In this document: positions 1 to 64,000 of the stretch, piece after piece | Position numbering within the stretch: the first letter of the stretch is position 1 | How the letters are laid out: each line of letters begins with the position of its first letter | Origin: Naegleria gruberi | Taxonomy: Eukaryota | Assembly: GCA_000004985.1 (NCBI GenBank) | Contig: GG738924.1 | DNA: 64,000 nucleotides | Strand: one strand, 5' to 3' | Made by a program: the position numbers and the translations under genes | The notes under the pieces: model-generated | Seen by the model: only the letters and a program-made list of their open reading frames with translations | The model's database searches: none | Told to the model about the DNA's origin: nothing

Positions 1-914
1 CCCTCCAATTTTCATCGAAGCTTCACCATAACCATTATTCAAATATGGATTAAATGATCGAATCGAAGCCGATGGAAATGGAACAGTCGAATCCAAATGA
101 CACGAAGCAATTAAAGTTCTATACGGAAACATTTTCAAAACTTTCACATAATCTGAATCTGGCAAACTCATTCTATAAAGCAATGATTCCTCAATTGAAT
201 TTCCATCATTTAAAATCAATTCCTTTCCAGTTTTTCCAAGAATTGAAAGAAAAGTATGAGCTGCTATTCTGTACGCTGAGCCGAAATAGTTTCCACCTCC
301 TGGTCTTCTAGAACCCAAATGTGGAGTTGAAATTGTTGTAAAGCTCTTTGAAAGTTGGTGAAATTTGTAAATATTCGAAACTTACACATGGAACTAAATG
401 AGGGAAAATATCATCTACGAAATGTTTCGAATATTCTGGGAGTAAATCATGTGATTTTTCATTATTTGGTAGATCGTATAACAATTTGATGAAATATCTT
501 CCGATTAATCCTCCAAGAGAATGTCCAATTATACTCAATTTCAATTTCTTTCCATTCGAAAGTAAAGACGAAACCTTTCTTTCATAAATAATTTTCAAAA
601 CTTCCTTCAATACATTCACTCCCAAACTTTCAATGCCATCAGCTGTTTTCCCTTCATTACAAGCACAATCAATAATCTTTCCGATATTCAAATTAATTAA
701 AAAATTGAATTAAACTTACAATGGCATGTTCCGAATCTTTATTCGAATCATCATTATATAATTCTTTTAATTTCTGTGCAATAAAGTGAAAATCTTGTTG
801 TTTTCCATGCAAGCCATGAATCAAAATGTACAAATCACAATGTTTCACAATATTTTCTTCTTGTTCGAAACTATTCGTTTCCGTTACTTGATATTCAATC
901 AAATCTTCAAACAT
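1..914 (-). CDS. Putative serine esterase/lipase of the DUF676 (alpha/beta-hydrolase) family. It is a 3-exon gene that runs off the window start: exon1 720..914, intron 677..719, exon2 386..676, intron 346..385, exon3 1..345 (partial).
   Basis: Exon1 starts at ATG 914 and encodes HGLHG; exon2 encodes the GHSLGG nucleophile-elbow motif. Both introns start GTAAGT and end AG, and both keep the frame. Exon3 is a 115-codon stop-free frame to position 1 with a D..VP.PSASI motif typical of the DUF676 C-terminus. The ORF track splits the gene into 693..914 and 308..691. The + strand ORF 54..311 is antisense to exon3. Confidence 0.7.
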
Positions 915-1463
915 TTTTTAAATTGTTTTCCAATACACGTGTTTAATACACATCAACACTCTATTAATAATTGCAAACACTCCTAATCCAATCAAAAAAC
1001 CAATTATAAGAAATTTCTTATTTCATTCCACATTGAATGGAATTAGATTTTTTTTTAATGTGGAGGATTGAAAAATGGCTTAATTGTTATAAAATTTTGA
1101 TGCAAGGCTTGGGGCTGTTACTTGATGAAAAAGCAATGCGAAACAACAAATGATCATAGAAACCTTTCAGGTGGTCCATTCTATTCACAGTACAATTTTA
1201 AATTGTTCAATTGTTAAATTCATTACAAATGAAGGTAATTTCCACATGCACCCATTGACACTTCTTTAATTAGAATTTATCGTGCTACACCCAAATATGA
1301 AAAGGAGCGGCAAAATTTTAACACAATATTTGTAATGCAAGGTGACATTCCATTCGATAGTGCAATTTTCATTGGGGAAGGATTATTCATCATTGTTATT
1401 CACCGGTGAAAATTCATGTTACTCTTTAATGATTATTTTTGTAATTCTCAATAGAAAAAAAAC

Positions 1464-2474
1464 ATGTTACTTGGATTGACTGAAGATTATTCGATTTTGT
1501 TGAGAGTGTTTGGATTTTTACCCTTTCAGCATGTAGTGAGAGTGTACTCGGTGGTGTGTAAGCAATGGCATTGCATTTCACTCATGCAAAGTCACTCAAC
1601 TTTGACATTGAATTGGACACGTGACACTGGTCCACATGGAACTGACATGCACGAACGAATGCAAGCATTATCTAACACTCCAATGTTAGCATGTGTTAGT
1701 AGTTTGGATTTGAGTAATAACTTACTTGGAGATGCATGTATTTACATGTTGTGTGAAAGTCCATTTGCATGTAACTTGACGAAACTAAACTTGTCAAGGA
1801 ATGAACTTTCGAATAATGGAGTTTCATATCTTACATCTACTCCATTTCTAGCAAACTTACAAGAATTGAATTTGGAAGGAAATAGAATTTCATCTGAAGG
1901 TTTACAATCAATTTCTGAATGTTCCTTCATGTCAGGATTGAAAACTCTGAATTTAAATCAGAATTTGATAGACGAAAGTGGAGTAATTGCACTCTCGCAT
2001 AGTCCCTACATGTCATGTCTAACGAATTTGAGTTTAAATGTAAATAATATTCGAAACCTAGGTGTAAAGTCAATTAGTTCAAGTATTTTTTTGGCAGATT
2101 TGCAAATTTTGAGTTTATCAGGATGTGGATTGGATAATGAGGATGTAAAATGGATTGCAAATGGGATGATGACTAATTTGGTGGATTTGGATTTGTCTGA
2201 CAATTTGATTAGTGATGTGAGTTCACTTGCAAGTTATTCGAAACTGATGAGATTATCAAAATTGAATCTGAAAGGAAATTATATTATTGAAAAAGATGCT
2301 CTGGTGATTCTCACATCGAATAGTTTATCAAACCTTACTCAATTAAACTTGAGTTGTAATTGTATTGCAAATATAGAAGAAATAAGAAACATTTCGAATA
2401 GTAATAAGAAACTACAAATCGATTTGCAAGATAATGATCCAGTTCGATCATTGCTTCTTGGTGATAATCTTTAA
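1464..2474 (+). CDS. F-box/LRR-repeat protein (F-box-like N-terminus followed by RNI-type leucine-rich repeats)
   Basis: 336-aa ORF with ATG at 1464. N-terminal LLRVFGFLPFQHVVRVYSVVCKQW F-box-like motif. Repeated LxxLxLxxNxL units (LDLSNNLLGD, LNLSRNELSNNG, LNLEGNRIS, LNLNQNLID and so on). Confidence 0.8.
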   Translation: MLLGLTEDYSILLRVFGFLPFQHVVRVYSVVCKQWHCISLMQSHSTLTLNWTRDTGPHGTDMHERMQALSNTPMLACVSSLDLSNNLLGDACIYMLCESPFACNLTKLNLSRNELSNNGVSYLTSTPFLANLQELNLEGNRISSEGLQSISECSFMSGLKTLNLNQNLIDESGVIALSHSPYMSCLTNLSLNVNNIRNLGVKSISSSIFLADLQILSLSGCGLDNEDVKWIANGMMTNLVDLDLSDNLISDVSSLASYSKLMRLSKLNLKGNYIIEKDALVILTSNSLSNLTQLNLSCNCIANIEEIRNISNSNKKLQIDLQDNDPVRSLLLGDNL

Positions 2475-2826
2475 TTGAAACTCTCCTAATTAGAATGTAT
2501 TCAATAAAAAATGATGATATGTTTGTAAGATAGTTCAATTTATGAATGAATTCAGCATTATAGAGTGTGATTCTTTCTATTAACCTTGTCATAGGTAAGA
2601 TTCAAGCAGAGCCAAACATAGACAGATCTGGCCTTTTCTTCAATATTATCAAAAGGGCGTGCATTTCTAGCATGAGCATCAGCAAGTTCGTAATTTCTCA
2701 AGGTTTTAAATGGTATTGTTAATGTTAAATTTAATGACAATTTTCTTATCTTTGCTTATCGATATTCTCTTTTAAAGCCAAATAAGTGCAATCAAACAAT
2801 TAACATTGCTTAATGATATCTACAAT

Positions 2827-4584
2827 TTATTGTTGGTTTTTCATCAATTTACCTTTAACATAATCAAATGTTTTTGGAAAGAATCCTTGTTCCTCACTAT
2901 TTGGCTTTACATAAGCATCATAGATTCCATGTAAAACTTCATAAATGTCAGCAACGGTAAAGTTGTAATCTCTCACAAAATCCACAAAATCTTGCATTTT
3001 TTCTGAGATTTCCTTCTCTCCAAAAGTGTAATAATGTAATGGTTTCATGGCAATTGAAGCGGAAATAAATTGAATAATAAACTTGAGCTCCTTATCACAC
3101 AAGAATGCACCACAACCCCAATGTCCAGTACTAATCTTTTCATAAATTTCCAAATCATATAATTCCTTATCAACATGACAAAAGGCAGAGTAGGCCTTTG
3201 TAATTTCTCTATCAATGTGTTCAACTTGCCATTGTTCCAACAAATTGTAACGTGTATAATATTTGGAATCAAATGCCACAATTTGTGAGTTGAAAGACAA
3301 TAAATTTCCATCATACAGTTGTTCATAGTCCTTATCCTGATAATCTCCACCATAGAGCAATGATTTGGCATATCCTTTGTGTGTACTGAATTGTTCAGAT
3401 CCTACAATGAGAATAGATTCATTGTCAGCCATTCTTTCAATAAATAAACGAGAGACAATAGTTTCAGGACTCAATACAAATCTAATTTCCTCTTGTACTG
3501 CACCTGCTCTCAATACACCACCTCCAATATACATATTGGCAAAATCAGCATGTAAAGCTTGTGGACAATCTTCAATAGATCCCTCTGGGTGGATTTGCAT
3601 TTCAGAAAATGTACTTCCTTCCTCATCAGCACTTGCCAACAAAAGTGATTCAATATGGGTTGGATCTACTATCTTTCTAATGAAATGAACATAGCCCATT
3701 CTTGCAATTTCTTCATATCCTCTCTCAGAAAGTCTTTCAAAGTAGTGAATAATCATCAAGAGCTTGCTAGCACTTGCTTCGTGTGGATTATTGATCAATG
3801 AATCCAAATTAATGCTTGGCATGAATAAATGAGGACCATCTCTAGTGTCTCCAATTCTTGGGAAGGTACAGAAAAAGCTGTTTGCTAAAATACAAGCACA
3901 TTCCAATTTGGATAATTTAACACACTTGGAATCAAGTTGAAAAGGTAATTGGTTCAAATCTCCAAGAATAGGCAGCATACCACCATTCTCCTGAATGGTA
4001 GAATGCTTCTGGCTAGAATGGTTGTACAGTTCAGTTTTAGCTCTTGGACCTAAAATAATTGGTGTATCCAAAACAAGTTTCTTGATAAACTCGACAGTCT
4101 CAAAAAACTTGCTTCTTCCTTCCCAAACTTGTCCACATGATGATCCCAACAAGTAGGTCAAATTATTTTCCGCACTGATCACAAATTCATTAAATCCACT
4201 CTTTGATCCCTTCTCAGTTGATCCGTAGACAATATTTTGTACAGTTCTCAAAGTCTCACACAGAATACCTTCATCATTAATATCAGTGCCATACAACAAT
4301 TCGCTCACTTCATTCCAATAGGCATTCATGTGTGGTAAATTTACAAAATTAATCCTTCTATTATCACTCACAAATTCCCTCTGATTGCCTCTCCGATGAG
4401 ATTGAGATGATGATGATTGGTGTGATGATTGTTGCTGTTGTTGTTGATAGTATGTTTCATCTTTCTTTTTACGACCCGATGATCGAGTAACGTGTTTTCC
4501 AGAGTGAGCATTTTCCGAATAGTTTGATCCCTTCGAGTAGAAGGCATCACCACCTCCATTATCAAAGTTGTTTCTTCTTGGCAT
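2827..4584 (-). CDS. PARG: Poly(ADP-ribose) glycohydrolase (PARG)
   Basis: 585-aa ORF with ATG at 4584. Contains the PARG catalytic signature GGGVLRAGAVQEEIRF (GGG-x-QEE) and the downstream TGHWGCGAF motif. Confidence 0.88.
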   Translation of the reverse strand: MPRRNNFDNGGGDAFYSKGSNYSENAHSGKHVTRSSGRKKKDETYYQQQQQQSSHQSSSSQSHRRGNQREFVSDNRRINFVNLPHMNAYWNEVSELLYGTDINDEGILCETLRTVQNIVYGSTEKGSKSGFNEFVISAENNLTYLLGSSCGQVWEGRSKFFETVEFIKKLVLDTPIILGPRAKTELYNHSSQKHSTIQENGGMLPILGDLNQLPFQLDSKCVKLSKLECACILANSFFCTFPRIGDTRDGPHLFMPSINLDSLINNPHEASASKLLMIIHYFERLSERGYEEIARMGYVHFIRKIVDPTHIESLLLASADEEGSTFSEMQIHPEGSIEDCPQALHADFANMYIGGGVLRAGAVQEEIRFVLSPETIVSRLFIERMADNESILIVGSEQFSTHKGYAKSLLYGGDYQDKDYEQLYDGNLLSFNSQIVAFDSKYYTRYNLLEQWQVEHIDREITKAYSAFCHVDKELYDLEIYEKISTGHWGCGAFLCDKELKFIIQFISASIAMKPLHYYTFGEKEISEKMQDFVDFVRDYNFTVADIYEVLHGIYDAYVKPNSEEQGFFPKTFDYVKGKLMKNQQ

Positions 4585-4754
4585 TTTTTTTTGTATTTTC
4601 TTGTTTTGTAAAATCTCAATTCTATTAATACAAATTTCTTTATTAAATTCCTAAATTGACAATCAATAAATTGTAATTAGAAATTTCATCATGTTTACTA
4701 CAAGTTCAATATAAAGAAGAGGGAGTGAAAAATAATCAAGTGAGTGCAAATTTT

Positions 4755-7700
4755 TTATTCTTTATTTTCTCGCAAAGTCCAAATTTTCTTGGATTTACTG
4801 AATCTTGCAATCTTTTGTAAAAGTTCTTTAAAGTAAATGACATCATCTCCTGTAATATAACTAAAATGCTTTCTTACTTCATCAGTTGTGGCTTTTCCAC
4901 GTTTTTGGAAAAAGGAAACAATGTTATCCACCATTTTGTTTGAACTTTTGTAAACTGGTTTGAGTTCATCAGCCAAATCATTTACATTATTTACAGATCT
5001 AGGTTGATCGCTCATAATATCTTGTTTCTTTCTAATGTTTGCCAAAAGTACAGACGATGCTAATCCACCTTTTGGATTGGTACCACTACTACTTCCCAAA
5101 GCAGATACCCTGAGCCCTCCTAATCCATTTTGTCCTGTGAAAGTTGGTACAGATAAAGGCATGCTTTTTCTTAATTCTCCTGATTTTTTTAATTCCTTAA
5201 CAGCAATTTCAGCTATTTGTTTTGCTTGTTTTTCCAAAATTGATGTTTCAGAACTGGTAGTATTCACAACAGAGTCATGATTGAAAATACTTTTAACAGA
5301 CTTTTCGTCAAATAAGCATTGCAAAATATAAGTCTCATCCTTTTTTGAGTCATCTTCTGAGCCCTTGAATTTTTCTACACGATATTCCACATCTTTCTTC
5401 TTCTTCTTAATTGTTGGCATGTCTTGCCTTAAAATTTCACTATTCGAGAACAAATTACCAGTCTCTGTATTCTCTTCATCATCGTCATAAGGAATAGATT
5501 TGTTGCCATTCTTTCTTCTCACAGAGTCATATTCTTTACCAAGAGTAAATAACTCATAAAGATCATTGGACTTGAAAAATCTCTTTTGTCTAGGATCCTT
5601 GAGAACCTTATTCGAAAGAAATTGTTTGAAAATTTGTCTATGATACATCTTCTCTTCAATAGTACCACTTGTCATCAATCTGTAAACAGTAACTTGTTTA
5701 GTTTGACCCAATCTCCATGCTCTTTCGAGAGCTTGAAGATCTGTGGATGGATTCCAGTCAGGATCGAATAAAATAATTCTATTTGCACCAATTAAATTCA
5801 CACCCAATCCTCCTACCTTTGTTGTTAGTAAAAACACAAAGATTTTGTCATCACTATTGAATTGATTAATCAGTACGCTTCTCTCCTTTACAGGAGTGTC
5901 GCCATCCATTCTAGAATAGGTATAGTCTCGTTCTTGTAAAAATGGTTCAAATACATCTAACATTTTCTTACTTTGAGAAAAGAGTAATACTCTATGATTT
6001 TGTTCCTTCCAAAGACTCAATAGCTTTTCTACAACCATCATTTTACCTGACTTTTCTACTGCACCAAAATCATCAGGTTTCTTCTCAGTACATATCAAAT
6101 CAGGATGATTACAAACTTTTCTGAGATTAGTAATGGCTTTGAAAAGTAAATGTTCTCCATCAAGGGTTCCAGTAACTTCTCTACTCTTCAAATATTCATC
6201 ATATATCTTAACTTGTTTGTCTGTCAATTTACAAAAAATTACATTTTCCTTCTTTTCAGGTAATTGATGCTTTACATCTTTCTTCATTCTTCTTAAAAGA
6301 TATGGCTTGATTAAATCTCTCAGTACACATGAACATTTGTAAGCTGTTTGTACTTGAAATTTGGTTGCATTCGAATAACCACCCTGTGTGATAGGAATTG
6401 AAAATTGGGTGAGAAATACTGGAAGAGTTCCGAGCTTTCCAGGATAACAAAAATCAAATAGTGACCAAAGCTCTTTCAAATTGTTTTGAATTGGTGTACC
6501 TGTCAAAATAATTCTGTGTGGTGTTTCAAATCTTTTACATGCTAATGTTAAGGCAGCATCAGGATTTCTAATCTTGTGACCCTCGTCCAAGATAATATAT
6601 CCCCACTTTTTAGAAGTAAGCACGTCTTGATAAATTCTTAAAGATTCATATGTTGTGATAAGAACACCATTAGGGCAGCTGGAAACCTTCTCTATGAGTG
6701 ACTCGAAATTGGCTTTAGTTCCTTGAGATGTGTGCATAATCACAACTCTAAGCTCTGGCCACCATGTATTAATTTCTTCTTGCCATTGCTTCATTACAGT
6801 TGCAGGTGCAATAATGATAGAAGGTTCGAATAATCCACTAAAGTGAAGTCCAGCAAGGAAAGTGGTAATTTGTACAGTCTTTCCCAATCCCTATAACATG
6901 TTATAAGGATTGAACCAATAAAACTACTTACCATTTCATCTCCCAGTATTCCTCCAACTCCTTGTCTATTCAATTCGCACATCCACTTAAGAGTAGTCTT
7001 TTGATATCCAAATAACTTGTCATAAATCTCTTTAGGGATTGAGTAAGATCCTGCAATTTGTATACTTGGTCCATAATTCACTTTAGTAACTTCCATTTCT
7101 TCGCCTTCATCACTGATTATAAACCTTTTAGTCACTTCTCTTGTTTCATAAAATTCCTCCAATCTCTTTTTATAGTATTCATCATTCGAATCGTCCTCTT
7201 TAAATTCCTTTTTCATTGGTACTTTTTCTTCCTCTTCTTCCTCTTCTTCCTCGTCATCCTCTTGATTTTCCTCATCATCTACATAATCTTCATCATCTTC
7301 GTCCTCCTTCTTGATTTTCTTTGGTTTTTTATTCTTATCTTGTTCTGGAGCCTTTCGTTTACCTGGTTTAGGCAATTGAAAATATCATTGGCTTCATTAG
7401 AAGGCATATTATCAAACGGAGTAATGATACCTGTTCTAATTAATCTTTCTCTTTCCGATTCATTATTATCATTATCAATTACATTTAATGATTCTCTAAT
7501 TTCTCTTCTATCTTCCAATTCTTCGATCATTTCGTCTTTCTTATCCAAGAGAGTTGCAATTTTCTTCTTCAAACTCTTTATTTTCTTTTCATCACTACTC
7601 GAAAGTGATGATCGTTTATTCAACTCTTTTAATTCCTTTTCATACTTTTCGATTTTTGCATTTAATTTATCAATTCTGCTGTGTTCCTTTTTTTCTAATA

Positions 7701-7929
7701 CTTTTTGATTTTCTTCAATTTGTTTATTCACTTCATCCATAACATTCTTTTCAATGTCTTCGGTTCTGAAGGCAGACACTCCCAACATTGATAAATCGTC
7801 TTCGGATGGTCCAACCGACCGAAGTGATGTATTTTCATGTTGTTCTTGTTGTTCGTGTTCATTTGTTGTTGAATTTCTTCCTGAAGATGATGATGAAGAG
7901 GAAGCTACAGCAGAACGACTGCGCAGCAT
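4755..7929 (-). CDS. ERCC6/Rad26 (CSB)-like SNF2-family DNA-dependent ATPase. Exon1 is 7363..7929 and the tentative intron 7319..7362 (GTAAAC..AG, 44 nt; the alternative is a +/-1 frameshift). Exon2 is 6932..7318, the intron 6891..6931 (GTAAGT..TATAG) and exon3 4755..6890.
   Basis: ATG at 7929. The N-terminal coiled-coil and TPFD motif are followed by an acidic stretch. The 41-nt intron splits the Walker A codons, so that GGILGDEM|GLGKTVQI is restored on splicing. DEGH box ([10 protein letters not shown]). HELICc region [45 protein letters not shown]. The ORF track shows three pieces: 7279..7929, 6794..7375 and 4755..6887. Confidence 0.85.
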
Positions 7930-8139
7930 TTTTTTTCTTGGTTTTGGCGTACTTGAACATTTTTATTTTTGGGTTACAAAATACACTTCGAATTTTCGCT
8001 GGAACTCAAAGAAAATTTGCAGTAATCGGTGGTTTCACACTTTAAAAAAAAACGAGTTCTCATTCCAACAAGTAACACCCACGCAGTTGTTGTAGTTTGG
8101 AAGAGGAACTTTGAGATTTTTGCAAAAAAAAACAAAAGT

Positions 8140-8174
8140 GGAGTCATAGGGAATCGAACCCTAGACCTTCTGCA

Positions 8175-8205
<31 letters not shown>

Positions 8206-8211
8206 AACCCC
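8140..8211 (-). tRNA. tRNA-Ala (anticodon UGC)
   Basis: The reverse complement reads GGGGTTATAGCTCAGTTGGTAGAGCGTCTGCTTTGCATGCAGAAGGTCTAGGGTTCGATTCCCTATGACTCC. It is a cloverleaf with a G3:U70 Ala identity pair, anticodon loop CTTGCAT carrying TGC, T-loop GGTTCGATTCC and A73. A T-run terminator on the minus strand lies just 3' (+ strand 8120-8137). Confidence 0.9.
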
Positions 8212-8336
8212 TTCTTGACTCTTTCTTAAAAATCGCCATAAGTTAATATCATATCATTTTTACAAAACTTTTTTTTTTGTTTATTTATTAAATAAACCAG
8301 AAATAACACATTGTACTATTGAATTGAAATTTAGAT

Positions 8337-9763
8337 TTATAATTTGGAAATGATGGATTCTATCTTTTGATTAAATTGTGGTCTATCATTCTTTTGATCA
8401 AAACGAATAAGATGGGAGACAAATTCTGGTTCCTTGGCCAACTCTTCAGCAGATAATTGCTCACACAATTGACTCTTGTGGACTGGGAAAATGATTGATT
8501 GTTCTTGGAGTGGTGTGAATTTCATACCCTTAATAATTTTACAATTGAGAATAAGCTTGAATACTGAGTCTGTTCTCATTACCATACGAGCATTCTTTTC
8601 ATCATCCTTTCTTACGTTTAATCTCAATGAACCAACACCTCTTTGTTGCCATGATGACTTTCCATCAACTACAACAGTTCTATACAACTTGGCAAGTTTG
8701 AATTCTCCCACAACAATTTCTCCCTCTTCTCCAGACTTGATTTCAACAGCAGGAAGATCAATAATTTTGTGACTAGTGGCTCTTGATGGCGATTCTGGAA
8801 TGGATGGATCTTCGGAACCGTCTTCTTCTCCATCTTCACTTTCCTTTGGCTTGTATTCTTGATTGGTCCAAGTTGGTGGTTTGCTACTAATTTCAAATTT
8901 GAATTGGCTTTCACCTGTTGAACCTCCGAATGGACTAGAGAAGGATGAAAATCCACCAAATGAGAATTTACCTGATTCACTTGATGCTGTTGAAGAGCCA
9001 TTATTAAAATTAAAGTTGAAAAGTGGTTTCTTTTCTTCTTCCTTCTTTTCTTCAACCTTTGGTTCAGGTTTCTTTTCCTCTTCCTTCTTTTCTTGTGGAA
9101 CGACTGCTGCTGTTGGTGTAATTGTGACAGGCTTTGTTTCAACAACAGGAGTTGTGACAGCTGCTGGAGTTGGGAATGTAACTGGAGTAGTTTGCTTTGG
9201 TTGATTGAAAGAGAATGCAAATCCACCGGTTGAAGGAGCTGATGACTTTTCTTGTAATTGTTTCTTCAATGTCTCAGTTTGGTTTTCCAAGTCTTTAACT
9301 CTCTTTTCCAATTCCTTGATAATATTATCCTTAGGATCAGTGGTAGCTGCTGGTTGATTTCCAAAAACAAATCCTCCTGTTGTTGTTGGTGCTGATGTAG
9401 TGTTACCGAATGTCCAAGCCATTTTAGGTGGTTCGGATGTTGTTGAAGACAATCCAGATGCATTTGTTTGTGGAAGAACAAAATTGAATCCTCCTGTGGC
9501 AGGTGTTGATGTAGTTGGTTGTTGTGGATTCTTCTTCTTGGCAACAATTTTTCTGTGTTTTTATGATTGTTCAATTAAATTGTTGTAGATTAAAGATGTA
9601 ATTATGTTGTTATCCACATCAATACATTAGATTGCAATAAGTTTGAATGTAAATAATCCTATGTGATGAACACTTACTTCCTTGACTTGATTTCATCTTC
9701 ACTAGCCTTTTCAAAAGAACCGGCTTCAACAACTTCTTCCTCTCTATTAATGTTATTGTTCAT
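8337..9763 (-). CDS. Nup50/Nup2-like nucleoporin (N-terminal importin-alpha-binding segment, FG repeats, C-terminal Ran-binding domain). Exon1 is 9678..9763, the intron 9553..9677 (GTAAGT..ACAG, 125 nt) and exon2 8337..9552.
   Basis: Exon1 from ATG 9763 encodes MNNNINREEEVVEAGSFEKASEDEIKSRK, and splicing appends KIVAKKKNPQQ (a Nup50-type N-terminus). Several FG/GGF repeats follow (GGFVFGNQ, GGFAFSFNQ, FSFGGFSSFSSPFGG). The C-terminal RanBD reads EGEIVVGEFKLAKLYR..WQQRGVGSLRLNV..ARMVMRTDSVFKLILN. The ORF track starts at an alternative TTG (9452). Confidence 0.8.
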
Positions 9764-10179
9764 TGTATGATGATGAATTATTGTTGTTGTTATACAAAAA
9801 AAGATATTGTTGATGTTTTAATTTCATTATACATTCATCCGTACATGTTAAATACAAAAGATTAGCAACAATTTAATAGAATTGGTATTGAAACTCTACC
9901 TATCAAGGTCGTTTTCAGTGATTTGATATTCGTTGCTTCTCTTGGACATTTTTTTTGCTTCAATTTGTTTTCTCTTGTGGTTTTTCTTGTTGTGTTCAAT
10001 ATCTAAAGGAAATTCCTCGGATGGGAATTTTATTGCAAACCTCCATAAGCTGAAAGAAGAAGCAAGAAAAAGGTTAGTTTCACTTTTCATTCATCATCAT
10101 TTCATAATTAATAATATTATCAAACTGAACAGATTGTGAACAGGATTTGAAAAATAATAAAAAAATAAATATTTAAAAA

Positions 10180-10743
10180 ATGAGTAAACTTGCAAAGGTC
10201 GGAGAACAGTCATTCAACAAGATAGACAAGATCAACTCTGAATTACTTGCCATGACTTATGGCTCTCTTGTAACACAAATGTTGAAGGATTTTGAAGATG
10301 TTGCTGCTGTGAATACACAATTGGAAAAGATGGGATACAAGATGGGTATGAGACTCATCGATGAGTTCATGTCAAAGAGTGGTTTAGGATCGGGTGCATG
10401 TCGGGAGTTTAAAGACACTGCGGAATCTATTGCTAAAGTTGCTTTTAAAATGTTTTTAGGAGTGAATGCCAATATCACCAATTGGTCAAAGGATCAATCA
10501 GAATATAGTCTTGTCTTTGATGAAAATCCATTGAACGATTTTGTGGAATTACCAGAAAATATCAAACAAAAACGATTGTATTATTCTAATATTATTTGTG
10601 GAGTTATCAGAGGTGCTTTGGAAATGGTTTTGATGCGTGTTGATTGTGAATTTAGAAAATGTCCATTGTTAGGTGATGATCAATCTGAAATTCGTGTGAG
10701 ATTGAAGGAATATTTACGTGAAACTGTTCCAGCAGAAGATTAA
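10180..10743 (+). CDS. BET3: TRAPP complex subunit Bet3 (TRAPPC3)
   Basis: 187-aa ORF with ATG at 10180. Near-colinear with Bet3/TRAPPC3 (LTYGSLVTQMLKDFEDV..LEKMGYKMGMRLIDEF..IAKVAFKMFLGV..NWS..FVELPE..YSNIICGVIRGALEMV). Confidence 0.9.
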   Translation: MSKLAKVGEQSFNKIDKINSELLAMTYGSLVTQMLKDFEDVAAVNTQLEKMGYKMGMRLIDEFMSKSGLGSGACREFKDTAESIAKVAFKMFLGVNANITNWSKDQSEYSLVFDENPLNDFVELPENIKQKRLYYSNIICGVIRGALEMVLMRVDCEFRKCPLLGDDQSEIRVRLKEYLRETVPAED

Positions 10744-11141
10744 TAACAACAACAACAACATGATCAATAGATTTGTGTGGACACGTATTTTGTAATTTAT
10801 ATTATTTAATTGTAAATTTTAATAACATTGAAGCTTTAACGAATTGATAATGCAGGATTATTTATATCATCATCATCATCTTTGTTTCATCAATATTCAT
10901 TTTCTAATTGACTATAGTATTCATTCATCTTTTCATATATCCCATTCAAAGGAAAGGCTAAATGCTTGGGATTTAATAGTTCCTCCTCTCTTCAACATGT
11001 TGTATTTATCAATAATTGAAACAAGCCTTTGATTTCACTGCTCTGAGGAAATTCTCACTCGACCTTATCAATTTTTACTACAGAAAAAAAACATCAAACG
11101 AGACTTCCACCACCGATTGAATTCATTCAACATGTTCTTCA

Positions 11142-12853
11142 AAGGAAAGGCTACTTTTTGTCCTACAATGTATTGGATGGTATGTGGGGAGGTAGAGCTG
11201 AGAGGAGACTCAAGTCAACCATCATCTTCTGAGGATGTTTCTTCCATCTTGTTTTCTAATAGTGATCGTCAACAACCTGTAGATTCTTCCTCCTTTAATA
11301 TCACCTCTAAGGCTTCCTCTCATGAAGGTCACATTAGTATTGGATCATCTTCATCAGAAACTTTGAGAAGAAAGGGTGATCATCATAATAGCCTTGTCAA
11401 ATCTATCAAGGATCGTTTGGTAGGCTTGGATCATTCAAGAAAGGCCTCATCCTCAATTCGATCATCATCATCATCAGAGAAAGATTATCAGCAACAACAA
11501 ATGGCAAGGATGGGCTATCTTGTGGAGAATAGTGAAAGGCAGAGAGGTGTTCTCATAGTTTGTAATCTCTTTGAAGAAAGCCTTTCGAATGGTTGTACAG
11601 AATTAGAGGTTTCTTGGGTTACAAAACGATGTCAAATTCAACCTGGTCAAATTCTCTATGCACCAAAGGTAAAAGCCTACAAGCAGGATACGGTTGATGA
11701 AGATTCAATTCAATTCTTTATTGTTGCTCGATATGTCAAGTTGGTTTCTCAAAAGTCTGCCATCTACCAATTCTTTGAACCTAACAGTAAGAAGATGTTA
11801 TTGGAACCGAGTGAGTTCATTCAACAGGAAAAAAATCAAAAGAAGAGATTATTCACAGATGCTTCCACTCAAATATCGTGTGATAAGGAAAATGAGGTTC
11901 CTACAAGAATCGAGGAACCATTTCAACAATTGTTGAAGAAGACTAAGAGGTTGAATTCTACTCCTGCCACCACTATTTCTAAAACAGCATCTGCTCCTTC
12001 AGCTTCTTCAAATACAAAGAATTCTCCTAAAGATTCTGTTGCATCCACCTCTTTCTCTTCAAACACCAAGAACAAGAAGGAACAATGCAGACAAAGAATT
12101 AAGGCCATCAAGAAGAAAATCATGAAAAAGGTTGAAGAAACTCAATCCAAGATGGACTCGTCCATTCTACCAATGTCCACAACAATTGTCAAGACTGAAC
12201 AGTTAGAACAGAGAGCAGACTCTGTAATTTTTGATTCAGGTACACCTTCCTTCTTTAACAATGGATTTATTAGTGATATTGTTGTTATTTCTGATGATGA
12301 AGAGGAGGAATCACATGCCAAAGCACATGAAAGCTTGTCAACTATGCAAAGTATTACTCCTCTCATTTGTTCAGAAACACCAATCATTCCAAGCTCAAGA
12401 ACAATCCGTGTCAAGAGAGATTTGATTAGTGAGGAAGATAAGGAAATTAACCTATCATCAAATTCACCAATCACTCTCTCAATGCTCTACTCGACTGCAA
12501 ATCAAGTGAAAGAAATGTGTTCAATCCTTGACAAGTCACCCTTACTAGAAATCTCCCAAAAGGAAGAAAATGAAGCCATACTCACCAATGAGAATGCCCT
12601 CTTCACACAAGAACAACTCGCCCCACAAGTGGATGAAACATCCTCAAGCAGCAGAAGTGGAGTATCTTCAAGTCACAATTTGGAATTACAAAAGGAATAC
12701 CTTAAACCTTTGGCCAATAGAAGAACTGATTTTGAGAAGCAAGGTGAACCAAGCAATGAAGGTTCCAATAACACACTGGAGAAGGATGGAGTATCATCAC
12801 CAAACTTTAACAACTCAATTGTAAAGGAAGAGGAAAATGCAACCTCCCAATAA
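11142..12853 (+). CDS. Hypothetical Ser-rich low-complexity protein with a short acidic SIM-like stretch (VVISDDEEEE)
   Basis: Long ORF. The first ATG is at 11142, whereas the track starts at TTG 11117. Composition is coding-like, and no domain can be recognised by eye. Confidence 0.5.
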
Positions 12854-13261
12854 AAAACCTCCTCACACTTCTCCTAATAAGTTTCTCCAAGATGATGAAT
12901 AGCTTTACAGTGACCACTAATTTCTGAGTTGAAGTTAATGAGGGGAAAGTTGAGCCCTTTCAGAAATCAAGTCAAACAGTATAAGGGTGGTCAAGGTTGA
13001 ATTCATATTTAATAACGGTTACTTGTTTGTTGCAAGCGAAAAAAGACATCATCTATTTTAAAAAAATAGCCAACAACCGCTGCTGTTCGAAGCTTTGAGG
13101 GTCGCTTGTTGTTTTTATTAAGGCATCATCACAGGTGACCATACCATCATCATTACATTATTGATTATCGTTTAAATCTGCTTCTTTTCTAGTTGTAAAA
13201 TAATAAGCAAGAACATTAGTGTACATACCATCTATAATTTAAAATCTTCATAAGAACCAAA

Positions 13262-16200
13262 ATGAAAAAGATATCAACCTTTTTAAAGAGGAAGGAAAGT
13301 GAACATAGATCAAAGCATGCCAGCAATAGCAGCTCTGGGAGTTCTCCAATCTCTCCGAATCATCAAGGCTTTGTGATGGTTGAACATGAAGACGCCATTC
13401 TAATTTCTAAAAACAGCAGCACAACAAGTTCAACAGCTGTGGAATGGAATGAAAAGCTTGAAGAGGATTTCAAGCAATACTTGGACAAAACCTTCAAGAA
13501 TCAAACTGAAACAATAGAAAAGTTGATGGCCCTTCCACCAAAGAAAAAGATGGAAATTCTCAAATTGAAGCAATCTCAGATCAGTTCTCAGAACAATATC
13601 TTACTTCACTTGGAAACAACAATGAATAACATCAAACATCCGCTCTCCACCTTGACACTACATACGCAACTGAAGGAATTGAGAGTTGTCTTGTCAAACT
13701 ATGCCGAAGCAGAAGAAGCATTCATCAATAGAGGTGGTGTTGATTTCACCATGAAATCTCTTTCCAATAATCTCGGTAATCTGAATGGAGCTGCAGACGA
13801 GAATAACAAACTCTTGTTTGCTGAAATTACCATCTCTATTATTATGATCTTGACTCAAATTTGCAAAAACAATGAAGGATTGGAAAAGTTTTTAGAATAT
13901 CCAAATAGTATTGAAGAAATCTCCAAGGCTCTCTTACTGGAACATGAAGATAAGGGTCAGAGGAACTCGATATATTTCCTATTGTCATCATTGTGTTTTT
14001 GTAGGGATGGTACCTACGTTCCACAAGTTTATGAATCTGTTAAGAATTTGTCAAAAATTAGAGGTGAAGAACAATTCTTAACTGTTGTGCAGCATTTGAG
14101 AGAGGCCAACAGTTTAAAGAGCAGATACATCATTCTGGCCTTTATCAATATTTTGATGAGGCAAGCTCCTGTTCAATTCAGAAGAGAGCTAAAGCAACGA
14201 TTTATCAGCGCAGGTGTTTATACTGAGGTTAAAAAACTGGAAAAGATTAAAGTGGAAAATAAGGATACAGAGGATGCCCTCAAGCTAAGCAACCAAATAG
14301 AAATTTTCAACAAGATTATTTCTGGAGATTTAGAAGAAGATATTTTTGATGATTTGAGAGAAATTGTCGAAGAATTAGAAAATTCTAATGTTCCTCTAGC
14401 TGAGGGAATTAAGGCAGTTTCTGAAAAGATGTTGGAGAAATGTAATCAAACTTCGTAAGTTTTAAACAGTTTCAACATCATTAATTATTTATTCAACAAC
14501 AGATCAAGTTTGGAATGGGTCAATGATATCAAAATAATTTTGGAGGGAAGTGAATCTGTAAACTTGTTAAAAGATAGAAATCTCTCACTTCAAAAACAAG
14601 TGGATACCATTACAAAAGATAATGCACAATTAAAAGATCAAATGGAAAAGCTAAAAGTCAGAATTGAAGCTTTGGAGAAGGCACCACCAACAGTTATTGT
14701 GAAAAAGGTTGCAGTTGTAAGACAAGTTGGAGAATTGAAATCGTCTGGTTCCGGTAGTAATCTTGCAGGTTTAGTGGAATCCAATTCACCGACAACATCA
14801 CCTCCTAATATTTTTCCAGATGATACAGTTCCCTCTTGTAACAGCTCTGTTCCACCACCTCCTCAAGCTAGCTCTGTAGTGCCTCCACCTCCAGGAATGG
14901 GAGGTGTTGTTCCTCCACCACCAATTGGTTCAAGCTCAGTTCCTTTGCCTCCCATGACCATCAGTAGCTCTGTTCCTCCTCCACCTGTGGGGTTCAATAG
15001 TTCTGTTCCACCTTCGTCATCTATTCCTTTACCACCAGTAATGGGAACTGTTCCACCAAATTCTGCCATTCCTTTGCCACCAGGAATGAATAGCTCTGTT
15101 CCAATGCCTCCAGGTATTCCTGTACCACCAGGAATAGAAATGCCAGTGGTAGGAAGTACTGTTCCTCCTCCTCCAGGTTTTGGTGGCGTTCCTCCTTCTG
15201 GGTCTGTTGTTCCTCCACCTCCAGTTGGAATGACTAGCTCAGTACCATTACCTCCAGGAATGGGAGTATTGTTCCTCCACCGCCTTTCTCAAATGTACCA
15301 ATGCCTCCTGGTTTTGGAGGTGTTCCACCTCCTCCTGGAATGAATGGTACTGTTCCAGTTCCTCCACTAGGAGTGGGAATGCCACCCCCACCAATGTTTG
15401 GATTTGTACAAACACCACCTGTTATTGCAAGTGCTCCAAAACTTCCAGACATACCTAAGAAGAAGGCTTCTGTGCCCACTAAGGACGTAAGACTCAACAA
15501 ACTAGATAATAACAAACTTCAAAAGTCTGTTTGGATGAAGAAGAACATTCATGCCAAGTTATTCGATATTGATATTCCAGAAAAAGAATTAGAAGATATG
15601 TTCGCTCAAATTTCTAAATCCCCTAGTGTAGGTTTAACTCCAGAAAAGTCAGAAAAACCAAAGGATACAACAATAAGTTTATTGGAAGGACCTAGATTGC
15701 AAAACGTTTCCATCTTTATGAAATATCTCAAGATGCCTTCAACTCAGTTGGTTGAAAAGATAATGACCATCTCTGATGATTTTAATGAGGAATCAATTGG
15801 AAAATTGTTGAATCAAGTTCCTAATGAAGATGAAATTCAAAGACAAAATGATTTTGATGGAGATGAAGCCACATTGAATGAAGCCGATAAGTTTATCAGA
15901 GCCATGATGAAGGTTCCGAGACTTGCTTCCAGATTGAAATGTTGGAATTTCAAGTTGAAATATGTTGAAACAAAGGCTTGTATCAACCCAGACTTGGAAA
16001 CCATCATTTCAACATGTGCTAGTTTGGTAGAATCTGAAAAACTTCAAGAATTGTTTGCTGTCATTTTGGCTTTCAGTAATTACCTTAGCAGGACTGGTAT
16101 CCATGGATTCAAATTGAACTCTCTCCAAAAATTAAAAGAAACAAAAGGTAATGCTAAGAACATTACGCTCCTTGATATGATTGTCAAGCATATTACAAGT

Positions 16201-17103
16201 GCAAAACCAGATATTCTCAAAGTTAAAGAAGATTTGAACATGTTGGAAAGGGCTGCCAGAGTTGAAATGCAAACATTAGCAGACAAGATTGACAGTATGG
16301 AAAAGTCTATTGCTCTTCTGAAAACAGAGATTCAATACTATAGTAAAAATCCACAGCCAAACGATAGATTCTTGGAAGTTTTTGGATCCTTCCTGAATGA
16401 ATGTGAGGATGAAATGAAACTTATTAAGGAAAAGCAACAAAATATGGATAATCAAATTTCAGGGGTTGCTGAATTCTTGGGTGAAGACCCAAACACTGTA
16501 AAGAAGGAACCAAAGGAAATGTTTTTAATGTTAAATTCATTCATTACTGACTTGTACAAATCAGTAGATAATTTGAAAAAGGAAGAAGAAAAGAGAAAGA
16601 AGGAAGAAAGCAAGCTTGCTAAGGAGAAAGACAATCGTCCATCATCCCCTGTAGTTACAGTTGGTGGATTGAAGGCATTTAATTCATTCAGAACACCATC
16701 TAAAGTTCCTCTCATTGCTGAAAATGCAGATGTTTCTGTAACACCAAGCAGTCCTGTAACTCCAATTATTATTTCCTTACCAGATAGTGAACCAAGTGTG
16801 GAAATCACTTCTCCAAGTACACCAATTCAAGAGAAGCAAAATGAGCCAACTATCGAATTAACCAAGAATGGACATGATTTGCTTTCACCTTCGATGCAAA
16901 TGGGTAATTCTTTCGAAGAAAATAGTCCATCAAGACGTAGTGGTCACATTAGAAATCCTTCCATTCTCATGTCTCTTGAAAAGTCCCTATATGAAGGTTC
17001 TGCCTTATTGTCCCCATCTACAAAGACAAGAAAGAGAGGTGGAGGAATGATGACAGGTTTAGATATGAATGAATTGAGTGCTGCATTAAATAAAAAAAAG
17101 TAA
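13262..17103 (+). CDS. Formin (Diaphanous-type: GBD/FH3 - coiled coil - FH1 polyproline - FH2). Exon1 is 13262..~14454, the intron ~14455..14502 (GTAAGT..AACAG) and exon2 ~14503..17103. There is an apparent -1 frameshift near 15262-15266 inside the FH1 region.
   Basis: ATG at 13262. The FH1 has many VPPPP/LPP repeats (14830-15420). The FH2 core (15600-16700) is strongly formin-like (LNQVPNEDEI.., KFIRAMMKVPRLASRLKCWNFKLKYVE, LFAVILAFSNYLSRTGIHGFKLNSLQKLKETKGN..TLLDMIV). The ORF track gives three pieces: 13262..14458, 14510..15343 and 15301..17103. The 15343/15301 overlap is a frame change inside proline codon repeats (GMG | IVPPPPFSNVPMPPGFGG). Confidence 0.88.
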
Positions 17104-17232
17104 TCTTCAATTTGCTAGTAAAGGTATTTTGTATGTTTCTTGTTTCTTATTGGACATTTCCAAAACGAACCCTTCAAAGACTTGAACTCAGAGGCGCGAA
17201 AGAAAACGTGTTTTGATTTTTATCTTAAAAAA

Positions 17233-18195
17233 ATGATTCACAAGATTTCGTTACTTCTCTTGCTTGTTTCATGTTCTTGTTTAATGATGAGAATTTCGGA
17301 GGCAAGTGGAATTGATTTTTCATCGGAAATTGTTTATTGGATTGGTGCTAATCCTCATGGTTATTGGCAAGATCCATCCAATTGGGAAAATCATCAAATT
17401 CCAACAATGAATCAAACAGCAATTATTAAACATTCCAAATTGAGAATTTTACCTGATTTGGATGTTATTAAAGTGAAGCGAATAATTGTGGAAAGTAATA
17501 TTGCCACAAATCAAAGCTTCAAACAAGATGAAAATTTAATACTCATTGAAAATCCAATTCTCATTTCGAATGGCATTGAAATTGGTGAATTTTCAAAAGT
17601 GATTTTCAATGAAAATGTTGCTTGTTTGGAAGATTTTAATTGTCAATTGAATGTGAGAGGAAAAGTTGAAGTTTTTGATGGTGGAAGGGTTGGTTATTGG
17701 AATGAGAAATGGAATGGGTTTCGAATGGAAACTTGTTTGAAGAATTCGCAAGCTTCGTTCAAGATTTCGAATAAGAAAATCATGTGGAATGAAACGAAAT
17801 CAATTGAGGAGTGGAAAGATTCTTTGGACGGAGAGTTTGGGGAACTTTTTGCTAATCATGAAATTTTACTGTTTGTTCCCTCGACTCGAAATGTTAATGA
17901 ACAAATTTCGAATGAAGAATTGGAAACTCTATTAGAAAGGATAATTTCAGATATTTCTCATATTGTTGGAGGGGTTACTCTCCATCCGAATCAGAAAGGA
18001 TATTGGTTGAGTGAACGAGAGGGACTTGTCAGCGAATTAGTTAACATTATTTCTGTAAGCGTTCCGGATAATTTGTTGGTCGAAACAAAACGAAAGGTCA
18101 AGGAAATTTCGTTGCAATTACTTGAAGAATTGAATCAAGAAGCAATATTTGTAAAGATTGACTCTAATTCCTTTCTGCTAACCAAGAATAAATAA
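17233..18195 (+). CDS. Hypothetical secreted protein (N-terminal signal peptide MIHKISLLLLLVSCSCLMMRISEA)
   Basis: ORF 17140..18195 in the track (alternative TTG start). The first ATG, at 17233, begins a hydrophobic signal peptide. No recognisable domain. Confidence 0.55.
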   Translation: MIHKISLLLLLVSCSCLMMRISEASGIDFSSEIVYWIGANPHGYWQDPSNWENHQIPTMNQTAIIKHSKLRILPDLDVIKVKRIIVESNIATNQSFKQDENLILIENPILISNGIEIGEFSKVIFNENVACLEDFNCQLNVRGKVEVFDGGRVGYWNEKWNGFRMETCLKNSQASFKISNKKIMWNETKSIEEWKDSLDGEFGELFANHEILLFVPSTRNVNEQISNEELETLLERIISDISHIVGGVTLHPNQKGYWLSEREGLVSELVNIISVSVPDNLLVETKRKVKEISLQLLEELNQEAIFVKIDSNSFLLTKNK

Positions 18196-18550
18196 CTTTC
18201 TCTACCGAATCTACTCATTTAATAATGGATGCATTTCGAATATAAAACTATTCGAATCTGGGTTACCAATATCACTTTAAATGAACCAATGGTGCTAGAA
18301 ATAAGGTATGAGAACATGAATTTGAAAACTTGTCATGTGAAAAACCAAATTTTACCAAATTAGAAACTGAAAGTGGCCGAAACTTTTACAGAACAAGGAT
18401 TTTTATGGATTTGATGACACAATTAATCTCAATTTTTCAGGAGCATTGAAATGACAGGCAAACAAATTACTAAAAAGGCAAATTTTAAAAACCTGCCCAA
18501 CAATAAAGTTATTCGAAACTATCTGAAAAATTGACCTAAAAAAACAAAAC

Positions 18551-20683
18551 ATGACTCACAAGAATAACTCTACCACCAACAATACCACAACGTCTTCATC
18601 CATTGACCAAAATGCTACCACTTTTCAATTTCAATTTGTCTTTGACAAGGTCATGCTCAACCAAAGAACATTGAAATTATTCAAAGAATTTCTAATGAAG
18701 AGTTTACATTCCCCAGAAGCTATCCTCTTCTATGAGAAAGTTCTCGAATTTAAATCATTCGAAGGACAAGCTCTGACTGAACATCAGACGAAACTTGCTT
18801 AGAATATTGTGGAGAATGTTATTTTTGTTGGCTCCGCGCATGAAATTAACATTGGAAAAAGAGAGAGAAATCAGGTACTTGAGAGGGTGAAGAGATTATT
18901 AGGTAATAACCCACAAAGAAGTGAAGTTGAGTTGCAATATTTTTCGAATAGTAAGCAAACGCTCAATAAGAAAGAAACCGAAAGTGATGAACAATCAGAA
19001 ACTTCAACAAATAAGCAAAAGAGCTTTTCTTCGATGAATGAGACTTCTACCTTCATAATGGTCGATCCAATTAACATTTTTGATGAAGCATTAGTGACAG
19101 TTAAGAGACAACTCAAAGAAGACGTGTTTCCACTTTTTTTGAGAAGTGACAGATTTCTGACATTTTGTAAGAAGGCATCGAGAGAAACTCTGGGAGAGAT
19201 TGGTTATGAGAGAAGACAGTGTCGTCAATCTGGCAACGTTTCTATTGAAGATTTTTGGAAATTTTACAGAGCTGATTGTGAATCTCTAAATGTCAATGGT
19301 CAAGATGTCAAATTTTTAAGCTCTTTATCAATAGATAGTTCTGATTGGACTCTATTAGAGCAAGAATACTTTAAAAAGAGTTGTTTTGCAACATTTGTTT
19401 CATCTGAAACTCATTGCATGATTAGACCAGAAACTTCCGAATATAGAAATCCAAATTCACAACATATTTACAAATGTACAGGTGTCATTAATCACTCAAC
19501 TGAGAAAGTATTGAAAGCTCTGACAGATTCTCACTTTATGGCCACTTATGATAATAATTTAGCTGTTTGTGAATGCATTGATTTTGTAAATTCTCAAATT
19601 CAAAGCAATTCTCTTCCTGAATCATTATTCGAATTGGACGAAACTGTTCAATTCTCCTCCTCTATCATTCTACAAAATTATCCTTTCAACTGGCCACTTT
19701 CTGGAAGAGATTTCCTCACCAGTCAAACAGATGTCTATGAAAAATCCACTCAACGTTATTTCATTCTCATCAAATCTGTCAACCATCCACTTGCCAAACC
19801 AAAAGAAGGAAGTGTCAGATCTTATCTTGTCGGTGGTTGGATTATTCAACCAATTTCTGATGAATTCTCACGATATACTTTGGTCAATTATATGGATGTG
19901 AATATGAGTGAAAAATTAGTTCAGCAATTTCAACTGAGGAGAGGAAAGAAATTATTCCATTCGTTGAATAAGATATTGAAAGAGATGGACAGGAGTTCAA
20001 TGAATGAGGTGAATGATTCGTGTGGTTTATTGGAAACTTTGGACGAATTTTTGGATTTATACGAAATTAACATTGATGACCAATATAGGAAAGTGAAGAA
20101 ACTAAACAAGATGGAAATGAAGGAACTTCTCACTCCAAGAAAAACTCACCTCGCAAGCACTTCTACCTCAAATCTCGACCACCTTTCGAATAAGATTATT
20201 CGATTGACCTACATTTCCAAATGTAAGAAAAATTTCAATTCTACAGAGCTTGACAAGATTGCAACCACTGCAACTCGATTCAATTCCAGTATCAACGTAA
20301 CTGGTCTCCTTCTCTATTGTAAAGAAGGAATTTTCTATCAAGTATTAGAAGGTGAAAAAGAATTAGTTTCAAATCTATTCGAAAAGATTAAGAAAGATTC
20401 GAGACATTTCGATGTGAAATGTGTCAAAATGGAAACAGATTTATGTGATCGTGATAGACAATTCAAGGGATGGGCCATGAACACAGTTAACTTGGAAACG
20501 TCAGATCATTTCTTTGCTGATTTTATGAAAGAATTATTAGTGACAGTTTCAAAGATGGAGCTCAATAACATGACAGAAGATCAAGCTGTTGGGTTTATAT
20601 TCAAGACATCGAGGCAGATGTTTGAGAAGAGTAGGGAGAGCGGATTTGTTTCGAGATTAGGTTCTTGTTTTTGTATGAAATAA
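18551..20683 (+). CDS. RGS - START-like - BLUF multidomain protein (putative blue-light sensor). A single in-frame TAG at 18800..18802 interrupts the RGS domain, so this may be a pseudogene, a readthrough site or a sequence error.
   Basis: ATG at 18551. The RGS domain spans the stop (..LKLFKEFLMKSLHSPEAILFYEKVLEFKSF..TKLA*NIVENVIFVGSAHEINIGKRERN..IFDEALVTVKRQLKEDVFPLFLRSDRF). The middle region has a START/Bet v1-like fold pattern (VRSYLVGGWIIQPISDEFSRYTLVNYMDVN). The C-terminal BLUF domain is IIRLTYISKC..INVTGLLLYCKEGIFYQVLEGEKELVSNLFEKIKKDSRHFDVKCV..FKGWAM, with the photoactive Tyr, Gln and Trp present. The track ORFs 18551..18802 and 18809..20683 share one frame. Confidence 0.8.
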
Positions 20684-21065
20684 AGGTAAATAAAGTGGAC
20701 GAAAGTAAACTAAAGTTGATTCTCAAAGTGTTATCTCTTTATGATCTAATAACGTATCAGTATTAGGAAGGTCCTATCTCCTGTAATAGAATGAAAACTA
20801 TTTTGGCGCCTTTTCCTCCTTAATGTCATCTGACAAGTGTCAAAAAACCACCAGTAAATGTCTCAAAACGTAAAAAATCCAACCATCAACCACCATCACC
20901 AAGTACATCTTAATTCCTCCTCCTCATAACAAATCCCATCTCACCTGCCAACCATCAAACCAACACTATTTTTTTTTCGCGCCATTTCCCTCTATCCAAT
21001 CTCTACAATTATTTTCAATTCAGCAACTCAAAAAAAAACTCGCGATTCCAAATTTCTTCGAAGAA

Positions 21066-24000
21066 ATGAGCAGCGTTGAATATCAGCACGGCAATGAAGT
21101 GCTTTTCATAAAGAAGGGAAGTAGTGGCGAGTCAACCAACAACAATAATAACGCGATGACCACAGAAAGTAATGATCATAAGGCACAGGAATTGGCTCAT
21201 CACGGCGATTCGAAGGATGAACATGTTGATAGTCAACATCATCACCCGAAAGGACCGTTTACATTAACGGCAGATGAATTGTCAGAGATGCATCAGAATA
21301 AGGATTTGAAAGGGTTGCAAAAGATGGGTGGAATGTCTGGTTTGATGAGAGATTTGAAAACTGATGCAAAGAGGGGGATTGCCTGGAAGTCGAATTATCA
21401 AAGTTATGATGAGAGGACGAATCTGTATGGTCTTAATGTGTATCCTGAACCGCCGGCTAAAGGTCTCTTCAAAATATTCTTTGAGGCTCTATCAGACGAA
21501 ACTCACATTATTTTAATGATATTCGCCTTCATTTCGATGGTGTTGGGATTGGCATTTCCTGAATCTGAAGAGGAAAGACCAATTGGTTGGATTGATTCGT
21601 TTGCAATTTATATAGCTGTAGCTATTGTTTGTGTGGTTACAACCGCCAACGACTATTCGAAAGAGAAAAAGTTTAAAAACTTGTCAAGAGAATCCAAAAA
21701 GGTAATGGTTAAGGTTATTAGAGATGGGGAAAATTTTAGCGTTCTCACTGATGATATCAGAGTTGGAGATATTGTTGAAATTGAACAAGGAGATGGTATT
21801 CCAGCTGATGGGCTCTGTATTGAATCAAACCATTTGAAAACAGACGAATCTGTCATGACAGGAGAACCAGATTTGATTAAGAAGAATACAACAGAATTAA
21901 TTTTCTTATTGAGTGGTTGTACAGTTGCTGAAGGTTCTGGAAAGATGCTTGTTACAGGTGTTGGTGTTGGAAGTGAATGGGGAAGAACCTTGCAAAGTTT
22001 GAAAGAAGCCAATGAAGAACAAAGAGAAACTCCTCTCGAAGCCAAATTAGATAAGCTCGCCATCAATATTGGTAAAGTTGGTACTGCATTTGCGATTGGT
22101 ACTGTTACCATTTTGATTTTGGCCTTTTGGATTAAGAAATTGATGTACACTTCAACTTGGGTTGAGGCCTCATCAACATTTGAAGAAACTTGGCAAGAAA
22201 AGAATGTAGTTGATGTGGTCAAGTACTTTATTATTGCTTTGACTATTGTCGTCGTTGCTGTCCCTGAAGGTTTACCACTTGCTGTCACAATTGCTCTTGC
22301 TTACTCTGTTCGTAAAATGATGAAAGATCAGAATTTAGTTAGACACTTGGCAGCTTGTGAGACTATGGGTGGTGCTAACAATATTTGTTCTGACAAGACT
22401 GGTACACTTACTTTGAATCAGATGAGAGTTACCCAAGCTTATTTTGGAGATCGATTCTTTGGTGAGCAATTGAGCTCAATACTGTTGACATTGAAATCAC
22501 CACTGTTGCAAGTAATCATTGATGGTATTGTTGCCAATTCAAAGGCAAACTTGGTCAAGGGTGATGACAATAATAAGAATAAGGAGTATGCCACTCAAGG
22601 AAGTAAGACTGAAGCTGCTCTTTTACTTTTACTTGTCAAACATTTGAATCAGACCATTGACAGTTACAAAGATAGAAGAAATGAATTGCTAAGTGAAGAA
22701 AGAGGCTCTCACCTCCAACTTCCATTCAATTCCAACTTGAAGCGTATGAGTACCATCGTTACAAACTCTGAGGGAGAAACCAGATATCGTCTCTTCACAA
22801 AGGGTGCTTCTGAAATTGTCCTCAAATTGTGCTCCTATCACATGGCTAGTGATGGTTCATTGAGAAAGATGGATTCTGAAAAGGAAGCTGAAATGATGAA
22901 ATGTATTGAAGATATGGCTAATCAAGGTTTGAGAACAATTTGCTTGGCCTACAGAGATGTCAATCCAGAAGTTGAATTCTCATCACGAGCTGATGAAGAA
23001 AATTATTTAGAAAATATTGATCCAGTTACCTTGGAACAAGATTTAGTATGTATTGGTATTGTAGGCATTAAGGATCCATTGAGACCTGAAGTACCAGCAG
23101 CTATTGAACAATGTAAGAAATCAGGTATCACTGTCCGTATGATTACAGGTGACAATATCTTGACAGCCAAGTATATTGCCAGAGAGTGTGGTATCTTGTC
23201 GAAGGATGGTATTGCTATTGAAGGCCCAACATTCAGAAAGATGACTCCAGAGCAAATTGATGAGATTCTTCCAAAATTACAAGTTATGGCTCGTTCCTCA
23301 CCAACTGACAAGTTTATTCTTGTAAAGCATTTGAGAAAGAAGGGTAACGTTGTTGCTGTGACTGGAGATGGTACCAATGATGCTCCAGCTCTTAAAGAAG
23401 CCGATGTTGGATTGAGTATGGGTCTTAGTGGAACCCAGGTTGCTAAGGAAGCTTCTGATATCATTATTTTGGACGATAACTTCTCATCCATTGTTAAGAG
23501 TGTGTTGTGGGGTCGTTCCATTTACGAGAATATCAGAAAGTTTTTAGTTTTCCAATTGACAGTCAACGTGGTTGCTTTGATTTTAACAATTGTTTCTGCT
23601 GTTTCGTCTGCTTTCCAACATAATTCTTCCTATAGGCCACCTTTGAGTCCTGTACAAATGTTGTGGATCAACTTGATCATGGACACGTTTGCAGCTCTCG
23701 CCCTTGCCACAGAACCTCCAATTCCAGAACTTTTAGACAGAAAACCTCACGGAAGAAAGGATTCCCTCATTACAATGAGAATGTGGACCTTCATTGCTGC
23801 TGAATCAATCTTCCAGCTCACTGTCATGTTCACACTCTTCTATGGAGCAACCTCATTCAGAGGACTTTCATTCAGCTTAGCCAGAAATGATGCTGAAATG
23901 AGAACCATCATTTTTAATGCTTTCGTATTTTGTCAAGTTTTCAATCAATTCAACGCAAGAAAGATTAATTTTGAGTATGATATTTTCAGAGGAGTTTTCA

Positions 24001-24317
24001 AGAGTTTCTGGTTTATTGGTATCACCATAATGATTTTCATTTTACAAATTGCCATCATTAACTTTGCCTATTATGATCCAATTCTTATTGGTTTGGGTAA
24101 GAATGATGGTTTGACTGCCTCCAATTTTACCCAGACCATTCCATTGAATTGGTATCAATGGGCCATAACTATTTCCATTGGTTTCATCAGTATTCCATAT
24201 GGCTTTTTAGTGAGATTCGTCAGCAGAATGTTTTTGAAATTATTGAGCTTGAAGAAGAATAACAGACAAATTACCAGTGATGGCTACGAGGAAACCTATT
24301 CCAAAGCAAGTGAATAA
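21066..24317 (+). CDS. Plasma-membrane-type Ca2+-transporting P-type ATPase (PMCA, type IIB)
   Basis: Uninterrupted 1083-aa ORF with ATG at 21066. P-type motifs are present: TGES-region, CSDKTGTLT phosphorylation site, KGASE, MITGDN, VAVTGDGTNDAPALKEADVG. It has ten predicted TM segments and strong overall similarity to PMCA/ACA pumps. Confidence 0.95.
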   Translation: MSSVEYQHGNEVLFIKKGSSGESTNNNNNAMTTESNDHKAQELAHHGDSKDEHVDSQHHHPKGPFTLTADELSEMHQNKDLKGLQKMGGMSGLMRDLKTDAKRGIAWKSNYQSYDERTNLYGLNVYPEPPAKGLFKIFFEALSDETHIILMIFAFISMVLGLAFPESEEERPIGWIDSFAIYIAVAIVCVVTTANDYSKEKKFKNLSRESKKVMVKVIRDGENFSVLTDDIRVGDIVEIEQGDGIPADGLCIESNHLKTDESVMTGEPDLIKKNTTELIFLLSGCTVAEGSGKMLVTGVGVGSEWGRTLQSLKEANEEQRETPLEAKLDKLAINIGKVGTAFAIGTVTILILAFWIKKLMYTSTWVEASSTFEETWQEKNVVDVVKYFIIALTIVVVAVPEGLPLAVTIALAYSVRKMMKDQNLVRHLAACETMGGANNICSDKTGTLTLNQMRVTQAYFGDRFFGEQLSSILLTLKSPLLQVIIDGIVANSKANLVKGDDNNKNKEYATQGSKTEAALLLLLVKHLNQTIDSYKDRRNELLSEERGSHLQLPFNSNLKRMSTIVTNSEGETRYRLFTKGASEIVLKLCSYHMASDGSLRKMDSEKEAEMMKCIEDMANQGLRTICLAYRDVNPEVEFSSRADEENYLENIDPVTLEQDLVCIGIVGIKDPLRPEVPAAIEQCKKSGITVRMITGDNILTAKYIARECGILSKDGIAIEGPTFRKMTPEQIDEILPKLQVMARSSPTDKFILVKHLRKKGNVVAVTGDGTNDAPALKEADVGLSMGLSGTQVAKEASDIIILDDNFSSIVKSVLWGRSIYENIRKFLVFQLTVNVVALILTIVSAVSSAFQHNSSYRPPLSPVQMLWINLIMDTFAALALATEPPIPELLDRKPHGRKDSLITMRMWTFIAAESIFQLTVMFTLFYGATSFRGLSFSLARNDAEMRTIIFNAFVFCQVFNQFNARKINFEYDIFRGVFKSFWFIGITIMIFILQIAIINFAYYDPILIGLGKNDGLTASNFTQTIPLNWYQWAITISIGFISIPYGFLVRFVSRMFLKLLSLKKNNRQITSDGYEETYSKASE

Positions 24318-24442
24318 ATTGTATATTATAATATAAAATTAATATTTTGAAAAATTCTTATCAATTATTTACAGTAAACATTTCCCGCCCAACAACAATT
24401 AAAAAATGAAAAAGCAAAGAAAAATTTCATCCATCAAAAAAA

Positions 24443-25210
24443 CACGGGTGGCCGACGCATATCCCTTTTGGCCTGAAATCAGCACTGGGAAAACGTGGGC
24501 CAAGTTGACTTCCAGAGAAATACATAGGTACATGATACCATATTTTCACAGTATGAGTTATCACGCTAAAAAATAATTTTGGAAAACTTTTATTAATTTT
24601 TGTATTGTTTTTGACGAGTTATAAATAAATTCCCATTTTTAGAATTTTTTAAAATGGATTAATATGGTATTATCATAATGAATACAGAAATTCATCAAAT
24701 AATATGAATCAATAATATAAATTGTGTATTAATGTACTTAAATTTCAATTTTCATTAATTCATTCCAACAAATAAAAGACTAGTTATAAAATAATAATAG
24801 GTGTCAATTGACAATCGCATTAATAGATCATACTTTATTTTAAATTGATGATATTTTAACATCACCTTATAGACATTGTATGTATAATATTTTATCATTT
24901 TAGTTGGTTGATATCAGATTATCAACAAGATAGAGCTCAACAAAACATTTTTTCCAAAATATGTTAGTGTTTTCATAAGTAAATTAAAAAAACTGACGAC
25001 AAAAGTTGCTAAATAGTGTTTAGAGAATTTTCACGTATACGACCATGTATAACGTGTTGTAATAAAAAACTAGATAGGGAAAAACATTTAATTCTAAGCT
25101 AAAATTTGAAAATACTTTTATTAACCAATATTTTTCATGTTCTAAAAATAATCAGCTTGTTTGGCCTGAAGGAGACTTCTAAAAAAAATCGCTGGAGTCG
25201 GCCACCCGTG
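24443..25210. mobile_element. Putative non-autonomous hAT-like MITE (768 bp) with 14-bp terminal inverted repeats CACGGGTGGCCGAC and 8-bp target-site duplication CAAAAAAA
   Basis: Left end 24443..24456 is CACGGGTGGCCGAC, and right end 25197..25210 is its exact reverse complement. Both are flanked by CAAAAAAA (24435..24442 and 25211..25218). The interior is AT-rich and noncoding, with a subterminal TTGGCCTGAA/ATCAGC repeat near both ends. The GC-rich termini stand out from the AT-rich intergenic DNA around them. Confidence 0.6.
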
Positions 25211-25250
25211 CAAAAAAACAAAATAAAAATTTCAATATTATTCACTCACA

Positions 25251-26627
25251 TTAATACTCATCATCTTCTTGATTGGAAGAACTTTCATCATCATTGTATC
25301 CGTACCGTTGATTCCATCGACTAGAATGAACATACTCCCTCTCTGTAGTTGTAATTTCAGGCTGAAATTCAGATAAATTTAAATAGCCTTCATTCATCTT
25401 GGCTTGATTGTTGTTGGAGTGATGATGAGAAGCAGCAGCAACACCTCCTCCTTCTCCCATCTTGCTAGCTTTACAGATGGGACACGGATACTCCTTATTA
25501 AAGCCTTTCCATGCCTTTAAACAATCCGCATGAACATTTACTCCACAACAATGACAATATCCTGCCTCCTTCTGTTCATCAAGTTGAGAAAATCCATCAC
25601 AACAAATAGGACAATTGGAAGTGATGAAGGGATTTCTCTCCTCTTCTCCTTTTAGATGTTTGTAGGTGGCTATGGCTTGTGAATTTGCCATTGAATTATT
25701 AGCTGGAGCCTTCTTGAATATTTCCTCTAATTCTGATGGTAGCAAGGCATGTTGATAGATGAGATAGGAAGACTCTTCTATACGTAGTACCTTCAACAGA
25801 ACGAATAACTTAATTTACACAACATAATAATAATAATTAACAATATATATTTACATCACGATTAACAACGAATAGATAATTAATTAGAGAGGAGAAAGTA
25901 CTTACAACATGTTTACACAGATTACCATTCTCTGCATCAGGACAATTACACGAAGGTTCTTCACCAATAACAACATCATAGACATTACCTGTTGTTCCCA
26001 TCACGACAAATGTCTGCTCATGAGCACTATTTACCTTTCTTTCTATGAGGAATAATCTACGTGATATGTGTTAAATAGTAGTATTTCATATCATTATTGA
26101 ATTAATTGTGAAATTATTGGAACAACCTACTTTTGAGTGAGAGCTCTTTCAATTCTTTCTTGAGTTTTAATTGGACAACTGGAAACAAATCTTCTCTTTC
26201 TATGTTCTTTAGATTTGTGAGAGCTAATGTGATGATGAGTGGTTGCTGCAACCTCAGCTGGTTCTTCCTTTTTTGAAATGGACAAGGAACTGAATGAATG
26301 TGGATGCAACAAATCCTCCTCCAGAATATCATCACTCACCTTCTCCTTCTTTGGACTTTCTTCCTTCTTTAATTCGGAATCATTGTGTTTTCTCTTCTCT
26401 CCATGATGATCATGATGATGTTCCTCCACCAAATGATTGAATTCTTTAATCTTTTCAATTAATTCTTCCTTTCTCAAATGGGAACAACCATGATAAATTC
26501 CCAAATCTTTCATGTGTTGTTTTAATTGGTCAACTGTGAGAGCCCACAAGTCCAAATCACTGTAGAATACTTTAAAACTGCCAGATGATGATGTAGCAGT
26601 AGAATGATGATGATCAGTTTGATGCAT
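25251..26627 (-). CDS. SAP - SWIM - RING-type zinc-finger protein (ZSWIM2/MEX-like E3 ubiquitin ligase candidate). Exon A is 26131..26627, the intron 26057..26130 (GTAGGT..GTAG), exon B 25906..26056, the intron 25809..25905 (GTAAGT..TTAAG; the alternative acceptor is 25791) and exon C 25251..25808.
   Basis: ATG at 26627. Exon A carries a SAP-like motif (LWALTVDQLKQHMKDLGIYHGCSHLRKEELIEKIKEF). Exon B encodes a SWIM finger, CNCPDAENGNLCKHV, which continues LFVLLKVL in exon C. Exon C has a RING-variant Cys/His cluster (CPICCDGF..CHCCGVNVHADCLKAW..CPIC). Every junction has canonical GT..AG and restores the frame. The ORF track shows only 26127..26627 and 25251..25796. Confidence 0.7.
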
Positions 26628-26829
26628 TCTTTTGAATTATTTGAATTAACTGTTTATTATCTTTCTTTAGTCCAATTATTTGAAGTTCAAAAATGGAACC
26701 TTTTCATATTTGGTCAATTTGATTTGAACCAACTTTTTCTTGAGGACTTTAACAGAATTTAACTGTTGGTTAGTATTTAGTATTGGAACTGTGAATCATC
26801 ATGATTGCCTTACAATGTCTAGAAATTGC

Positions 26830-27789
26830 TTATTTGAAAACTCTCACAACACCATATTGAGCATCACAAACAAATAATTCACCACTAATTGAATTGAAAC
26901 ACATTCCACCAACATTGGCACCCTCCTTTCTATTCTCAAATGATTTGACAATGGCGCCACTCTCCACACTAATCATCAACAGACCATGTCCTTCCTTATT
27001 TAAGAGAATGTATTGATTCGTCTGGTCGAGAAGAAATGAAAAGGAAATGTCTTCATCTTGTGGATAAGAAAATAATCCTTCCTTTGCAATGGATTTCACA
27101 CATGACCATACACCACGTTCATTCTGAGAATAGATTTGAAACAAGTTGGTTGGGAAATTGTTTCGAATACCAACAATCATTGAACCATCTTTTGGATCAA
27201 TAACTGGTTGGAAACATGAAATGACTGGAAGTACATCATCATCATCATCGTTCATCAACCCTGTCAGGCTATCTACTTTTCCAATGCAATTCTTTGGAGA
27301 CCCACAAACGTAAATCTTATTTCCATCCTTTTCCTTAACAAGTGACATTCCCTTAAATTCACAACTTGCGTACAATCTCCACAAACAATCAGCATATTGA
27401 TTGTACGTGGCTGCTTCAATGAGATTGGCAAGATCATATTTAATCATTTCATCATTGGAAGAGACAATTAGGGCATCCTTATTCGATTCGTAATTCTCCT
27501 CAATGAGAATTCTCAAGATTGGAGAAATTGGAACTTTAATGGCAAGTTTAAAGGCCTTTGTGTGGATATCGAGGACATTGATAGAATTATTGTAAAAGTC
27601 AGCAATTAGGATACAGGAATGATTGTGAGATAGTTTAATATCAACTGGAAATCCTGGAACTTTCTTTCTGTATTGAGATTCGTCACTGATATCCGAAACT
27701 AATCCTCCTATTGTTTGAACACATTCGAGTTGGAGTTTTGTTCTTCTGTTGTGGTAGGTGCTACTATTACTGAAAGGACTTGGAGCCAT
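26830..27789 (-). CDS. NHL-repeat-like beta-propeller protein (hypothetical)
   Basis: 319-aa ORF with ATG at 27789. It has repeated hydrophobic-Asp-x-x-Gly-x-hydrophobic-Val-hydrophobic units (for example GELFVCDAQYGVVRVF and DGSMIVGIRNN) of the kind seen in NHL/SGL propellers. The family assignment is tentative. Confidence 0.5.
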   Translation of the reverse strand: MAPSPFSNSSTYHNRRTKLQLECVQTIGGLVSDISDESQYRKKVPGFPVDIKLSHNHSCILIADFYNNSINVLDIHTKAFKLAIKVPISPILRILIEENYESNKDALIVSSNDEMIKYDLANLIEAATYNQYADCLWRLYASCEFKGMSLVKEKDGNKIYVCGSPKNCIGKVDSLTGLMNDDDDDVLPVISCFQPVIDPKDGSMIVGIRNNFPTNLFQIYSQNERGVWSCVKSIAKEGLFSYPQDEDISFSFLLDQTNQYILLNKEGHGLLMISVESGAIVKSFENRKEGANVGGMCFNSISGELFVCDAQYGVVRVFK

Positions 27790-28361
27790 TTTGTTTTCAA
27801 TGAAATAATAACTTTCGAATGGTGATTGAATTATACGAAAACAATGCTAACAACTTTCTAATAAACACAAAGTAGTGTTATCTCCAATAAGAGATGTCTG
27901 TTTAAATCACCAGAATAGACAGTCAACCCTACCAAATGACATTTCGTGACATTAGTAAATTCAAACAAGGGAGAATAAACTTGAAATGATTTTTCAAAAT
28001 TGTATTTAAAGATTTTGGAAAGAAAAAATTTCGTTTAAGGATTTTTTTGTATACGAATCTCTCAGTTGGATTTTTAATTAAATTGATAATATGGTATAGA
28101 TTCTTATTTTTCAAAATGACAGACGTCAAACTAAACCTTTCGTTTCAATAGCCCATTATCTTTTCTTATTACAATTTCACTTTACAGTTGTATTATTGAA
28201 AATGTCAAATGACAATTTTTTTAACAAACTTTACAAACACTCTTAAACTGGAAACTTGAACAAAATCACCAATCGTTTTTACTAAGTGATTTTCCCAGAT
28301 CAAAAGGATTCTCTCTAGTATTACCTGTCAAGTGACATTCAACTGTCATTGTTAAAAAAAA

Positions 28362-28997
28362 ATGAAACAACAACTTTTCACTATTCTCCTTCTTCTCATC
28401 TCCCTCCTCTCCTTCACATTAGCACACGACGGTCACAAATCATTGGTTTTCGATTGGGTCATGATGTCAAACGAATCTGTCACAACTGTCAGTGCTCTTG
28501 ATTTACTCAACAATGAAGAAGCCATTGAAATTAGAGTTCCAAGAGTACCAATCGGTGGTGATAACTCCAAGAGAGCATTCCTTAAATTTTCACAAATTGC
28601 CACTCAACCATACTTTTTGACTTTTGACACTTCCTCGCTCAATACCAGTTGTCTAATTGTCAAGAGTAGAATTGGCGCCAAACCAAGAACTGATCGACCA
28701 AGCACTTCCTACAAATATCCAACTGAACTCACTCAATTTGACATTTTGGATGGTGGTTGCGATTTCTATATCGAGTTTCGTCCAGATTTTTATAATCCTT
28801 CAACTGAAAATGCTTCATGTATTGCTAAATTTGAGATTATTCAATCATTGTGTGAAAATAGTGCATGTAAAAGTCAAAATGGAACATGTGCTGATGAATT
28901 GGCATATGAAGCTAGAATGAATGACATGTCAGTAATCAAGACATCATGGGTTTTGATTTGTTTGTTATTTGCACTGGTTGCAATTATTTTTAATTAA
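28362..28997 (+). CDS. Hypothetical secreted, likely GPI-anchored surface protein
   Basis: 211-aa ORF with ATG at 28362. It has an N-terminal signal peptide, a Cys-containing central region and a C-terminal hydrophobic tail (SWVLICLLFALVAIIFN) typical of a GPI-attachment signal. Confidence 0.55.
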   Translation: MKQQLFTILLLLISLLSFTLAHDGHKSLVFDWVMMSNESVTTVSALDLLNNEEAIEIRVPRVPIGGDNSKRAFLKFSQIATQPYFLTFDTSSLNTSCLIVKSRIGAKPRTDRPSTSYKYPTELTQFDILDGGCDFYIEFRPDFYNPSTENASCIAKFEIIQSLCENSACKSQNGTCADELAYEARMNDMSVIKTSWVLICLLFALVAIIFN

Positions 28998-29072
28998 AAA
29001 GTGGAATTTTTTTGATTATTATTTTTTAATATTCAGCGGAGTGTCACCTGCCAAAAACTCCCATCAAAAAAA

Positions 29073-30137
29073 ATGACAAGACACATTGTTTGTTGTCTCT
29101 TAATTTTGACATTGTCATCATTTATTCTGTGTGGTAAACCTTCCCTACCAACAAGTGTCACTGATTCTCTTCAACCATGTTCACATTCTTCCAAAAATGG
29201 TGATTTCTGCACTTTACCACTTTTATCAGCAAATCCAACACAAATTCCAGTTGGTTTGGGTGAAATTTACTGTAAAATTCAAAAATTAGAAAATGAATAT
29301 TCCTCCGAAAAGAAATTAATTGAAAAATATTTATATAAAAATCCAGTGCCAGTTGTCAAGGGACCTTTGACAGATGGCAGTGGATTGGGATTATATGTGG
29401 TAGATCATCATCATTTGATTGTTTCCATGTATTCAGCTAGTTTTGATAAGACTGATTTTCCAACTTTTCATTCTGCCAAAAATAGATATGTCATTGCTCA
29501 AGTTGTCAATGACGTTTCTAATAATTTTACATCTGCTAATGAAGCTTTTTGGAATAGTATGTTTGGTAAGGGATATGCCTATCCAAAGGATGAATATGGT
29601 AAAAATTTGACAACTGGCATGTTTATTCAACAATTGCCACGTGACATTTTGTCAATGAGAAATGATCCTTACAGAGCTCTCTCATATTATGACAGATCTT
29701 ATGGTGGATATGGAAAAACTGACACTTCCATCTATTTTGTTGATTTTGTTTGGGGAAATTTCTTGAGAGAATTTGGTGGACCTGACATGTCAGCTCATTT
29801 ACAACCATTTATTGGAATTCAAGTTAAAAATGCACCTGTCACCAAGTCATCAGTCACTCCAAGTGGTGCCAAGACCAATTCCTATACCATGAAGGAAGAA
29901 TTCAAAGTTCAAAAGTCATTAATTGGAGCTGCAGTTGCAATCTCAAAATCTTCAGCTGCCAAAGGATTGCCAGGTTACATGCAAGGAACAGTTGATCCTC
30001 CATATTGTTTGGCAAGTTATCAAGTTGTTTCTTCATCAACAACTAGTGGTGGTAGTAGTACTGGAGATGCAAGTGAGAAGAAGAAGAAGATTATTTTATT
30101 GTCTGATAATTTGGAAGATGAGGAATATGATGAATAA
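29073..30137 (+). CDS. Hypothetical secreted protein (signal peptide, Ser-rich and acidic C-terminus)
   Basis: 354-aa ORF with ATG at 29073, an N-terminal signal peptide and a C-terminal DEEYDE tail. No confident domain call. Confidence 0.5.
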   Translation: MTRHIVCCLLILTLSSFILCGKPSLPTSVTDSLQPCSHSSKNGDFCTLPLLSANPTQIPVGLGEIYCKIQKLENEYSSEKKLIEKYLYKNPVPVVKGPLTDGSGLGLYVVDHHHLIVSMYSASFDKTDFPTFHSAKNRYVIAQVVNDVSNNFTSANEAFWNSMFGKGYAYPKDEYGKNLTTGMFIQQLPRDILSMRNDPYRALSYYDRSYGGYGKTDTSIYFVDFVWGNFLREFGGPDMSAHLQPFIGIQVKNAPVTKSSVTPSGAKTNSYTMKEEFKVQKSLIGAAVAISKSSAAKGLPGYMQGTVDPPYCLASYQVVSSSTTSGGSSTGDASEKKKKIILLSDNLEDEEYDE

Positions 30138-30240
30138 ATTTTTTGATTCTGAGTTATTTGAAAACAAGAATATGAATTCATATGAATTATGAATTGGAAT
30201 TGTTTGGTATTTAAATTGGAATTAAGGTTAAGGTTGTTAA

Positions 30241-31755
30241 CTAGTTAAATTCTTGATAATCAAAATTCAACTTGGAAAATGTGGGATTTTTAAAGAAAGC
30301 TTCTTCACCTTCTTCAGAGGTAACTTGTCGCATTCCATACCATTGAAACAATCTCAAATTGATTAGAGTTTTACAATTCAAAATAAGTTCTGTAGTCAAT
30401 AGTTCTTCAGTATTCCTAAAGTCAGTTGGATAAGAATGTAATTCCTCCAATTTAGTAAAATTTGGACTTGTGAATAGTATTTCAAATATCTCATCCCAGC
30501 ATGAAATGTCTAATCGTTTCAAATTGGATAAATTTGGTGAACTTATTAGGTCAATTAAGGCATTGCTTGATTTCTTCTCTATTGAAGGTATTATGATTGT
30601 TAGTTTTAAAAGATTTGTGCAATAATTGGCCAATGAAGGAAATGATGCAATATTGGAAAAATTCAAATCTGTGAGTGATGATCTCGTGTGAATATCTGTA
30701 GGTAGTTCAATAATTGAATTGTCTGTGCTTGAACAGCTTGCATGAAGAGTGGCAAGTTTAGGCAAATTTGGAGAAACTAACAAATCACCTAATTCCCTAT
30801 TAGAAATAGAGCAGTGAGCAATATCTAGGAAAGTAAGATTCATAAAGCTGCCATCTGTCAGTAATTTTGGATAATTTGTCAGATTGAAACGTCTAATTTC
30901 CAAACGTTCCAAATCATTCTTATCTTTCAAACACAAATCAAGTCCATAATTTCCAGTTTCCATTTTGAGTGATTTCAAATTTAAATGTGAAAGATTCTTT
31001 AAATATTTTGAATTTGAAAGAATTTCAATAAATTCTTTTGACATTTCATGTTGAATCTCCAATTTCTTGATATTTGACAGTAATGAACTGCTATGAAACA
31101 GTTCCTTTGCCTCAATTTCTGTAAAATTACTAGCATTATTCAACTTGAGTTCTGTTAAATTTGGCATTTGACATTTCGCCAAATATTTAACAGCTGTTTT
31201 CCCCAACCGTGAGTAATTCAAATCCAAAGTTTTCAAATTCTGCAATTTTTTACAACTAGAAAGTGATTTAAACATGTCAGAAGTTGGATGTTGCATTCTC
31301 AATGATGTTACATTTGTAATTAGTGAACTCTTTACCAATTGACCAATCATTGTTTTTGACTTGTCAACTTTTACAGTGAAATTTACTCGATTTAGAGTTT
31401 GTTTCCATGATTTACAAACTAATTGACAGCAATGAACAAGGTTTTTCAAATCTAAAAATTGGTAAATATGAAACAAGTTATCCGAATTTAATTGTTCGGA
31501 CGAAACCTTTCGTCTATGAATATCGACTTGTTTTAAAAATTCGTGTATATTTTCAATAAATTCATCGATCATACCGCTGTTGTTCACAAAGTAACGATTA
31601 TCAACCAATTTAACTTTGCTTGCCAATGAAATTAATTGACTATTGACAGATGTCATCTCATCAAACAGAACCGACTCGATATCAGTCACCATTTTCTCAT
31701 CACCATCTTGATCGATATTTTGTGATGTTTCGTGTTTTCTCTTCTTGTTTGTCAT
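30241..31755 (-). CDS. F-box/LRR-repeat protein
   Basis: 504-aa ORF with ATG at 31755. An F-box-like region is followed by more than 12 leucine-rich repeats (LxxLxLxxC/N pattern). Confidence 0.75.
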   Translation of the reverse strand: MTNKKRKHETSQNIDQDGDEKMVTDIESVLFDEMTSVNSQLISLASKVKLVDNRYFVNNSGMIDEFIENIHEFLKQVDIHRRKVSSEQLNSDNLFHIYQFLDLKNLVHCCQLVCKSWKQTLNRVNFTVKVDKSKTMIGQLVKSSLITNVTSLRMQHPTSDMFKSLSSCKKLQNLKTLDLNYSRLGKTAVKYLAKCQMPNLTELKLNNASNFTEIEAKELFHSSSLLSNIKKLEIQHEMSKEFIEILSNSKYLKNLSHLNLKSLKMETGNYGLDLCLKDKNDLERLEIRRFNLTNYPKLLTDGSFMNLTFLDIAHCSISNRELGDLLVSPNLPKLATLHASCSSTDNSIIELPTDIHTRSSLTDLNFSNIASFPSLANYCTNLLKLTIIIPSIEKKSSNALIDLISSPNLSNLKRLDISCWDEIFEILFTSPNFTKLEELHSYPTDFRNTEELLTTELILNCKTLINLRLFQWYGMRQVTSEEGEEAFFKNPTFSKLNFDYQEFN

Positions 31756-31862
31756 TTTTTTTTAAATTGTAAATATTTTTTCAAGTTTTTACAATTTTAT
31801 TTAAATATTTAACAAAAGAAATGCACTAAATTACAAAAGCACAAAAGTAGAGATGCATAAAT

Positions 31863-34800
31863 TTACAAATCTTCATCATCTTCCTCATCGTCATCATCAA
31901 ATTCTTCATCACTGGCATCATTATCAGTTGTTCCAGTCATTGTAAAGTTTTCCATATCCGCATCGAACAATGTTAACATGGCATCTTCTTCCTCCAAGAT
32001 TGCCTCTGGTGAAATAAATGATTGTCCAAAGCTGGCTGTACTGTTTTGTCTGGAAAGCATCTTACTGGTATCATCAGAACATGAAGAAATTGTGCTGGAA
32101 AGTGGAGAAGTTGGTGGTAAATCGGTTCCCAATTGTTGTTTCTCCAATTGTTGTTGCTTTTCCAATTGTTTTTTGAGTTTCTTTTCCTTCTTTTTCTTTT
32201 CTCTCTTGTGTTTCTTGATGGTTGCTGCAAGACTCTTGTTTCTGATATTTCTACCCATTTTCAAGTCATTGTAGAGAGTTGCTGACATGTCGACTCTTTC
32301 GGCAGCTTCCTTGCCCATGCAGGAAATGACATGTTTCCAAACAGGATCTTCTTCTGGAATAACTGGAATGCTGTTAATGTTCTTTCGAATATAATCATTG
32401 AAACCTTTCATCATACCCTTGGCACGATCCATTCTCAACAAGTTGATGGCAAATCTGGCATTTCCACCAACATCCAACAAGTGAATTTGAGTAATATTAG
32501 TTCTATAAGAGTCAAGTTTCTTAATGGAATAGTATTGGAAATCTCTGATATCAATGAGCTTCTTTCCTTCATTGACGCCCTTGCCATCCATGTAAAATCT
32601 TTCGTGTTCGCATGGTTTGTAGAGGAGTGTTAATTTTTCTTCATTCTTATCATAGTAAGCTGTACAAACACTCAAGAAACTTCTCTTTGTTGTGAATGGG
32701 AATGGGAAACCAACTCCGTATCTGATAACACCACATGACCTAGGACCTCTCTTGAATTTCTCATTTGGATACATCTTTTTCAAAGTTTCAAAATCATAGA
32801 ATGATAATTCTTCACAGGAGGTAATATTTGGATCGTATTTGTGAACTTGCAATCCTGGCATGCAACATTTCTTGACAGCGTCAAAAGGAAATGGTAAAAT
32901 ACCTGTCCACTTGTTAATTTGCATTTTCTGATAGAATCCAACGTTAGGGAAGAGTACCTTTTCTGATAATTTATATACATTGATAGCTCCTTCCTTCTTG
33001 GATCCCAATAATTTCCATTGATAATCATCTCTTGCCAAGTATTCCATAAATTCAATGTCCCTGTCAAAGACAAATGGTAATTTAAAGTCTTCATCTCCGT
33101 ATGGATAGTAAGTGGCTTCCTTGAGACGTCCAACTTTGGTCAAATAACTCAAACCTTTGTGTTGTAATTTCTTAAACCACACATCACTTCTCACAAACCT
33201 AGGGAAACTGTCATTTTCCAATTCATACATGACAGAATTCTTCATTGTACGGAACAACAAGTGTGGAGGTTGTGGCAACAACCATTCATCAAATTCCTGA
33301 TATTGTTTTGATTCTTGGAAGAGTCCAACAAAGGTACGTTTGTCACGAGAGGAAATGTTAATTTCCTTCTTTGAATCTTCCTCAATAAAATCTTTCATAA
33401 TTTGAATTGCTAACATGATTTGCTTTCTGTAAACTTTGAGAACTTGATCATATTTGGAACGTGGAGTATTTGGTGGAAGTGTAAGGAATGCGTGTTGGAG
33501 AGATCTTGGTCTATCTCCAGATGTTCTTGATGAGCTACCTGAAATATCAGAACGTTCAGAAGTTGGATCATCCTCAGGTGATGCAACTCCATTCCTCAAT
33601 TCTTCCTTCTTCTTTTCCTTCTTTTCAGTGAGAACTGTCAAGAGACTCTTCATGCCATTGTCTTCTTGTCCACTATTACTTGAAGCACCAACTGGGGTAC
33701 TATCTTCACTTTCACCACTTTCACTCTTTTCAACGAGTCCCAAGTTTAATTTTGGTAATGCTCTTGGAGTTGGTGTGGTAAGAGAAATACCAGGTTCTCC
33801 TACAGTACCAGAAGTGCCATTTGTTGCATGTTCATTGGTGAAGTGTTCAGTTGTTTTGATTGTGACCACCTCAGCATCAGTTTCAGTTGCCTTTACAGTT
33901 GGCACATCCTTCAAAATCATGTCCATCAAGGTGGTTTCTTTCTTTTCAGATGGAGAGGTTGGATTTGAATGTGGAGTATTGACATTACTATTTGTATTGC
34001 TATTTGGATTGCTTGCAGTTGCATTTTGATCCTTCTTCTTTTTCAAAATGGAAAGTCTCAAACTAAATCTATTAGACTTTTCAGATTCGTCATCTTCTGC
34101 ATCATTGGTAGTTGGAGTACTATTAGTTTGTGGTGTATTTGCTTTAGTTTCATCCACCTTTGGCTTTTTACCCAATCCAAAGAATGATAATTGTTTCTTG
34201 GCTGCTTTTCTTGGTGTAGTTGGTTCAGATTCAGATTTGGATGGTGATTTAGTCTTATCATTTTGAGTCATCATGAGCATCATCTTTGGTAAATCAGAGA
34301 ATGGAGTTTTAAAATGTGAAAAAGTGGCTGATGAGCCAGATCCAGAATTTGACAAGGAAGATGCAGCAGAACCACCTTCAAGAGCCAAATTAGCATTAGC
34401 AGTTTGAATATCCTTGACCATTTTCATCATTTTGTAATAGGTAAATTCCAATTCATTCACTCGAGTAATAAATTCCAAAGGTTCTGTATTGTGTTCAGTT
34501 TCCAAATATCTGTAAAAGGCACGAAACATGGTTCTATCTGTGAAAATTCCCTGGAATGAGAATAAATAATCTTCCAAATTGGTTTCAACGAATAATTGTT
34601 GTTGAGATGGCAACTTGCCAGTTTTTGAAATGTGTGAAGAGGAGGCAACAGTTGACAATCCTCTCTCTGCAGAACCTGATGATTTCTTAGTTGGCAGTGA
34701 AAAGATCATTGGTGTTTCCTTATATCTCTTTTCATCTGCATCTATTTTAGTTTCAATGGTTGGTGTAGCTTGACCATCTTCACTACCATTTTGTGCTCCT

Positions 34801-35165
34801 GCTGATGTTGTTGTCGATGATGATGTTGAATTGTTTTTATCATGTGAAGAATTGGTTCTGAAACGATTGAAAAGTTTGGAAGCAAATGAAGATGTGTGAG
34901 TTTTCTGAGTTGGAGTGGATGTAGTAGTATTTGGAGTTGAGGAGGTTTTGGTATTGCTATTCTTTCCATTAGATGTAGATGTGGTGATGGTGTTATTATT
35001 GGAAGTAGATGTGGAAATGTTGGTATGTTCGTCTTCATCATCCTCTTCTTCCTCTTCGACTGCTCCCAGGGCTTCTATATTCACTCCATATAATGTATTA
35101 TTATTATTATTATTAGCAGTATTATTATTATCATTATTATTGGTTGGATGTGGTGGAGGTTTCAT
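31863..35165 (-). CDS. Large RGS-domain / START-domain signalling protein with long low-complexity (N/S/T-rich) linkers
   Basis: 1100-aa ORF with ATG at 35165. It has an RGS N-terminal half (FQGIFTDRTMFRAFYRYLETEHNTEPLEFITRVNELEF) and an RGS C-terminal half (QVLKVYRKQIMLAIQIMKDFIEE..NDSFPRFVRSDVWFKKL), followed by a START-like domain (DYQWKLLGSKKEGAINVYKLSE..IDIRDFQYYSIKKLDSYRTNITQIHLLDVGGNARFAINLL). It is a paralogue of the RGS/START portions of the genes at 18551 and 54348. Confidence 0.75.
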   Translation of the reverse strand: MKPPPHPTNNNDNNNTANNNNNNTLYGVNIEALGAVEEEEEDDEDEHTNISTSTSNNNTITTSTSNGKNSNTKTSSTPNTTTSTPTQKTHTSSFASKLFNRFRTNSSHDKNNSTSSSTTTSAGAQNGSEDGQATPTIETKIDADEKRYKETPMIFSLPTKKSSGSAERGLSTVASSSHISKTGKLPSQQQLFVETNLEDYLFSFQGIFTDRTMFRAFYRYLETEHNTEPLEFITRVNELEFTYYKMMKMVKDIQTANANLALEGGSAASSLSNSGSGSSATFSHFKTPFSDLPKMMLMMTQNDKTKSPSKSESEPTTPRKAAKKQLSFFGLGKKPKVDETKANTPQTNSTPTTNDAEDDESEKSNRFSLRLSILKKKKDQNATASNPNSNTNSNVNTPHSNPTSPSEKKETTLMDMILKDVPTVKATETDAEVVTIKTTEHFTNEHATNGTSGTVGEPGISLTTPTPRALPKLNLGLVEKSESGESEDSTPVGASSNSGQEDNGMKSLLTVLTEKKEKKKEELRNGVASPEDDPTSERSDISGSSSRTSGDRPRSLQHAFLTLPPNTPRSKYDQVLKVYRKQIMLAIQIMKDFIEEDSKKEINISSRDKRTFVGLFQESKQYQEFDEWLLPQPPHLLFRTMKNSVMYELENDSFPRFVRSDVWFKKLQHKGLSYLTKVGRLKEATYYPYGDEDFKLPFVFDRDIEFMEYLARDDYQWKLLGSKKEGAINVYKLSEKVLFPNVGFYQKMQINKWTGILPFPFDAVKKCCMPGLQVHKYDPNITSCEELSFYDFETLKKMYPNEKFKRGPRSCGVIRYGVGFPFPFTTKRSFLSVCTAYYDKNEEKLTLLYKPCEHERFYMDGKGVNEGKKLIDIRDFQYYSIKKLDSYRTNITQIHLLDVGGNARFAINLLRMDRAKGMMKGFNDYIRKNINSIPVIPEEDPVWKHVISCMGKEAAERVDMSATLYNDLKMGRNIRNKSLAATIKKHKREKKKKEKKLKKQLEKQQQLEKQQLGTDLPPTSPLSSTISSCSDDTSKMLSRQNSTASFGQSFISPEAILEEEDAMLTLFDADMENFTMTGTTDNDASDEEFDDDDEEDDEDL

Positions 35166-36495
35166 TAGTTGTTGCTGTTGTTATTGTTTTATCATCATTA
35201 ATTGTATTATTATTAGTATTAATATTTTCATCATCATTAGTTGTGGTGGTGATGATGGAATTCTCTAGAATGGCTGTTGCTCCGGTCATTGTTCAATATA
35301 TATTATATATTATTATTAATTATTTGAATATTATTATGAAAATCTTCTTCTTCTTCGCAAATATTCACACACAATGGAAGGTAATGTTTTCAATATTTGG
35401 AGCGAAAAGGAATTTTAAATTTGGCCAATGATATATTTCAAGCTTGTTGGGAAATTATACTGTCGTCAAAATTACGGTGGAAGAAACTGTGCGTGATTTT
35501 GAGCAAGAATATGAAAATATCGAAGTGGTTACCAGTTGCTATCTTTTTCACTTCGTTTGTTCTTTTGAATTATCTACAGAATGTTGTGGAGGAAAAATTG
35601 CAAATGTTAAAGCTACTAATTGATGATTTTGTTTTTTGAATTGACAGTTGGCACCACCGATGAAAGAATGGATCGGATCCACAAGATTGTGTCAGGTTGA
35701 TTCTTTTTTGTGTTGGTTTTCAACTTTCCTTGGAAGTAACTTATCCATTTTTCGTGATTAGTGTTAATATTAATTTGCGAATGATGAAGAAAAGCAATAA
35801 GAAATTAACGAAACTCGTCTTTAAAACTATTAGAAACCTACATTATTCGAAACTGTTTCTTCCAACCTTTGGGCTAACTAGCAAGATGTTTTGACACTTT
35901 TTTAAATGGTTGGCTTGTGCTGAGCACAAAACTGACTGGGATTTTTTATTCTAAACTTGACCTTTTTGGAAGTTGTTGTACAATAGGGAATTTACTTCTC
36001 ATTGGTCAACTATCATTTTTCATGGTTTAGTTTAGGTTGACAAGACCACATCTGGTCCGTATGGATAAAAATTAGCAGTCAATACTGTAACTATTTAACG
36101 TTTACAATTAGTTGAATGGTTTATTAACAGTTTCGAATAGAAAATTATAATTGACAAGGCTGCTTAAGGTGTTTACCATTGTGCCAGTAGCACACGGACG
36201 GTTCTTTGGTTTCGAGTTGAAAATTAACGACAATTTTATTACAATGGATCGTTTCGGCAAATTAAATAGCAACAACTTTCTCTTTAGAGAACTGTTCAAT
36301 AATATTCTAAAGTGTCAAACATCCATAGAAACGTGATGAAAACTACTGTATTTCATAACATGAACATGGTCATCCATTATCCAGTAACCAATAATTACAG
36401 AGATGGAAACAGATCTATTCGAAATGCATTATCCACATTCTAAATTAATAAACTTGACACTTTATTTCACTCAATAGAGAAATGATTACATCTCA

Positions 36496-36969
36496 TTACT
36501 TATTCAAGTTTCTTCTTGCAATATCAATTTGTTGCTTCTCAGATGGATTATTAAAAGTTCTCTTATCAAGACCAGCAACCACAGCATTATAACCTTCACC
36601 AGAATTTCTCATTTCTCTCATAACATTGGTGGTGGCAGAACTAGATTGTTCATGATGCATCTTTCCAAGAGCATTTCCAATGGAACCTCCTTTCTGATTT
36701 ACTGATGCTTGAGTGTAGTTATCAGTGGCAAGATTTCTCTCCATTTGAGAATGAGATGGATTGTTGGAGCTGTACATAATGTTGGAAGAACTGTGAGCAA
36801 AACTCATGACATCGTTTTGGACATTGGAATAACTGGTGTTATTGTAGGCATCACTGAGGATTGAGTTTGGAATTTTGTGAGTGGATTGTTGATCTGATCT
36901 TGTTGGATTGTTCTTGAGGTTGGAAGATCTATTCTCAGTAGCAGATTGTTGTCTAAATTGTTGAGACAT
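36496..36969 (-). CDS. Hypothetical Q/N/S-rich protein
   Basis: 157-aa ORF with ATG at 36969, of low complexity. Coding status is uncertain. Confidence 0.3.
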   Translation of the reverse strand: MSQQFRQQSATENRSSNLKNNPTRSDQQSTHKIPNSILSDAYNNTSYSNVQNDVMSFAHSSSNIMYSSNNPSHSQMERNLATDNYTQASVNQKGGSIGNALGKMHHEQSSSATTNVMREMRNSGEGYNAVVAGLDKRTFNNPSEKQQIDIARRNLNK

Positions 36970-37716
36970 TTTTTTGATGAATGGGAAACTAGTTTGATTT
37001 GGGTATCCAATAGAAATATGCCTTTTAGAATTCCTTTCGTCTCTATTTTTAGAACAGAATTCTAAACGTGTTTTATTTAGGTCACCACTAAGAGAAATTG
37101 GTGAAGTTTAAAGGGCCATCTACAGTTTTTAATCTTAATAAAATATCAACTCAATCCTTTTGATTATCAATCACAAATTGAATTCATTTACAACGAAATT
37201 AAAAGATGAAGAGACTCCCTTCCTGATTTTCTTTTTCATCAATTTGAAGATTGAAACTTGGTATGCATTCTCTCTTGTGGTTCTTGTGGTTAACAGTATA
37301 TATTACCAAATGAAACAGTGTCAATTTACCAGAGAAAGGTTTCCCACTATTGACTTGACAGTGTAAATTGATGAAAACAATTATAATGATGATTGTTGGT
37401 TGATGCAGTTACCAACCTGAAAATCAGCAGGAGCGCTTATATTCATGTCCAAACTCAATTCAGATATGAAGCAACAATTTTAATAATTGATTTTTGGATT
37501 GAAAGTTTGCATTGTTATATTTATTGGTAATACATATCATGGGCTCGCAAATTATCCATGATTAAATTGTTGCGCTACTAATGGTTATTGTTGGTACTAT
37601 TTACAAAGGAAAGAATTACATGAATTCTATTAGAAAGTGAGAGTGAAACATTGTTCTCTCTCTGAATTCAGCTTATATTTACAATGAATATTAAAAGCTA
37701 TCTGAAAGCACACACT

Positions 37717-37896
37717 TTAGAAAACCAATCCAAAGATGGCAAAGACAGCAACCAACAACAAGGCAACGAAACCATTATCAGCAGCACCAGCATAAACCTC
37801 AGATTCGTAATATTGAGCGTTAATTGGAGTGGCGAAGAAGAACATGATACAAGCCAAGAGCATCATGACAATCATAGTTTGTTGGGAGGCAGACAT
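37717..37896 (-). CDS. Small ORF (59 aa) encoding a signal peptide plus a C-terminal hydrophobic tail, possibly a small GPI-anchored or membrane peptide
   Basis: ATG at 37896 (minus). MSASQQTMIVMMLLACIMFFFATPINAQYYESEVYAGAADNGFVALLLVAVFAIFGLVF. It falls below the ORF-track size cutoff. The antisense + ORF 37684..37917 has no such structure. Confidence 0.35.
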   Translation of the reverse strand: MSASQQTMIVMMLLACIMFFFATPINAQYYESEVYAGAADNGFVALLLVAVFAIFGLVF

Positions 37897-38643
37897 TTTT
37901 GTATATTTGAGTTTTGAGTTGTTTTTTTTTTGTTGTTTTGAGATTCTGTTGAGTCACGGCGCGTTTTAAATTGAATTTTTGCGTTTGCCGTAGCGATCTT
38001 CTCAATAAGGTAGGCGAATTAGCGATAAAGAAAAACCCTTACTGTTTAGTGAATATTGTAAAGCGGTCAACCAATCAGAAGTGACCTTAGTGCGCATCTT
38101 GGTATATAAAAGTATGACGCGATATATAAATGGTAAAGTGAGGCTGTAAAAAGCAATACTCAATCACGATATCATAGAATCATAATTGTCATTTTAAGAC
38201 CTTGCTTGGATTGACTATTAGAAATGCTTTAACTTGATAAGTCCCTCGAGTTCTGTTATTATATATCATGAAATTTGTCTGTTCGTGAATAGAAGTTTAC
38301 TTGTTCATTATCAGTTTCTCGGTTCCTTTTATCAGAATCGAATAAAAACTGTAGTTGCTTCTAGTAATTCGAGAGCTGTTAGCTGATCAATTCTTGGTTT
38401 TTTGTATTACAATAAAAAAGATTTCAGATATTTATCTTCATTAATGCCACCAATCAAATTCCTATCATTTCGTGATGTGAAAAAAAGGATTGTACCTAAA
38501 CTAATCTTTTAGGACCCTTTTATGAGGCTTTGAACCTCTTGTAAAGTAATGGGATAGTGGGAATTTATTTTTTACGTTTCTTGCTATTCGAAAACAACTG
38601 CTCCATTCGAAACTGCTGAAAAAATATTTTGTAGTGCTAATTG

Positions 38644-41600
38644 ATGGATATTAATTCATCTACCAAGGAGGAAACACCTTCAAATGGTGATGGTACAAAG
38701 GATAAACCTAATTGTGCTGATGATAATTCTTCTAACAAGGAAGAAGAAACTATTCGAAATGATACGAAACGAAATTCTTCTTCGTCTACAAAACCAATAA
38801 TTATTCATCAAGATGGAGAATCTAATACACCACCAACAATTGAAAAATCAAATTCTCCTCCTACTACAATAACACATAGTCAATCTTCACCTAATATTTT
38901 CTATCCGAAAGGAAATCAACAAGTTTCTAATAATTTTCGTCATCATCAACAGATAGTTTTCAATACACCATCAACAACAACAATATTTGATGCTTCCCAT
39001 CCGTCTAATTCTATCGAATTAAAAGAAGTTTCGAATAGTAATACTACCGTTGCAATTCCCCTTCATCAAACAAATCAAACTAATCAAACTAATGTCCAAT
39101 CGACAAGAAATGGAAAATATTCATCTCTTGCCGATAATTCCTTCTCCTCTACTAACATGCCTTCACCAAATCATTCAACAACTGTCAGTCCAAATAATAC
39201 GAAAGGTGAGACTAAACAAACTCTCAGACATCGAGCATTTTCGAATGTAAAATTGATTTCACCTAGAAAGAGACTGAAACAATCTCCTTCCACTTCTAGT
39301 TTTCAAACTTCTTCTGATTCTTGGGATGTAAAAGAAAATCGTAAAGAATTGGAACAATTATTCGATTTTAAAAGAAGAGGTTATTCGAAAGGAGGCACCA
39401 AAGATTGTTGCTTTAATTTCTGGACAGCTATTTATAATACACTTTGTCCAGTGAATAGAATTTCGAACATTTTACTCTTCATTGTAATTATTCATACATT
39501 AGTTTGTATTATTGCAACTTCAGTGATTTTATATTCTGCGTAAGTTGATTTTCTATTAGAATGTTTTTGGAATTAATTTCAATTCATTGAACTGTCATCA
39601 TGTATCATACTTTATTTTTGGATTAATTTTCAATATTCTAATTTCTTTTAAAAGTGGAGAACAAAGTGTTCAAGAAATAACTCGACTCAATAATATGAAT
39701 CTAGTTCAAGAAATGGTTCAATTTTTGGATGTTGCAACCAAATCGAGTACAGAATTATCCATGCTCTTTTCAGTTCAATCGAAATATTACAATGATACGA
39801 AAGGAAATGGAAGTTTTGTCGAGCCAATCACTCGATTCTCAACAGTTGTTGCTCCAAAATTGTATACCTATTCAAACTCCTTGTCTATGGTTTATTATGG
39901 AAATGATAATGGTGATTTTGCATTTGCTGAGAGGTCTAGCACTGGTCCATATTTGTACCTTTCTCAGAACATTTTTCAGGATCAATTTAGTGAACTGTTC
40001 AAGAATAAGACATTCCCTGCTTCGAATAATATTTATGTGTTTCTTACGAATGATTATTTTGAGCCCTATCTTCAAAAGAGTAATACAGTATTTAGGATTT
40101 TGTACAATTCAACATATGATCCGAGAGTGAGACCGTGGTACACTGCCACTGAATCATTGGAAAAGGGAAAACCAGTTTGGAGTAATGTATTTGTGGATGT
40201 GAATGGAAATTTAAGTATTGCTGCCAGTTTAGTTTTGAATAATTTGAATAGTATCAAACCCTCCTTCAAGGAAGTGATTGGTGTTCATGTGATTTTCAAA
40301 AAAATTCAAACCTACCTGTTAGGACTCTATTCCTATACGAATAATTTGATGATTTTGATGGAGAATAATGGAAATTTACTCACTTCCAATGAAGATAGCT
40401 TTCCACTCACTTATTCCAACTTGTCGAGAGTGAACATATCCTCTTTTACCTCTGCCACTAAGTTTTCAAAGGAGGAGAAATCATTCTGGGGATTGAGCAA
40501 TGAAAAGCTAGATCTCATTGAAAAGATTTCCAATGTAATGGTTTCTAACAATTTACTAGATAAGAGATTTAATGGAACTGTTCCGTGCACTTCTGAAACT
40601 TTTCAAGCAACACAGGTTGCAGACATTCCAGATCAATTCTGTATTCTGAATCGATTTGTAGCCATCAAGCAGTATAACACATCAACTTCTTTTGTGAGTG
40701 TGAGTCGTTTGATTGATGCATGTGGCATGGATTTCTATTTTATAGTGAGCAGAACGTATTACTCATTCGCTGATGTATTGGTTGACCATTATGTTGGTCT
40801 ATTGGTTGTTCTTGTAGTTACTGTTTTGATTGGTACACTGGCTGTACTGGCTCTCACATCATGCATCTCTTATTCACTCTTCTTTGTCTCTAGAAAATTG
40901 TATTACATTTCCAAGTTAAGACAAGGGGACAAACCAAAGCAAAGTTTAGCTTACAAGGCACAACGAGCCATCAATATGATATTCTATGAGGTTCACACTT
41001 TACAAAAATGTTTGGATAGTGTAGAAAGAGCCAACTCGAGTTTTATCAAGTACATTCCAAGAAGTGTTGTCAAGTTTATTGTGGAAGGTTCATCAAGTGC
41101 CAAACTAGGAATGATTAACGCTGAAATTACAATAGTATTTACAGATTTAGCCAATTTTACAAATATCAGTGAGTCATTGTCAATTCACAATTTGCTTTTA
41201 GTTATTTCCAGATATTTTGAAGTTGTCACGTCAAATGTTCAAGAATGTGGAGGAATAATTGACAAATATATTGGAGACGGTTGCATGGCATTGTTCAATA
41301 CTCCCTATCAACCAGTCACTCATCATGCAGAACATGCTTGTAAGGCTGCAATCAAAATTGTCAAGGGATTGAAAAAACTAAACAAGGAAATGGAAGAAAT
41401 TTACAAGATGAAACTTCCAACAGAAATTAGTGCACGAGTTGGTGTTAATACTGGCAGCGCACTGATTGGAAATATTGGAACTCATGATAGATTGAACTTT
41501 ACTGCTGTTGGCGATTGTGTAAATGTTTCAAGTCGTTTGGAATCTCTCAATAGAATGTATGGAACTAAAATATTGATTGGTGAAGGAAGTGTTTCCACCT

Positions 41601-42577
41601 TCAAAGGAATTGACAAGCTCAGAGGAGAAACAAAGGACCATTTTTCAACCATGCTCGATCAAAGAGAATTTTCTCTCTCTGATCTCTCACAAAAAATGAT
41701 GAATTTGGTAGAATTTCAAGTAGCCACTCCAAAGACACACGAGAGTGTCGCTGCTCAGGCATCTGCTGATTTGGGAAAGGAAATGAGCTTTAGCTCTTCT
41801 TCCAATAATTTGAAAGCCACATCAACTTCATCCTCTCAGGACACTTCTCTGCCGCAAGTTGTGACCTACTTTATCGATACCATTTGCTTGAAAGGTAAAA
41901 ATCAACCTGTTCCAGTATTTGCAGTTCAATGTGATAGAAAATTAGCGACATCTGAACAAATTTACATTGAAAAAATGTTGGATCTGGTTCGTAGAGAGCT
42001 ATTGGAAGAGAAACGATTGAAAGATGTCATTCATTTATTGCGGAGTTTGATGCTTTTCTTTGAGGAGAATCAATTGACCGATTCACCAGTATTTAGAGAA
42101 CACAACACTGATCATTATGAGTTTAAATTTGGAGAGGAAATTCATACACCTATTTCTAGCATCAATGGAGAAAAGACCGAGGAGGAAATTTCTACCAATG
42201 TTGAAGGAGATCCCTATCCAGTCATTTACAAGGCCATTTCGAAACTAAAGGAAAGATTGGAACTTACCTTAATGGAACACGAAGCCAAGAAGAGAAAAGT
42301 CCAAATCAACAAGAAACGTAGTTTACTAACAGCACTCTCTATTGATACTCGATCCAAATCTGATCCACTCATTCATCCAATACTTCCAATTATTCCAGAT
42401 TTTTCAACAACTTCACTTTTGGAAGAAAACAACAATATTGAAACTGTGGAGAACTCTGAATCAACACCAACCATGGCCAAATATGAATATTATCGACAAA
42501 TGGCCTTGATGGAAAATGAAAATAGAAGAAGCTCAATGAAATTGGACGATTTTGCTTTGGTATTGCATGAGAAATAA
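38644..42577 (+). CDS. Receptor-type class III nucleotidyl (adenylyl/guanylyl) cyclase. It has an N-terminal S/T-rich region, a TM segment, a ~400-aa extracytoplasmic sensor-like domain, a second TM segment, a CYCc catalytic domain and a C-terminal extension. Exon1 is 38644..39539, the intron 39540..39654 (GTAAGT..AAAAG, 115 nt) and exon2 39655..42577.
   Basis: Splicing joins ..TSVILYSA to GEQSVQEITRL.. in frame. The cyclase core matches class III enzymes (ITIVFTDLANFTNISE..GGIIDKYIGDGCMALFN..ARVGVNTGSALIGNIGTHDRLNFTAVGDCVNVSSRLES). TM helices are LLFIVIIHTLVCIIATSVILY and LLVVLVVTVLIGTLAVLALTSCISYSLFF. The track splits the gene into 38641..39543 and 39587..42577. Confidence 0.82.
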
Positions 42578-42669
42578 AAAAGTGAAAACTTTCCCTCCAA
42601 AAATTGCCGTTACTCAAATTTTTTTAAAAAATTCTCAAAAAAAAGCCGCAACATCCTCTTCACAACAAT

Positions 42670-44145
42670 ATGTCCCTCAAACTCCAAGTCTATGAAGATG
42701 TGGCTGAACAACAACAACAACAATGGCCTGATGTTTCCCTCCGTAAGCAACTCTCCCAATCCGACCCCAAATGGTTCATCAAGCCTTCTAATTATTCTCA
42801 CTTGGCAGAGTTGGAGATTTATCCAAGAGTTTTCCTTGGTTCTCAGTGGGAAGCAAAGGATCCAGACTGGTTTCAAACTCACAGAATTTCCCATGTTTTG
42901 AATGTGAGTACGCTGCAGAATACCTTCCAGAAGAAGCCTTTGTATTATAGTAATTTATCAACAAATTCCTCATCGGATCCAGAGAATACAAATCCAAATA
43001 TTATGATGATGAATAGTATGAGTAGTGGTGGTAGTCATAGTGTAAATAAGAATACAACATTGAGTGGTAAACAACAGGTACATGTAAATTATTTAAAGAT
43101 TAATGTTGATGATTCGACGGATGTGAATGTGAGAAAGTACTTTGAAAAGGTGATTGATTTTGTGAGGGATGCTTTGGAAGGATCCCCAACAAGTAATGTT
43201 TTAATTCATTGGTATGTTTTGTTGTTGTTTGATGATGAAGTTAATAATAATATTATTGTTGTTATTTGTTATATTGATGATGTTTGAAATAGTAAGGAAG
43301 GTAAATCTAGATCAGTGACCATGATGTTAGTGTTCGGAATGGCTTACTTTGATTTATCACTCTATGAAGCATATAAACACTTTGAAAATAAGACTTTTAA
43401 CAGATCGAGAATTAATTTGGGATTTCAATTACAATTGATGAATTATGAAGTGGAATTGTTGGAGGCAAAAGGTGTGGAAAAACCAAAGAATTCGCTGGAT
43501 TTCCTTAATCAAGCAGCAGTTAATAGTTGTCGTAGTAATGTTACACAACCTCAACCAATTCAAATCACAACAACAGAAGAACAATCAAAGAGACCTCGAA
43601 GAAATACCAAAAAGACACCACTCTCGGATATTACTAATACTGGAGCCACTACTTTACAGCCACCACCATCAAAAGCAAAGAAATCTACTGTTAAGGTACT
43701 TCCAAAGAAGACAAAGAATGCAACAACACCTATTCCACAAATAATTCCACCAATAATTAATATTGAAGAAGATATTCCTGAAATACCCTCAATTGTTGAG
43801 AATAGTAGCATCTCAATAGATCAACAACAAGAAAACCAACCTGTTACACCTTTGAGAAGTCCAATAAGATCGAGAAGATCGAGTCGTAAAACACCTTCTT
43901 CTATCATTAAGATTCCATTCTCAACACTGGACAATGCATCCTATGTTTCTCCAATGAAAAACAAGATGCCACCAACACCATTGGGAACTCCTTCTATCAC
44001 TAATGACATTATAATAGATGATTATTCTACATTGGAATTTAAATTTGATGAGGATGATTTGGAAATTTCTAAAGGACTCGAAGATAGAGTATTCATGACA
44101 ACTCCACTCAAAAAGAGAAAGACTGACGAAGATATTATGCAGTAA
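42670..44145 (+). CDS. Dual-specificity protein phosphatase with an S/T/P-rich C-terminal tail. Exon1 is 42670..43211, the intron 43212..43292 (GTATGT..ATAG, 81 nt) and exon2 43293..44145.
   Basis: The intron splits the catalytic-cysteine codon. Splicing gives VLIHCKEGKSRSVTMMLVFGMAY (HCxxGxxRS P-loop). The upstream DUSP-fold elements (IYPRVFLGSQWEAKD..ISHVLNVS) and the downstream AYxxL..region are present. The track shows 42670..43287 and 43315..44145. Confidence 0.85.
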
Positions 44146-44566
44146 ACAAACAACAAATTAATTTATTTAATCAGAAATCAATTCCCTTCTCTATTATGAT
44201 GTGAAAAAAACCAATTTGCAAAGAAGCATGGAATTCATCAAATACCAAACTAAATACCAAAAGGTGAGGGTATACAATGGATTTAATCAAAGGAACGGAT
44301 AAAATTGATTTCTGATTCTTCATCCTTCCTTTCACTTCTGTGAACATGTATTGAACTACTTTACACACCACCAATCAAAAGTTAAACGAAATCGTTTTGG
44401 AAAGAGAGATTTATTGTAAAAATGACTCGTACTAATCCTGGTTGATCAATGACATTATAATCAACTGTTATGGGAATAATTAGTAACACCATGTTCGAAT
44501 CCTTTAAATACAGTCATTGTAACAACAAGCGAAATCAATTTTAAACAAAAAATATTCGAAACTTAA

Positions 44567-45094
44567 ATGACTGATCACGCTGAATTATTCAAACCAAAGA
44601 CTGGAGGCTTAGCTTTCAAGAGAGCTGCCAATGAACTATTCGAATACACCATCGTTGATGCTACCAATGCCTTGAAAAGTTACAATAGCAAAATGATTCT
44701 CCTCATTGACTGGGATTCCCTTTCGAATATTCCAGCCGAATTAAAGTACAAGTATGGAGATACTGATAATGAAGAGAAAGCTCTCGATAACATTATGAAA
44801 TTCCTCAAGAACTCCTCCAGATTGAAGAGTTTGGGTGATTTAGTAATTTGGGAATTCGTCCAAGATTCGGATTGTAAAGAAGCATTTCAAGTATTGGACA
44901 AGTTGATTTTCAGAGTTGTTCATAATGAGAATGATATGGATCATTCTGGTGCTCATGGATATACCTATCAAGTTAAAGGAAGTGAATTGATTGTAACTTT
45001 GGAATGTAATGTCACTCAAGTTATTCAATATCAATATGAAGGTTGGACTGTTGACAGATTTGAAGAAGTTAAAAAGTTGATGGCTTGTTTCTAG
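44567..45094 (+). CDS. Hypothetical protein
   Basis: 175-aa ORF with ATG at 44567. Coding-like composition. No recognised domain. Confidence 0.5.
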   Translation: MTDHAELFKPKTGGLAFKRAANELFEYTIVDATNALKSYNSKMILLIDWDSLSNIPAELKYKYGDTDNEEKALDNIMKFLKNSSRLKSLGDLVIWEFVQDSDCKEAFQVLDKLIFRVVHNENDMDHSGAHGYTYQVKGSELIVTLECNVTQVIQYQYEGWTVDRFEEVKKLMACF

Positions 45095-45371
45095 GTCAAG
45101 TGAGAATTGTGAAAAAGAAATTGGATTAATATTCAATAAAGAGAATTTGATAGTATTTATGATAGTTTCGAATATTCTATCGAATGGCTAGGTGTTACGA
45201 CTAAATGAACACCGAATATACGGCATACGAGGAATAAGAACAAAATGAATGTTTGACAAATCTTTTCAGAGGACAGGATGTTTAAACAATTGTTACAATA
45301 AATCCGATTTCAGACGAATCTTCACTCAACAACATTCAACAGAATTAAAACTTAAAAAAAATCAACACGCC

Positions 45372-46926
45372 ATGGACTCATCCACTCAAATTCGTCGTTT
45401 ACAAGTTATCAAATCTCATTTATATCAAGAGAATTCATCTTGGTCAACCAACATTGATTCTAATAATTGTGCAGCAACTTCTTCATGTCCACCTTCACCA
45501 ACACTTCTGGCCATGACCAAGGAAAAGATGGGAACAGGAATTCCCAATCAGAGACAAAAATTGGCCAAGTGGAATGGTTGGGATACAAGGACACAGATTT
45601 TACAATGAATTCCAAGAGGGAATGTTATGTGACTGGTGACAGGTACGTGATTGCTGGACAGTGTGTGCCAAATTTTCGTCCATGGTTTGAGAATTTCACT
45701 GGTTTGAATACAAAATTCGAATCTTCAATTCAATCATGGTCAGAAATGAAACAAAAAATTGAAAAGCCAAATATTTGTGAAAAATTTATTGAGGATTTAA
45801 GGCAAGTCAAATGTTACAAATATTTGACATTTGATGATGAGGCTCGTTTGATGCATTCTCATGGACATTGTTGTCAAGAGATTTATCAATTAAGATTTGG
45901 AAGATATGTTGGTAAATGTCAAGATTGTCACTCCAAAGGGAACTTGGTTTCTTCCATGTAATGTCCCACACAAGTCAACTGGACCAGATTTGATGCAGCT
46001 ATTTATGGGATCTGAAGGAATTTTGGGAATTGTGACAGAAGTGACATTAAGAGTAAGGAAATGTCCTGAATGTCAAGTTTATGGCTCTGTGTTGGTTCCT
46101 GATTTTGAGGCAGGAGTTGCTTGTCTTCATGAAGTTTCGAATAGAAGAGTTGCTACTGCTTCGATTCGTCTAATTGACAATTCTCAATTTCAGTTTGGTC
46201 AATCACTAAAACCTAAACAAGAAAGTAAGCTTGAAGGCCTTAGTGATTGGTTTAAGGGTTTGTACGTTACTAAGGTTTGTGGATTTGATAAGGAAAAGAT
46301 GTGTGTCATTACTTTATTATTCGAAGGAAGTCAATCTGACATTGACAGGCAACAGAAAATTATTTATGACATAACTGCTAAATATGGAGGACTTGTGGCA
46401 GGTGCTGAAGCTGGTTATCGAGGTTATTTACTGACCTATGTCATTGCTTATTTGAGAGATTATGGTTTCAATTATTATTTCATGTCAGAAAGTTTTGAAA
46501 CTTCAGCTCCTTGGTCAAGAGTCGTTCCAATAATCAAGAAAGTAGAAGAAAGAGTCAAAGAAAGTGCCAAGCAACGAGGATGTTCCAACACCATGGGTTT
46601 CGGCTCGTGTCACTCAAGTATACGAAACTGGTGCCTGTATCTATTTCTATTATGGATTCATCTTTAGAGGATTACAAGATCCAATTAAGGCATTCTCAGA
46701 GATTGAAGCTGAAGCAAGAGATGAAATCTTACTTCAAGGTGGAAGTTTATCTCATCATCACGGAGTTGGAAAGCTCAGAAAGGAATGGATGAGTCAAGTG
46801 GTGGGAGATCAAGGAGTTGAGATTTTGAAAAAGTTAAAGAATAATGTTGATCCTGATAATTTGTTTGGAAATGGAAATTTGGGATTGACTAGAGCTGATT
46901 TGAGTATTTCGGCAAATATCGAATAA
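45372..46926 (+). pseudogene. AGPS: Alkyldihydroxyacetonephosphate synthase (AGPS, peroxisomal ether-lipid enzyme) pseudogene or degraded copy. It has two frameshifts and lacks most of the FAD-binding PCMH domain.
   Basis: Three overlapping frames (45249..45608, 45467..45961, 45897..46667, 46564..46926) together read like AGPS. The N-terminal PTS2-like RRLQVIKSHL and KWNGW are present, but a missing G in a G-run breaks KWNGW|GYKD (~45582). HGHCCQEIYQLRFG is followed almost directly by EDMLVNVKIVTPKG (~45890), so the ~150-190 residues normally between them (the GGG..FAD-binding core) are absent. A +1 shift near 46578 separates ..ESAKQRG from VPTPWVSARVTQVYETGACIYFYYGF. The conserved C-terminus GGSLSHHHGVGKLRKEW..DPDNLFGNGNL is intact. 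Confidence 0.75.
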
Positions 46927-47019
46927 AGTCAATTTCGAATATTATTTAATAGTTAACCGTTGAGATCTAGTTTTTATTTTTTCAAGTAATTCCATGAGCA
47001 AAAACTCCAATCAAAATTA

Positions 47020-48009
47020 TTAAAGGTTTCGAATAATTCCAAAATACTTTTCCAAAATGTCCCACAACTCTTCCTCACTTTCAATAGTACGCTCTGTCAC
47101 ATTTCCCAACTTTCTAATTGTGAATTTTCTATCAACAATCGAATATCTACCTTCAGAAGTCATTAAGGCAACCAATACTATTTTAGTTTGTCCATGATTT
47201 GGATTCGTAGTTGCATACCAAGCTCCCAATTCAGCATCTAACAATGACATGATATTATCTTCTTCAAAATGCATGATATCCCACCATTCAGACTCTGGTT
47301 TGTTTTTATATTGAAGAAACCATTTCTTTTGGACAAGTTGACCATTTTCTTCATTGACATCTTGATGATTGATATTGGCACCAGTTTTAAATCGGTAGCA
47401 ACCCCACTTGTCATGATTTAATTTCGTACTTGTAAAAATCTTTCCCAAAACCAAACGAAATACCTCGCCAGTATTTTCACTCTTTTCACAACCATTACTT
47501 AAAAGGAGCGGAGATCTTGGTTGACCACCCCATCCCAAACCATTATCAACCAGATATCTATTTCCATCTTGACAATCAACCAAGAGAGCCATGTGTGTAG
47601 TGCAACTCAATGGCAATCCACTGTCCAATTCTGGAGCTACGAAACGATTGAGAAGTTTCACGCCAACTGTCGTGACAGAAAATCCAAATTCACGTAAAGC
47701 TCTGGCCAAGAGTAAGTTTTGTTCAAAGCAAAATCCTCCACGAGATTTCAATACGAGCTTGGTAAAGATATCATTTGGATCGAGGGAAACTTTGATTGAA
47801 TCTGGGAGGGAAGAATCTGAACTAAACATGCGCATCTCTGGATAAAGAGTTGCCAAATTTTCGAATGGAATGTGAATGGCATGATTCCATGAAATGGTGT
47901 GTAATAGAGAATAAGAGTTGCCACATGTGTCAATCAATTGTTTTTCAACATTTTCACGAGAAACTAAACCAATACGGTTGAGATAACTGTCAATATCAAA
48001 TATGTCCAT
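47020..48009 (-). CDS. Arylamine N-acetyltransferase (NAT family)
   Basis: 329-aa ORF with ATG at 48009. Contains the NAT active-site region RGGFCFEQNLLLARALREFGF (catalytic Cys in RGG-x-C-F-E-x-N), the downstream His/Asp region and overall NAT length. Confidence 0.82.
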   Translation of the reverse strand: MDIFDIDSYLNRIGLVSRENVEKQLIDTCGNSYSLLHTISWNHAIHIPFENLATLYPEMRMFSSDSSLPDSIKVSLDPNDIFTKLVLKSRGGFCFEQNLLLARALREFGFSVTTVGVKLLNRFVAPELDSGLPLSCTTHMALLVDCQDGNRYLVDNGLGWGGQPRSPLLLSNGCEKSENTGEVFRLVLGKIFTSTKLNHDKWGCYRFKTGANINHQDVNEENGQLVQKKWFLQYKNKPESEWWDIMHFEEDNIMSLLDAELGAWYATTNPNHGQTKIVLVALMTSEGRYSIVDRKFTIRKLGNVTERTIESEEELWDILEKYFGIIRNL

Positions 48010-48223
48010 TTTTTTGATGCCAGTTGGAAAAACTCAACGATTATTGTTTACAAATTTGGATTAATGAGAATTGGATTAATAATTTAGCCGTTCAAAAAGA
48101 TTTTTTTGTAAATTACAATTTTGTTGTTAAATTGTCTCATGGAAGATATTTTCAATGAGACAAATGTTACTTACCTTAATTAAGCTGGAGGATGTGAGAG
48201 GACGAAAATTTTGTTGACCATAA

Positions 48224-48311
48224 GGGTGGTTAGCTCAGCGGTAGAGCACCGGATTGCAAAGTTATTTGCAGCAGACATCCGATGGTCAGGTGTTCGATCC
48301 ACGTACCACCC
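48224..48311 (+). tRNA. tRNA-Cys (anticodon GCA) with a ~17-nt intron 3' of position 37
   Basis: GGGTGGTTAGCTCAGCGGTAGAGCACCGGATTGCAAA[gttatttgcagcagaca]TCCGATGGTCAGGTGTTCGATCCACGTACCACCC. The acceptor stem is fully paired, the anticodon loop TTGCAAA has U33 and A37, the T-loop is TTCGATC and the discriminator is U73 (a Cys identity element). The intron contains TTGCAG, which can pair with the anticodon region. A TTTT terminator follows 8 nt downstream. The isotype call depends on the intron placement. Confidence 0.7.
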
Positions 48312-48631
48312 TACCTTTTAATATTATGCAATAGTAAATAATTTATTTATTGTGTTGTCAACGATTCCTTAGTTTCGATCTTTAAATTTGTTGAAAAATA
48401 GAGAGAATTCTATTTTCTTAAATATTGCCTTGAAGAATATTGATTTGACTTGTAATTTGAAATATGAGTTGAAAAGTAAAATAGTAAATTGAAGTATTAG
48501 GGGAAATCAGATTTCTATCCAAATTTGGAACCTTACATCTAACTTTTTGAGTTTGTTCCAAATGAAAAACTATTCGAAATGGTTTAAATTATCACCATCG
48601 TTGAACTATTCCATACAACAAAAACAAAAAA

Positions 48632-49591
48632 ATGAAAGTAAATCTACTCTTTTCAATTGCAATTCTACTCTTACTTGCAATACTCTCAGTTCAAGCAACT
48701 GACAGCTATCAAACCAAACCTCCAGTTGTCGTAGTTGACAAGTATCACAAACCAAGAATTTGTAAGAGAAAATGCTTAAAGCACAAGTGGATTAAGAAGT
48801 GTTTGAAACACAAACTCGTCGGTCAAAAGAAGGTCTGTGATCAATATGCCATTGTCGGTGCTGGCAAATGTCTCAAACATAAGAAATATTCCAAATGTGA
48901 CAAGTATAGCAAGGCAACAAAGAAGTGTGTCTTGCATGCATACAAGATTGTTGGATGTGCCAAGAAGAAGTATTGGAAAGTTTGCGATTCTTATGGAACT
49001 AAGAAGATTTGTATCAAGAAGGGTTTCAAGAAATTCTGTGCCAAGTACAAGATTATCAACAAGTGTGTTAAGAAGGGATATAAGAAGATCTGTAAGAAAT
49101 TCAAGAAGGTTCCAATCAAGAAGTGTGAAAAGAAGAAGGTCTGTGATAAGTACACTGTTGACTCTTATAATAAGAAGGTTGCCAAATGTAGATATGTTAA
49201 AAAGTGCAAGATTGTTTCATGGGCAAAGAAATGTGCCAAGTATAAGAAGGTTAAATATTGTAAGGAGAGAAAATCCATTAAGAAATGTTGTCTCATTAAG
49301 AAGAAATTCTTCTGTGCCAAACATAAGACTATCAAGTTCTGTAAACACAAGAAGACTATTTCTAAATGTGTCAAATATAACAAGAAGAAGTATTGTGCCA
49401 AGTCAATTGTCATTCCACCAAGATGTATCAAGAAGAAGTATTATAAGAAGTGTTTGAAACGTTCAAAGGGAAAGAAGATTTGTAAGAAATTCAAATTAGT
49501 TGGTGGAAAGAAGAAGTGTTGCAAGTCAATCAAGAAGAAGATTTGTATCAAGAGAAAGACATGCAAGAAGCCAATCATCAAAACCTTGTAA
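48632..49591 (+). CDS. Secreted, extremely Lys/Cys-rich repetitive protein (polycationic; repeated KKC-x-K-[HY]-K units)
   Basis: 319-aa ORF with ATG at 48632. It has a signal peptide MKVNLLFSIAILLLLAILSVQA. The mature part is roughly one-third Lys and ~15% Cys, with Cys spaced every ~6-12 residues in a degenerate repeat (CLKHKWIKKCLKHK..CAKKKYWKVC..KKCEKKKVC..). Confidence 0.6.
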   Translation: MKVNLLFSIAILLLLAILSVQATDSYQTKPPVVVVDKYHKPRICKRKCLKHKWIKKCLKHKLVGQKKVCDQYAIVGAGKCLKHKKYSKCDKYSKATKKCVLHAYKIVGCAKKKYWKVCDSYGTKKICIKKGFKKFCAKYKIINKCVKKGYKKICKKFKKVPIKKCEKKKVCDKYTVDSYNKKVAKCRYVKKCKIVSWAKKCAKYKKVKYCKERKSIKKCCLIKKKFFCAKHKTIKFCKHKKTISKCVKYNKKKYCAKSIVIPPRCIKKKYYKKCLKRSKGKKICKKFKLVGGKKKCCKSIKKKICIKRKTCKKPIIKTL

Positions 49592-49870
49592 ATTAACTGA
49601 ATTTGCTTATGTGAGAAATATTACCAAATAAATTAAACTATTTCGCTACCCTTTATTTGGAAACTTTGGATGATAATATCCATCAACCAAAGACCAATTG
49701 CACATTCAGTTTCAGATGTACAAGATCCAAATGAAGCTCTGAAACTATTCACTTTTTGGACATCCTTAATACTTTGAACAGTCAATAGCTGCACATGAGT
49801 GGAGCACCTTGTTGTGAAAAGTGAGATTCTAAGGGAAAGTTTGTTTACAAGTCGAGAAGGATTTGAAAGA

Positions 49871-51757
49871 TTAATCTTGTAAGATTTTGTTGGCCTTTCT
49901 CCAATTTTCAACAATGATCCTCACTGATTTGTTACTAGATTTCAATCTTTCGAATAGATCGGTCATGTTATTGAGACATGCAACTCGAACAATGTCAAAT
50001 AATGTACTGGCTATGAGTGAATCATCATTCACACTCAGAATTTCATGTTCAATTCTCAGATAAATTTGGTCAATGTTGGCAATATTCAATTCTAATGGAG
50101 ATCCTTCTTTCAGGTAGGTTTTCAATATTTTCATTGCCACCAGTTTCTTATTCTTTCGTTTGGGGGATTTTCTGAAATTTTCAATATCTCTATATGCTAA
50201 AACATCTTCATTACAATAACTCCTTGTCGCAAAATCCAATAACAATGCAAATGTCTTCCTATTTTTCAAAAATAATTCAAGTTCTGATTGAGCATACTCA
50301 GCTTGATGATTATCATTACGAATGGCATAAATGACAGGAAGAATGACTGAAATAATTATTTCCAATAATGAATAGGTCAGTAGAGTAAATCCAAATGGAA
50401 CGAAATAATCTGTCAAGAATCTGATAATCTCAATTTGTCCACTAATTATATAAGCAAGTGATAAAGCCACTTGAATAAATACCAAAACAAAAGCTTCAGT
50501 CTTAATTGACCAAGTATCTCTATCAACAAAGAAGAGAATGATCAAAAAGCTCACTTCTATCACAATGTAGAGTGCTGCTTCTGCTCCCAGCAATATAACA
50601 GTATTTGAGGTTGTAACACATCCACTATTAAATGCAAATGGACTCACATTCCACAAGAATATTCTCTTTCCACTATTACTATACGAAAGTTCATCAATTC
50701 CTCCCAATAAAGCCCAAATAGATAAGTGAATAATGAATGAAATTGTATAAGTGATTGCAATAAACTTGTAGCTCACCAAATATGAAAATATTTTGAACTT
50801 TTTGTCAGAGAAAATTGCAGAAGTGTTGTCAATGTCAGAAGAAGTGACCCACGTTTTTTGATCTTGTTCATCATGGACATCTTCTCCAGTTTCTGGAGTA
50901 ACCCGTGTTGTTGTAATCTGTTCTGAAGTTTGTGATGCATCGTTTGGATTTTCTTGTGATATATTTGAAATGGTACTCGAGTTATCAAATGTTTTTGGTG
51001 TCAATAATTCTGGTTGACTTGTCTCTGATAATTCCGTAGAAGATCCATGTTGTATAGATGCTAATGGAAGAATGGTAATACCTTTCAATTTGTCATCCTC
51101 TTGAACTTGTTGATCCACATTTTGTTCCTTTTTCACATTGGTCAATTGTTGTGGTTTTTCACTTTTCGTCTGAAACATTTGTGCCTTCTTCTTATTGAGT
51201 AAATACATGAAATAAATCCTCAAACATCGAAATACAGTTGGCAGACACAAACTAGGAATAATGATGAAAAACGAAAAAGTGTACAAGAAACATGGAAATA
51301 TTTTCCTCGAAATTGTAAATCGTAGACATGTAATGACCACAAAAGCCAAACTAGCTGATATTGTCAGTAGCATGTAAACTGGATTCCTAGCTTTGATGTG
51401 TCCACTCTTTCTCTTCCAAATAACTCCAACAGTTCCAAAAAGTGCCAACGTCAAATAGAGTGTCAAGAAGATGGATGCGATGATTGGTGTAAAGATGCTG
51501 TCTGGGCAAATATTATTTACCACTGTTGCATTGTATCCTTCACGACTCAAGTCTCCTAGATTGAACAATCTTTCGTCACATATTGAATAATTTGTTGTTG
51601 AGGTATTGTTGTTGGAAAGTTGTTGTTGTTGAATAGAATAAATTGTTGTTGCTATTGGATAACGATAATGAAAAGATTCTTGAATAAATGATGAAAGAAG
51701 GGTAAATATTCGAAATTGGGTTTCATTATTTTGACCTGCATGATGCAGCTGGTACAT
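49871..51757 (-). CDS. Seven-transmembrane receptor fused to a C-terminal RGS domain (7TM-RGS, AtRGS1-like architecture), copy 1 of a tandem pair
   Basis: 628-aa ORF with ATG at 51757. It has an N-terminal Cys-containing ectodomain (SICDERLFNLGDLSREGYNATVVNNICPDS), seven hydrophobic helices with a long Ser-rich third loop and a C-terminal RGS domain (KNRKTFALLLDFATRSYCNEDVLAYRDIENFRK..ILKTYLKEGSPLELNIANID..LFDIVRVACLNNMTDLFERL). Confidence 0.8.
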   Translation of the reverse strand: MYQLHHAGQNNETQFRIFTLLSSFIQESFHYRYPIATTIYSIQQQQLSNNNTSTTNYSICDERLFNLGDLSREGYNATVVNNICPDSIFTPIIASIFLTLYLTLALFGTVGVIWKRKSGHIKARNPVYMLLTISASLAFVVITCLRFTISRKIFPCFLYTFSFFIIIPSLCLPTVFRCLRIYFMYLLNKKKAQMFQTKSEKPQQLTNVKKEQNVDQQVQEDDKLKGITILPLASIQHGSSTELSETSQPELLTPKTFDNSSTISNISQENPNDASQTSEQITTTRVTPETGEDVHDEQDQKTWVTSSDIDNTSAIFSDKKFKIFSYLVSYKFIAITYTISFIIHLSIWALLGGIDELSYSNSGKRIFLWNVSPFAFNSGCVTTSNTVILLGAEAALYIVIEVSFLIILFFVDRDTWSIKTEAFVLVFIQVALSLAYIISGQIEIIRFLTDYFVPFGFTLLTYSLLEIIISVILPVIYAIRNDNHQAEYAQSELELFLKNRKTFALLLDFATRSYCNEDVLAYRDIENFRKSPKRKNKKLVAMKILKTYLKEGSPLELNIANIDQIYLRIEHEILSVNDDSLIASTLFDIVRVACLNNMTDLFERLKSSNKSVRIIVENWRKANKILQD

Positions 51758-51825
51758 TGTTGTCTTTTGGACGCAATTTTTTTGTTGTTGCTTGTCTCAC
51801 ACAATTAGGATATCCTACAGATCAC

Positions 51826-53757
51826 CTACAGGTTTAAACTGTTTCTACGAAAGTTAATAACCATTTCTTGTATGTTCTTGTCTGTGGCTTTCAATCTTTC
51901 AAATACATCAACCATGTTATTTAGACAGAGAACTCTAATATCATCAAACAAGGTATTGGGAATCAGAGAAGGGTTTGTTGCTTTTTGGAGAATTGATTCA
52001 ATTTCTTCATACTTTTTGGAAAGGTTTGACATGTTGAGCTCGAGAGAAGATCCACTTTTAAGATAGGTTTTCAATATTTTCGTGGCAACCTTCTTCTTGT
52101 GCTTTTTGGAAATCTTTCTAAACTTTTCAATGTCTCTGAAGGCAAGAACATCTTCAGGGCAGTAGCATCTTCTGGAAAATTCTAAAAGTAAGGCAAATGT
52201 TTTTCTATTTTTGAGAACCGTCTCAATTTCAGTTTGGGAATATCCTCCATTCTCGGTATTTAATTGTTTTTGAAACTTTCTGTCATCAATAATTGCATAA
52301 ATTACAGGTAACAATACAGCAATAAATATTTCAAATACTGAATAGGTCAGTAGAGTAAATCCAAACGGAACGAAATAATCTGTCAAAAATCTAATCACCT
52401 CAATTTGACCACTAACTAAGAATGCAATAGCTGTTATGATTTGAATCACAATTAATACAAAGGTATCTCTTTTGATATGAAAAGCATCTCTATCAGCAAA
52501 GAATAATGGAATAAAGAATGCAATCTCGATAATAATGTAGATGGCTGCCTCTGCTGCCAACATAAAGACAGTGTTAGTGTTAGTAACACAGCCTGTAGTT
52601 GCTGCAAACATGCTGATATTCCACAAGAATACTCTTTTTCCTCCATTACTAACAACAAGTTCATCGGCTCCTCCAAATATTGCCCAAATAATAAGATGCA
52701 AAATGAAGGCAACAATATACGATGAAGCAATGAGTTTGTAACTCACCAAGAAGGAATAAACCTTAAATTTCCTATCATTATAAACTGATTCTGTATAGTC
52801 CACATCAGTTGAGGTAACCCATGAACGGGAATCATCTTCAGTGTCTGAATCTACCTCACTTTTTCGTTGTTCTGATGAAACATGACTTGATGTATTGTTG
52901 TCAGTCAATGGGGTATCGGGAATGTGTGGAATAACAACACCATTATTATTGGTAGTAGTAGTAATTTCTGGAAAGGTGAATTTTTCCACACTAAAAGGTT
53001 CAACTACATCTTGATGTTCTGTTAAAGTGGTGGGAATTAATTCAAAATTGACCACTCTACTTGATGTGAGAGCTTCCCTAGACGTCGATGGACTATTGTC
53101 TTGTTGGTGACTCTGTGAATCTCTTGCTGTTGTGATGTGAGATACCACCAATGAGAGGGAAGAATTATTGTTGAGTGCAGATGATGAAGCTGAATGTTTT
53201 GATGATTCAAAAGTCATTGCTTTTCTTATATTCAACTTGTACATGAAAAAGATACGAATGAATCGGAATACTGCTGGAAGACACATTGCAGGCACTGTGA
53301 TAAAGTATGAAATAGTGTATAAAAAGCAGGGGAATATCTTTCTTCCTATAATAAATCGCAAACAAGTTGTTACGACAAAGTACAAAGTTGCCGAGATGGT
53401 CAAAATCATATGAAGTGGATTACGAGCCTTGATGTGTCCACTGTTTCTCTTCCACAACACTCCAATAATAGCCAAAGTAACCAAACACAAATAAACAAAT
53501 AGAAAAACTGCTGAAACTATTGGAGTGAAGATACTATCTGGACAAATGTTATTGACCATCGTGGCATTATATCCTTCTCGGCTCAGTTCTCCCAATTTAA
53601 AGAGTCTCTCATCACAAATAGATGATGTTGAATTACTATTTGATGAGGTATTTGATGATGCAACCAATAAAGAAGAAATAATTGTTGGCACTTGACTGCT
53701 CACGCTACTGAAGAAATATTGCAATACTTGTTGTAGTGGAATGAGTTGTGCAACCAT
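51826..53757 (-). CDS. Seven-transmembrane receptor fused to a C-terminal RGS domain (7TM-RGS), copy 2 of a tandem pair
   Basis: The track ORF 51826..53820 starts at an alternative TTG. The first ATG is at 53757 (MVAQLIPLQQ..). Domain order and many blocks are shared with the gene at 49871..51757 (SICDERLFKLGELSREGYNATMVNNICPDSIFTP; TM helices; KNRKTFALLLEFSRRCYCPEDVLAFRDIEKFRK). Confidence 0.8.
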   Translation of the reverse strand: MVAQLIPLQQVLQYFFSSVSSQVPTIISSLLVASSNTSSNSNSTSSICDERLFKLGELSREGYNATMVNNICPDSIFTPIVSAVFLFVYLCLVTLAIIGVLWKRNSGHIKARNPLHMILTISATLYFVVTTCLRFIIGRKIFPCFLYTISYFITVPAMCLPAVFRFIRIFFMYKLNIRKAMTFESSKHSASSSALNNNSSLSLVVSHITTARDSQSHQQDNSPSTSREALTSSRVVNFELIPTTLTEHQDVVEPFSVEKFTFPEITTTTNNNGVVIPHIPDTPLTDNNTSSHVSSEQRKSEVDSDTEDDSRSWVTSTDVDYTESVYNDRKFKVYSFLVSYKLIASSYIVAFILHLIIWAIFGGADELVVSNGGKRVFLWNISMFAATTGCVTNTNTVFMLAAEAAIYIIIEIAFFIPLFFADRDAFHIKRDTFVLIVIQIITAIAFLVSGQIEVIRFLTDYFVPFGFTLLTYSVFEIFIAVLLPVIYAIIDDRKFQKQLNTENGGYSQTEIETVLKNRKTFALLLEFSRRCYCPEDVLAFRDIEKFRKISKKHKKKVATKILKTYLKSGSSLELNMSNLSKKYEEIESILQKATNPSLIPNTLFDDIRVLCLNNMVDVFERLKATDKNIQEMVINFRRNSLNL

Positions 53758-54347
53758 TTTCTTTGTTGTGATCTTCAGCAACAGTGTTGACAACTTTGAT
53801 GGGAAAGGAAACTTTTCCAAGCCTCCGAAACAAAACGGGTTGATGTTATGCCTTACATATCATCTCGACTCGATTTTTTGGTTATGAAAATTTTTTGTGA
53901 TGTGTTGATTGGTATTGTATAATCTTTTTTAGGACCAAAGCTGTAATAATAATTTTTAAAAAATATTTGAAAAAGATATTGTTAATAATAATATCGGGTT
54001 GATGTTGTTAGTGTTTGAGTGGGTTAACAAGTTGAAACACCTGAAGGAATTTCAGATCAGCACGATGAGATTATTTAAATAGTAGTGGTTTTTAAATTTT
54101 TATTGTTGGACAAGTGTTCGTTGAGGAATGACCATACTCAATTCATCAATTACACGAATAACAATTTGAATATCGCCAAACAATCACTGTGTTTTACTCT
54201 TTACTTTGTGTGCTCAACAATAAAAAGAGTACTAGCCTTGAAAGCTTGTTTAGATTCTTACTGCCTTGATGTGTAACATGTCAGCCAATCTAAGGAAGTA
54301 AACGAAATATAAAAAAATATGAAACTCGTCATCACCGTTACATCAAC

Positions 54348-55889
54348 ATGAGTAATAATAGCACATCACAACAGAAGAAACGAAAATTCGAAACCAACCG
54401 ATATATGGTTGTTTTTGAGGAGTTGCTGAGAGCTCCAGAAGCAAGAGAAAATTTCAGAGGTTTTCTCAAACTGGTTCATTGTGAGGAACCTCTTCAATTG
54501 ATCGATGCCATTGATTCATACAGAACCGAACATAAAAAGCTAATAGATAATATTGATGACAGTGCTTCCGATTTTGATTTTCAAGGTTTTAAAAAGATAC
54601 TACTCCTTGTGAATCAACTTGAAAATATTGTAAATACCTTTGGATTGGAAGATTCTATTGAAAAGTTTTCACATTATTATATGGGTGCTTGGACTCGTAC
54701 ACTGAATCTCTACCATCTTGTAACACTAAAATTGGAATCCATTTCCAACTCTAACAAAACTAACAACAAGCAAATATTTGAAATTTTAGAAATTTTAAAT
54801 CCTTCCAATATTTTGGAAGATGTAGAGACAAAGGCAATTCTTGATTTGAAATATGATGAATTTCCAAGGTATGCCAGGTCGAATACGCTTCACTTGTTTC
54901 TTGTACGAAAGGGTGAAGAATATACGAGAAGAATTGCTATTAATATTGCTAACGATTTTTATGTAGATATTAGATTTAAACCTAAAGATTTTGAATCTCA
55001 ATTAATGACTGATAAGGATGTTTATTTTGCTTATACATTGAGTGAAGATACACCTGATTGGAAAGAATTAACTTGTAGCGAGAAACCTAACTTTTTACAG
55101 ACCTTTGTTTCAAAAACAGTTTATTCAATAGGACCAGACGAAATGAAAGGAATGAGATTATTTAAATTGGTAATGCATCTGCCCTATGCAGTTGAAGATG
55201 TTTGGGCTACGTATTGTGATATGAATACACGATTCAAACTTGATCACACTCTCATGAAAGATTTCAAATTGCTGAGATATATTCCACCACATCAGAAGAA
55301 ATCAAGTGAGCAACGAGATTCCATTTCATTTTATGAGATATTTGATGAGAGAGATAATCGATACACTGTGGATAAACCACCACTTGCCATTCAGATTGGA
55401 GCTCTGGGTATTGAAATGCACATTCCACTATTGAAACACAGAGACTTGCCACATACAATGACTTCACTTTATGATCCCTCGGTGAATTGTTACATGAACA
55501 TTGGTCACACGTGCAAGATTGAGGAATCACTCAGGCGTGCACCTACAGATAGAGTCAAGTCTGAAATTTTGTTCAATTACATGTTCTTTGGTACTGGAGA
55601 AAAATCAACAAGATTTATTCACACAGTGTATACAGACCTACATGTTCCTTTGGATTCTGATTTTGTTTTGAGTAAGATTTGGAAGAATAGAAGCAAACAA
55701 TTACAGGCCTCATTTGAAGAATTACTAGCAGAAAAAACCAAGGGAGGAACCATTTCCATTGACAAATCTATGGTGAATGATCATTTCAAATATTTTACAG
55801 CTGTGGAAGACAATGCCAAATTGAATAGAAAGTGGTACAGAGATTATTTGAGAAAGAAAAATCAAATGCAAATTGAATATGGTGATTGA
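54348..55889 (+). CDS. RGS-domain / START-like domain protein
   Basis: 513-aa ORF with ATG at 54348. It has an RGS-like N-terminal region (YMVVFEELLRAPEARENFRGFLKLVHCEEPLQLIDAIDSYR..KAILDLKYDEFPRYARSN) and a C-terminal START/Bet v1-like region. It resembles the RGS/START parts of the genes at 18551 and 31863. Confidence 0.65.
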   Translation: MSNNSTSQQKKRKFETNRYMVVFEELLRAPEARENFRGFLKLVHCEEPLQLIDAIDSYRTEHKKLIDNIDDSASDFDFQGFKKILLLVNQLENIVNTFGLEDSIEKFSHYYMGAWTRTLNLYHLVTLKLESISNSNKTNNKQIFEILEILNPSNILEDVETKAILDLKYDEFPRYARSNTLHLFLVRKGEEYTRRIAINIANDFYVDIRFKPKDFESQLMTDKDVYFAYTLSEDTPDWKELTCSEKPNFLQTFVSKTVYSIGPDEMKGMRLFKLVMHLPYAVEDVWATYCDMNTRFKLDHTLMKDFKLLRYIPPHQKKSSEQRDSISFYEIFDERDNRYTVDKPPLAIQIGALGIEMHIPLLKHRDLPHTMTSLYDPSVNCYMNIGHTCKIEESLRRAPTDRVKSEILFNYMFFGTGEKSTRFIHTVYTDLHVPLDSDFVLSKIWKNRSKQLQASFEELLAEKTKGGTISIDKSMVNDHFKYFTAVEDNAKLNRKWYRDYLRKKNQMQIEYGD

Positions 55890-56162
55890 GGAAATATTTT
55901 CAATAGTTAACTATTGCTTTTCCACAAACCAATTGTATAGCAAAAGAAAATCAATTTCTACCGGCATGTGTCTTCCATGTTGAATATGTTGGCTACGCTT
56001 CTGATGGATGTACCTATAATACCATAGAATGCTCATATGTTCTTGCCTCATAATGAAATAATAACTTTCGAACATTGATTAAAATTATAATAAGGATAAA
56101 GCTTTATTTTCTTTGGTCAGTTGTTTCCAAGTGAGATTTAATGTTAATTTTTATTTGGATGT

Positions 56163-57323
56163 TTACAAGCCCAATTGTTTTTTGTATTTGTAAAACTTTC
56201 CTACAATTCTGTTTCTCTCTTCTTCCAAACCGAAACTTAAATGGTTCGTATAATCATGCAGGCCCAAAATTTCCTCAATTGGAAAAGGAACATCTCCAAG
56301 TATTCTATTACAAAACCAAGCAAAGTATGTACTCTGTTCCAATTCTCCAAATTTCAATTTGTTGAATCTTTCGTCAAAATCCAAAAAGAAAGGTGCATGA
56401 ATATCAACATCTAACTTCAATGCATTGAACAGATTTTGGACTCCGTTGAGGACAACTTGATCCTCATCAAAAATTGGGAAAACTTTGTTATTAAAAGTTG
56501 CCCAAAGTCTCAAATTTGGAAATTTCACTTGAATTCTAAAGCCAACAATTTTTGGACAAGTTTTCAAAAAAACATTTACAATCCAATCCATGTTTGATTG
56601 AGTGACCATTTGTTTGGAGTTCTTGAAATGACATGTAGTTGTCTCCATTTGATTGTAAATGAAACATTCATTCTCGAAAGTTCGTTGAATTGGAACCGAA
56701 CCTATTGTTGCTGGATGATCTCCAGTTATTATTTGAGGATTTAAACGCTTATGAGTTTCGTATGCAATGAATTTCTTGAAAAAGTATTCTCTCCAGTTGA
56801 TAGTGAAAATTGTGGAGTCTGGCCAACCTTCAGCAATGATTCCTTCCCAAAATAGTTCACTTTCGTAAAGAGATTCTCTTAGGGTGGAATTGAGTTTGTA
56901 AATTCTATTAATGAAGTAATGTTCCATGCCACTAAAGGAGTAAATGATTGCCCAGCAATCTGCTGGAATCTTAGTAATGGAAAGTTTAGTTTCCATAAAC
57001 GAAATTTTTGGTTCTTCTGTAAACTCTGACAAGTCAAAACAGTCTTCTGGACGATTTCCAATCATTAACAACTCTCCAACCTTACCAAAGTCTTCTACAG
57101 AACTATCTGATGAAGTATCAGAGTCATTATCTTGTGAATTCTCTTCCTTTTCGTCTAAACTTCCATTCGAAACCTTTCTCTTCTTTGTTTGATTGAACAC
57201 CAATTGATCAACCTCTTCGCTATACCAAAGATCTTCATCCTGATAAATTTCTTCACTAGCAATGTGTTCTTCTTCGAGATTTGCAAGCTTTCTTTTGTAT
57301 TTGTTATTTTGATTGTTTGTCAT
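56163..57323 (-). CDS. Hypothetical protein with an F-box-like motif (ITKIPADCWAIIYSF)
   Basis: 386-aa ORF with ATG at 57323 and an acidic N-terminus. No other recognisable domain. Confidence 0.5.
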   Translation of the reverse strand: MTNNQNNKYKRKLANLEEEHIASEEIYQDEDLWYSEEVDQLVFNQTKKRKVSNGSLDEKEENSQDNDSDTSSDSSVEDFGKVGELLMIGNRPEDCFDLSEFTEEPKISFMETKLSITKIPADCWAIIYSFSGMEHYFINRIYKLNSTLRESLYESELFWEGIIAEGWPDSTIFTINWREYFFKKFIAYETHKRLNPQIITGDHPATIGSVPIQRTFENECFIYNQMETTTCHFKNSKQMVTQSNMDWIVNVFLKTCPKIVGFRIQVKFPNLRLWATFNNKVFPIFDEDQVVLNGVQNLFNALKLDVDIHAPFFLDFDERFNKLKFGELEQSTYFAWFCNRILGDVPFPIEEILGLHDYTNHLSFGLEEERNRIVGKFYKYKKQLGL

Positions 57324-58310
57324 TTTTTTTATTGTTGGAATTTTGTTTGGTTGTTGGTTGGCTTTTTATTCGAAAGTAATAGCACTCGATTTGGTTAATT
57401 TAAAAAGGAATACAATGACAGAAAGAGAATGATTGAGATAAATTTGGAGAGTTTAAATAAAAACGAGCAAATTTCATGTGTTTGAGATGAAAAGAATTGC
57501 AAATTCCAGAAGAAAATTACAAAAACACCAACATGTAATTCTAAAAATAAATTTCCAAATATTATACTGCCTTGCATGATGTTCGAAACAAAAACTGTTG
57601 TGTGAAGGAAAACTTTAGCGAAATCAGATATTCAAGAGTTACGAAATGACCTTGGGTCATGAATTGCCAGTTTTCTTTTTCATGAAGTTCAAGTTTTGAT
57701 CGCTCCCGAATATTTTAGAGTGTTATTGGCTTGTCAACATTTTGAACTTTACCCCTAAAAAAACCGAAATTCACCCTCAAAGTTGGGTGCAACTTTGAGA
57801 AAGTTTTGTTAATAATTCAGGGCTCGAAAAAAACAAAAAGTTAAGGGTATTTATATTTTACACAGTAATTGGTATCTAGTTTTTAGACCGTAAAAAAAGT
57901 AAATTTATTAAATTTGAACAAGTCTAAAATCAACTTGTCATTATTTGAAATCATGTAACAAAGCAACAGCTAAAGATTGGCCATCCACTCAAATAATCAA
58001 AGCTCAACTTGTTAATTACAGAAACATCAATATGACAATGTCATTAATCATCCACTCAAATTATAAATTGAAAGATCCAATTACATCCACTAATTTTACC
58101 ATGGCCATGTTGTTTCCACTTATCCAAATTCAGTGTATTTCCAATCAGATTATTAATTGCAAATAATTGTAGTAACAAAGAGAGAAAATTAATTCCAAAA
58201 TCCATCCCAAACCAGTTTTTGGATATAGGTGAATAAAAAATCGACAAAAAGCCAAATTGAACCAAAAAGCCAAAATCTAAAGCCAAAAATAAGTCAAGAA
58301 ATTTCCACTA

Positions 58311-58378
58311 CTGTGGTTACGCAATGAAGTGCAAGCAATTCTACAATGAAATGCAAGCAATTATTTTTTGAACTGCAA
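58311..58378 (+). repeat. Left 68-bp terminal inverted repeat of the pogo-like transposon
   Basis: Perfect reverse-complement match to 61452..61519. It contains internal direct sub-repeats GCAAGCAATT. Confidence 0.88.
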
Positions 58379-58552
58379 CGAATAATTTAATGAATTGAAA
58401 GTTTCTTGAACCACAATTCTTAAAATAGATCAAAGAGAAGTCACACTGTAAGATCAAGCTGTAGTTCTGCTTGTTTCGAATATTGATAATGAATTTGTTT
58501 ATTATATAAGATATTTTGTATTGTTATTAAGATGATTGATCACTCTTCATGT

Positions 58553-61315
58553 TCATTGAATTTTCTTTCCGAAAATTGAATCCTCCCATGACTCATTAAA
58601 TAATTCATCTAATTCTTCGTCATAATCGCCAAGCTCAATTTTAGAGCTCTTCTTGGGTTCAGATTGAAAACCTTCTGATTCCGAAAGTGGGCTTTGTGGT
58701 TCAAATTCTACTACATGTAAATGTTTCAATCTAGCAACAAGTATAGCTCTGTAATTTGAAATAGAAAATGGTTTGGTCATAATATCGACGGCATCAGATA
58801 GTGAAAATCCTGCTGAAAGAAAATCCATTAGTAATACACAATAATCACCACAATGATTTCCATCCACTTGAATTTTTTTTTGTAATGTTTTTCGAACAGT
58901 CTTTGGTTTTACAATAAATGATGGCAACATTTCAAATAATTCACTAGTCTCTGATTCTATCACTGAAAAATCCTTAGCGAAAGAATCAAAAAGAAACCAA
59001 TCAGTGGATTGACAATCATAGATTAGTAAGTACCAGTGTAATGATCTTGCCACAGGAAAAATTATAAATCCTTTTGATGTAAATTTCATACTCTTTGGTA
59101 AGTTTGTTTCTATGAATTTTTTGGATTGGTTAGTAACTCTTTGAGAGAAATCAGACGGTATGTATTGTAAATATTGTGAGCTGATTTTGGAAAAACAAAT
59201 TCCAAATATATCAAAAGTATTTCCAGGTAAGAATACAGTGTCATCTTTGATAGTCTCCAATGCCTCAGTAGATAAAGTGATTGAACAAGCAATTGTTTCT
59301 GTTGAAAGAACGTACAATTGTAGATTGGCAGCATTTTGTTGGATGTTATGGTTAAATTCTGTTTTGTTTTGTATGTGAAGTATTATTTTAGATATTTGTT
59401 CTACCTGTTTTTGGTCAAAATTTTCTTTCATGGAATCACTATCAATCCAAGGATTGTTTACATCATCTAAGATGGGATCTTGATCTAATTTCTCATCTGT
59501 CTCTACCTTAACTGATGGTGTAGGTAGTTCTACATAGAATTGACCAATACACATAGGATTAAATTCTCTGATATATAAATCATACAAATCATTATTCATT
59601 TTCAGTGAAGCTCTGACATACTTCAAGTATTCCTCTTCTGAATCATAATTCCAAATATCCATTAAACATTTTCTAAAACTATTTACAATCACATCTGGAT
59701 TCATGTTAGAAATAATCTGCTCAAATGCTGCATTTCTTGATTTTCTATCAGAATTAGAATTATTCTTTTTCCAATCAGCTAATTCTCTTTTTGCATATCT
59801 GAAACACATATTATCCAATGGTGATTGATGGTGCCCACCTACAGGAAGTAAAATGTTAATTCTATTATGTTGTTTCAAAATCTTTTGAACTGATTTACAC
59901 TTATGATGAGAGAGATTATCCCATAATAAAATGTCTCCTTCTTTTGAATTAGGAATATAAACTTTTTCAACCCATTGCTCAATATGTTCAATATGAACAC
60001 CAGCAATTTTTTCCTCAACAGTTACCTTATTACCATTAATAGTTGATTTCTTTCCTGGCACTGACTCAACAATAGACACTGGTAATACACCTCCTTCTGC
60101 CGTTACAGCAACTAAAAAAGTATCCTTAATATCATCAGCCAATTGTAAAACAACTGCATCATCGTCCTTGATTGGAGTATTTGTTCTTTCCGTCGCCTTA
60201 GTATTTGTTCCAGTTTCATCAAAAACCACAATTTTACTTCTATCAATGGATTTTAAATTTCTAAACATTATTGCTGCATAGAAGCAATAATAATAGTAGG
60301 TTCTATATAATTGCTCATAAGCTGTTTCAATTCTTTCTCTCTTGGTAATTGTTGTTTTGATCTTCCTTTTATAAAGAAACTTCTTGGAAAATTTGGAAAT
60401 ATAATCTACTGAAGGTGTTTTCTTTAATCCTGCAACTTCCTTCATTATTTCTCCAAGTCTTATATTACTAACTTGTTTTTTCTCACTCCGTTCCTTACGA
60501 GTAATATCAATAACCTGTAAAATTTGGTCTTTCAATAATAATGGAGGTGGGTGACCACGTTCAACCTTTAATGTTAGTTCATTCCTCTTGCATGCCGATA
60601 AATATCTGCTAAATTGTGAAGGTGAGATATTATTTTGTTTAGCAAATTCCTGTTGTGATCCACGGTCGGGTGTTGAATATTGTTCTTTATACTTCTCAAC
60701 AAGTTTAATTTGTTCTTCTCTTGTTTTTTGAACATAACCAACTTTTCTTTTGTTTTTAAACCCTATCAATACTATTTTATCATCAGGATTTTCCTTTTTT
60801 TCTGTCTCCTCCAGGTTTACCAGTTTTGCTTTCTTTGCTTGACTTTCATTGTATGTTTCTTGATTCCGTTCAACAATTAATAGGGCTTTTTTTTTGATGT
60901 TGTCTTCGAATGACTCATCTCTTTCATCCGTCTCTTCCTCAACAGAAGAACAAATTCTAGTTACCAATTTTGCTACCAGAGCATCTTTTCTAAGATTACC
61001 TCCTGTCTCTCCAAATTCACTCTTCAAAAACTCCTTCAAAAACTTGACATTTTTCATTGTCAATTGATCATGGATTGCCTCTTCCACATTCTCAAACTTT
61101 CGTTTTGTTCCTTTTTTTAGCTTCTTTGGTTTTTCTTCTTTTTTCTTGCCTGGTGTTTTTTCATCTTTCTTTTTAATGGGTGTGTTATCTGGTTGATCTT
61201 GTGTACAGGTCCATGAAGGAACTTGAGATACTGAAGGTAGCAAATCTATTAAATTGCTATAGCTGGAGAAGCTTTGTGGTGAAGTGTCATAGCTACTCGA
61301 TTGCTTGTTTGACAT
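58553..61315 (-). CDS. Transposase fusion protein: CENP-B/psq-type HTH domains + pogo DDE_1 transposase (DDD triad) + C-terminal Ulp1-like C48 cysteine protease domain
   Basis: ATG at 61315. HTH region: YSTPDRGSQQEFAKQNNISPSQFSRYLSACKRNELTLKVERG. DDE_1: KIVVFDETG .. ILLWDNLSHHKCKSV..INILLPVGGHHQSPLDNMCFRYAKREL. Ulp1/C48: HWYLLIY..D..QVDGNHCGDYCVLLMDFL (His/Asp/Gln/Cys). Confidence 0.85.
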   Translation of the reverse strand: MSNKQSSSYDTSPQSFSSYSNLIDLLPSVSQVPSWTCTQDQPDNTPIKKKDEKTPGKKKEEKPKKLKKGTKRKFENVEEAIHDQLTMKNVKFLKEFLKSEFGETGGNLRKDALVAKLVTRICSSVEEETDERDESFEDNIKKKALLIVERNQETYNESQAKKAKLVNLEETEKKENPDDKIVLIGFKNKRKVGYVQKTREEQIKLVEKYKEQYSTPDRGSQQEFAKQNNISPSQFSRYLSACKRNELTLKVERGHPPPLLLKDQILQVIDITRKERSEKKQVSNIRLGEIMKEVAGLKKTPSVDYISKFSKKFLYKRKIKTTITKRERIETAYEQLYRTYYYYCFYAAIMFRNLKSIDRSKIVVFDETGTNTKATERTNTPIKDDDAVVLQLADDIKDTFLVAVTAEGGVLPVSIVESVPGKKSTINGNKVTVEEKIAGVHIEHIEQWVEKVYIPNSKEGDILLWDNLSHHKCKSVQKILKQHNRINILLPVGGHHQSPLDNMCFRYAKRELADWKKNNSNSDRKSRNAAFEQIISNMNPDVIVNSFRKCLMDIWNYDSEEEYLKYVRASLKMNNDLYDLYIREFNPMCIGQFYVELPTPSVKVETDEKLDQDPILDDVNNPWIDSDSMKENFDQKQVEQISKIILHIQNKTEFNHNIQQNAANLQLYVLSTETIACSITLSTEALETIKDDTVFLPGNTFDIFGICFSKISSQYLQYIPSDFSQRVTNQSKKFIETNLPKSMKFTSKGFIIFPVARSLHWYLLIYDCQSTDWFLFDSFAKDFSVIESETSELFEMLPSFIVKPKTVRKTLQKKIQVDGNHCGDYCVLLMDFLSAGFSLSDAVDIMTKPFSISNYRAILVARLKHLHVVEFEPQSPLSESEGFQSEPKKSSKIELGDYDEELDELFNESWEDSIFGKKIQ

Positions 61316-61451
61316 TTTATAAATTTATTGCTTCTTCTGCTGATTGGAAGTTTTGATGTGTGTTTTGCAAGTTTCTTGATCAAAGTGGAAATTTATATTT
61401 AGACTTTCTTGCAGTTCGTCAGCAAGTAATTGTACTACATTGTAGAATTGC

Positions 61452-61519
61452 TTGCAGTTCAAAAAATAATTGCTTGCATTTCATTGTAGAATTGCTTGCA
61501 CTTCATTGCGTAACCACAG
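61452..61519 (-). repeat. Right 68-bp terminal inverted repeat of the pogo-like transposon
   Basis: Perfect reverse complement of 58311..58378, and immediately followed by TA. Confidence 0.88.
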
Positions 61520-61521
61520 TA

Positions 61522-62642
61522 AATTAAAATTGTAATATTTATTAACGTCTCTTGTATCGTAAAGACCTGAGAGACGAGGTCTACAACCAGTAAGTTTCGG
61601 TTCAGCGTTTAAGTGTTATGGGTTGACGCTAAGTGGTTGGTTAGACTGAGCCTGCCTGTGGTAGGCAGAGAGGTATTTCCTGTTAATAGTGAAGCTTGCA
61701 TTGGGACGGTTGTACCACACTGAGTTCTTGTAGCAATTTTCCAAATAAATAGCTAGTGCTTTGTAGACTTCTAGGGCCACATTCTTAGGTATTCTTTTGC
61801 GCTTAGACCAGTTAAGCCAGTCATTACGGGAGCAACGACCATCAAATTCTATCCTAAGTTGAGAGGATTCTGAGATATCAGGAGGGAAACGAATCTTGTT
61901 AAGGCTAAATTTCTGGGAGATAGCGTCCCATGTGGCATACAGTTCATCCTTTTCAGGATTGCATTTGGGACAAGTTTGGAATACGTGGGTCCAATCTTCC
62001 TTGACATTACATTTGTCACAAATACTGTCGTTACCTAGTAAAATTGAGTGGTGGAGATTAAAGTAGAGGAGTCTTTGCTGATAATAAGACAAGAGAGAGT
62101 TTCTCCAGAAGGAGAGAGTGCTATTATGCCAATTATAGTCATTGTCTAATTGGCCCAACTTATTAATAATTTTCTTGGATCGCTGAGTTTCAATGATAGC
62201 ATTTCTAAGGTTGGAGACAGGCTTGTGATTGGTACGGTTACACAAGACCCATCCATTATCTGTGGATTTGAAGTAATATTTCAGATCTTTCATTGTAGCG
62301 GCAGCATTTTTCCACAGTGAATCTGTAGTTTCACCCTTGAGCGCCTTATTTATCATGGCTCTTGCGATTTTTTGGGTGATAGGAGAGGTAGAATTGACAA
62401 ACCTACAGACAGATGCCATCCTTTCCACGTGACTTATATCAACTGGAGATGAAAGCCCAAGTCCACCCTGGGATTTATCACCATATATAACGGCTTTAGA
62501 GAGCCTGTTGTCACATCCAATTCTTTTCTTAATAATTCCACTAATTTTGACTTCCAATTTTTCCAATAGTGAAAGTGGAATAGCATCTACGCTTGAGAGG
62601 TATCTAGGTACAGAAAGCACCTTAGATAATATTACGTTCCTC
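61522..62642 (-). mobile_element. 3' fragment of a non-LTR (LINE) retrotransposon ORF2 (RT C-terminal thumb region + Cys-rich C-terminal domain), truncated by the assembly gap
   Basis: ORF 61616..62620 (minus) has no start. It continues into the N-run and contains SQGGLGL..VERMASVCRF (LINE RT C-terminal motif) and a CCHC-like cluster (ICDKCNVKEDWTHVFQTCPKC). A 3' UTR-like tail at 61522..61615 abuts the transposon TSD. Confidence 0.6.
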
Positions 62643-64000
62643 ANNNNNNNNNNNNNNNNNNNNNNNNNNNNNNNNNNNNNNNNNNNNNNNNNNNNNNNNN
62701 NNNNNNNNNNNNNNNNNNNNNNNNNNNNNNNNNNNNNNNNNNNNNNNNNNNNNNNNNNNNNNNNNNNNNNNNNNNNNNNNNNNNNNNNNNNNNNNNNNNN
62801 NNNNNNNNNNNNNNNNNNNNNNNNNNNNNNNNNNNNNNNNNNNNNNNNNNNNNNNNNNNNNNNNNNNNNNNNNNNNNNNNNNNNNNNNNNNNNNNNNNNN
62901 NNNNNNNNNNNNNNNNNNNNNNNNNNNNNNNNNNNNNNNNNNNNNNNNNNNNNNNNNNNNNNNNNNNNNNNNNNNNNNNNNNNNNNNNNNNNNNNNNNNN
63001 NNNNNNNNNNNNNNNNNNNNNNNNNNNNNNNNNNNNNNNNNNNNNNNNNNNNNNNNNNNNNNNNNNNNNNNNNNNNNNNNNNNNNNNNNNNNNNNNNNNN
63101 NNNNNNNNNNNNNNNNNNNNNNNNNNNNNNNNNNNNNNNNNNNNNNNNNNNNNNNNNNNNNNNNNNNNNNNNNNNNNNNNNNNNNNNNNNNNNNNNNNNN
63201 NNNNNNNNNNNNNNNNNNNNNNNNNNNNNNNNNNNNNNNNNNNNNNNNNNNNNNNNNNNNNNNNNNNNNNNNNNNNNNNNNNNNNNNNNNNNNNNNNNNN
63301 NNNNNNNNNNNNNNNNNNNNNNNNNNNNNNNNNNNNNNNNNNNNNNNNNNNNNNNNNNNNNNNNNNNNNNNNNNNNNNNNNNNNNNNNNNNNNNNNNNNN
63401 NNNNNNNNNNNNNNNNNNNNNNNNNNNNNNNNNNNNNNNNNNNNNNNNNNNNNNNNNNNNNNNNNNNNNNNNNNNNNNNNNNNNNNNNNNNNNNNNNNNN
63501 NNNNNNNNNNNNNNNNNNNNNNNNNNNNNNNNNNNNNNNNNNNNNNNNNNNNNNNNNNNNNNNNNNNNNNNNNNNNNNNNNNNNNNNNNNNNNNNNNNNN
63601 NNNNNNNNNNNNNNNNNNNNNNNNNNNNNNNNNNNNNNNNNNNNNNNNNNNNNNNNNNNNNNNNNNNNNNNNNNNNNNNNNNNNNNNNNNNNNNNNNNNN
63701 NNNNNNNNNNNNNNNNNNNNNNNNNNNNNNNNNNNNNNNNNNNNNNNNNNNNNNNNNNNNNNNNNNNNNNNNNNNNNNNNNNNNNNNNNNNNNNNNNNNN
63801 NNNNNNNNNNNNNNNNNNNNNNNNNNNNNNNNNNNNNNNNNNNNNNNNNNNNNNNNNNNNNNNNNNNNNNNNNNNNNNNNNNNNNNNNNNNNNNNNNNNN
63901 NNNNNNNNNNNNNNNNNNNNNNNNNNNNNNNNNNNNNNNNNNNNNNNNNNNNNNNNNNNNNNNNNNNNNNNNNNNNNNNNNNNNNNNNNNNNNNNNNNNN
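62643..64000. other. Assembly gap (1358 N)
   Basis: Run of n characters to the end of the window, directly adjacent to the repeat elements. Confidence 0.99.

Follow-up and report, generated by a model that had tools for sequence, protein, structure and literature searches.

A probable recently inactivated copy of a second alkylglycerone-phosphate synthase gene in Naegleria gruberi NEG-M

A stretch of 64,000 nucleotides of Naegleria gruberi DNA (hereafter the window) contains a gene for alkylglycerone-phosphate synthase (AGPS, or alkyl-DHAP synthase) whose reading frame is broken and whose central part is missing, which raises the question of whether this is a decayed gene, a fragment that still serves some purpose, or a flaw in the assembly. 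The sequence-only reading of this DNA had considered a young pseudogene implying loss or relocation of ether-lipid synthesis, a second degraded paralogue, or a local mis-assembly. Our analysis favors the view that the locus is very probably a recently inactivated, non-functional copy, either a pseudogene or a null allele, of an AGPS gene that we call paralogue B, and that it still occupies its original chromosomal position. The window is composed of ~34% G+C and is dense with long uninterrupted ORFs, 11 of which are exact GenBank matches to N. gruberi NEG-M proteins that all lie on one 196,593-bp scaffold. Two of its genes served as synteny anchors, both outside the degraded gene: NAEGRDRAFT_75460, 277 nt away on the upstream side, and NAEGRDRAFT_56390, an arylamine N-acetyltransferase (NAT) gene, 93 nt away on the downstream side (Table 1).

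Homology to AGPS extends through four successive frame segments (45372–45581, 45582–45901, 45900–46580 and 46582–46926), as seen from three-frame translation and the ORF list, and the longest ORFs at the locus are 119, 164, 256 and 120 aa in length. A single uninterrupted frame of ~570–690 codons, which is the range of near-full-length AGPS matches, is not present at the window locus, where the frame changes three times. When the frame is corrected, the translation matches guinea-pig AGPS (PDB 4bby) with E=6.6e-149 and Dictyostelium ADPS (PDB 2uuu) with E=1.3e-42. The match to the guinea-pig enzyme comes in two blocks, with query residues 6–181 aligning to chain residues 34–204 and query residues 176–507 aligning to chain residues 326–657, and ~120 residues of the chain are left without a match in the window product. 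Like these two representatives of EC 2.5.1.26, the window copy has a PTS2-type signal, a KWNGWGY N-terminal domain and a FAD-oxidase_C domain. In contrast to them, it lacks FAD_binding_4 and its frame is broken three times, and for these reasons it could not be an active AGPS.

Several features of a peroxisomal ether-lipid synthase that had been recognized from the letters alone are indeed retained. A nonapeptide near the N-terminus conforms by pattern to the PTS2 consensus [RK][LVIQ]xx[LVIHQ][LSGAK]x[HQ][LAF], with equivalents in N. fowleri (RLHMIGAHL) and Willaertia (RLNILGGHL), and the window product would thus carry a putative N-terminal PTS2-type targeting signal. The C-terminal block SLSHHHGVGK...DPDNLFGNGNL is present in the frame-corrected translation. 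Also kept are the residues aligned to R419, Y578 and H615–617 of guinea-pig AGPS (4bby), in which we take R419, Y578 and the HHH loop to be catalytic. The receptor PEX7 has been reported in N. gruberi (PMC7549135). The absence of the FAD-binding core was likewise read correctly: a Pfam search does not find PF01565 (FAD_binding_4) in the window product, whereas this domain is found at residues 186–327 of an intact environmental protein (P0001), and the missing domain is covered by a 398-nt deletion in the window copy.

The nature of this deletion and of the frame breaks becomes apparent by comparison with an intact orthologue. Contigs carrying it were found through the flanking genes, which have 99.4–99.6%-identical counterparts in metagenome sample ERR1078381 / ERZ929261 of project PRJEB11402. 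One contig, L006, covers window positions 43374–45544 at 97.7% DNA identity, and another, L008, covers positions 48319–45533 at 97.6–98.4% DNA identity. On L008 the NAT and AGPS genes are convergent, as they are in the window, and the AGPS ORF continues for 596 uninterrupted codons to the end of the contig; L008 alone is uninterrupted across all three sites at which the window copy is damaged. Joined by a 12-nt overlap only, these two metagenome contigs make up the composite intact orthologue, a 650-aa ORF starting MDSSTQLRRLQVIKSHL. The B locus is therefore intact, between the same flanks, in an environmental N. gruberi-like strain that is ~98% identical to the window at the DNA level. This comparison also locates the start codon, which is the ATG at 45372. 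An in-frame ATG further upstream, at 45249, is not conserved and is not the true start, because a 4-nt insertion in the orthologue between the two ATGs breaks the upstream extension. The extent proposed earlier for the locus, 45249–46926, was hence accurate at its 3′ end and is corrected at its 5′ end.

Table 1. Positions in the 64,000-nt window of the degraded AGPS gene, its lesions and retained features, and the two flanking genes.
Feature	Position	Strand	Basis
NAEGRDRAFT_75460, upstream flank, 175 aa, synteny anchor	44567..45094	+	Exact GenBank match; 99.4%-identical orthologue in L006 directly 5′ of the intact AGPS-B start
Degraded AGPS paralogue-B gene, ATG to TAA	45372..46926	+	Full-length alignment to the intact syntenic orthologue of 1953 nt (L006+L008)
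PTS2-like nonapeptide RLQVIKSHL, residues 9–17	45396..45422	+	Read from the sequence; fits the consensus by pattern
Lesion 1: GGGG to GGG, 1-nt deletion in a G run (orthologue nt 209 absent)	45580..45582	+	Orthologue alignment
Lesion 2: junction of the 398-nt out-of-frame deletion	45899..45903	+	Orthologue alignment
FAD-oxidase_C (PF02913), interrupted by lesion 3	46065..46878	+	Pfam E=1.4e-36, residues 233–503 of the reconstruction
Lesion 3: A to GG, +1 frameshift, non-homopolymer	46578..46579	+	Orthologue CGA-AAT-GTT, window CGAGGATGTT
NAEGRDRAFT_56390, arylamine N-acetyltransferase (NAT), downstream flank, synteny anchor	47020..48009	-	Exact match; L008 has NAT beside the intact AGPS-B, convergent

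Measured against the 650-aa orthologue ORF, with one public assembly representing the window side, the window copy exhibits exactly three disabling lesions in addition to 24 substitutions in ~1554 nt (1.5%). With the first lesion, the conserved KWNGWGYKD motif is broken by a −1 frameshift (KWNGW/GYKD), and the original frame then runs into a TGA at 45606–45608. The second removes nt 530–927 of the orthologue CDS, corresponding to codons 177–309 (~133 codons) and including the whole of PF01565, and a 3-nt microhomology, GAA, is present at both of its breakpoints (window 45900–45902). Since lesions 1 and 2 total 399 nt, the original frame is restored after the deletion, but by then the TGA has already been met. 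Frame breaks had been predicted from the sequence at ~45582 and ~46578, and both correspond to real lesions (lesions 1 and 3). However, the count of two frameshifts rises to three, because the deletion itself is out of frame, and the missing segment, although real, is smaller than the 150–190 residues that had been estimated. Unambiguous homology to AGPS, together with three lesions that set the window copy apart from an intact syntenic ORF of 98% identity, is what characterizes a non-processed pseudogene or null allele. Since any single one of the lesions is enough to disrupt the frame, and the deletion takes out the cofactor-binding domain as well, the window copy would not give rise to an active alkyl-DHAP synthase. 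The exact 38-nt pattern of the deletion junction had 0 matches in JGI metagenome contigs, a collection in which a protein-guided scan detected no full-length relative above 48% identity and hence no Naegleria relatives.

If the window copy is no longer functional, it is important to know which other AGPS genes the organism has. Our search of protein collections recovered full-length, PF01565-containing AGPS proteins from N. fowleri (662 aa), Willaertia magna (660 aa) and an environmental source (P0001, 653 aa). The last of these is identical at 409/410 residues to NAEGRDRAFT_50637, a 410-aa model on a 379,849-bp scaffold that represents paralogue A in NEG-M. Paralogue A shares with the window copy its genome, the lack of introns, the domain architecture and a PTS2-like signal, but it is an intact intronless ORF at its environmental locus (L001), which is unrelated to that of the window copy. 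The two paralogues are 77.5% identical in protein and 78% identical in CDS, and their DNA homology ends at the CDS ends, with no flanking genes common to both. Much closer to the window copy is NAEGRDRAFT_54573, a 490-aa model on a 40,920-bp scaffold of NEG-M, which by cluster look-up is ~98% identical to it and which we refer to as its twin. The FAD-binding segment is present in the twin, KQRNVPTPW is in frame there, and the model is shortened at both ends, starting at residue 126 and leaving homology after residue 609. Orthologue and twin share with the window copy the motifs GTWFLP, GILG, GFDKEK, GLVAG, TSAPW and VTQVY as well as a one-codon-shorter VPTPW, and differ from it in that both keep CGA-AAT and the 398-nt FAD-domain segment, and in that GGGG is kept in the orthologue.

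On the evidence of these gene models, NEG-M has at least two predicted AGPS loci besides the window copy. All of the NEG-M AGPS models (410, 490 and 333 aa) are incomplete, and we judge the integrity of A in NEG-M from its near-identical environmental ORF and that of the twin from its partial model. A search for an intact paralogue elsewhere in the genome had been proposed when the locus was first described, and at the protein level it yields A and the FAD-domain-bearing twin, albeit as incomplete models. The suggestion of a second degraded paralogue is thereby borne out, with the window copy being paralogue B with lesions.

Paralogue B is an old gene that was long maintained by purifying selection. 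Between the window copy and A, dN/dS is 0.107 at a dS of 1.40 (saturated), and between the intact B orthologue and A it is 0.095 overall and 0.068 in the segment that is deleted in the window. Synonymous sites are also saturated among A, B and N. fowleri. In a neighbor-joining tree, B groups with A (79% bootstrap), within Naegleria and after the divergence of Willaertia, on a longer branch, whereas the alternative topology with B outside A and N. fowleri receives 21%. These comparisons suggest that N. gruberi has two old AGPS paralogues, A and B, both with a putative N-terminal PTS2-type signal, and that B is the faster-evolving of the two; it has so far been found only in the N. gruberi lineage.

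The inactivation of the window copy seems to be much younger than the gene. Relative to its orthologue, AGPS in the window has 13 nonsynonymous and 11 synonymous changes (omega 0.31), a count that includes some replacements on the orthologue's branch, whereas three flanking genes compared between the same contig pair have 4 nonsynonymous and 18 synonymous changes (omega ~0.07). The excess of replacements in AGPS over its flanks is significant by Fisher's test (p=0.016), with small counts of 24 versus 22 changes, and pS is about equal (0.034 for AGPS, 0.03–0.054 for the three flanking genes). With the twin, A, N. fowleri and Willaertia as outgroups, a minimum of five replacements can be assigned to the window copy as derived (D80N, H131E, E142D, V158A and P395T); P395T affects an otherwise invariant proline and D80N an invariant aspartate. 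Although the counts are small, the window copy thus appears to be under relaxed constraint both relative to its own history (omega ~0.1) and relative to its neighbors. No in-frame stop codon is present in the 515 codons of homologous frame. Given that 6.2% of possible point changes would create a stop and that none is seen in these codons, neutral drift would amount to less than ~3%. Inactivation is therefore likely to be recent, falling within the ~1.5–2% nucleotide divergence that separates NEG-M from the strain with an intact locus. The description of the pseudogene as young agrees with its 1.5% divergence from the intact orthologue, the lack of in-frame stops and the intact state of the locus in a 98%-identical strain.

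The following course of events would best explain these observations. In Naegleria, AGPS genes lack introns, and N. gruberi would have carried two old paralogues, A and B. In the lineage leading to the NEG-M sequence, B would then have acquired the 1-nt deletion in the G run, the 398-nt deletion with its 3-nt microhomology, and the A to GG change. Loss of the window copy was presumably tolerated because A and the 98%-identical, FAD-domain-bearing twin of B are present. We infer that the window copy is neither expressed nor functional, and that its lesions are present in the organism and not just in the assembly.

This explanation comes in two forms, which differ in the identity of the twin. 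In the first, to which we assign about an even chance, B was duplicated to the dispersed NAEGRDRAFT_54573 locus and the original copy in the window decayed afterwards, such that the gene was in effect relocated. The window copy would be the original because it is at this position that the related strain has its intact orthologue, and the flanking genes lack twins among NEG-M gene models. Moreover, two derived residues, H333 and I520, are common to the window copy and the orthologue but not to the twin, and the twin had thus already diverged when these two parted. On the other hand, the absence of flanking twins was judged from exact-match models clustered at 90%, and scaffolds of an alternative haplotype may lack models. 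In addition, the shortening of the twin's model at both ends fits contig edges or gaps.

Alternatively, and with a probability that we consider appreciable but somewhat on the low side, the window could represent one haplotype of B carrying a null allele, with NAEGRDRAFT_54573 being the other, functional haplotype that was assembled apart. The ~98% identity between the two would be in keeping with allelism, and another gene in the window (58553–61315) has a 99.6% twin on a 16,246-bp scaffold. A 398-nt indel would favor separate assembly of haplotypes, and Naegleria has been described as mainly heterozygous diploid (PMC9928731). However, neither NAT nor NAEGRDRAFT_75460 has a NEG-M twin at ≥90%, and the same is true of 11 other window genes. 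The distribution of H333 and I520 likewise argues against two alleles of one locus. With respect to the loss or relocation of ether-lipid synthesis that had been raised for this locus, loss is not supported, since A and the B twin are present, and relocation is possible in a narrow sense, in that the syntenic copy is dead and a FAD-domain-bearing twin lies on another scaffold without recognizable twins of the flanks.

A different interpretation is that the organism has an intact gene and that the draft sequence or its assembly introduced all three lesions as errors, which we regard as very unlikely. One lesion does fall in a homopolymer, gaps are present in this draft assembly (the 3′ end of the window consists of 1357 Ns, 62644–64000), and a version with the FAD domain is found on another scaffold. 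Nevertheless, there are three independent lesions in a span of 1 kb, an assembler would find no repeat to collapse at the deletion junction, where the microhomology is just 3 nt long, and the change of A to GG in lesion 3 does not involve a homopolymer. The gene-specific excess of replacements at conserved sites is also not something that artefacts produce. Furthermore, we take the NEG-M assembly to be derived from ~8x Sanger shotgun reads, in which homopolymer errors would be rare.

Even less probable, in our estimation, is that the truncated gene remains functional, for instance as a regulatory or binding subunit that does without FAD binding. The public model for the degraded gene (NAEGRDRAFT_82100, EFC36883.1, XP_002669627, UniProt D2W249) is a 333-aa protein with FAD-oxidase_C only, named 'Alkylglycerone-phosphate synthase' in the databases; such a subunit could be this protein or one begun at an internal ATG at 45906. 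That GenBank and UniProt list a protein, and that the C-terminal domain keeps the residues aligned with catalytic ones and has no in-frame stop, would speak for this possibility. However, the model begins just 3′ of the deletion, with MLVNVKIVTPKG as its first residues, and then jumps from ...VVPIIKK to KVPSNEDVPTPW... across an invented intron that spans lesion 3 and hides it, although all full-length relatives examined are intronless. Without this intron, the ORF from the ATG at 45906 ends at 46667 in the wrong frame. Replacements occur at an elevated and not a constrained rate, and the missing stops are explained by the youth of the pseudogene. The locus's own GenBank model (P0004) reproduces the 398-nt deletion and the third frameshift, and NAEGRDRAFT_82100 is best seen as a predicted pseudogene fragment held together by a spurious intron.

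Several other readings were rejected. An intron carrying the missing part, which had already been thought absent when the locus was first read, is contradicted by the contiguity of the window across the junction and by the intronless state of A, the syntenic orthologue, and the N. fowleri and Willaertia genes. A scrambled gene or a rearrangement within the window is not supported, as the deleted FAD-domain segment is absent elsewhere in the 64 kb: outside the two junction flanks, tblastn with its 150 residues gave chance matches only (best E=2.9). A segmental duplication involving A, and likewise synteny with either N. fowleri or Willaertia, were dismissed in view of the end of L001 homology at the CDS ends and the lack of a shared flanking ORF. 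A processed pseudogene or retrocopy is at odds with the locus being the syntenic original and with the absence of an A tract from 46927 onward after the stop; intron loss is uninformative for this test, the full-length Naegleria and Willaertia AGPS genes examined all being intronless. Programmed frameshifting is excluded by the orthologue and all paralogues being in frame at both sites, and the FAD domain, being deleted, could not be recovered by recoding.

Taken as a recently inactivated copy of paralogue B, the locus resembles non-processed pseudogenes and null alleles of redundant eukaryotic paralogues, which likewise have disabling indels, recent relaxation after long purifying selection, and a position at the original locus. 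It appears to be a biologically ordinary young non-processed pseudogene or null allele that has been mis-annotated as a protein. The main value of the finding is thus a correction to the annotation of XP_002669627 / D2W249, and the two remaining AGPS models of N. gruberi are likewise incomplete. Our literature search encountered no mention of the three NAEGRDRAFT AGPS locus tags and accessions. N. gruberi reportedly encodes AGPS, FARAT and PEDS1 (bioRxiv 10.1101/2025.10.10.681575), and ether-lipid enzymes bearing PTS signals have been reported in this organism (PMC9512073). For surveys of plasmalogens and ether lipids in Discoba that count AGPS models, of which the former report is an example, the relevant number for N. 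gruberi would be two functional paralogue types and not three proteins. The presence of paralogue A and of the B twin in NEG-M means that loss of the ether-lipid pathway is not implied.

It is conceivable, though on balance doubtful, that NEG-M has been caught in the midst of relocating a gene, or of losing a second ether-lipid synthase that is specific to its lineage, with B dead at its ancestral site and a copy persisting on another scaffold. If the twin proves to be damaged as well, then B would be gone altogether from NEG-M but kept by its wild relatives, and the strain would represent a natural knockout for the role of a second AGPS. NEG-M is a laboratory strain that has been adapted to axenic growth. 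At the least, the locus may offer a small, cleanly dated case in which a redundant paralogue has become a pseudogene in a heterolobosean.

The start that the sequence-only reading had given to the window's AGPS copy (paralogue B), at position 45249, is an artefact of the open reading frame. An in-frame ATG at that position, 123 nt 5′ of the real start, lengthens the first ORF (beginning MFDKSFQRTG), but the resulting upstream extension is not conserved, since the intact syntenic orthologue from the environmental strain carries a 4-nt insertion (TTAA) within the matching stretch.

The two paralogues also differ noticeably in synonymous codon choice. Set against the window copy, the paralogue A loci (L001 and L002), like the AGPS of N. 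fowleri, were rich in GGT, ACT, TCT and CCA, whereas B was rich in GGA and ACA. This difference probably inflates dS between A and B (1.40) relative to that between A and N. fowleri (1.05). The codon usage also suggests stronger expression of paralogue A than of B.

Several other features of the window were recorded (see table). The downstream NAT gene (47020-48009, - strand) is shorter in the environmental strain (285 aa versus 329 aa in NEG-M), where 2 nt replace 134 nt (at L008 1127-1130); the frame is kept, and 44 residues close to the C-terminus (GQTKIV...EELWD) are lost. The environmental strain may carry a genuine deletion allele, or the difference may be an artefact of metagenome assembly. 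Another NEG-M scaffold, of 16,246 bp, carries NAEGRDRAFT_54650, a twin of NAEGRDRAFT_75468 with 99.6% identity (916/920); AGPS excepted, every other window gene looked up lacks a comparable twin. The pattern hints that alternative-haplotype scaffolds are patchily present in the assembly, or that it contains recent duplications.

Coordinates of features in the window
Feature	Position	Strand	Remarks
tRNA-Ala(TGC)	8138-8211	-	ARAGORN, its only tRNA
Upstream ORF extension of AGPS copy	45249-45371	+	
NAT segment missing in environmental strain	47060-47193		
tRNA, 89 nt	48224-48312	+	Rfam, 46.9 bits; absent from ARAGORN output; probably an intron-containing nuclear tRNA
NAEGRDRAFT_75468	58553-61315	-	920-aa protein
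N throughout	62644-64000		last 1357 positions, no readable sequence; assembly gap or padding

None of the three public AGPS models for N. gruberi is complete. Compared with the intact environmental form P0001, NAEGRDRAFT_50637 (P0009, paralogue A) is missing residues 1-53 and 263-451 but is otherwise identical at 409 of 410 positions. NAEGRDRAFT_54573 (P0121), the twin of B, begins at residue 126 and ends in a non-homologous tail (LLDAIN), and NAEGRDRAFT_82100 (P0004), the model of the window copy, uses a spurious intron. The AGPS annotation of N. gruberi needs to be redone.

What the first reader, a model, noticed from the sequence alone, without database searches (positions are those of the whole stretch)
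48632..49591. Secreted polycationic Lys/Cys-rich repeat protein
A cleavable signal peptide is followed by ~300 residues that are roughly one-third lysine with ~45 cysteines in a degenerate ~11-13-residue periodicity (KKC-x-K-H/Y-K..). This composition resembles cationic antimicrobial/defensin-like arrays or a disulfide-crosslinked wall/matrix protein rather than any housekeeping family. I recognise no clear homologue.
Basis: seen in the sequence. Interest (0 to 1): 0.55.

Follow-up and report, generated by a model that had tools for sequence, protein, structure and literature searches.

The report
Secreted lysine-rich cystine-ladder rod protein
A real, conserved Naegleria gene encodes a secreted protein that is one-third lysine and whose 32 cysteines are spaced in mirror image, pointing to one very long disulfide-laddered hairpin rod from an uncharacterised, Naegleria-only family; its role (wall or matrix strut, or bacteria-binding polycation) is still untested.

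Summary
The ORF is real: 319 aa, with a signal-peptide-like N-terminus, 33% Lys and net charge about +104. There are 32 cysteines, not ~45, and the modal Cys spacing is 9 residues, not 11-13. The regular spacing is far beyond chance (0/100,000 shuffles). The gene is under purifying selection (dN/dS 0.13 against an orthologue) and belongs to an unannotated family found in N. gruberi (at least 6 paralogues), N. fowleri, N. lovaniensis and environmental relatives. No member hits Pfam, and the family profile has no PDB sequence relative.

Best reading: a secreted, rigid, polycationic disulfide-laddered rod that binds or cross-links polyanionic extracellular material such as cyst wall or matrix. 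An antimicrobial or prey-binding role is the main rival. Function is inferred, not shown.

The parts
48632..49591 (+). Complete single-exon CDS (319 codons plus TAA) of the Lys/Cys-rich secreted protein
   Evidence: ORF listing and sequence. The orthologue L001 is collinear from Met to stop with dN/dS 0.13. AAG/Lys 0.74 and GC3 0.47 are the highest of 24 window ORFs.
48632..48697 (+). Predicted signal peptide, aa 1-22 (MKVNLLFSIAILLLLAILSVQA | TD)
   Evidence: Hydropathy profile and the -3/-1 rule read from the sequence. An equivalent N-terminus is present in every full-length family member. AF2 models it as a helix, aa 2-18. No SignalP-type tool was run.
48698..48760 (+). Low-confidence N-terminal linker, aa 23-43, carrying D-S-Y and D-K-Y motifs (TDSYQTKPP...VDKYHKP)
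   Evidence: pLDDT <50 for aa 22-43. D-x-Y(-x-P) motifs recur in termini and tip loops of the short-form relatives, e.g. four KVDTYKPP repeats at the P0023 C-terminus.
48761..49144 (+). N-arm of the predicted ladder, aa 44-171, with 15 Cys (44, 48, 57, 69, 80, 89, 99, 109, 118, 127, 136, 145, 154, 165, 171)
   Evidence: AF2 strands E48-63, 66-75, 80-92 and 96-171. Cys positions mirror those of the C-arm. These Cys columns are conserved across the family apart from C44 and C165, each lost in some members.
49145..49186 (+). Tip loop, aa 172-185 (DKYTVDSYNKKVAK)
   Evidence: The only internal non-strand, low-pLDDT stretch (aa 175-181 <50) in the AF2 model. It is the centre of the Cys mirror symmetry. 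It is also the site where paralogues carry insertions of about 40-100 residues, which in P0008/P0022 are themselves mirror-symmetric in Cys spacing.
49187..49564 (+). C-arm of the predicted ladder, aa 186-311, with 17 Cys including two CC doublets (219/220, 296/297)
   Evidence: AF2 strands E186-261, 265-277, 281-290 and 293-308. The mirror pairs are 171-186, 165-192, 154-201, 145-210, 136-219, 127-228, 118-237, 109-246, 99-255, 89-265, 80-274, 69-284, 57-296 and 48-305. C220 is shared only with the close orthologues P0001 and L001, and C297 is seen in no other aligned member.
49565..49588 (+). Short basic C-terminal tail, aa 312-319 (KKPIIKTL). No hydrophobic GPI-type or TM segment and no KDEL-type motif.
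   Evidence: Sequence. pLDDT <50 for aa 314-319.

Best explanation
The window comes from Naegleria gruberi or a very close relative. The gene encodes a secreted ~35 kDa protein.

Proposed mechanism:
1. The signal peptide is removed, leaving a 297-residue chain (inferred).
2. The chain folds back on itself at the aa 172-185 loop, giving two antiparallel beta-arms of ~125 residues each.
3. About 14-15 cross-arm disulfide rungs, one every ~9 residues, zip the arms together. This is predicted and is supported by the mirror-symmetric Cys spacing.
4. The result would be a stiff rod tens of nanometres long, studded with ~105 lysines (net charge about +100).

Proposed function (inferred): a polycationic extracellular strut or glue. 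It would bind electrostatically to polyanionic extracellular polymers or surfaces, most likely material of the cyst wall or cell coat, and bridge them. The lineage-specific extra cysteines (C220, C297) and the exposed D-x-Y motifs in the termini and tip would be candidate sites for covalent inter-rod cross-links.

Shown here: a real, selected gene; the composition; the periodicity; the mirror symmetry; the existence of the family. Inferred: secretion, the actual disulfide map, the rod shape and the whole function.
For: Gene reality:
- dN/dS 0.13 at dS ~1.1 against orthologue L001, with 30/32 Cys conserved.
- The strongest AAG and GC3 codon bias in the window. This fits high expression and/or avoidance of poly(A) tracts.

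Secretion: a signal-peptide-like N-terminus in every full-length family member. There is no TM segment, GPI-type tail or N-glycosylation sequon.

Ladder:
- Cys gaps are non-random (0/100,000 shuffles).
- Cys positions are mirror-symmetric, with i+j = 353-357 over 14 pairs and 0/2000 shuffles of gap order reaching the score.
- The same holds in all 10 full-length relatives (z = 3.9-6.0), including members whose tips are extended by 3-4 further rungs.
- Mirror symmetry of a protein sequence cannot arise by duplication, so it indicates antiparallel pairing (inference).
- C165 and C192 are lost together in P0007/P0023, and C44 and C311 are lost together in P0003.
- AF2 with 13 sequences gives mean pLDDT 80 with 141 residues above 90, and near-continuous strands 48-171 and 186-308. 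Strand breaks fall at mirrored places: 64-65/291-292, 76-79/278-280, 93-95/262-264.
- The only weak Foldseek matches are very long beta-hairpins of pore-forming toxins.
- Beta-formers outnumber helix-formers 83 to 25 in the mature chain.

Structural rather than peptide-precursor role:
- The Cys scaffold is the conserved feature. Net charge varies from +30 to +104 among paralogues.
- Long-form paralogues attach the same ladder to a further ~375-aa Cys-rich domain.
Against: - There is no expression, localisation, proteomic or biochemical evidence for any family member. Literature and supplement searches were empty.
- The AF2 result is unstable. A 2-sequence alignment gave pLDDT 40 and short helices at aa 268-302 with pLDDT ~81. 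The five models of the deep run range from 53 to 80, and pTM is 0.30. Coordinates could not be inspected.
- A 9-residue (odd) rung spacing would alternate hydrogen-bonded and non-hydrogen-bonded cross-strand sites in a regular antiparallel ladder. Known cross-strand disulfides prefer the non-hydrogen-bonded sites (established knowledge), so the real geometry may differ.
- Orthologue L001 lacks C44 and C297 but keeps C311, which does not fit a simple C44-C311 pair.
- No cross-strand charge or hydrophobic complementarity signal appeared at the predicted register compared with shifted registers.
- Mirror symmetry fits an extended antiparallel homodimer as well as a monomeric hairpin.
- Nothing links the protein specifically to the cyst wall.
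Confidence: 0.4

Rival explanations
1. Antimicrobial or prey-handling polycation. The same laddered rod is delivered to phagosomes or released onto bacteria. Its ~+100 charge binds LPS, teichoic acids or anionic membranes, agglutinating or permeabilising prey. It would be a giant analogue of protegrin- or tachyplesin-type beta-hairpin peptides.
For: Signal peptide, extreme cationic charge and a predicted disulfide-stapled antiparallel beta-hairpin. Naegleria is a bacterivore (established knowledge). Copy number and charge vary between species and paralogues, as is common for immune or effector families.
Against: - The protein is about 15-20 times longer than known hairpin antimicrobial peptides.
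- There is no amphipathic face: hydrophobic residues cluster next to each Cys rather than along one side.
- Strong purifying selection (dN/dS 0.13) and a rigidly conserved scaffold, rather than diversifying evolution.
- Less basic long-form paralogues carry the same ladder joined to another Cys-rich domain, which looks structural or adhesive.
- No activity data exist.
Confidence: 0.25
2. A tandem array of small independent disulfide-closed loops (each Cys bonded to its sequence neighbour), or a polyprotein cut into short cationic peptides. This is the SCREP-like or 'defensin array' reading.
For: A regular ~9-residue C-x8-C unit is repeated about 30 times. The Cys count is even at 32. The shallow AF2 run gave no confident global fold.
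Against: - Cys spacing is mirror-symmetric rather than direct-order (32 against 19.5; 0/2000 shuffles). Independent tandem units would not require this.
- Irregular gaps (6, 10, 12) recur at mirrored positions in all relatives.
- Cys residues about 27 and 267 positions apart are lost together.
- There is no DNA tandem repeat.
- No distinct processing sites can be picked out, because Lys is everywhere.
- No match to any defensin, toxin or granulin Pfam model at E<=10.
Confidence: 0.1
3. A largely disordered polycation that condenses polyanions such as nucleic acid, polyphosphate or acidic glycans, either inside secretory granules or outside the cell. Cysteines would form mainly intermolecular cross-links, in a coacervate or cement-like mechanism.
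For: 33% Lys and net charge +104. Low-confidence AF2 with a shallow alignment. K/Y/P-rich 'DTYKPP' tail repeats in relatives resemble adhesive-protein motifs (the resemblance is from memory). Extra unpaired-looking Cys (C220, C297) vary between orthologues.
Against: Position-specific conservation of 28 of 32 Cys columns, together with Gly and Pro landmarks, across relatives only ~25-35% identical. The mirror symmetry and the low dN/dS indicate a defined fold. Beta-former-rich composition.
Confidence: 0.12
4. Not a functional gene: a chance ORF in A-rich low-complexity DNA, or a pseudogene.
For: The reference N. gruberi annotation has no clean model for it, only the chimera NAEGRDRAFT_76199. 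The orthologous contig L001 carries an in-frame TGA.
Against: The full-length ORF is conserved in frame at dS ~1.1 with dN/dS 0.13. There is strong codon bias, and paralogues and orthologues occur in three Naegleria species. The single TGA sits in an otherwise intact short-read contig, so it may be a sequencing or assembly error; a strain-specific nonsense mutation cannot be excluded.
Confidence: 0.02

Closest known systems
Cystine-ladder beta-hairpin host-defence peptides (protegrins, tachyplesins/polyphemusins, arenicins, theta-defensins)
   Same: Secretory-pathway products that are strongly cationic. Two antiparallel beta-strands are held by cross-strand disulfide rungs. This matches the predicted topology here.
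   Different: Those peptides are 16-25 residues long with 1-3 rungs at even spacing (2 or 4 residues). This protein has ~125 residues per arm and 14-15 rungs at an odd spacing of 9. There is no sequence relationship. Antimicrobial activity was not tested.
Granulin/epithelin modules
   Same: Secreted, with beta-hairpins pinned by an axial ladder of disulfides, and CC doublets present.
   Different: Granulin is a ~55-residue, 12-Cys module built as a stack of short hairpins, repeated in direct tandem. Here a single mirror-symmetric ladder spans the whole protein. No Pfam granulin hit at E<=10. This protein is also far more basic.
Secreted cysteine-rich repeat proteins (SCREPs; PMC6262176) and other tandem disulfide-rich domain arrays
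   Same: Signal peptide followed by repeated Cys-containing units.
   Different: SCREPs are direct tandem copies of independently folding knottin or defensin-type domains. Here the direct-order model fits worse than the mirror model (19.5 against 32), and one unit holds only one Cys.
Protist cyst, oocyst and spore-wall Cys-rich proteins (Cryptosporidium COWPs, Entamoeba Jacob/Jessie lectins, Giardia CWPs, Acanthamoeba Luke/Leo/Jonah lectins [PMC6541295], microsporidian polar-tube protein PTP2)
   Same: Secreted, Cys-periodic, disulfide-cross-linked extracellular structural proteins of resistant stages. PTP2 is also basic and Lys-rich (from memory).
   Different: No sequence or domain relationship. 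Those proteins contain recognisable lectin, LRR or CBM domains or different Cys patterns. None is ~33% Lys or has a mirror-symmetric ladder. Wall localisation was not tested here.
Underwater adhesive and silk proteins (mussel foot protein-1 decapeptide AKPSYPPTYK, sandcastle-worm cement polycations, Chironomus Balbiani-ring/sp185 Cys-periodic basic proteins)
   Same: Secreted, very basic, rich in Lys, Tyr and Pro, and covalently cross-linked through Cys or Tyr. The tails of relatives (KVDTYKPPKKVDTYKPP in P0023, IDSYKP in P0007) resemble the mussel motif.
   Different: This is an analogy from memory only. No homology, no evidence of DOPA or dityrosine chemistry, and the window protein itself has only single D-S-Y / D-K-Y motifs.
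Metallothioneins; protamines and histone H1
   Same: Rich in Lys/Cys, or rich in basic residues.
   Different: Metallothioneins are intracellular, have at least 20-30% Cys in CxC/CC clusters and lack aromatic residues. Protamines and H1 are nuclear and lack a signal peptide. Here there is a signal peptide, 10% Cys at 9-residue spacing, and ~10% aromatic residues. No Pfam hit.

Membership tests
Naegleria Lys/Cys 'ladder' family (unnamed; NAEGRDRAFT_76199/67458/66117/57793/71888/74241, FDP41_004030/002578, C9374_009239) | Significant full-length sequence similarity to the other members | tested here: met
   phmmer E = 1e-83 down to 1e-13 against P0001-P0011. The profile search recovers the long forms at E = 1e-73 to 1e-97.
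Naegleria Lys/Cys 'ladder' family (unnamed) | Signal peptide, a conserved Cys scaffold with mirror-symmetric spacing, and the landmarks GKC, VGxGxC, P[RK]C and SxGxxxCxKxxxxGGKxxC | tested here: met
   28 of 32 Cys columns are conserved in all full-length members. Mirror score z = 3.9-6.0 in all ten. Landmarks are visible in the consensus.
Cystine-ladder beta-hairpin antimicrobial peptides | Short (<30 aa) mature peptide with 1-3 cross-strand disulfides at even spacing | tested here: not met
   The mature chain is 297 aa with 32 Cys at a modal spacing of 9.
Cystine-ladder beta-hairpin antimicrobial peptides | Membrane-active antimicrobial activity | not testable with these tools
   Requires recombinant or native protein and MIC or binding assays.
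Defensins, knottins, granulins and SCREP-type arrays | Recognisable 6-12-Cys domain signature repeated in direct tandem | tested here: not met
   No Pfam family at E<=10 for any of the 13 members scanned. No PDB sequence hit for the family profile. The direct-order Cys model scores lower than the mirror model.
Known protist cyst or oocyst wall protein families (COWP, Jacob/Jessie, Giardia CWP, Acanthamoeba Luke/Leo/Jonah) and microsporidian PTP2 | Family-specific domains (chitin- or cellulose-binding lectin domains, LRR, COWP repeats, PTP2 profile) | tested here: not met
   No Pfam hits.
Known protist cyst or oocyst wall protein families | Localisation in the wall and expression specific to encystment | not testable with these tools
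   No Naegleria cyst-wall proteome or usable expression table was found.
Metallothionein | Cytosolic, at least 20% Cys in CxC/CC/CxxC clusters, few or no aromatic residues | tested here: not met
   Signal peptide, 10% Cys, only two CC doublets and no CxC motif, and 30 aromatic residues.
Any solved protein fold | Structural similarity of the AF2 model to a PDB chain | tested here: not met

The most novel reading that the evidence does not exclude
The family defines a protein architecture not described before: a single 'giant cystine ladder'. Two ~125-170-residue antiparallel beta-arms would be zipped by 14-18 disulfide rungs into a rigid, ~30-40 nm, hyper-cationic nanorod. The rod's length would be tuned among paralogues by mirror-symmetric insertions at the tip. 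Naegleria, including the pathogen N. fowleri, would use it as an extracellular building block or weapon.
Probability: 0.35. Interest if true: 0.75.

Novelty: new variant of a known kind. Interest (0 to 1): 0.55.

Why it matters
If the mirrored-ladder model is right, this would be a new fold class: a protegrin-type hairpin scaled up about 15-fold. It would also be a natural, hyper-stable, highly charged protein nanorod, of interest for structural biology and protein engineering.

Biologically, the molecular composition of Naegleria cyst walls and surface coats is essentially unknown. Secreted, Naegleria-specific family members exist in the brain-eating N. fowleri (FDP41_004030, FDP41_002578). 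If they prove to be surface or wall components, they could explain part of cyst resistance or serve as diagnostic antigens.

Practically, the analysis also shows that the reference N. gruberi gene model NAEGRDRAFT_76199 is a chimera that hides the full-length gene.

Tried and rejected
- Pfam scans of the protein, its neighbours and 13 family members, down to E<=10: no family.
- PDB sequence search with the family profile, and with the long-form N-terminal domain: nothing meaningful.
- DNA tandem-repeat finder: none.
- Paralogue search within the window: none.
- Exact-sequence contig look-ups for the window protein, P0001 and P0002: not on record.
- Metagenome locus scans. The single-protein scan found no relative.
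- Literature. Locus tags and accessions gave no paper. Searches for Naegleria cyst-wall, encystation or proteomic papers found no relevant data.
- Supplement searches in five papers (PMC9959186, PMC10802493, PMC9035749, PMC11682717, PMC9928731) found none of the family IDs.
- A test for cross-strand charge or hydrophobic complementarity at the predicted register against shifted registers was inconclusive.
- Considered and rejected: metallothionein (composition and signal peptide); histone H1 or protamine (signal peptide, Cys scaffold); alpha-helical hairpin (a 9-residue spacing is 2.5 helical turns, which would put successive Cys on opposite sides of a helix, and the composition is rich in beta-formers); chance ORF.
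- The hit P0012 (25 tandem CDRHKLIGAGH units) was judged an unrelated repeat.
Full report
**1. What is at the coordinates**

Window 48632..49591 (+) is an uninterrupted ATG-to-TAA ORF of 319 codons.

- The product starts with MKVNLLFSIAILLLLAILSVQA|TD. That is one basic residue, a ~16-residue hydrophobic core, and a small-residue -3/-1 site, the classic layout of a cleavable signal peptide. No dedicated predictor was available.
- The remaining 297 residues contain 105 Lys (35%), 32 Cys, 19 Tyr and only 9 acidic residues. Net charge is about +104 and mass is ~35 kDa.
There are 32 Cys, and the modal Cys-to-Cys distance is 9 residues (14 of 31 gaps; 24 of 31 between 8 and 12).
- The regularity is highly non-random. 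None of 100,000 shuffles of the core reached the observed values.
- The unit reads C-phi-K-x-K-x-phi-K-x-C.
- There is no tandem repeat at the DNA level.

**2. It is a real, selected gene of Naegleria**

- The window has 33.6% GC and long intron-poor ORFs.
- The C-terminal 132 residues are ~97% identical to part of N. gruberi NAEGRDRAFT_76199 (P0002). That model joins an unrelated SAM+PB1 N-terminus to the second half of this protein. It lies on a small 39.8-kb scaffold, and its SAM/PB1 part is not encoded anywhere in the window. The reference model is therefore a chimera, and the full-length protein is not in the databases.
- A 1,343-bp assembled contig (L001, SRR32051688) carries a collinear orthologue with 77% amino-acid identity. 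Nei-Gojobori dN/dS is 0.13 at dS ~1.1, and 30 of 32 Cys are conserved.
- The gene has the highest AAG/Lys ratio (0.74) and GC3 (0.47) of 24 ORFs in the window. This fits translational selection and/or avoidance of poly(A) tracts.

**3. A Naegleria-restricted family without annotation**

An exhaustive phmmer search of 1.84 billion representatives gave 18 hits. A profile search added more. Named members are:

- N. gruberi NAEGRDRAFT_67458 (50% identity), 66117, 57793, 71888 and 74241;
- N. fowleri FDP41_004030 and FDP41_002578;
- N. lovaniensis C9374_009239.

The rest are soil or water metagenome and SRA contigs. All are labelled 'hypothetical'. No member hits any Pfam model, even at E<=10, and the family profile hits no PDB sequence.

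All full-length members have a signal-peptide-like N-terminus and are basic (net +30 to +104). The window protein is the most extreme. Long forms of ~700 aa attach the same Cys scaffold to an extra ~375-aa Cys-rich N-terminal domain.

28 of the 32 Cys columns are conserved in all full-length members. Gly and Pro landmarks are conserved too: GKC, VGxGxC, P[RK]C and SxGxxxCxKxxxxGGKxxC. The scaffold, not the charge, is the conserved core.

**4. The key structural finding: mirror symmetry**

The Cys gaps, read outward from the central loop (aa 172-185), are:

| Arm | Gaps, read outward from the loop |
|---|---|
| N-arm | 6, 11, 9, 9, 9, 9, 9, 10, 10, 9, 11, 12, 9, 4 |
| C-arm | 6, 9, 9, 9, 9, 9, 9, 9, 10, 9, 10, 12, 9, 6 |

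- A dynamic-programming match of the reversed N-half to the C-half pairs 14 Cys with 14 Cys. The pairs run 171-186, 165-192, 154-201 and so on to 48-305, with i+j confined to 353-357.
- The mirror score is 32. Aligning the two halves in direct order gives 19.5. Shuffled gap orders give 15.8 +/- 2.7, with a maximum of 28 and 0 of 2000 reaching 32.
- The same property holds in all ten full-length relatives (z = 3.9-6.0). In P0007 and P0023, i+j stays within 2 over 14 pairs.
- In P0008/P0022 and the long forms, the extra residues inserted at the tip add 3-4 further mirrored pairs.
- A mirror-image spacing cannot be produced by gene duplication. It therefore indicates a structural constraint: the two halves run antiparallel and their cysteines face each other (inference).
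- Two co-losses fit the pairing. C165 and C192 are both replaced in P0007/P0023, and C44 and C311 are both replaced in P0003.
- One observation does not fit. L001 lacks C44 and C297 but keeps C311.
- The second cysteines of the two CC doublets are lineage-restricted extras. C220 is shared only with the close orthologues P0001 and L001, and C297 is seen in no other aligned member.

**5. Structure prediction**

- With only two sequences, AlphaFold2 gave mean pLDDT 40.
- With the 13-sequence family alignment it gave mean pLDDT 80, with 141 residues above 90. Nearly the whole mature chain is beta-strand: E48-63, 66-75, 80-92 and 96-171, then a low-confidence loop at aa 175-181, then E186-261, 265-277, 281-290 and 293-308.
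- Uninterrupted 76-residue strands on both sides of one loop, with breaks at mirrored positions, describe a single giant two-stranded hairpin. That is the same topology the Cys symmetry implies.

Caveats:

- The shallow run predicted helices at aa 268-302 with pLDDT ~81.
- The five deep models range from pLDDT 53 to 80, and pTM is 0.30.
- Coordinates could not be inspected.
- An odd rung spacing of 9 would alternate hydrogen-bonded and non-hydrogen-bonded cross-strand sites, which is unusual for cross-strand disulfides (established knowledge).
- No cross-strand charge or hydrophobic complementarity signal was detectable.
- An antiparallel dimer would satisfy the symmetry equally well.

**6. 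Most likely mechanism and its rivals**

My preferred reading has confidence ~0.4. The protein is a secreted, disulfide-laddered, rigid polycationic rod, up to ~40 nm long if fully extended. It would bind and bridge polyanionic extracellular material, most plausibly cyst-wall or surface-coat polymers. The variable extra cysteines and the exposed D-x-Y motifs in termini and tip loops would be candidate covalent cross-link sites.

Evidence favouring a structural role:

- The scaffold is conserved while the charge varies.
- The gene is under purifying selection.
- Long-form paralogues fuse the ladder to another Cys-rich domain.
- There is no amphipathic face.

Rivals:

- The main rival (~0.25) is a prey-binding or antimicrobial polycation, a giant analogue of protegrin or tachyplesin hairpins.
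- A tandem array of independent loops or a peptide precursor (~0.1) is disfavoured by the mirror symmetry.
- A disordered coacervating polycation (~0.12) is disfavoured by the positional conservation.
- A non-gene is effectively excluded.

No expression, localisation or activity data exist for any member in the searchable literature or the supplements checked.

**7. Comparison with what is known, and verdict**

By mechanism, the closest analogues are cystine-ladder beta-hairpin peptides, granulin's disulfide-pinned hairpin stack, Cys-periodic wall proteins of protist cysts and oocysts, and basic Cys/Tyr cross-linked adhesive or silk proteins. The protein is a member of none of these, because the defining sizes, Cys signatures or domains were tested and not met.

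It is a member of an unnamed Naegleria-specific family. I rate it a new variant of a known kind (secreted, cationic, disulfide-stabilised repeat proteins). There is a ~35% chance that it represents a new architecture, the giant cystine ladder. Interest is 0.55.

Noticed in passing
window 48224-48312 (+): An intron-containing tRNA gene (Rfam RF00005, 46.9 bits; ~19 extra nt 3' of the anticodon; followed by a TTTT run). The anticodon loop reads U-U-G-C-A, i.e. tRNA-Cys(GCA). ARAGORN missed it. It lies only ~320 bp upstream of this 32-Cys ORF, which is probably coincidence.
   Followed up: partly
P0002 = N. gruberi NAEGRDRAFT_76199 (XP_002668872), compared with window 49193-49588: The reference gene model is a chimera. 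A SAM+PB1 N-terminus, not encoded anywhere in this 64-kb window, is spliced onto the C-terminal half of the Lys/Cys protein. The full-length 319-aa protein is absent from the protein collections searched.
   Followed up: partly
L001 631-633 (Logan SRR32051688 contig): The orthologue carries a single in-frame TGA where the window has Gly108 (GGA). The rest of the ORF is intact and in the same frame. It could be a sequencing or assembly error, or a strain-specific nonsense allele.
   Followed up: no
window 49871-51757 (-) and 51826-53820 (-): Two tandem paralogous genes for large hydrophobic, apparently multi-pass membrane proteins with a C-terminal RGS domain (Pfam PF00615, E ~1e-5 each) lie immediately downstream of the finding.
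   Followed up: no
window 47020-48009 (-): An arylamine N-acetyltransferase homologue (PF00797, E = 2e-37) is the upstream neighbour. It is transcribed divergently from the tRNA-Cys and Lys/Cys genes.
   Followed up: no
window 8138-8211 (-): tRNA-Ala(TGC) gene.
   Followed up: no
P0007 aa 344-379; P0023 aa 362-396; P0017; P0016 (relatives, not in the window): The C-terminal tails of several short-form relatives consist of tandem (K)(V/I)D(S/T)YKP(P) repeats. Their composition is reminiscent of the mussel foot protein-1 decapeptide. The same D-x-Y motif sits in the N-terminal linker and tip loop of the window protein (aa 24-26, 36-38, 172-174, 177-179). It may be a cross-linking or modification motif.
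   Followed up: partly
P0012 (539 aa, representative library): A protein with ~25 tandem 'CDRHKLIGAGH' 11-mers, followed by a non-repetitive C-terminal region that was not scanned, matched the 'CDQYAIVGAGKC' segment of the query (E = 6e-10). This looks like an unrelated repeat rather than a family member.
   Followed up: no

What the first reader, a model, noticed from the sequence alone, without database searches (positions are those of the whole stretch)
58309..61521. Apparently active pogo-like DNA transposon encoding an HTH-DDE transposase fused to a Ulp1 (SUMO protease-like) domain
The 68-bp TIRs are 100% identical, TA duplications flank both ends, and the 920-aa ORF has no disruptions. 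These are all signs of very recent transposition. The ORF carries CENP-B-type HTH motifs, a complete pogo DDE_1 catalytic core (D..D..D spacing: FDETG / LWDNLSHH / PLDNMCF), and a C-terminal C48 peptidase fold with the His-Asp-Gln-Cys constellation. ULP capture is documented for plant Mutator-like elements, but it is unusual on a pogo/Tc1-mariner backbone.
Basis: partly seen in the sequence, partly recalled or inferred. Interest (0 to 1): 0.75.

Follow-up and report, generated by a model that had tools for sequence, protein, structure and literature searches.

The report
Naegleria TA-targeting transposon with ULP-fused transposase
This is an intact, probably still mobile cut-and-paste DNA transposon of the amoeboflagellate Naegleria gruberi; its Tc1/mariner/pogo-group transposase carries a SUMO-protease-like (ULP) domain at its end, a combination known from other transposon superfamilies but not found described for this one.

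Summary
Window 58311-61519 is a 3,209-bp element with 68-bp perfect terminal inverted repeats. TA flanks both ends, and one uninterrupted 920-aa ORF lies on the minus strand. The ORF is identical to Naegleria gruberi XP_002669668.1 ("predicted protein").

The transposase part (aa ~195-585) is a two-HTH DNA-binding region plus an RNase-H-fold DDD domain (D366/D466/D501, DD34D). It belongs to the IS630-Tc1-mariner group: NCBIfam IS630 E 1.4e-14, and Foldseek to Mos1/SETMAR/Sleeping Beauty.

"Pogo" specifically is not established. This protein shows no DDE_1 or CENP-B/Tc5 HTH hit, and its relatives score about equally on DDE_1 and DDE_3.

A second 920-aa copy (4 aa different) exists in the same assembly. 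A 98%-identical fragment occurs in a metagenome. Diverged ULP-bearing relatives also exist.

Related transposases elsewhere carry a USP deubiquitinase domain instead, which suggests Ub/Ubl deconjugation is the selected function.

This is a new variant of a known kind, of moderate interest.

The parts
58309..58310 (.). TA, putative target-site duplication (left)
   Evidence: chance of TA on both flanks about 0.004
58311..58378 (+). Terminal inverted repeat at the 3' end of the element relative to the ORF; 68 bp, starts CTGTGGTTACGC
   Evidence: 68/68 identical to the reverse complement of 61452-61519
58322..58365 (+). Two tandem 22-bp subrepeats (CAATGAAGTGCAAGCAATTCTA) inside the TIR; candidate transposase-binding sites (inferred)
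   Evidence: D5; 5 matches in the window, all in the two ends, 0.09 expected
58379..58552 (-). 3' untranslated part of the element
   Evidence: 58461-58552 is also conserved in the metagenome copy L005
58553..61315 (-). 920-aa transposase-ULP fusion ORF. Single exon, identical to N. gruberi XP_002669668.1 / EFC36924.1
61097..61174 (-). Lys/Arg-rich stretch, aa 48-73 (KKKDEKTPGKKKEEKPKKLKKGTKRK); NLS-like (inferred)
   Evidence: disordered in the model
60356..60733 (-). Bipartite helix-turn-helix DNA-binding region, aa ~195-320 (two three-helix bundles)
   Evidence: AF2 pLDDT 85-95. The NCBIfam IS630 match starts at aa 220. Foldseek aligns ~400 columns to full-length Mos1
59561..60253 (-). DDD (RNase H-fold) catalytic domain, aa ~355-585. 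D366 = 60218-60220, D466 = 59918-59920, D501 = 59813-59815
   Evidence: The triad aligns to Mos1 D156/D249/D284. DDD is kept in 41 of 44 relatives
58718..59248 (-). ULP / CE-clan C48-like cysteine protease domain, aa ~690-866. H760 = 59036-59038, D777, Q816, C822 = 58850-58852
61316..61451 (-). 5' untranslated/promoter-side part of the element, with further degenerate copies of the subrepeat
   Evidence: D1, D2
61452..61519 (-). Terminal inverted repeat at the 5' end relative to the ORF. 68 bp, containing subrepeats at 61446-61463, 61468-61485 and 61490-61507
61520..61521 (.). TA, putative target-site duplication (right)

Best explanation
Window 58311-61519 is an autonomous, structurally intact cut-and-paste DNA transposon of Naegleria gruberi. 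[quoted passage not shown]

Shown:
- 68-bp perfect TIRs, TA flanks and one 920-aa ORF.
- The ORF has a two-HTH DNA-binding region and an RNase-H-fold DDD domain (DD34D) whose three aspartates align with the Mos1 triad.
- It ends in a C-terminal domain with the ULP/SENP (CE-clan, C48) fold and His-Asp-Gln-Cys in the canonical order and spacing.
- The fusion is old and retained. It recurs in relatives only 37-48% identical, and no cellular ULP is close enough to be found by sequence.

Inferred mechanism:
- The N-terminal basic stretch imports the protein into the nucleus.
- The HTH pair binds the 22-bp repeats within each TIR.
- A transposase dimer excises the element and inserts it at TA, as in Mos1 or Sleeping Beauty.
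- The tethered ULP domain works as an isopeptidase on SUMO, NEDD8 or ubiquitin conjugates at the donor or target site. Candidate substrates are the transposase itself, repair factors or SUMO-dependent silencing factors, and the effect would favour transposition.
- An isopeptidase role is preferred over polyprotein self-cleavage because sister transposases carry a USP/UCH deubiquitinase domain in the same position. USP shares with ULP only the activity of removing Ub/Ubl.

Placement inside the ITm group (pogo, mariner or a separate protist lineage) is unresolved.
For: Anatomy:
- TIRs, TA flanks and the ORF are as described.

Host and copies:
- The ORF equals XP_002669668.1.
- A second 920-aa N. 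gruberi protein, XP_002668708.1, lies on another scaffold and differs at 4 residues.
- Metagenome contig L005 is 98.3% identical over 762 columns. Its differences are 2 synonymous changes, 1 non-synonymous change, 1 UTR change and 2 in-frame indels.

Transposase:
- NCBIfam IS630: E 1.4e-14, 54 bits, aa 220-492.
- Pfam DDE_3: 27.9 bits.
- The AF2 model has pLDDT 85-98 over aa 195-585.
- Foldseek: Mos1 transpososome 7e-9; SETMAR and Sleeping Beauty catalytic domains at TM 0.63-0.71.
- The family profile hits Mos1 at 1e-5, with the triad aligned.
- DDD is conserved in 41 of 44 relatives.

ULP domain:
- Pfam C48 scores are 19.8 bits for the query, 29.6 for P0021 and 21.4 for P0004, against a cut-off of 20.7.
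- Profile vs PDB: SENP8 8.9e-7, then XopD, ChlaDub2, poxvirus I7 and SENP7/2.
- The Foldseek top 50 are all CE clan.
- H, Q and C are invariant in the 4-sequence alignment.

Retention of the fusion:
- P0002 spans the DDE C-terminal part plus ULP at 37% identity.
- N. gruberi P0035 keeps collinear HTH, DDE and ULP remnants.

USP-fused relatives:
- P0011, P0018, P0077 and L004.
Against: - No empty site, excision footprint, insertion polymorphism or transcript could be examined, so activity is inferred from intactness alone.
- The second copy sits on a 16-kb scaffold and could be an allelic haplotig rather than a second locus.
- The query itself falls just below Pfam's curated cut-offs for both DDE_3 and Peptidase_C48.
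- The ULP model has only moderate confidence (pLDDT 59, pTM 0.63) and was built from a 4-sequence alignment.
- The catalytic Asp is Ser in P0002 and P0004. The first diGly-clamp Trp is Phe in the query. Protease activity is therefore not guaranteed.
- Nothing here tests the substrate or the role of the ULP domain.
Confidence: 0.8

Rival explanations
1. It is a true member of the pogo superfamily, for example a Fot-like protist lineage, that picked up a ULP domain.
For: - It has a DDD rather than a DDE triad.
- The DNxxxH and SPLDNxFF motifs resemble the pogo QPLD type.
- Relatives are mostly DD35D, the signature given for Passer and Fot/Fot-like in PMC7386202.
- 55 of 68 relatives hit DDE_1, and 9 of the 10 scanned individually exceed its cut-off.
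- The closest homologue, P0002, hits DDE_1 and not DDE_3.
Against: - The query has no DDE_1 hit even at E<=10, whereas DDE_3 scores 27.9 bits.
- None of the pogo DNA-binding Pfam domains is found in the query, and only 2 of 68 relatives have HTH_Tnp_Tc5.
- HTH_32/33/23/28 (IS630/Tc1-type) domains are commoner among relatives.
- DDE_3 also hits 55 of 68 relatives, with similar scores.
- No phylogeny with reference pogo and Tc1/mariner sequences could be built.
Confidence: 0.4
2. The ULP domain is catalytically dead, or not a Ubl isopeptidase. It would instead serve as a SUMO/Ubl-binding or chromatin-targeting module, or as a cis-acting protease that cleaves the fusion protein itself, as adenain or poxvirus I7 cleave viral precursors.
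For: - Asp777 is Ser in P0002 and P0004, and the clamp Trp is Phe in the query.
- CE-clan viral processing proteases (I7, pS273R, adenain) are among the structural neighbours.
- A long disordered linker (aa 587-631 and 668-727) separates the domains.
Against: - His, Gln and Cys are invariant, and Asp is present in the query and in P0021.
- P0002 comes from a frameshifted, TIR-less copy, so its substitutions may reflect decay.
- The nearest structural and sequence neighbours are SENP/Ulp/NEDP1 rather than the viral proteases.
- Sister lineages carry a USP domain at the same position, which points to deconjugation rather than self-processing.
Confidence: 0.2
3. The element is no longer mobile. 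It would be a recently immobilised or domesticated copy, and the second 'copy' is only the other haplotype of the same locus.
For: - Only two full-length proteins are in the assembly, one of them on a 16-kb scaffold.
- There is only one copy in this 64-kb window.
- No TIR match was found in the metagenome collection.
- HTH-ULP proteins without a DDE domain exist (P0021), so parts of the protein may have host-like uses.
Against: - Perfect 68-bp TIRs with TA flanks around the gene are not expected for a domesticated gene.
- The full DDD triad is intact.
- The metagenome fragment L005 joins the element to unrelated sequence at a different point and carries indels, so it is another copy or variant.
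- The element lies in a TE-rich, gap-adjacent region, 96 bp from a retroelement-like ORF.
Confidence: 0.2

Closest known systems
Tc1/mariner transposons with solved transposases (Mos1, Hsmar1/SETMAR, Sleeping Beauty) and bacterial IS630
   Same: - TA flanks and TIRs with internal repeated binding-site-like motifs.
- A paired HTH region plus an RNase-H-fold catalytic domain.
- The DDD triad aligns to Mos1 D156/D249/D284, with the same DD34D spacing as mariner.
   Different: - Only ~12-13% identity to Mos1.
- It lacks the mariner YSPDLAPSDY-type third motif; the sequence reads SPLDNMCF.
- At 920 aa the protein is roughly 2.5 times longer, with an N-terminal ~190-aa extension and a C-terminal ULP domain.
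pogo superfamily (Tigger, pogoR, Passer, Fot/Fot-like, Lemi, Mover; PMC7386202)
   Same: - TA TSD and a DDD triad with spacing inside the pogo range.
- Relatives are mostly DD35D and pass the DDE_1 cut-off.
   Different: - The query has no DDE_1 hit.
- It has none of the CENP-B_N/HTH_Tnp_Tc5/HTH_psq/BrkDBD DNA-binding domains that characterise most pogo families (Mover has none detectable).
- The termini read CTGTGG rather than the CAGT common in pogo.
- No ULP-bearing pogo was found in the papers searched.
ULP/C48-carrying transposons of other superfamilies: KI-MULEs and other Mutator elements, Ginger1, CryptonF/S of oomycetes. Zisupton is cited from memory only.
   Same: A Ulp1-like C48 domain is encoded by, and often fused to the C-terminus of, the transposase. 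Ginger1 alternatively carries an OTU domain, which parallels the ULP/USP alternation seen here (PMC2836005; PMC3212892).
   Different: - The transposase backbones are unrelated: MULE, retroviral-integrase-like or tyrosine recombinase.
- TSDs differ.
- Here the backbone is ITm with TA targeting.
Cellular ULP/SENP/NEDP1 proteases (yeast Ulp1 1EUV, SENP1-8)
   Same: - His-Asp-Gln-Cys in the same order. The H-D spacing of 17 and the Q-C spacing of 6 are counted; their equality to Ulp1 is recalled from memory.
- The HW motif.
   Different: - Only 13-17% identity.
- No cellular ULP appeared among the 68 hits in 1.84 billion representatives.
- The first clamp Trp is Phe.
- The domain is tethered to a transposase.

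Membership tests
IS630-Tc1-mariner (ITm) group of DDD/E transposons | Terminal inverted repeats flanked by a TA target-site duplication | tested here: met
   68-bp perfect TIRs with TA on both sides. No empty site was available to prove duplication.
IS630-Tc1-mariner (ITm) group of DDD/E transposons | RNase-H-fold catalytic domain with a DDD/E triad homologous to Mos1/SB/IS630 | tested here: met
   NCBIfam IS630 E 1.4e-14. Foldseek Mos1 7e-9, with SETMAR/SB at TM 0.63-0.71. The triad aligns to Mos1.
IS630-Tc1-mariner (ITm) group of DDD/E transposons | N-terminal bipartite HTH DNA-binding domain | tested here: met
   Two three-helix bundles, aa 199-243 and 262-313, with pLDDT >85. The IS630 model match starts at aa 220. 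Full-length Mos1 aligns over ~400 columns.
pogo superfamily | Pfam DDE_1 (PF03184) catalytic domain | tested here: not met
   The query has no DDE_1 hit at E<=10; only DDE_3 appears, at 27.9 bits. 9 of 10 relatives scanned individually do pass DDE_1, with DDE_3 scores similar.
pogo superfamily | CENP-B_N / HTH_Tnp_Tc5 / HTH_psq / HTH_ABP1_N / BrkDBD DNA-binding domain (PMC7386202) | tested here: not met
   None was found in the query. HTH_Tnp_Tc5 is in 2 of 68 relatives, whereas HTH_32/33/23/28 are in 3-8 each. The same paper notes that Mover pogo elements also lack a detectable DBD.
pogo superfamily | DDD triad with spacing in the family range (DD29-42D; DD35D for Fot-like/Passer) | tested here: met
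   The query is DD34D and most relatives are DD35D. This feature is not exclusive, since mariner is also DD34D.
pogo superfamily | Placement inside the pogo clade in a transposase phylogeny | not tested
   No reference sequences could be obtained. The supplements were truncated or OCR-damaged, and the afdb50 library was unavailable.
mariner family (DD34D) of Tc1/mariner | DD34D signature together with the mariner-type motifs around the third Asp (YSPDLAPSDY, as seen in the Mos1 alignment) | tested here: not met
   The spacing matches, but the motif is SPLDNMCF against Mos1 SPDLAPSDYHLF. Identity to Mos1 is ~12%.
Peptidase C48 (Ulp1/SENP), clan CE | Score at or above Pfam PF02902 gathering cut-off (20.7 bits) | tested here: inconclusive
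   The query scores 19.8 bits (E 7.6e-4). Among homologues, P0021 scores 29.6 and P0004 21.4 (both above the cut-off) and P0002 18.6.
Peptidase C48 (Ulp1/SENP), clan CE | Catalytic His, Asp, Cys plus oxyanion Gln in canonical order | tested here: met
   H760, D777, Q816 and C822 are present. They align to the SENP8 HW / DS / Q..C motifs. Asp is Ser in P0002 and P0004.
Peptidase C48 (Ulp1/SENP), clan CE | ULP fold | tested here: met
   [not shown]
Peptidase C48 (Ulp1/SENP), clan CE | Isopeptidase/endopeptidase activity on SUMO, NEDD8 or ubiquitin | not testable with these tools
   Needs biochemistry.
Active autonomous transposon | Several near-identical copies at different loci, insertion polymorphism or empty sites, and transcription | tested here: inconclusive
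   There are two 920-aa proteins at 99.6% identity on different scaffolds, plus a 98.3%-identical metagenome fragment. No genomic DNA of the other copies' flanks was available. No hits were found in the metagenome scans.

The most novel reading that the evidence does not exclude
A protist lineage of IS630-Tc1-mariner transposases has repeatedly recruited ubiquitin-like-protein proteases: ULP/C48 in Naegleria, and USP/C19 in a separate clade known only from metagenome contigs. The reason would be that efficient transposition, or escape from host silencing, needs local removal of SUMO/ubiquitin marks. The protease would then be a transposon-encoded anti-silencing or repair-licensing activity tethered to the transpososome.
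Probability: 0.25. Interest if true: 0.75.

Novelty: new variant of a known kind. Interest (0 to 1): 0.5.

Why it matters
- Ub/Ubl-protease domains (ULP, OTU, USP) turn up on unrelated transposase backbones: Mutator, Ginger1, Crypton, Helitron, and now an ITm element. No one has shown what they do.
- This copy is small (3.2 kb), has a single ORF and looks intact. It belongs to the best understood cut-and-paste family and sits in a culturable organism.
- That makes it a convenient system to test whether deSUMOylation or deubiquitylation is needed for transposition or for evading silencing.
- It also flags a poorly sampled protist branch of the ITm group that current Pfam models barely recognise.

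Tried and rejected
1. Whole-protein Pfam scan: only sub-threshold DDE_3. Scanning pieces was needed to see C48.
2. The word-indexed homologue searches found almost nothing beyond the query's own cluster. The exhaustive representative search was what produced relatives.
3. DNA of the N. gruberi copies is not on record, so flanks of the second copy, empty sites and dN/dS could not be examined.
4. Metagenome scans found nothing, either with the 24-nt terminus or with the protein.
5. The afdb50 fold library was unavailable, so pogo-derived AlphaFold models could not be compared.
6. I tried to obtain reference pogo and Tc1 sequences from the supplements of PMC7386202. The tables are cut and the alignments OCR-corrupted, so no reference phylogeny was built.
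7. The bootstrap NJ tree timed out. Only an unsupported identity-distance NJ tree was obtained.
8. L001, the contig of the closest homologue, has no TIRs and a frameshift, so it gives no TSD information.
9. A SAP-like N-terminal motif (aa ~85-120) was considered but has no HMM support in the query. It is not claimed.
10. A Polinton/virus-type maturation protease was considered for the ULP domain. I ranked it low because SENP/Ulp are the nearest neighbours and the sister lineages carry USP.


Full report
**1. What is in the sequence**

The window is Naegleria gruberi. The 920-aa ORF at 58553-61315 (minus strand) is identical to EFC36924.1/XP_002669668.1, a "predicted protein" on a 196,593-bp scaffold.

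The element proper is 58311-61519: 3,209 bp, 32% G+C. Its ends are 68/68 complementary and diverge from position 69 onward. The 30-nt terminus occurs only at these two places in the window, with 0 expected in shuffles. TA lies directly outside both ends. With a TA frequency of 0.062, two chance TAs have a probability of about 0.004. No longer direct repeat is present.

Each end holds tandem 22-bp subrepeats with the core AATGAAGTGCAAGCAATT. Five matches occur in the window, all in the two ends, against 0.09 expected. This is the usual arrangement of transposase-binding sites in Tc1/pogo-type ends, but the binding role is an inference.

The ORF leaves a 204-nt leader and a 242-nt trailer inside the element.

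**2. The transposase part**

Pfam on the whole protein gives only DDE_3 at 23.5 bits. On an excised piece it gives 27.9 bits against a cut-off of 28.6. No DDE_1, HTH_Tnp_Tc5 or CENP-B_N hit appears even at E<=10.

The NCBIfam IS630-family model matches aa 220-492 at E 1.4e-14 (54 bits; equivalog cut-off 100). The match covers both the DNA-binding part and the catalytic core.

An AlphaFold2 model built on 68 sequences is confident over aa 195-585 (pLDDT 85-98). It shows two three-helix bundles followed by an alpha/beta RNase-H-like domain. Foldseek against the PDB returns the Mos1 transpososome (E 7e-9, ~400 aligned columns). It also returns the SETMAR and Sleeping Beauty catalytic domains at TM 0.63-0.71.

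A 26-sequence profile of the catalytic core hits Mos1 at 1e-5. The printed alignment puts the family's mDEtG, DnLssH and SPlDnsfF motifs on Mos1 D156, D249 and D284.

In the query these residues are D366, D466 and D501. There are 34 residues between the last two, so the signature is DD34D. Most relatives are DD35D, and the DDD triad is intact in 41 of 44.

**3. Pogo or not**

Among the 68 relatives found by the exhaustive search, DDE_1 and DDE_3 each hit 55. In ten relatives scanned one by one, the two scores are close. DDE_1 is higher in seven and DDE_3 in three. The closest homologue, P0002, hits DDE_1 only, while the query hits DDE_3 only.

HTH families typical of IS630/Tc1 (HTH_32, 33, 23, 28) are commoner among relatives than HTH_Tnp_Tc5, which appears in 2 of 68.

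According to PMC7386202, pogo is recognised by DDE_1, CENP-B-type or related DNA-binding domains and a DDD triad, with DD35D typical of Fot-like and Passer elements.

What is shown here is membership of the ITm group. The DDD triad, the spacing and the QPLD-like third motif lean towards pogo. The HMM evidence for this particular protein does not. I could not build a reference phylogeny.

**4. The C-terminal domain**

On an excised C-terminal piece, Pfam Peptidase_C48 scores 19.8 bits (E 7.6e-4; cut-off 20.7). The homologous domains of P0021 (29.6 bits) and P0004 (21.4 bits) pass the cut-off.

A four-sequence profile searched against PDB sequences returns mostly CE-clan proteases among its 24 hits, and all of the significant ones are CE-clan. 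They include SENP8/NEDP1 (8.9e-7), XopD, ChlaDub2, poxvirus I7, SENP7 and SENP2. The catalytic motifs are aligned.

A model of aa 660-880 has moderate confidence (pLDDT 59, pTM 0.63), but its fold is unambiguous:
- Foldseek's top 50 hits are all ULP/SENP/CE-clan proteins, with SENP5 at 1.3e-7 and Ulp1 1EUV at 6e-6.

His760 (HWYLL), Asp777 (LFDSF), Gln816 and Cys822 (NHCGDY) are present. The His-Asp spacing is 17 and the Gln-Cys spacing is 6; I recall these to be the same as in yeast Ulp1.

His, Gln and Cys are invariant in the four homologues. Asp is Ser in P0002 and P0004. The first diGly-clamp Trp is Phe in the query.

No cellular ULP was among the 68 hits in 1.84 billion representatives. 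The domain is therefore old and divergent, not a recent capture of a host gene.

**5. Copies and relatives**

- A second 920-aa N. gruberi protein (EFC35964.1/XP_002668708.1, on a 16,246-bp scaffold) differs at four residues. It is either a second insertion or the other haplotype.
- An 832-bp metagenome contig (L005) is 98.3% identical to window 58461-59219. Its differences are two synonymous changes, one non-synonymous change, one UTR change and two in-frame indels. Its first 70 nt are unrelated to the element.
- A diverged sister family exists in N. gruberi itself. P0035 (EFC41813.1) keeps collinear pieces of the HTH, DDE and ULP core, and P0027 matches the N-terminal 290 aa.
- P0002 and P0003 lie on one metagenome contig and together form a frameshifted homologue at 37-41% identity. 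P0002 spans the DDE end and the ULP domain.

The fusion therefore predates these divergences and has been kept.

**6. A wider pattern**

Several more distant relatives of the same transposase carry a USP/UCH (C19) deubiquitinase domain where the Naegleria protein has ULP:
- P0011, 973 aa, UCH E 2e-9.
- P0077, 1,053 aa, UCH 82 bits.
- P0018.
- L004, where UCH is in the next ORF.

The contig of P0011 (L003) is bounded by inverted repeats of at least 81 bp that contain internal repeats.

In an unsupported NJ tree, the USP-bearing proteins form one clade away from the Naegleria branch. This suggests separate acquisitions.

The literature records Ulp1 domains in Mutator, Ginger1 (alternating with OTU) and Crypton elements, and a C19 peptidase on a Trichomonas transposase (PMC2836005; PMC3212892). 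I found no report of a ULP on a Tc1/mariner/pogo backbone in the searchable library. Repbase could not be consulted.

**7. Mechanism**

Shown: the anatomy of a TA-targeting ITm transposon with an intact DDD transposase and a ULP-fold domain with catalytic residues.

Inferred:
- Nuclear import through the basic stretch at aa 48-73.
- HTH binding to the 22-bp repeats.
- Dimer-mediated excision and TA insertion, as in Mos1.
- Removal by the tethered ULP domain of SUMO, NEDD8 or ubiquitin from the transposase, from repair factors or from silencing factors.

The ULP/USP alternation in sister lineages, and the ULP/OTU alternation in Ginger1, are the main argument that Ub/Ubl deconjugation is the selected activity, rather than self-processing.

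**8. Verdict**

This is a new variant of a known kind, of moderate interest.

Noticed in passing
L003 1-4762 (P0011 at 1677-4598); L004 6805-9966; proteins P0018, P0077: Distant relatives of this transposase carry a USP/UCH (C19) deubiquitinase domain in place of ULP. L003 is bounded by inverted repeats of at least 81 bp with internal TTCATTTGCAGCAATCAA repeats. It also encodes an unknown 491-aa ORF (184-1659) with no Pfam hit.
   Followed up: partly
L002 2713-3846 (P0021): A 377-aa protein with an N-terminal HTH region like the transposase's and a ULP domain (C48 29.6 bits), but no DDE domain. It is either an internal-deletion derivative or a domesticated HTH-ULP gene.
   Followed up: partly
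N. gruberi proteins P0035 (EFC41813.1) and P0027 (EFC35326.1), not in the window: Remnants of a diverged sister family in the same genome. P0035 has collinear HTH, DDE and ULP-core fragments, and P0027 matches the N-terminal ~290 aa at 29% identity.
   Followed up: partly
L005 1-832, matching window 58461-59219: A metagenome contig 98.3% identical to the 3' part of the element, with two in-frame indels. Its first 70 nt do not match the element, so it is a truncated or rearranged copy or a chimeric assembly.
   Followed up: yes
window 61616-62620 (-), running into the N gap 62644-64000: A 334-aa ORF with a Cys/His-rich motif (CDKCNVKEDWTHVFQTCPKC) and no Pfam hit. It looks like the tail of a non-LTR retrotransposon ORF2. 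The DNA transposon ends 96 bp from its stop codon, so the region may be a TE cluster next to an assembly gap.
   Followed up: no
window 31863-35165 (-), 49871-51757 (-), 51826-53820 (-), 54348-55889 (+): Several large ORFs with RGS (regulator of G-protein signalling) domains, three of them adjacent: a local paralogue cluster. An adenylate/guanylate cyclase ORF lies at 39587-42577, and a P-type cation ATPase at 21066-24317.
   Followed up: no
window ORF aa ~78-125 (about 60941-61084): Two predicted helices separated by a loop (KNVKFLKEFLKSEFGETGGNLRKDALVAKLVTRI) resemble a SAP motif, and a similar stretch is in P0027. There is no HMM support in the query. One of the 68 relatives has a real SAP hit (E 2e-12).
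   Followed up: partly
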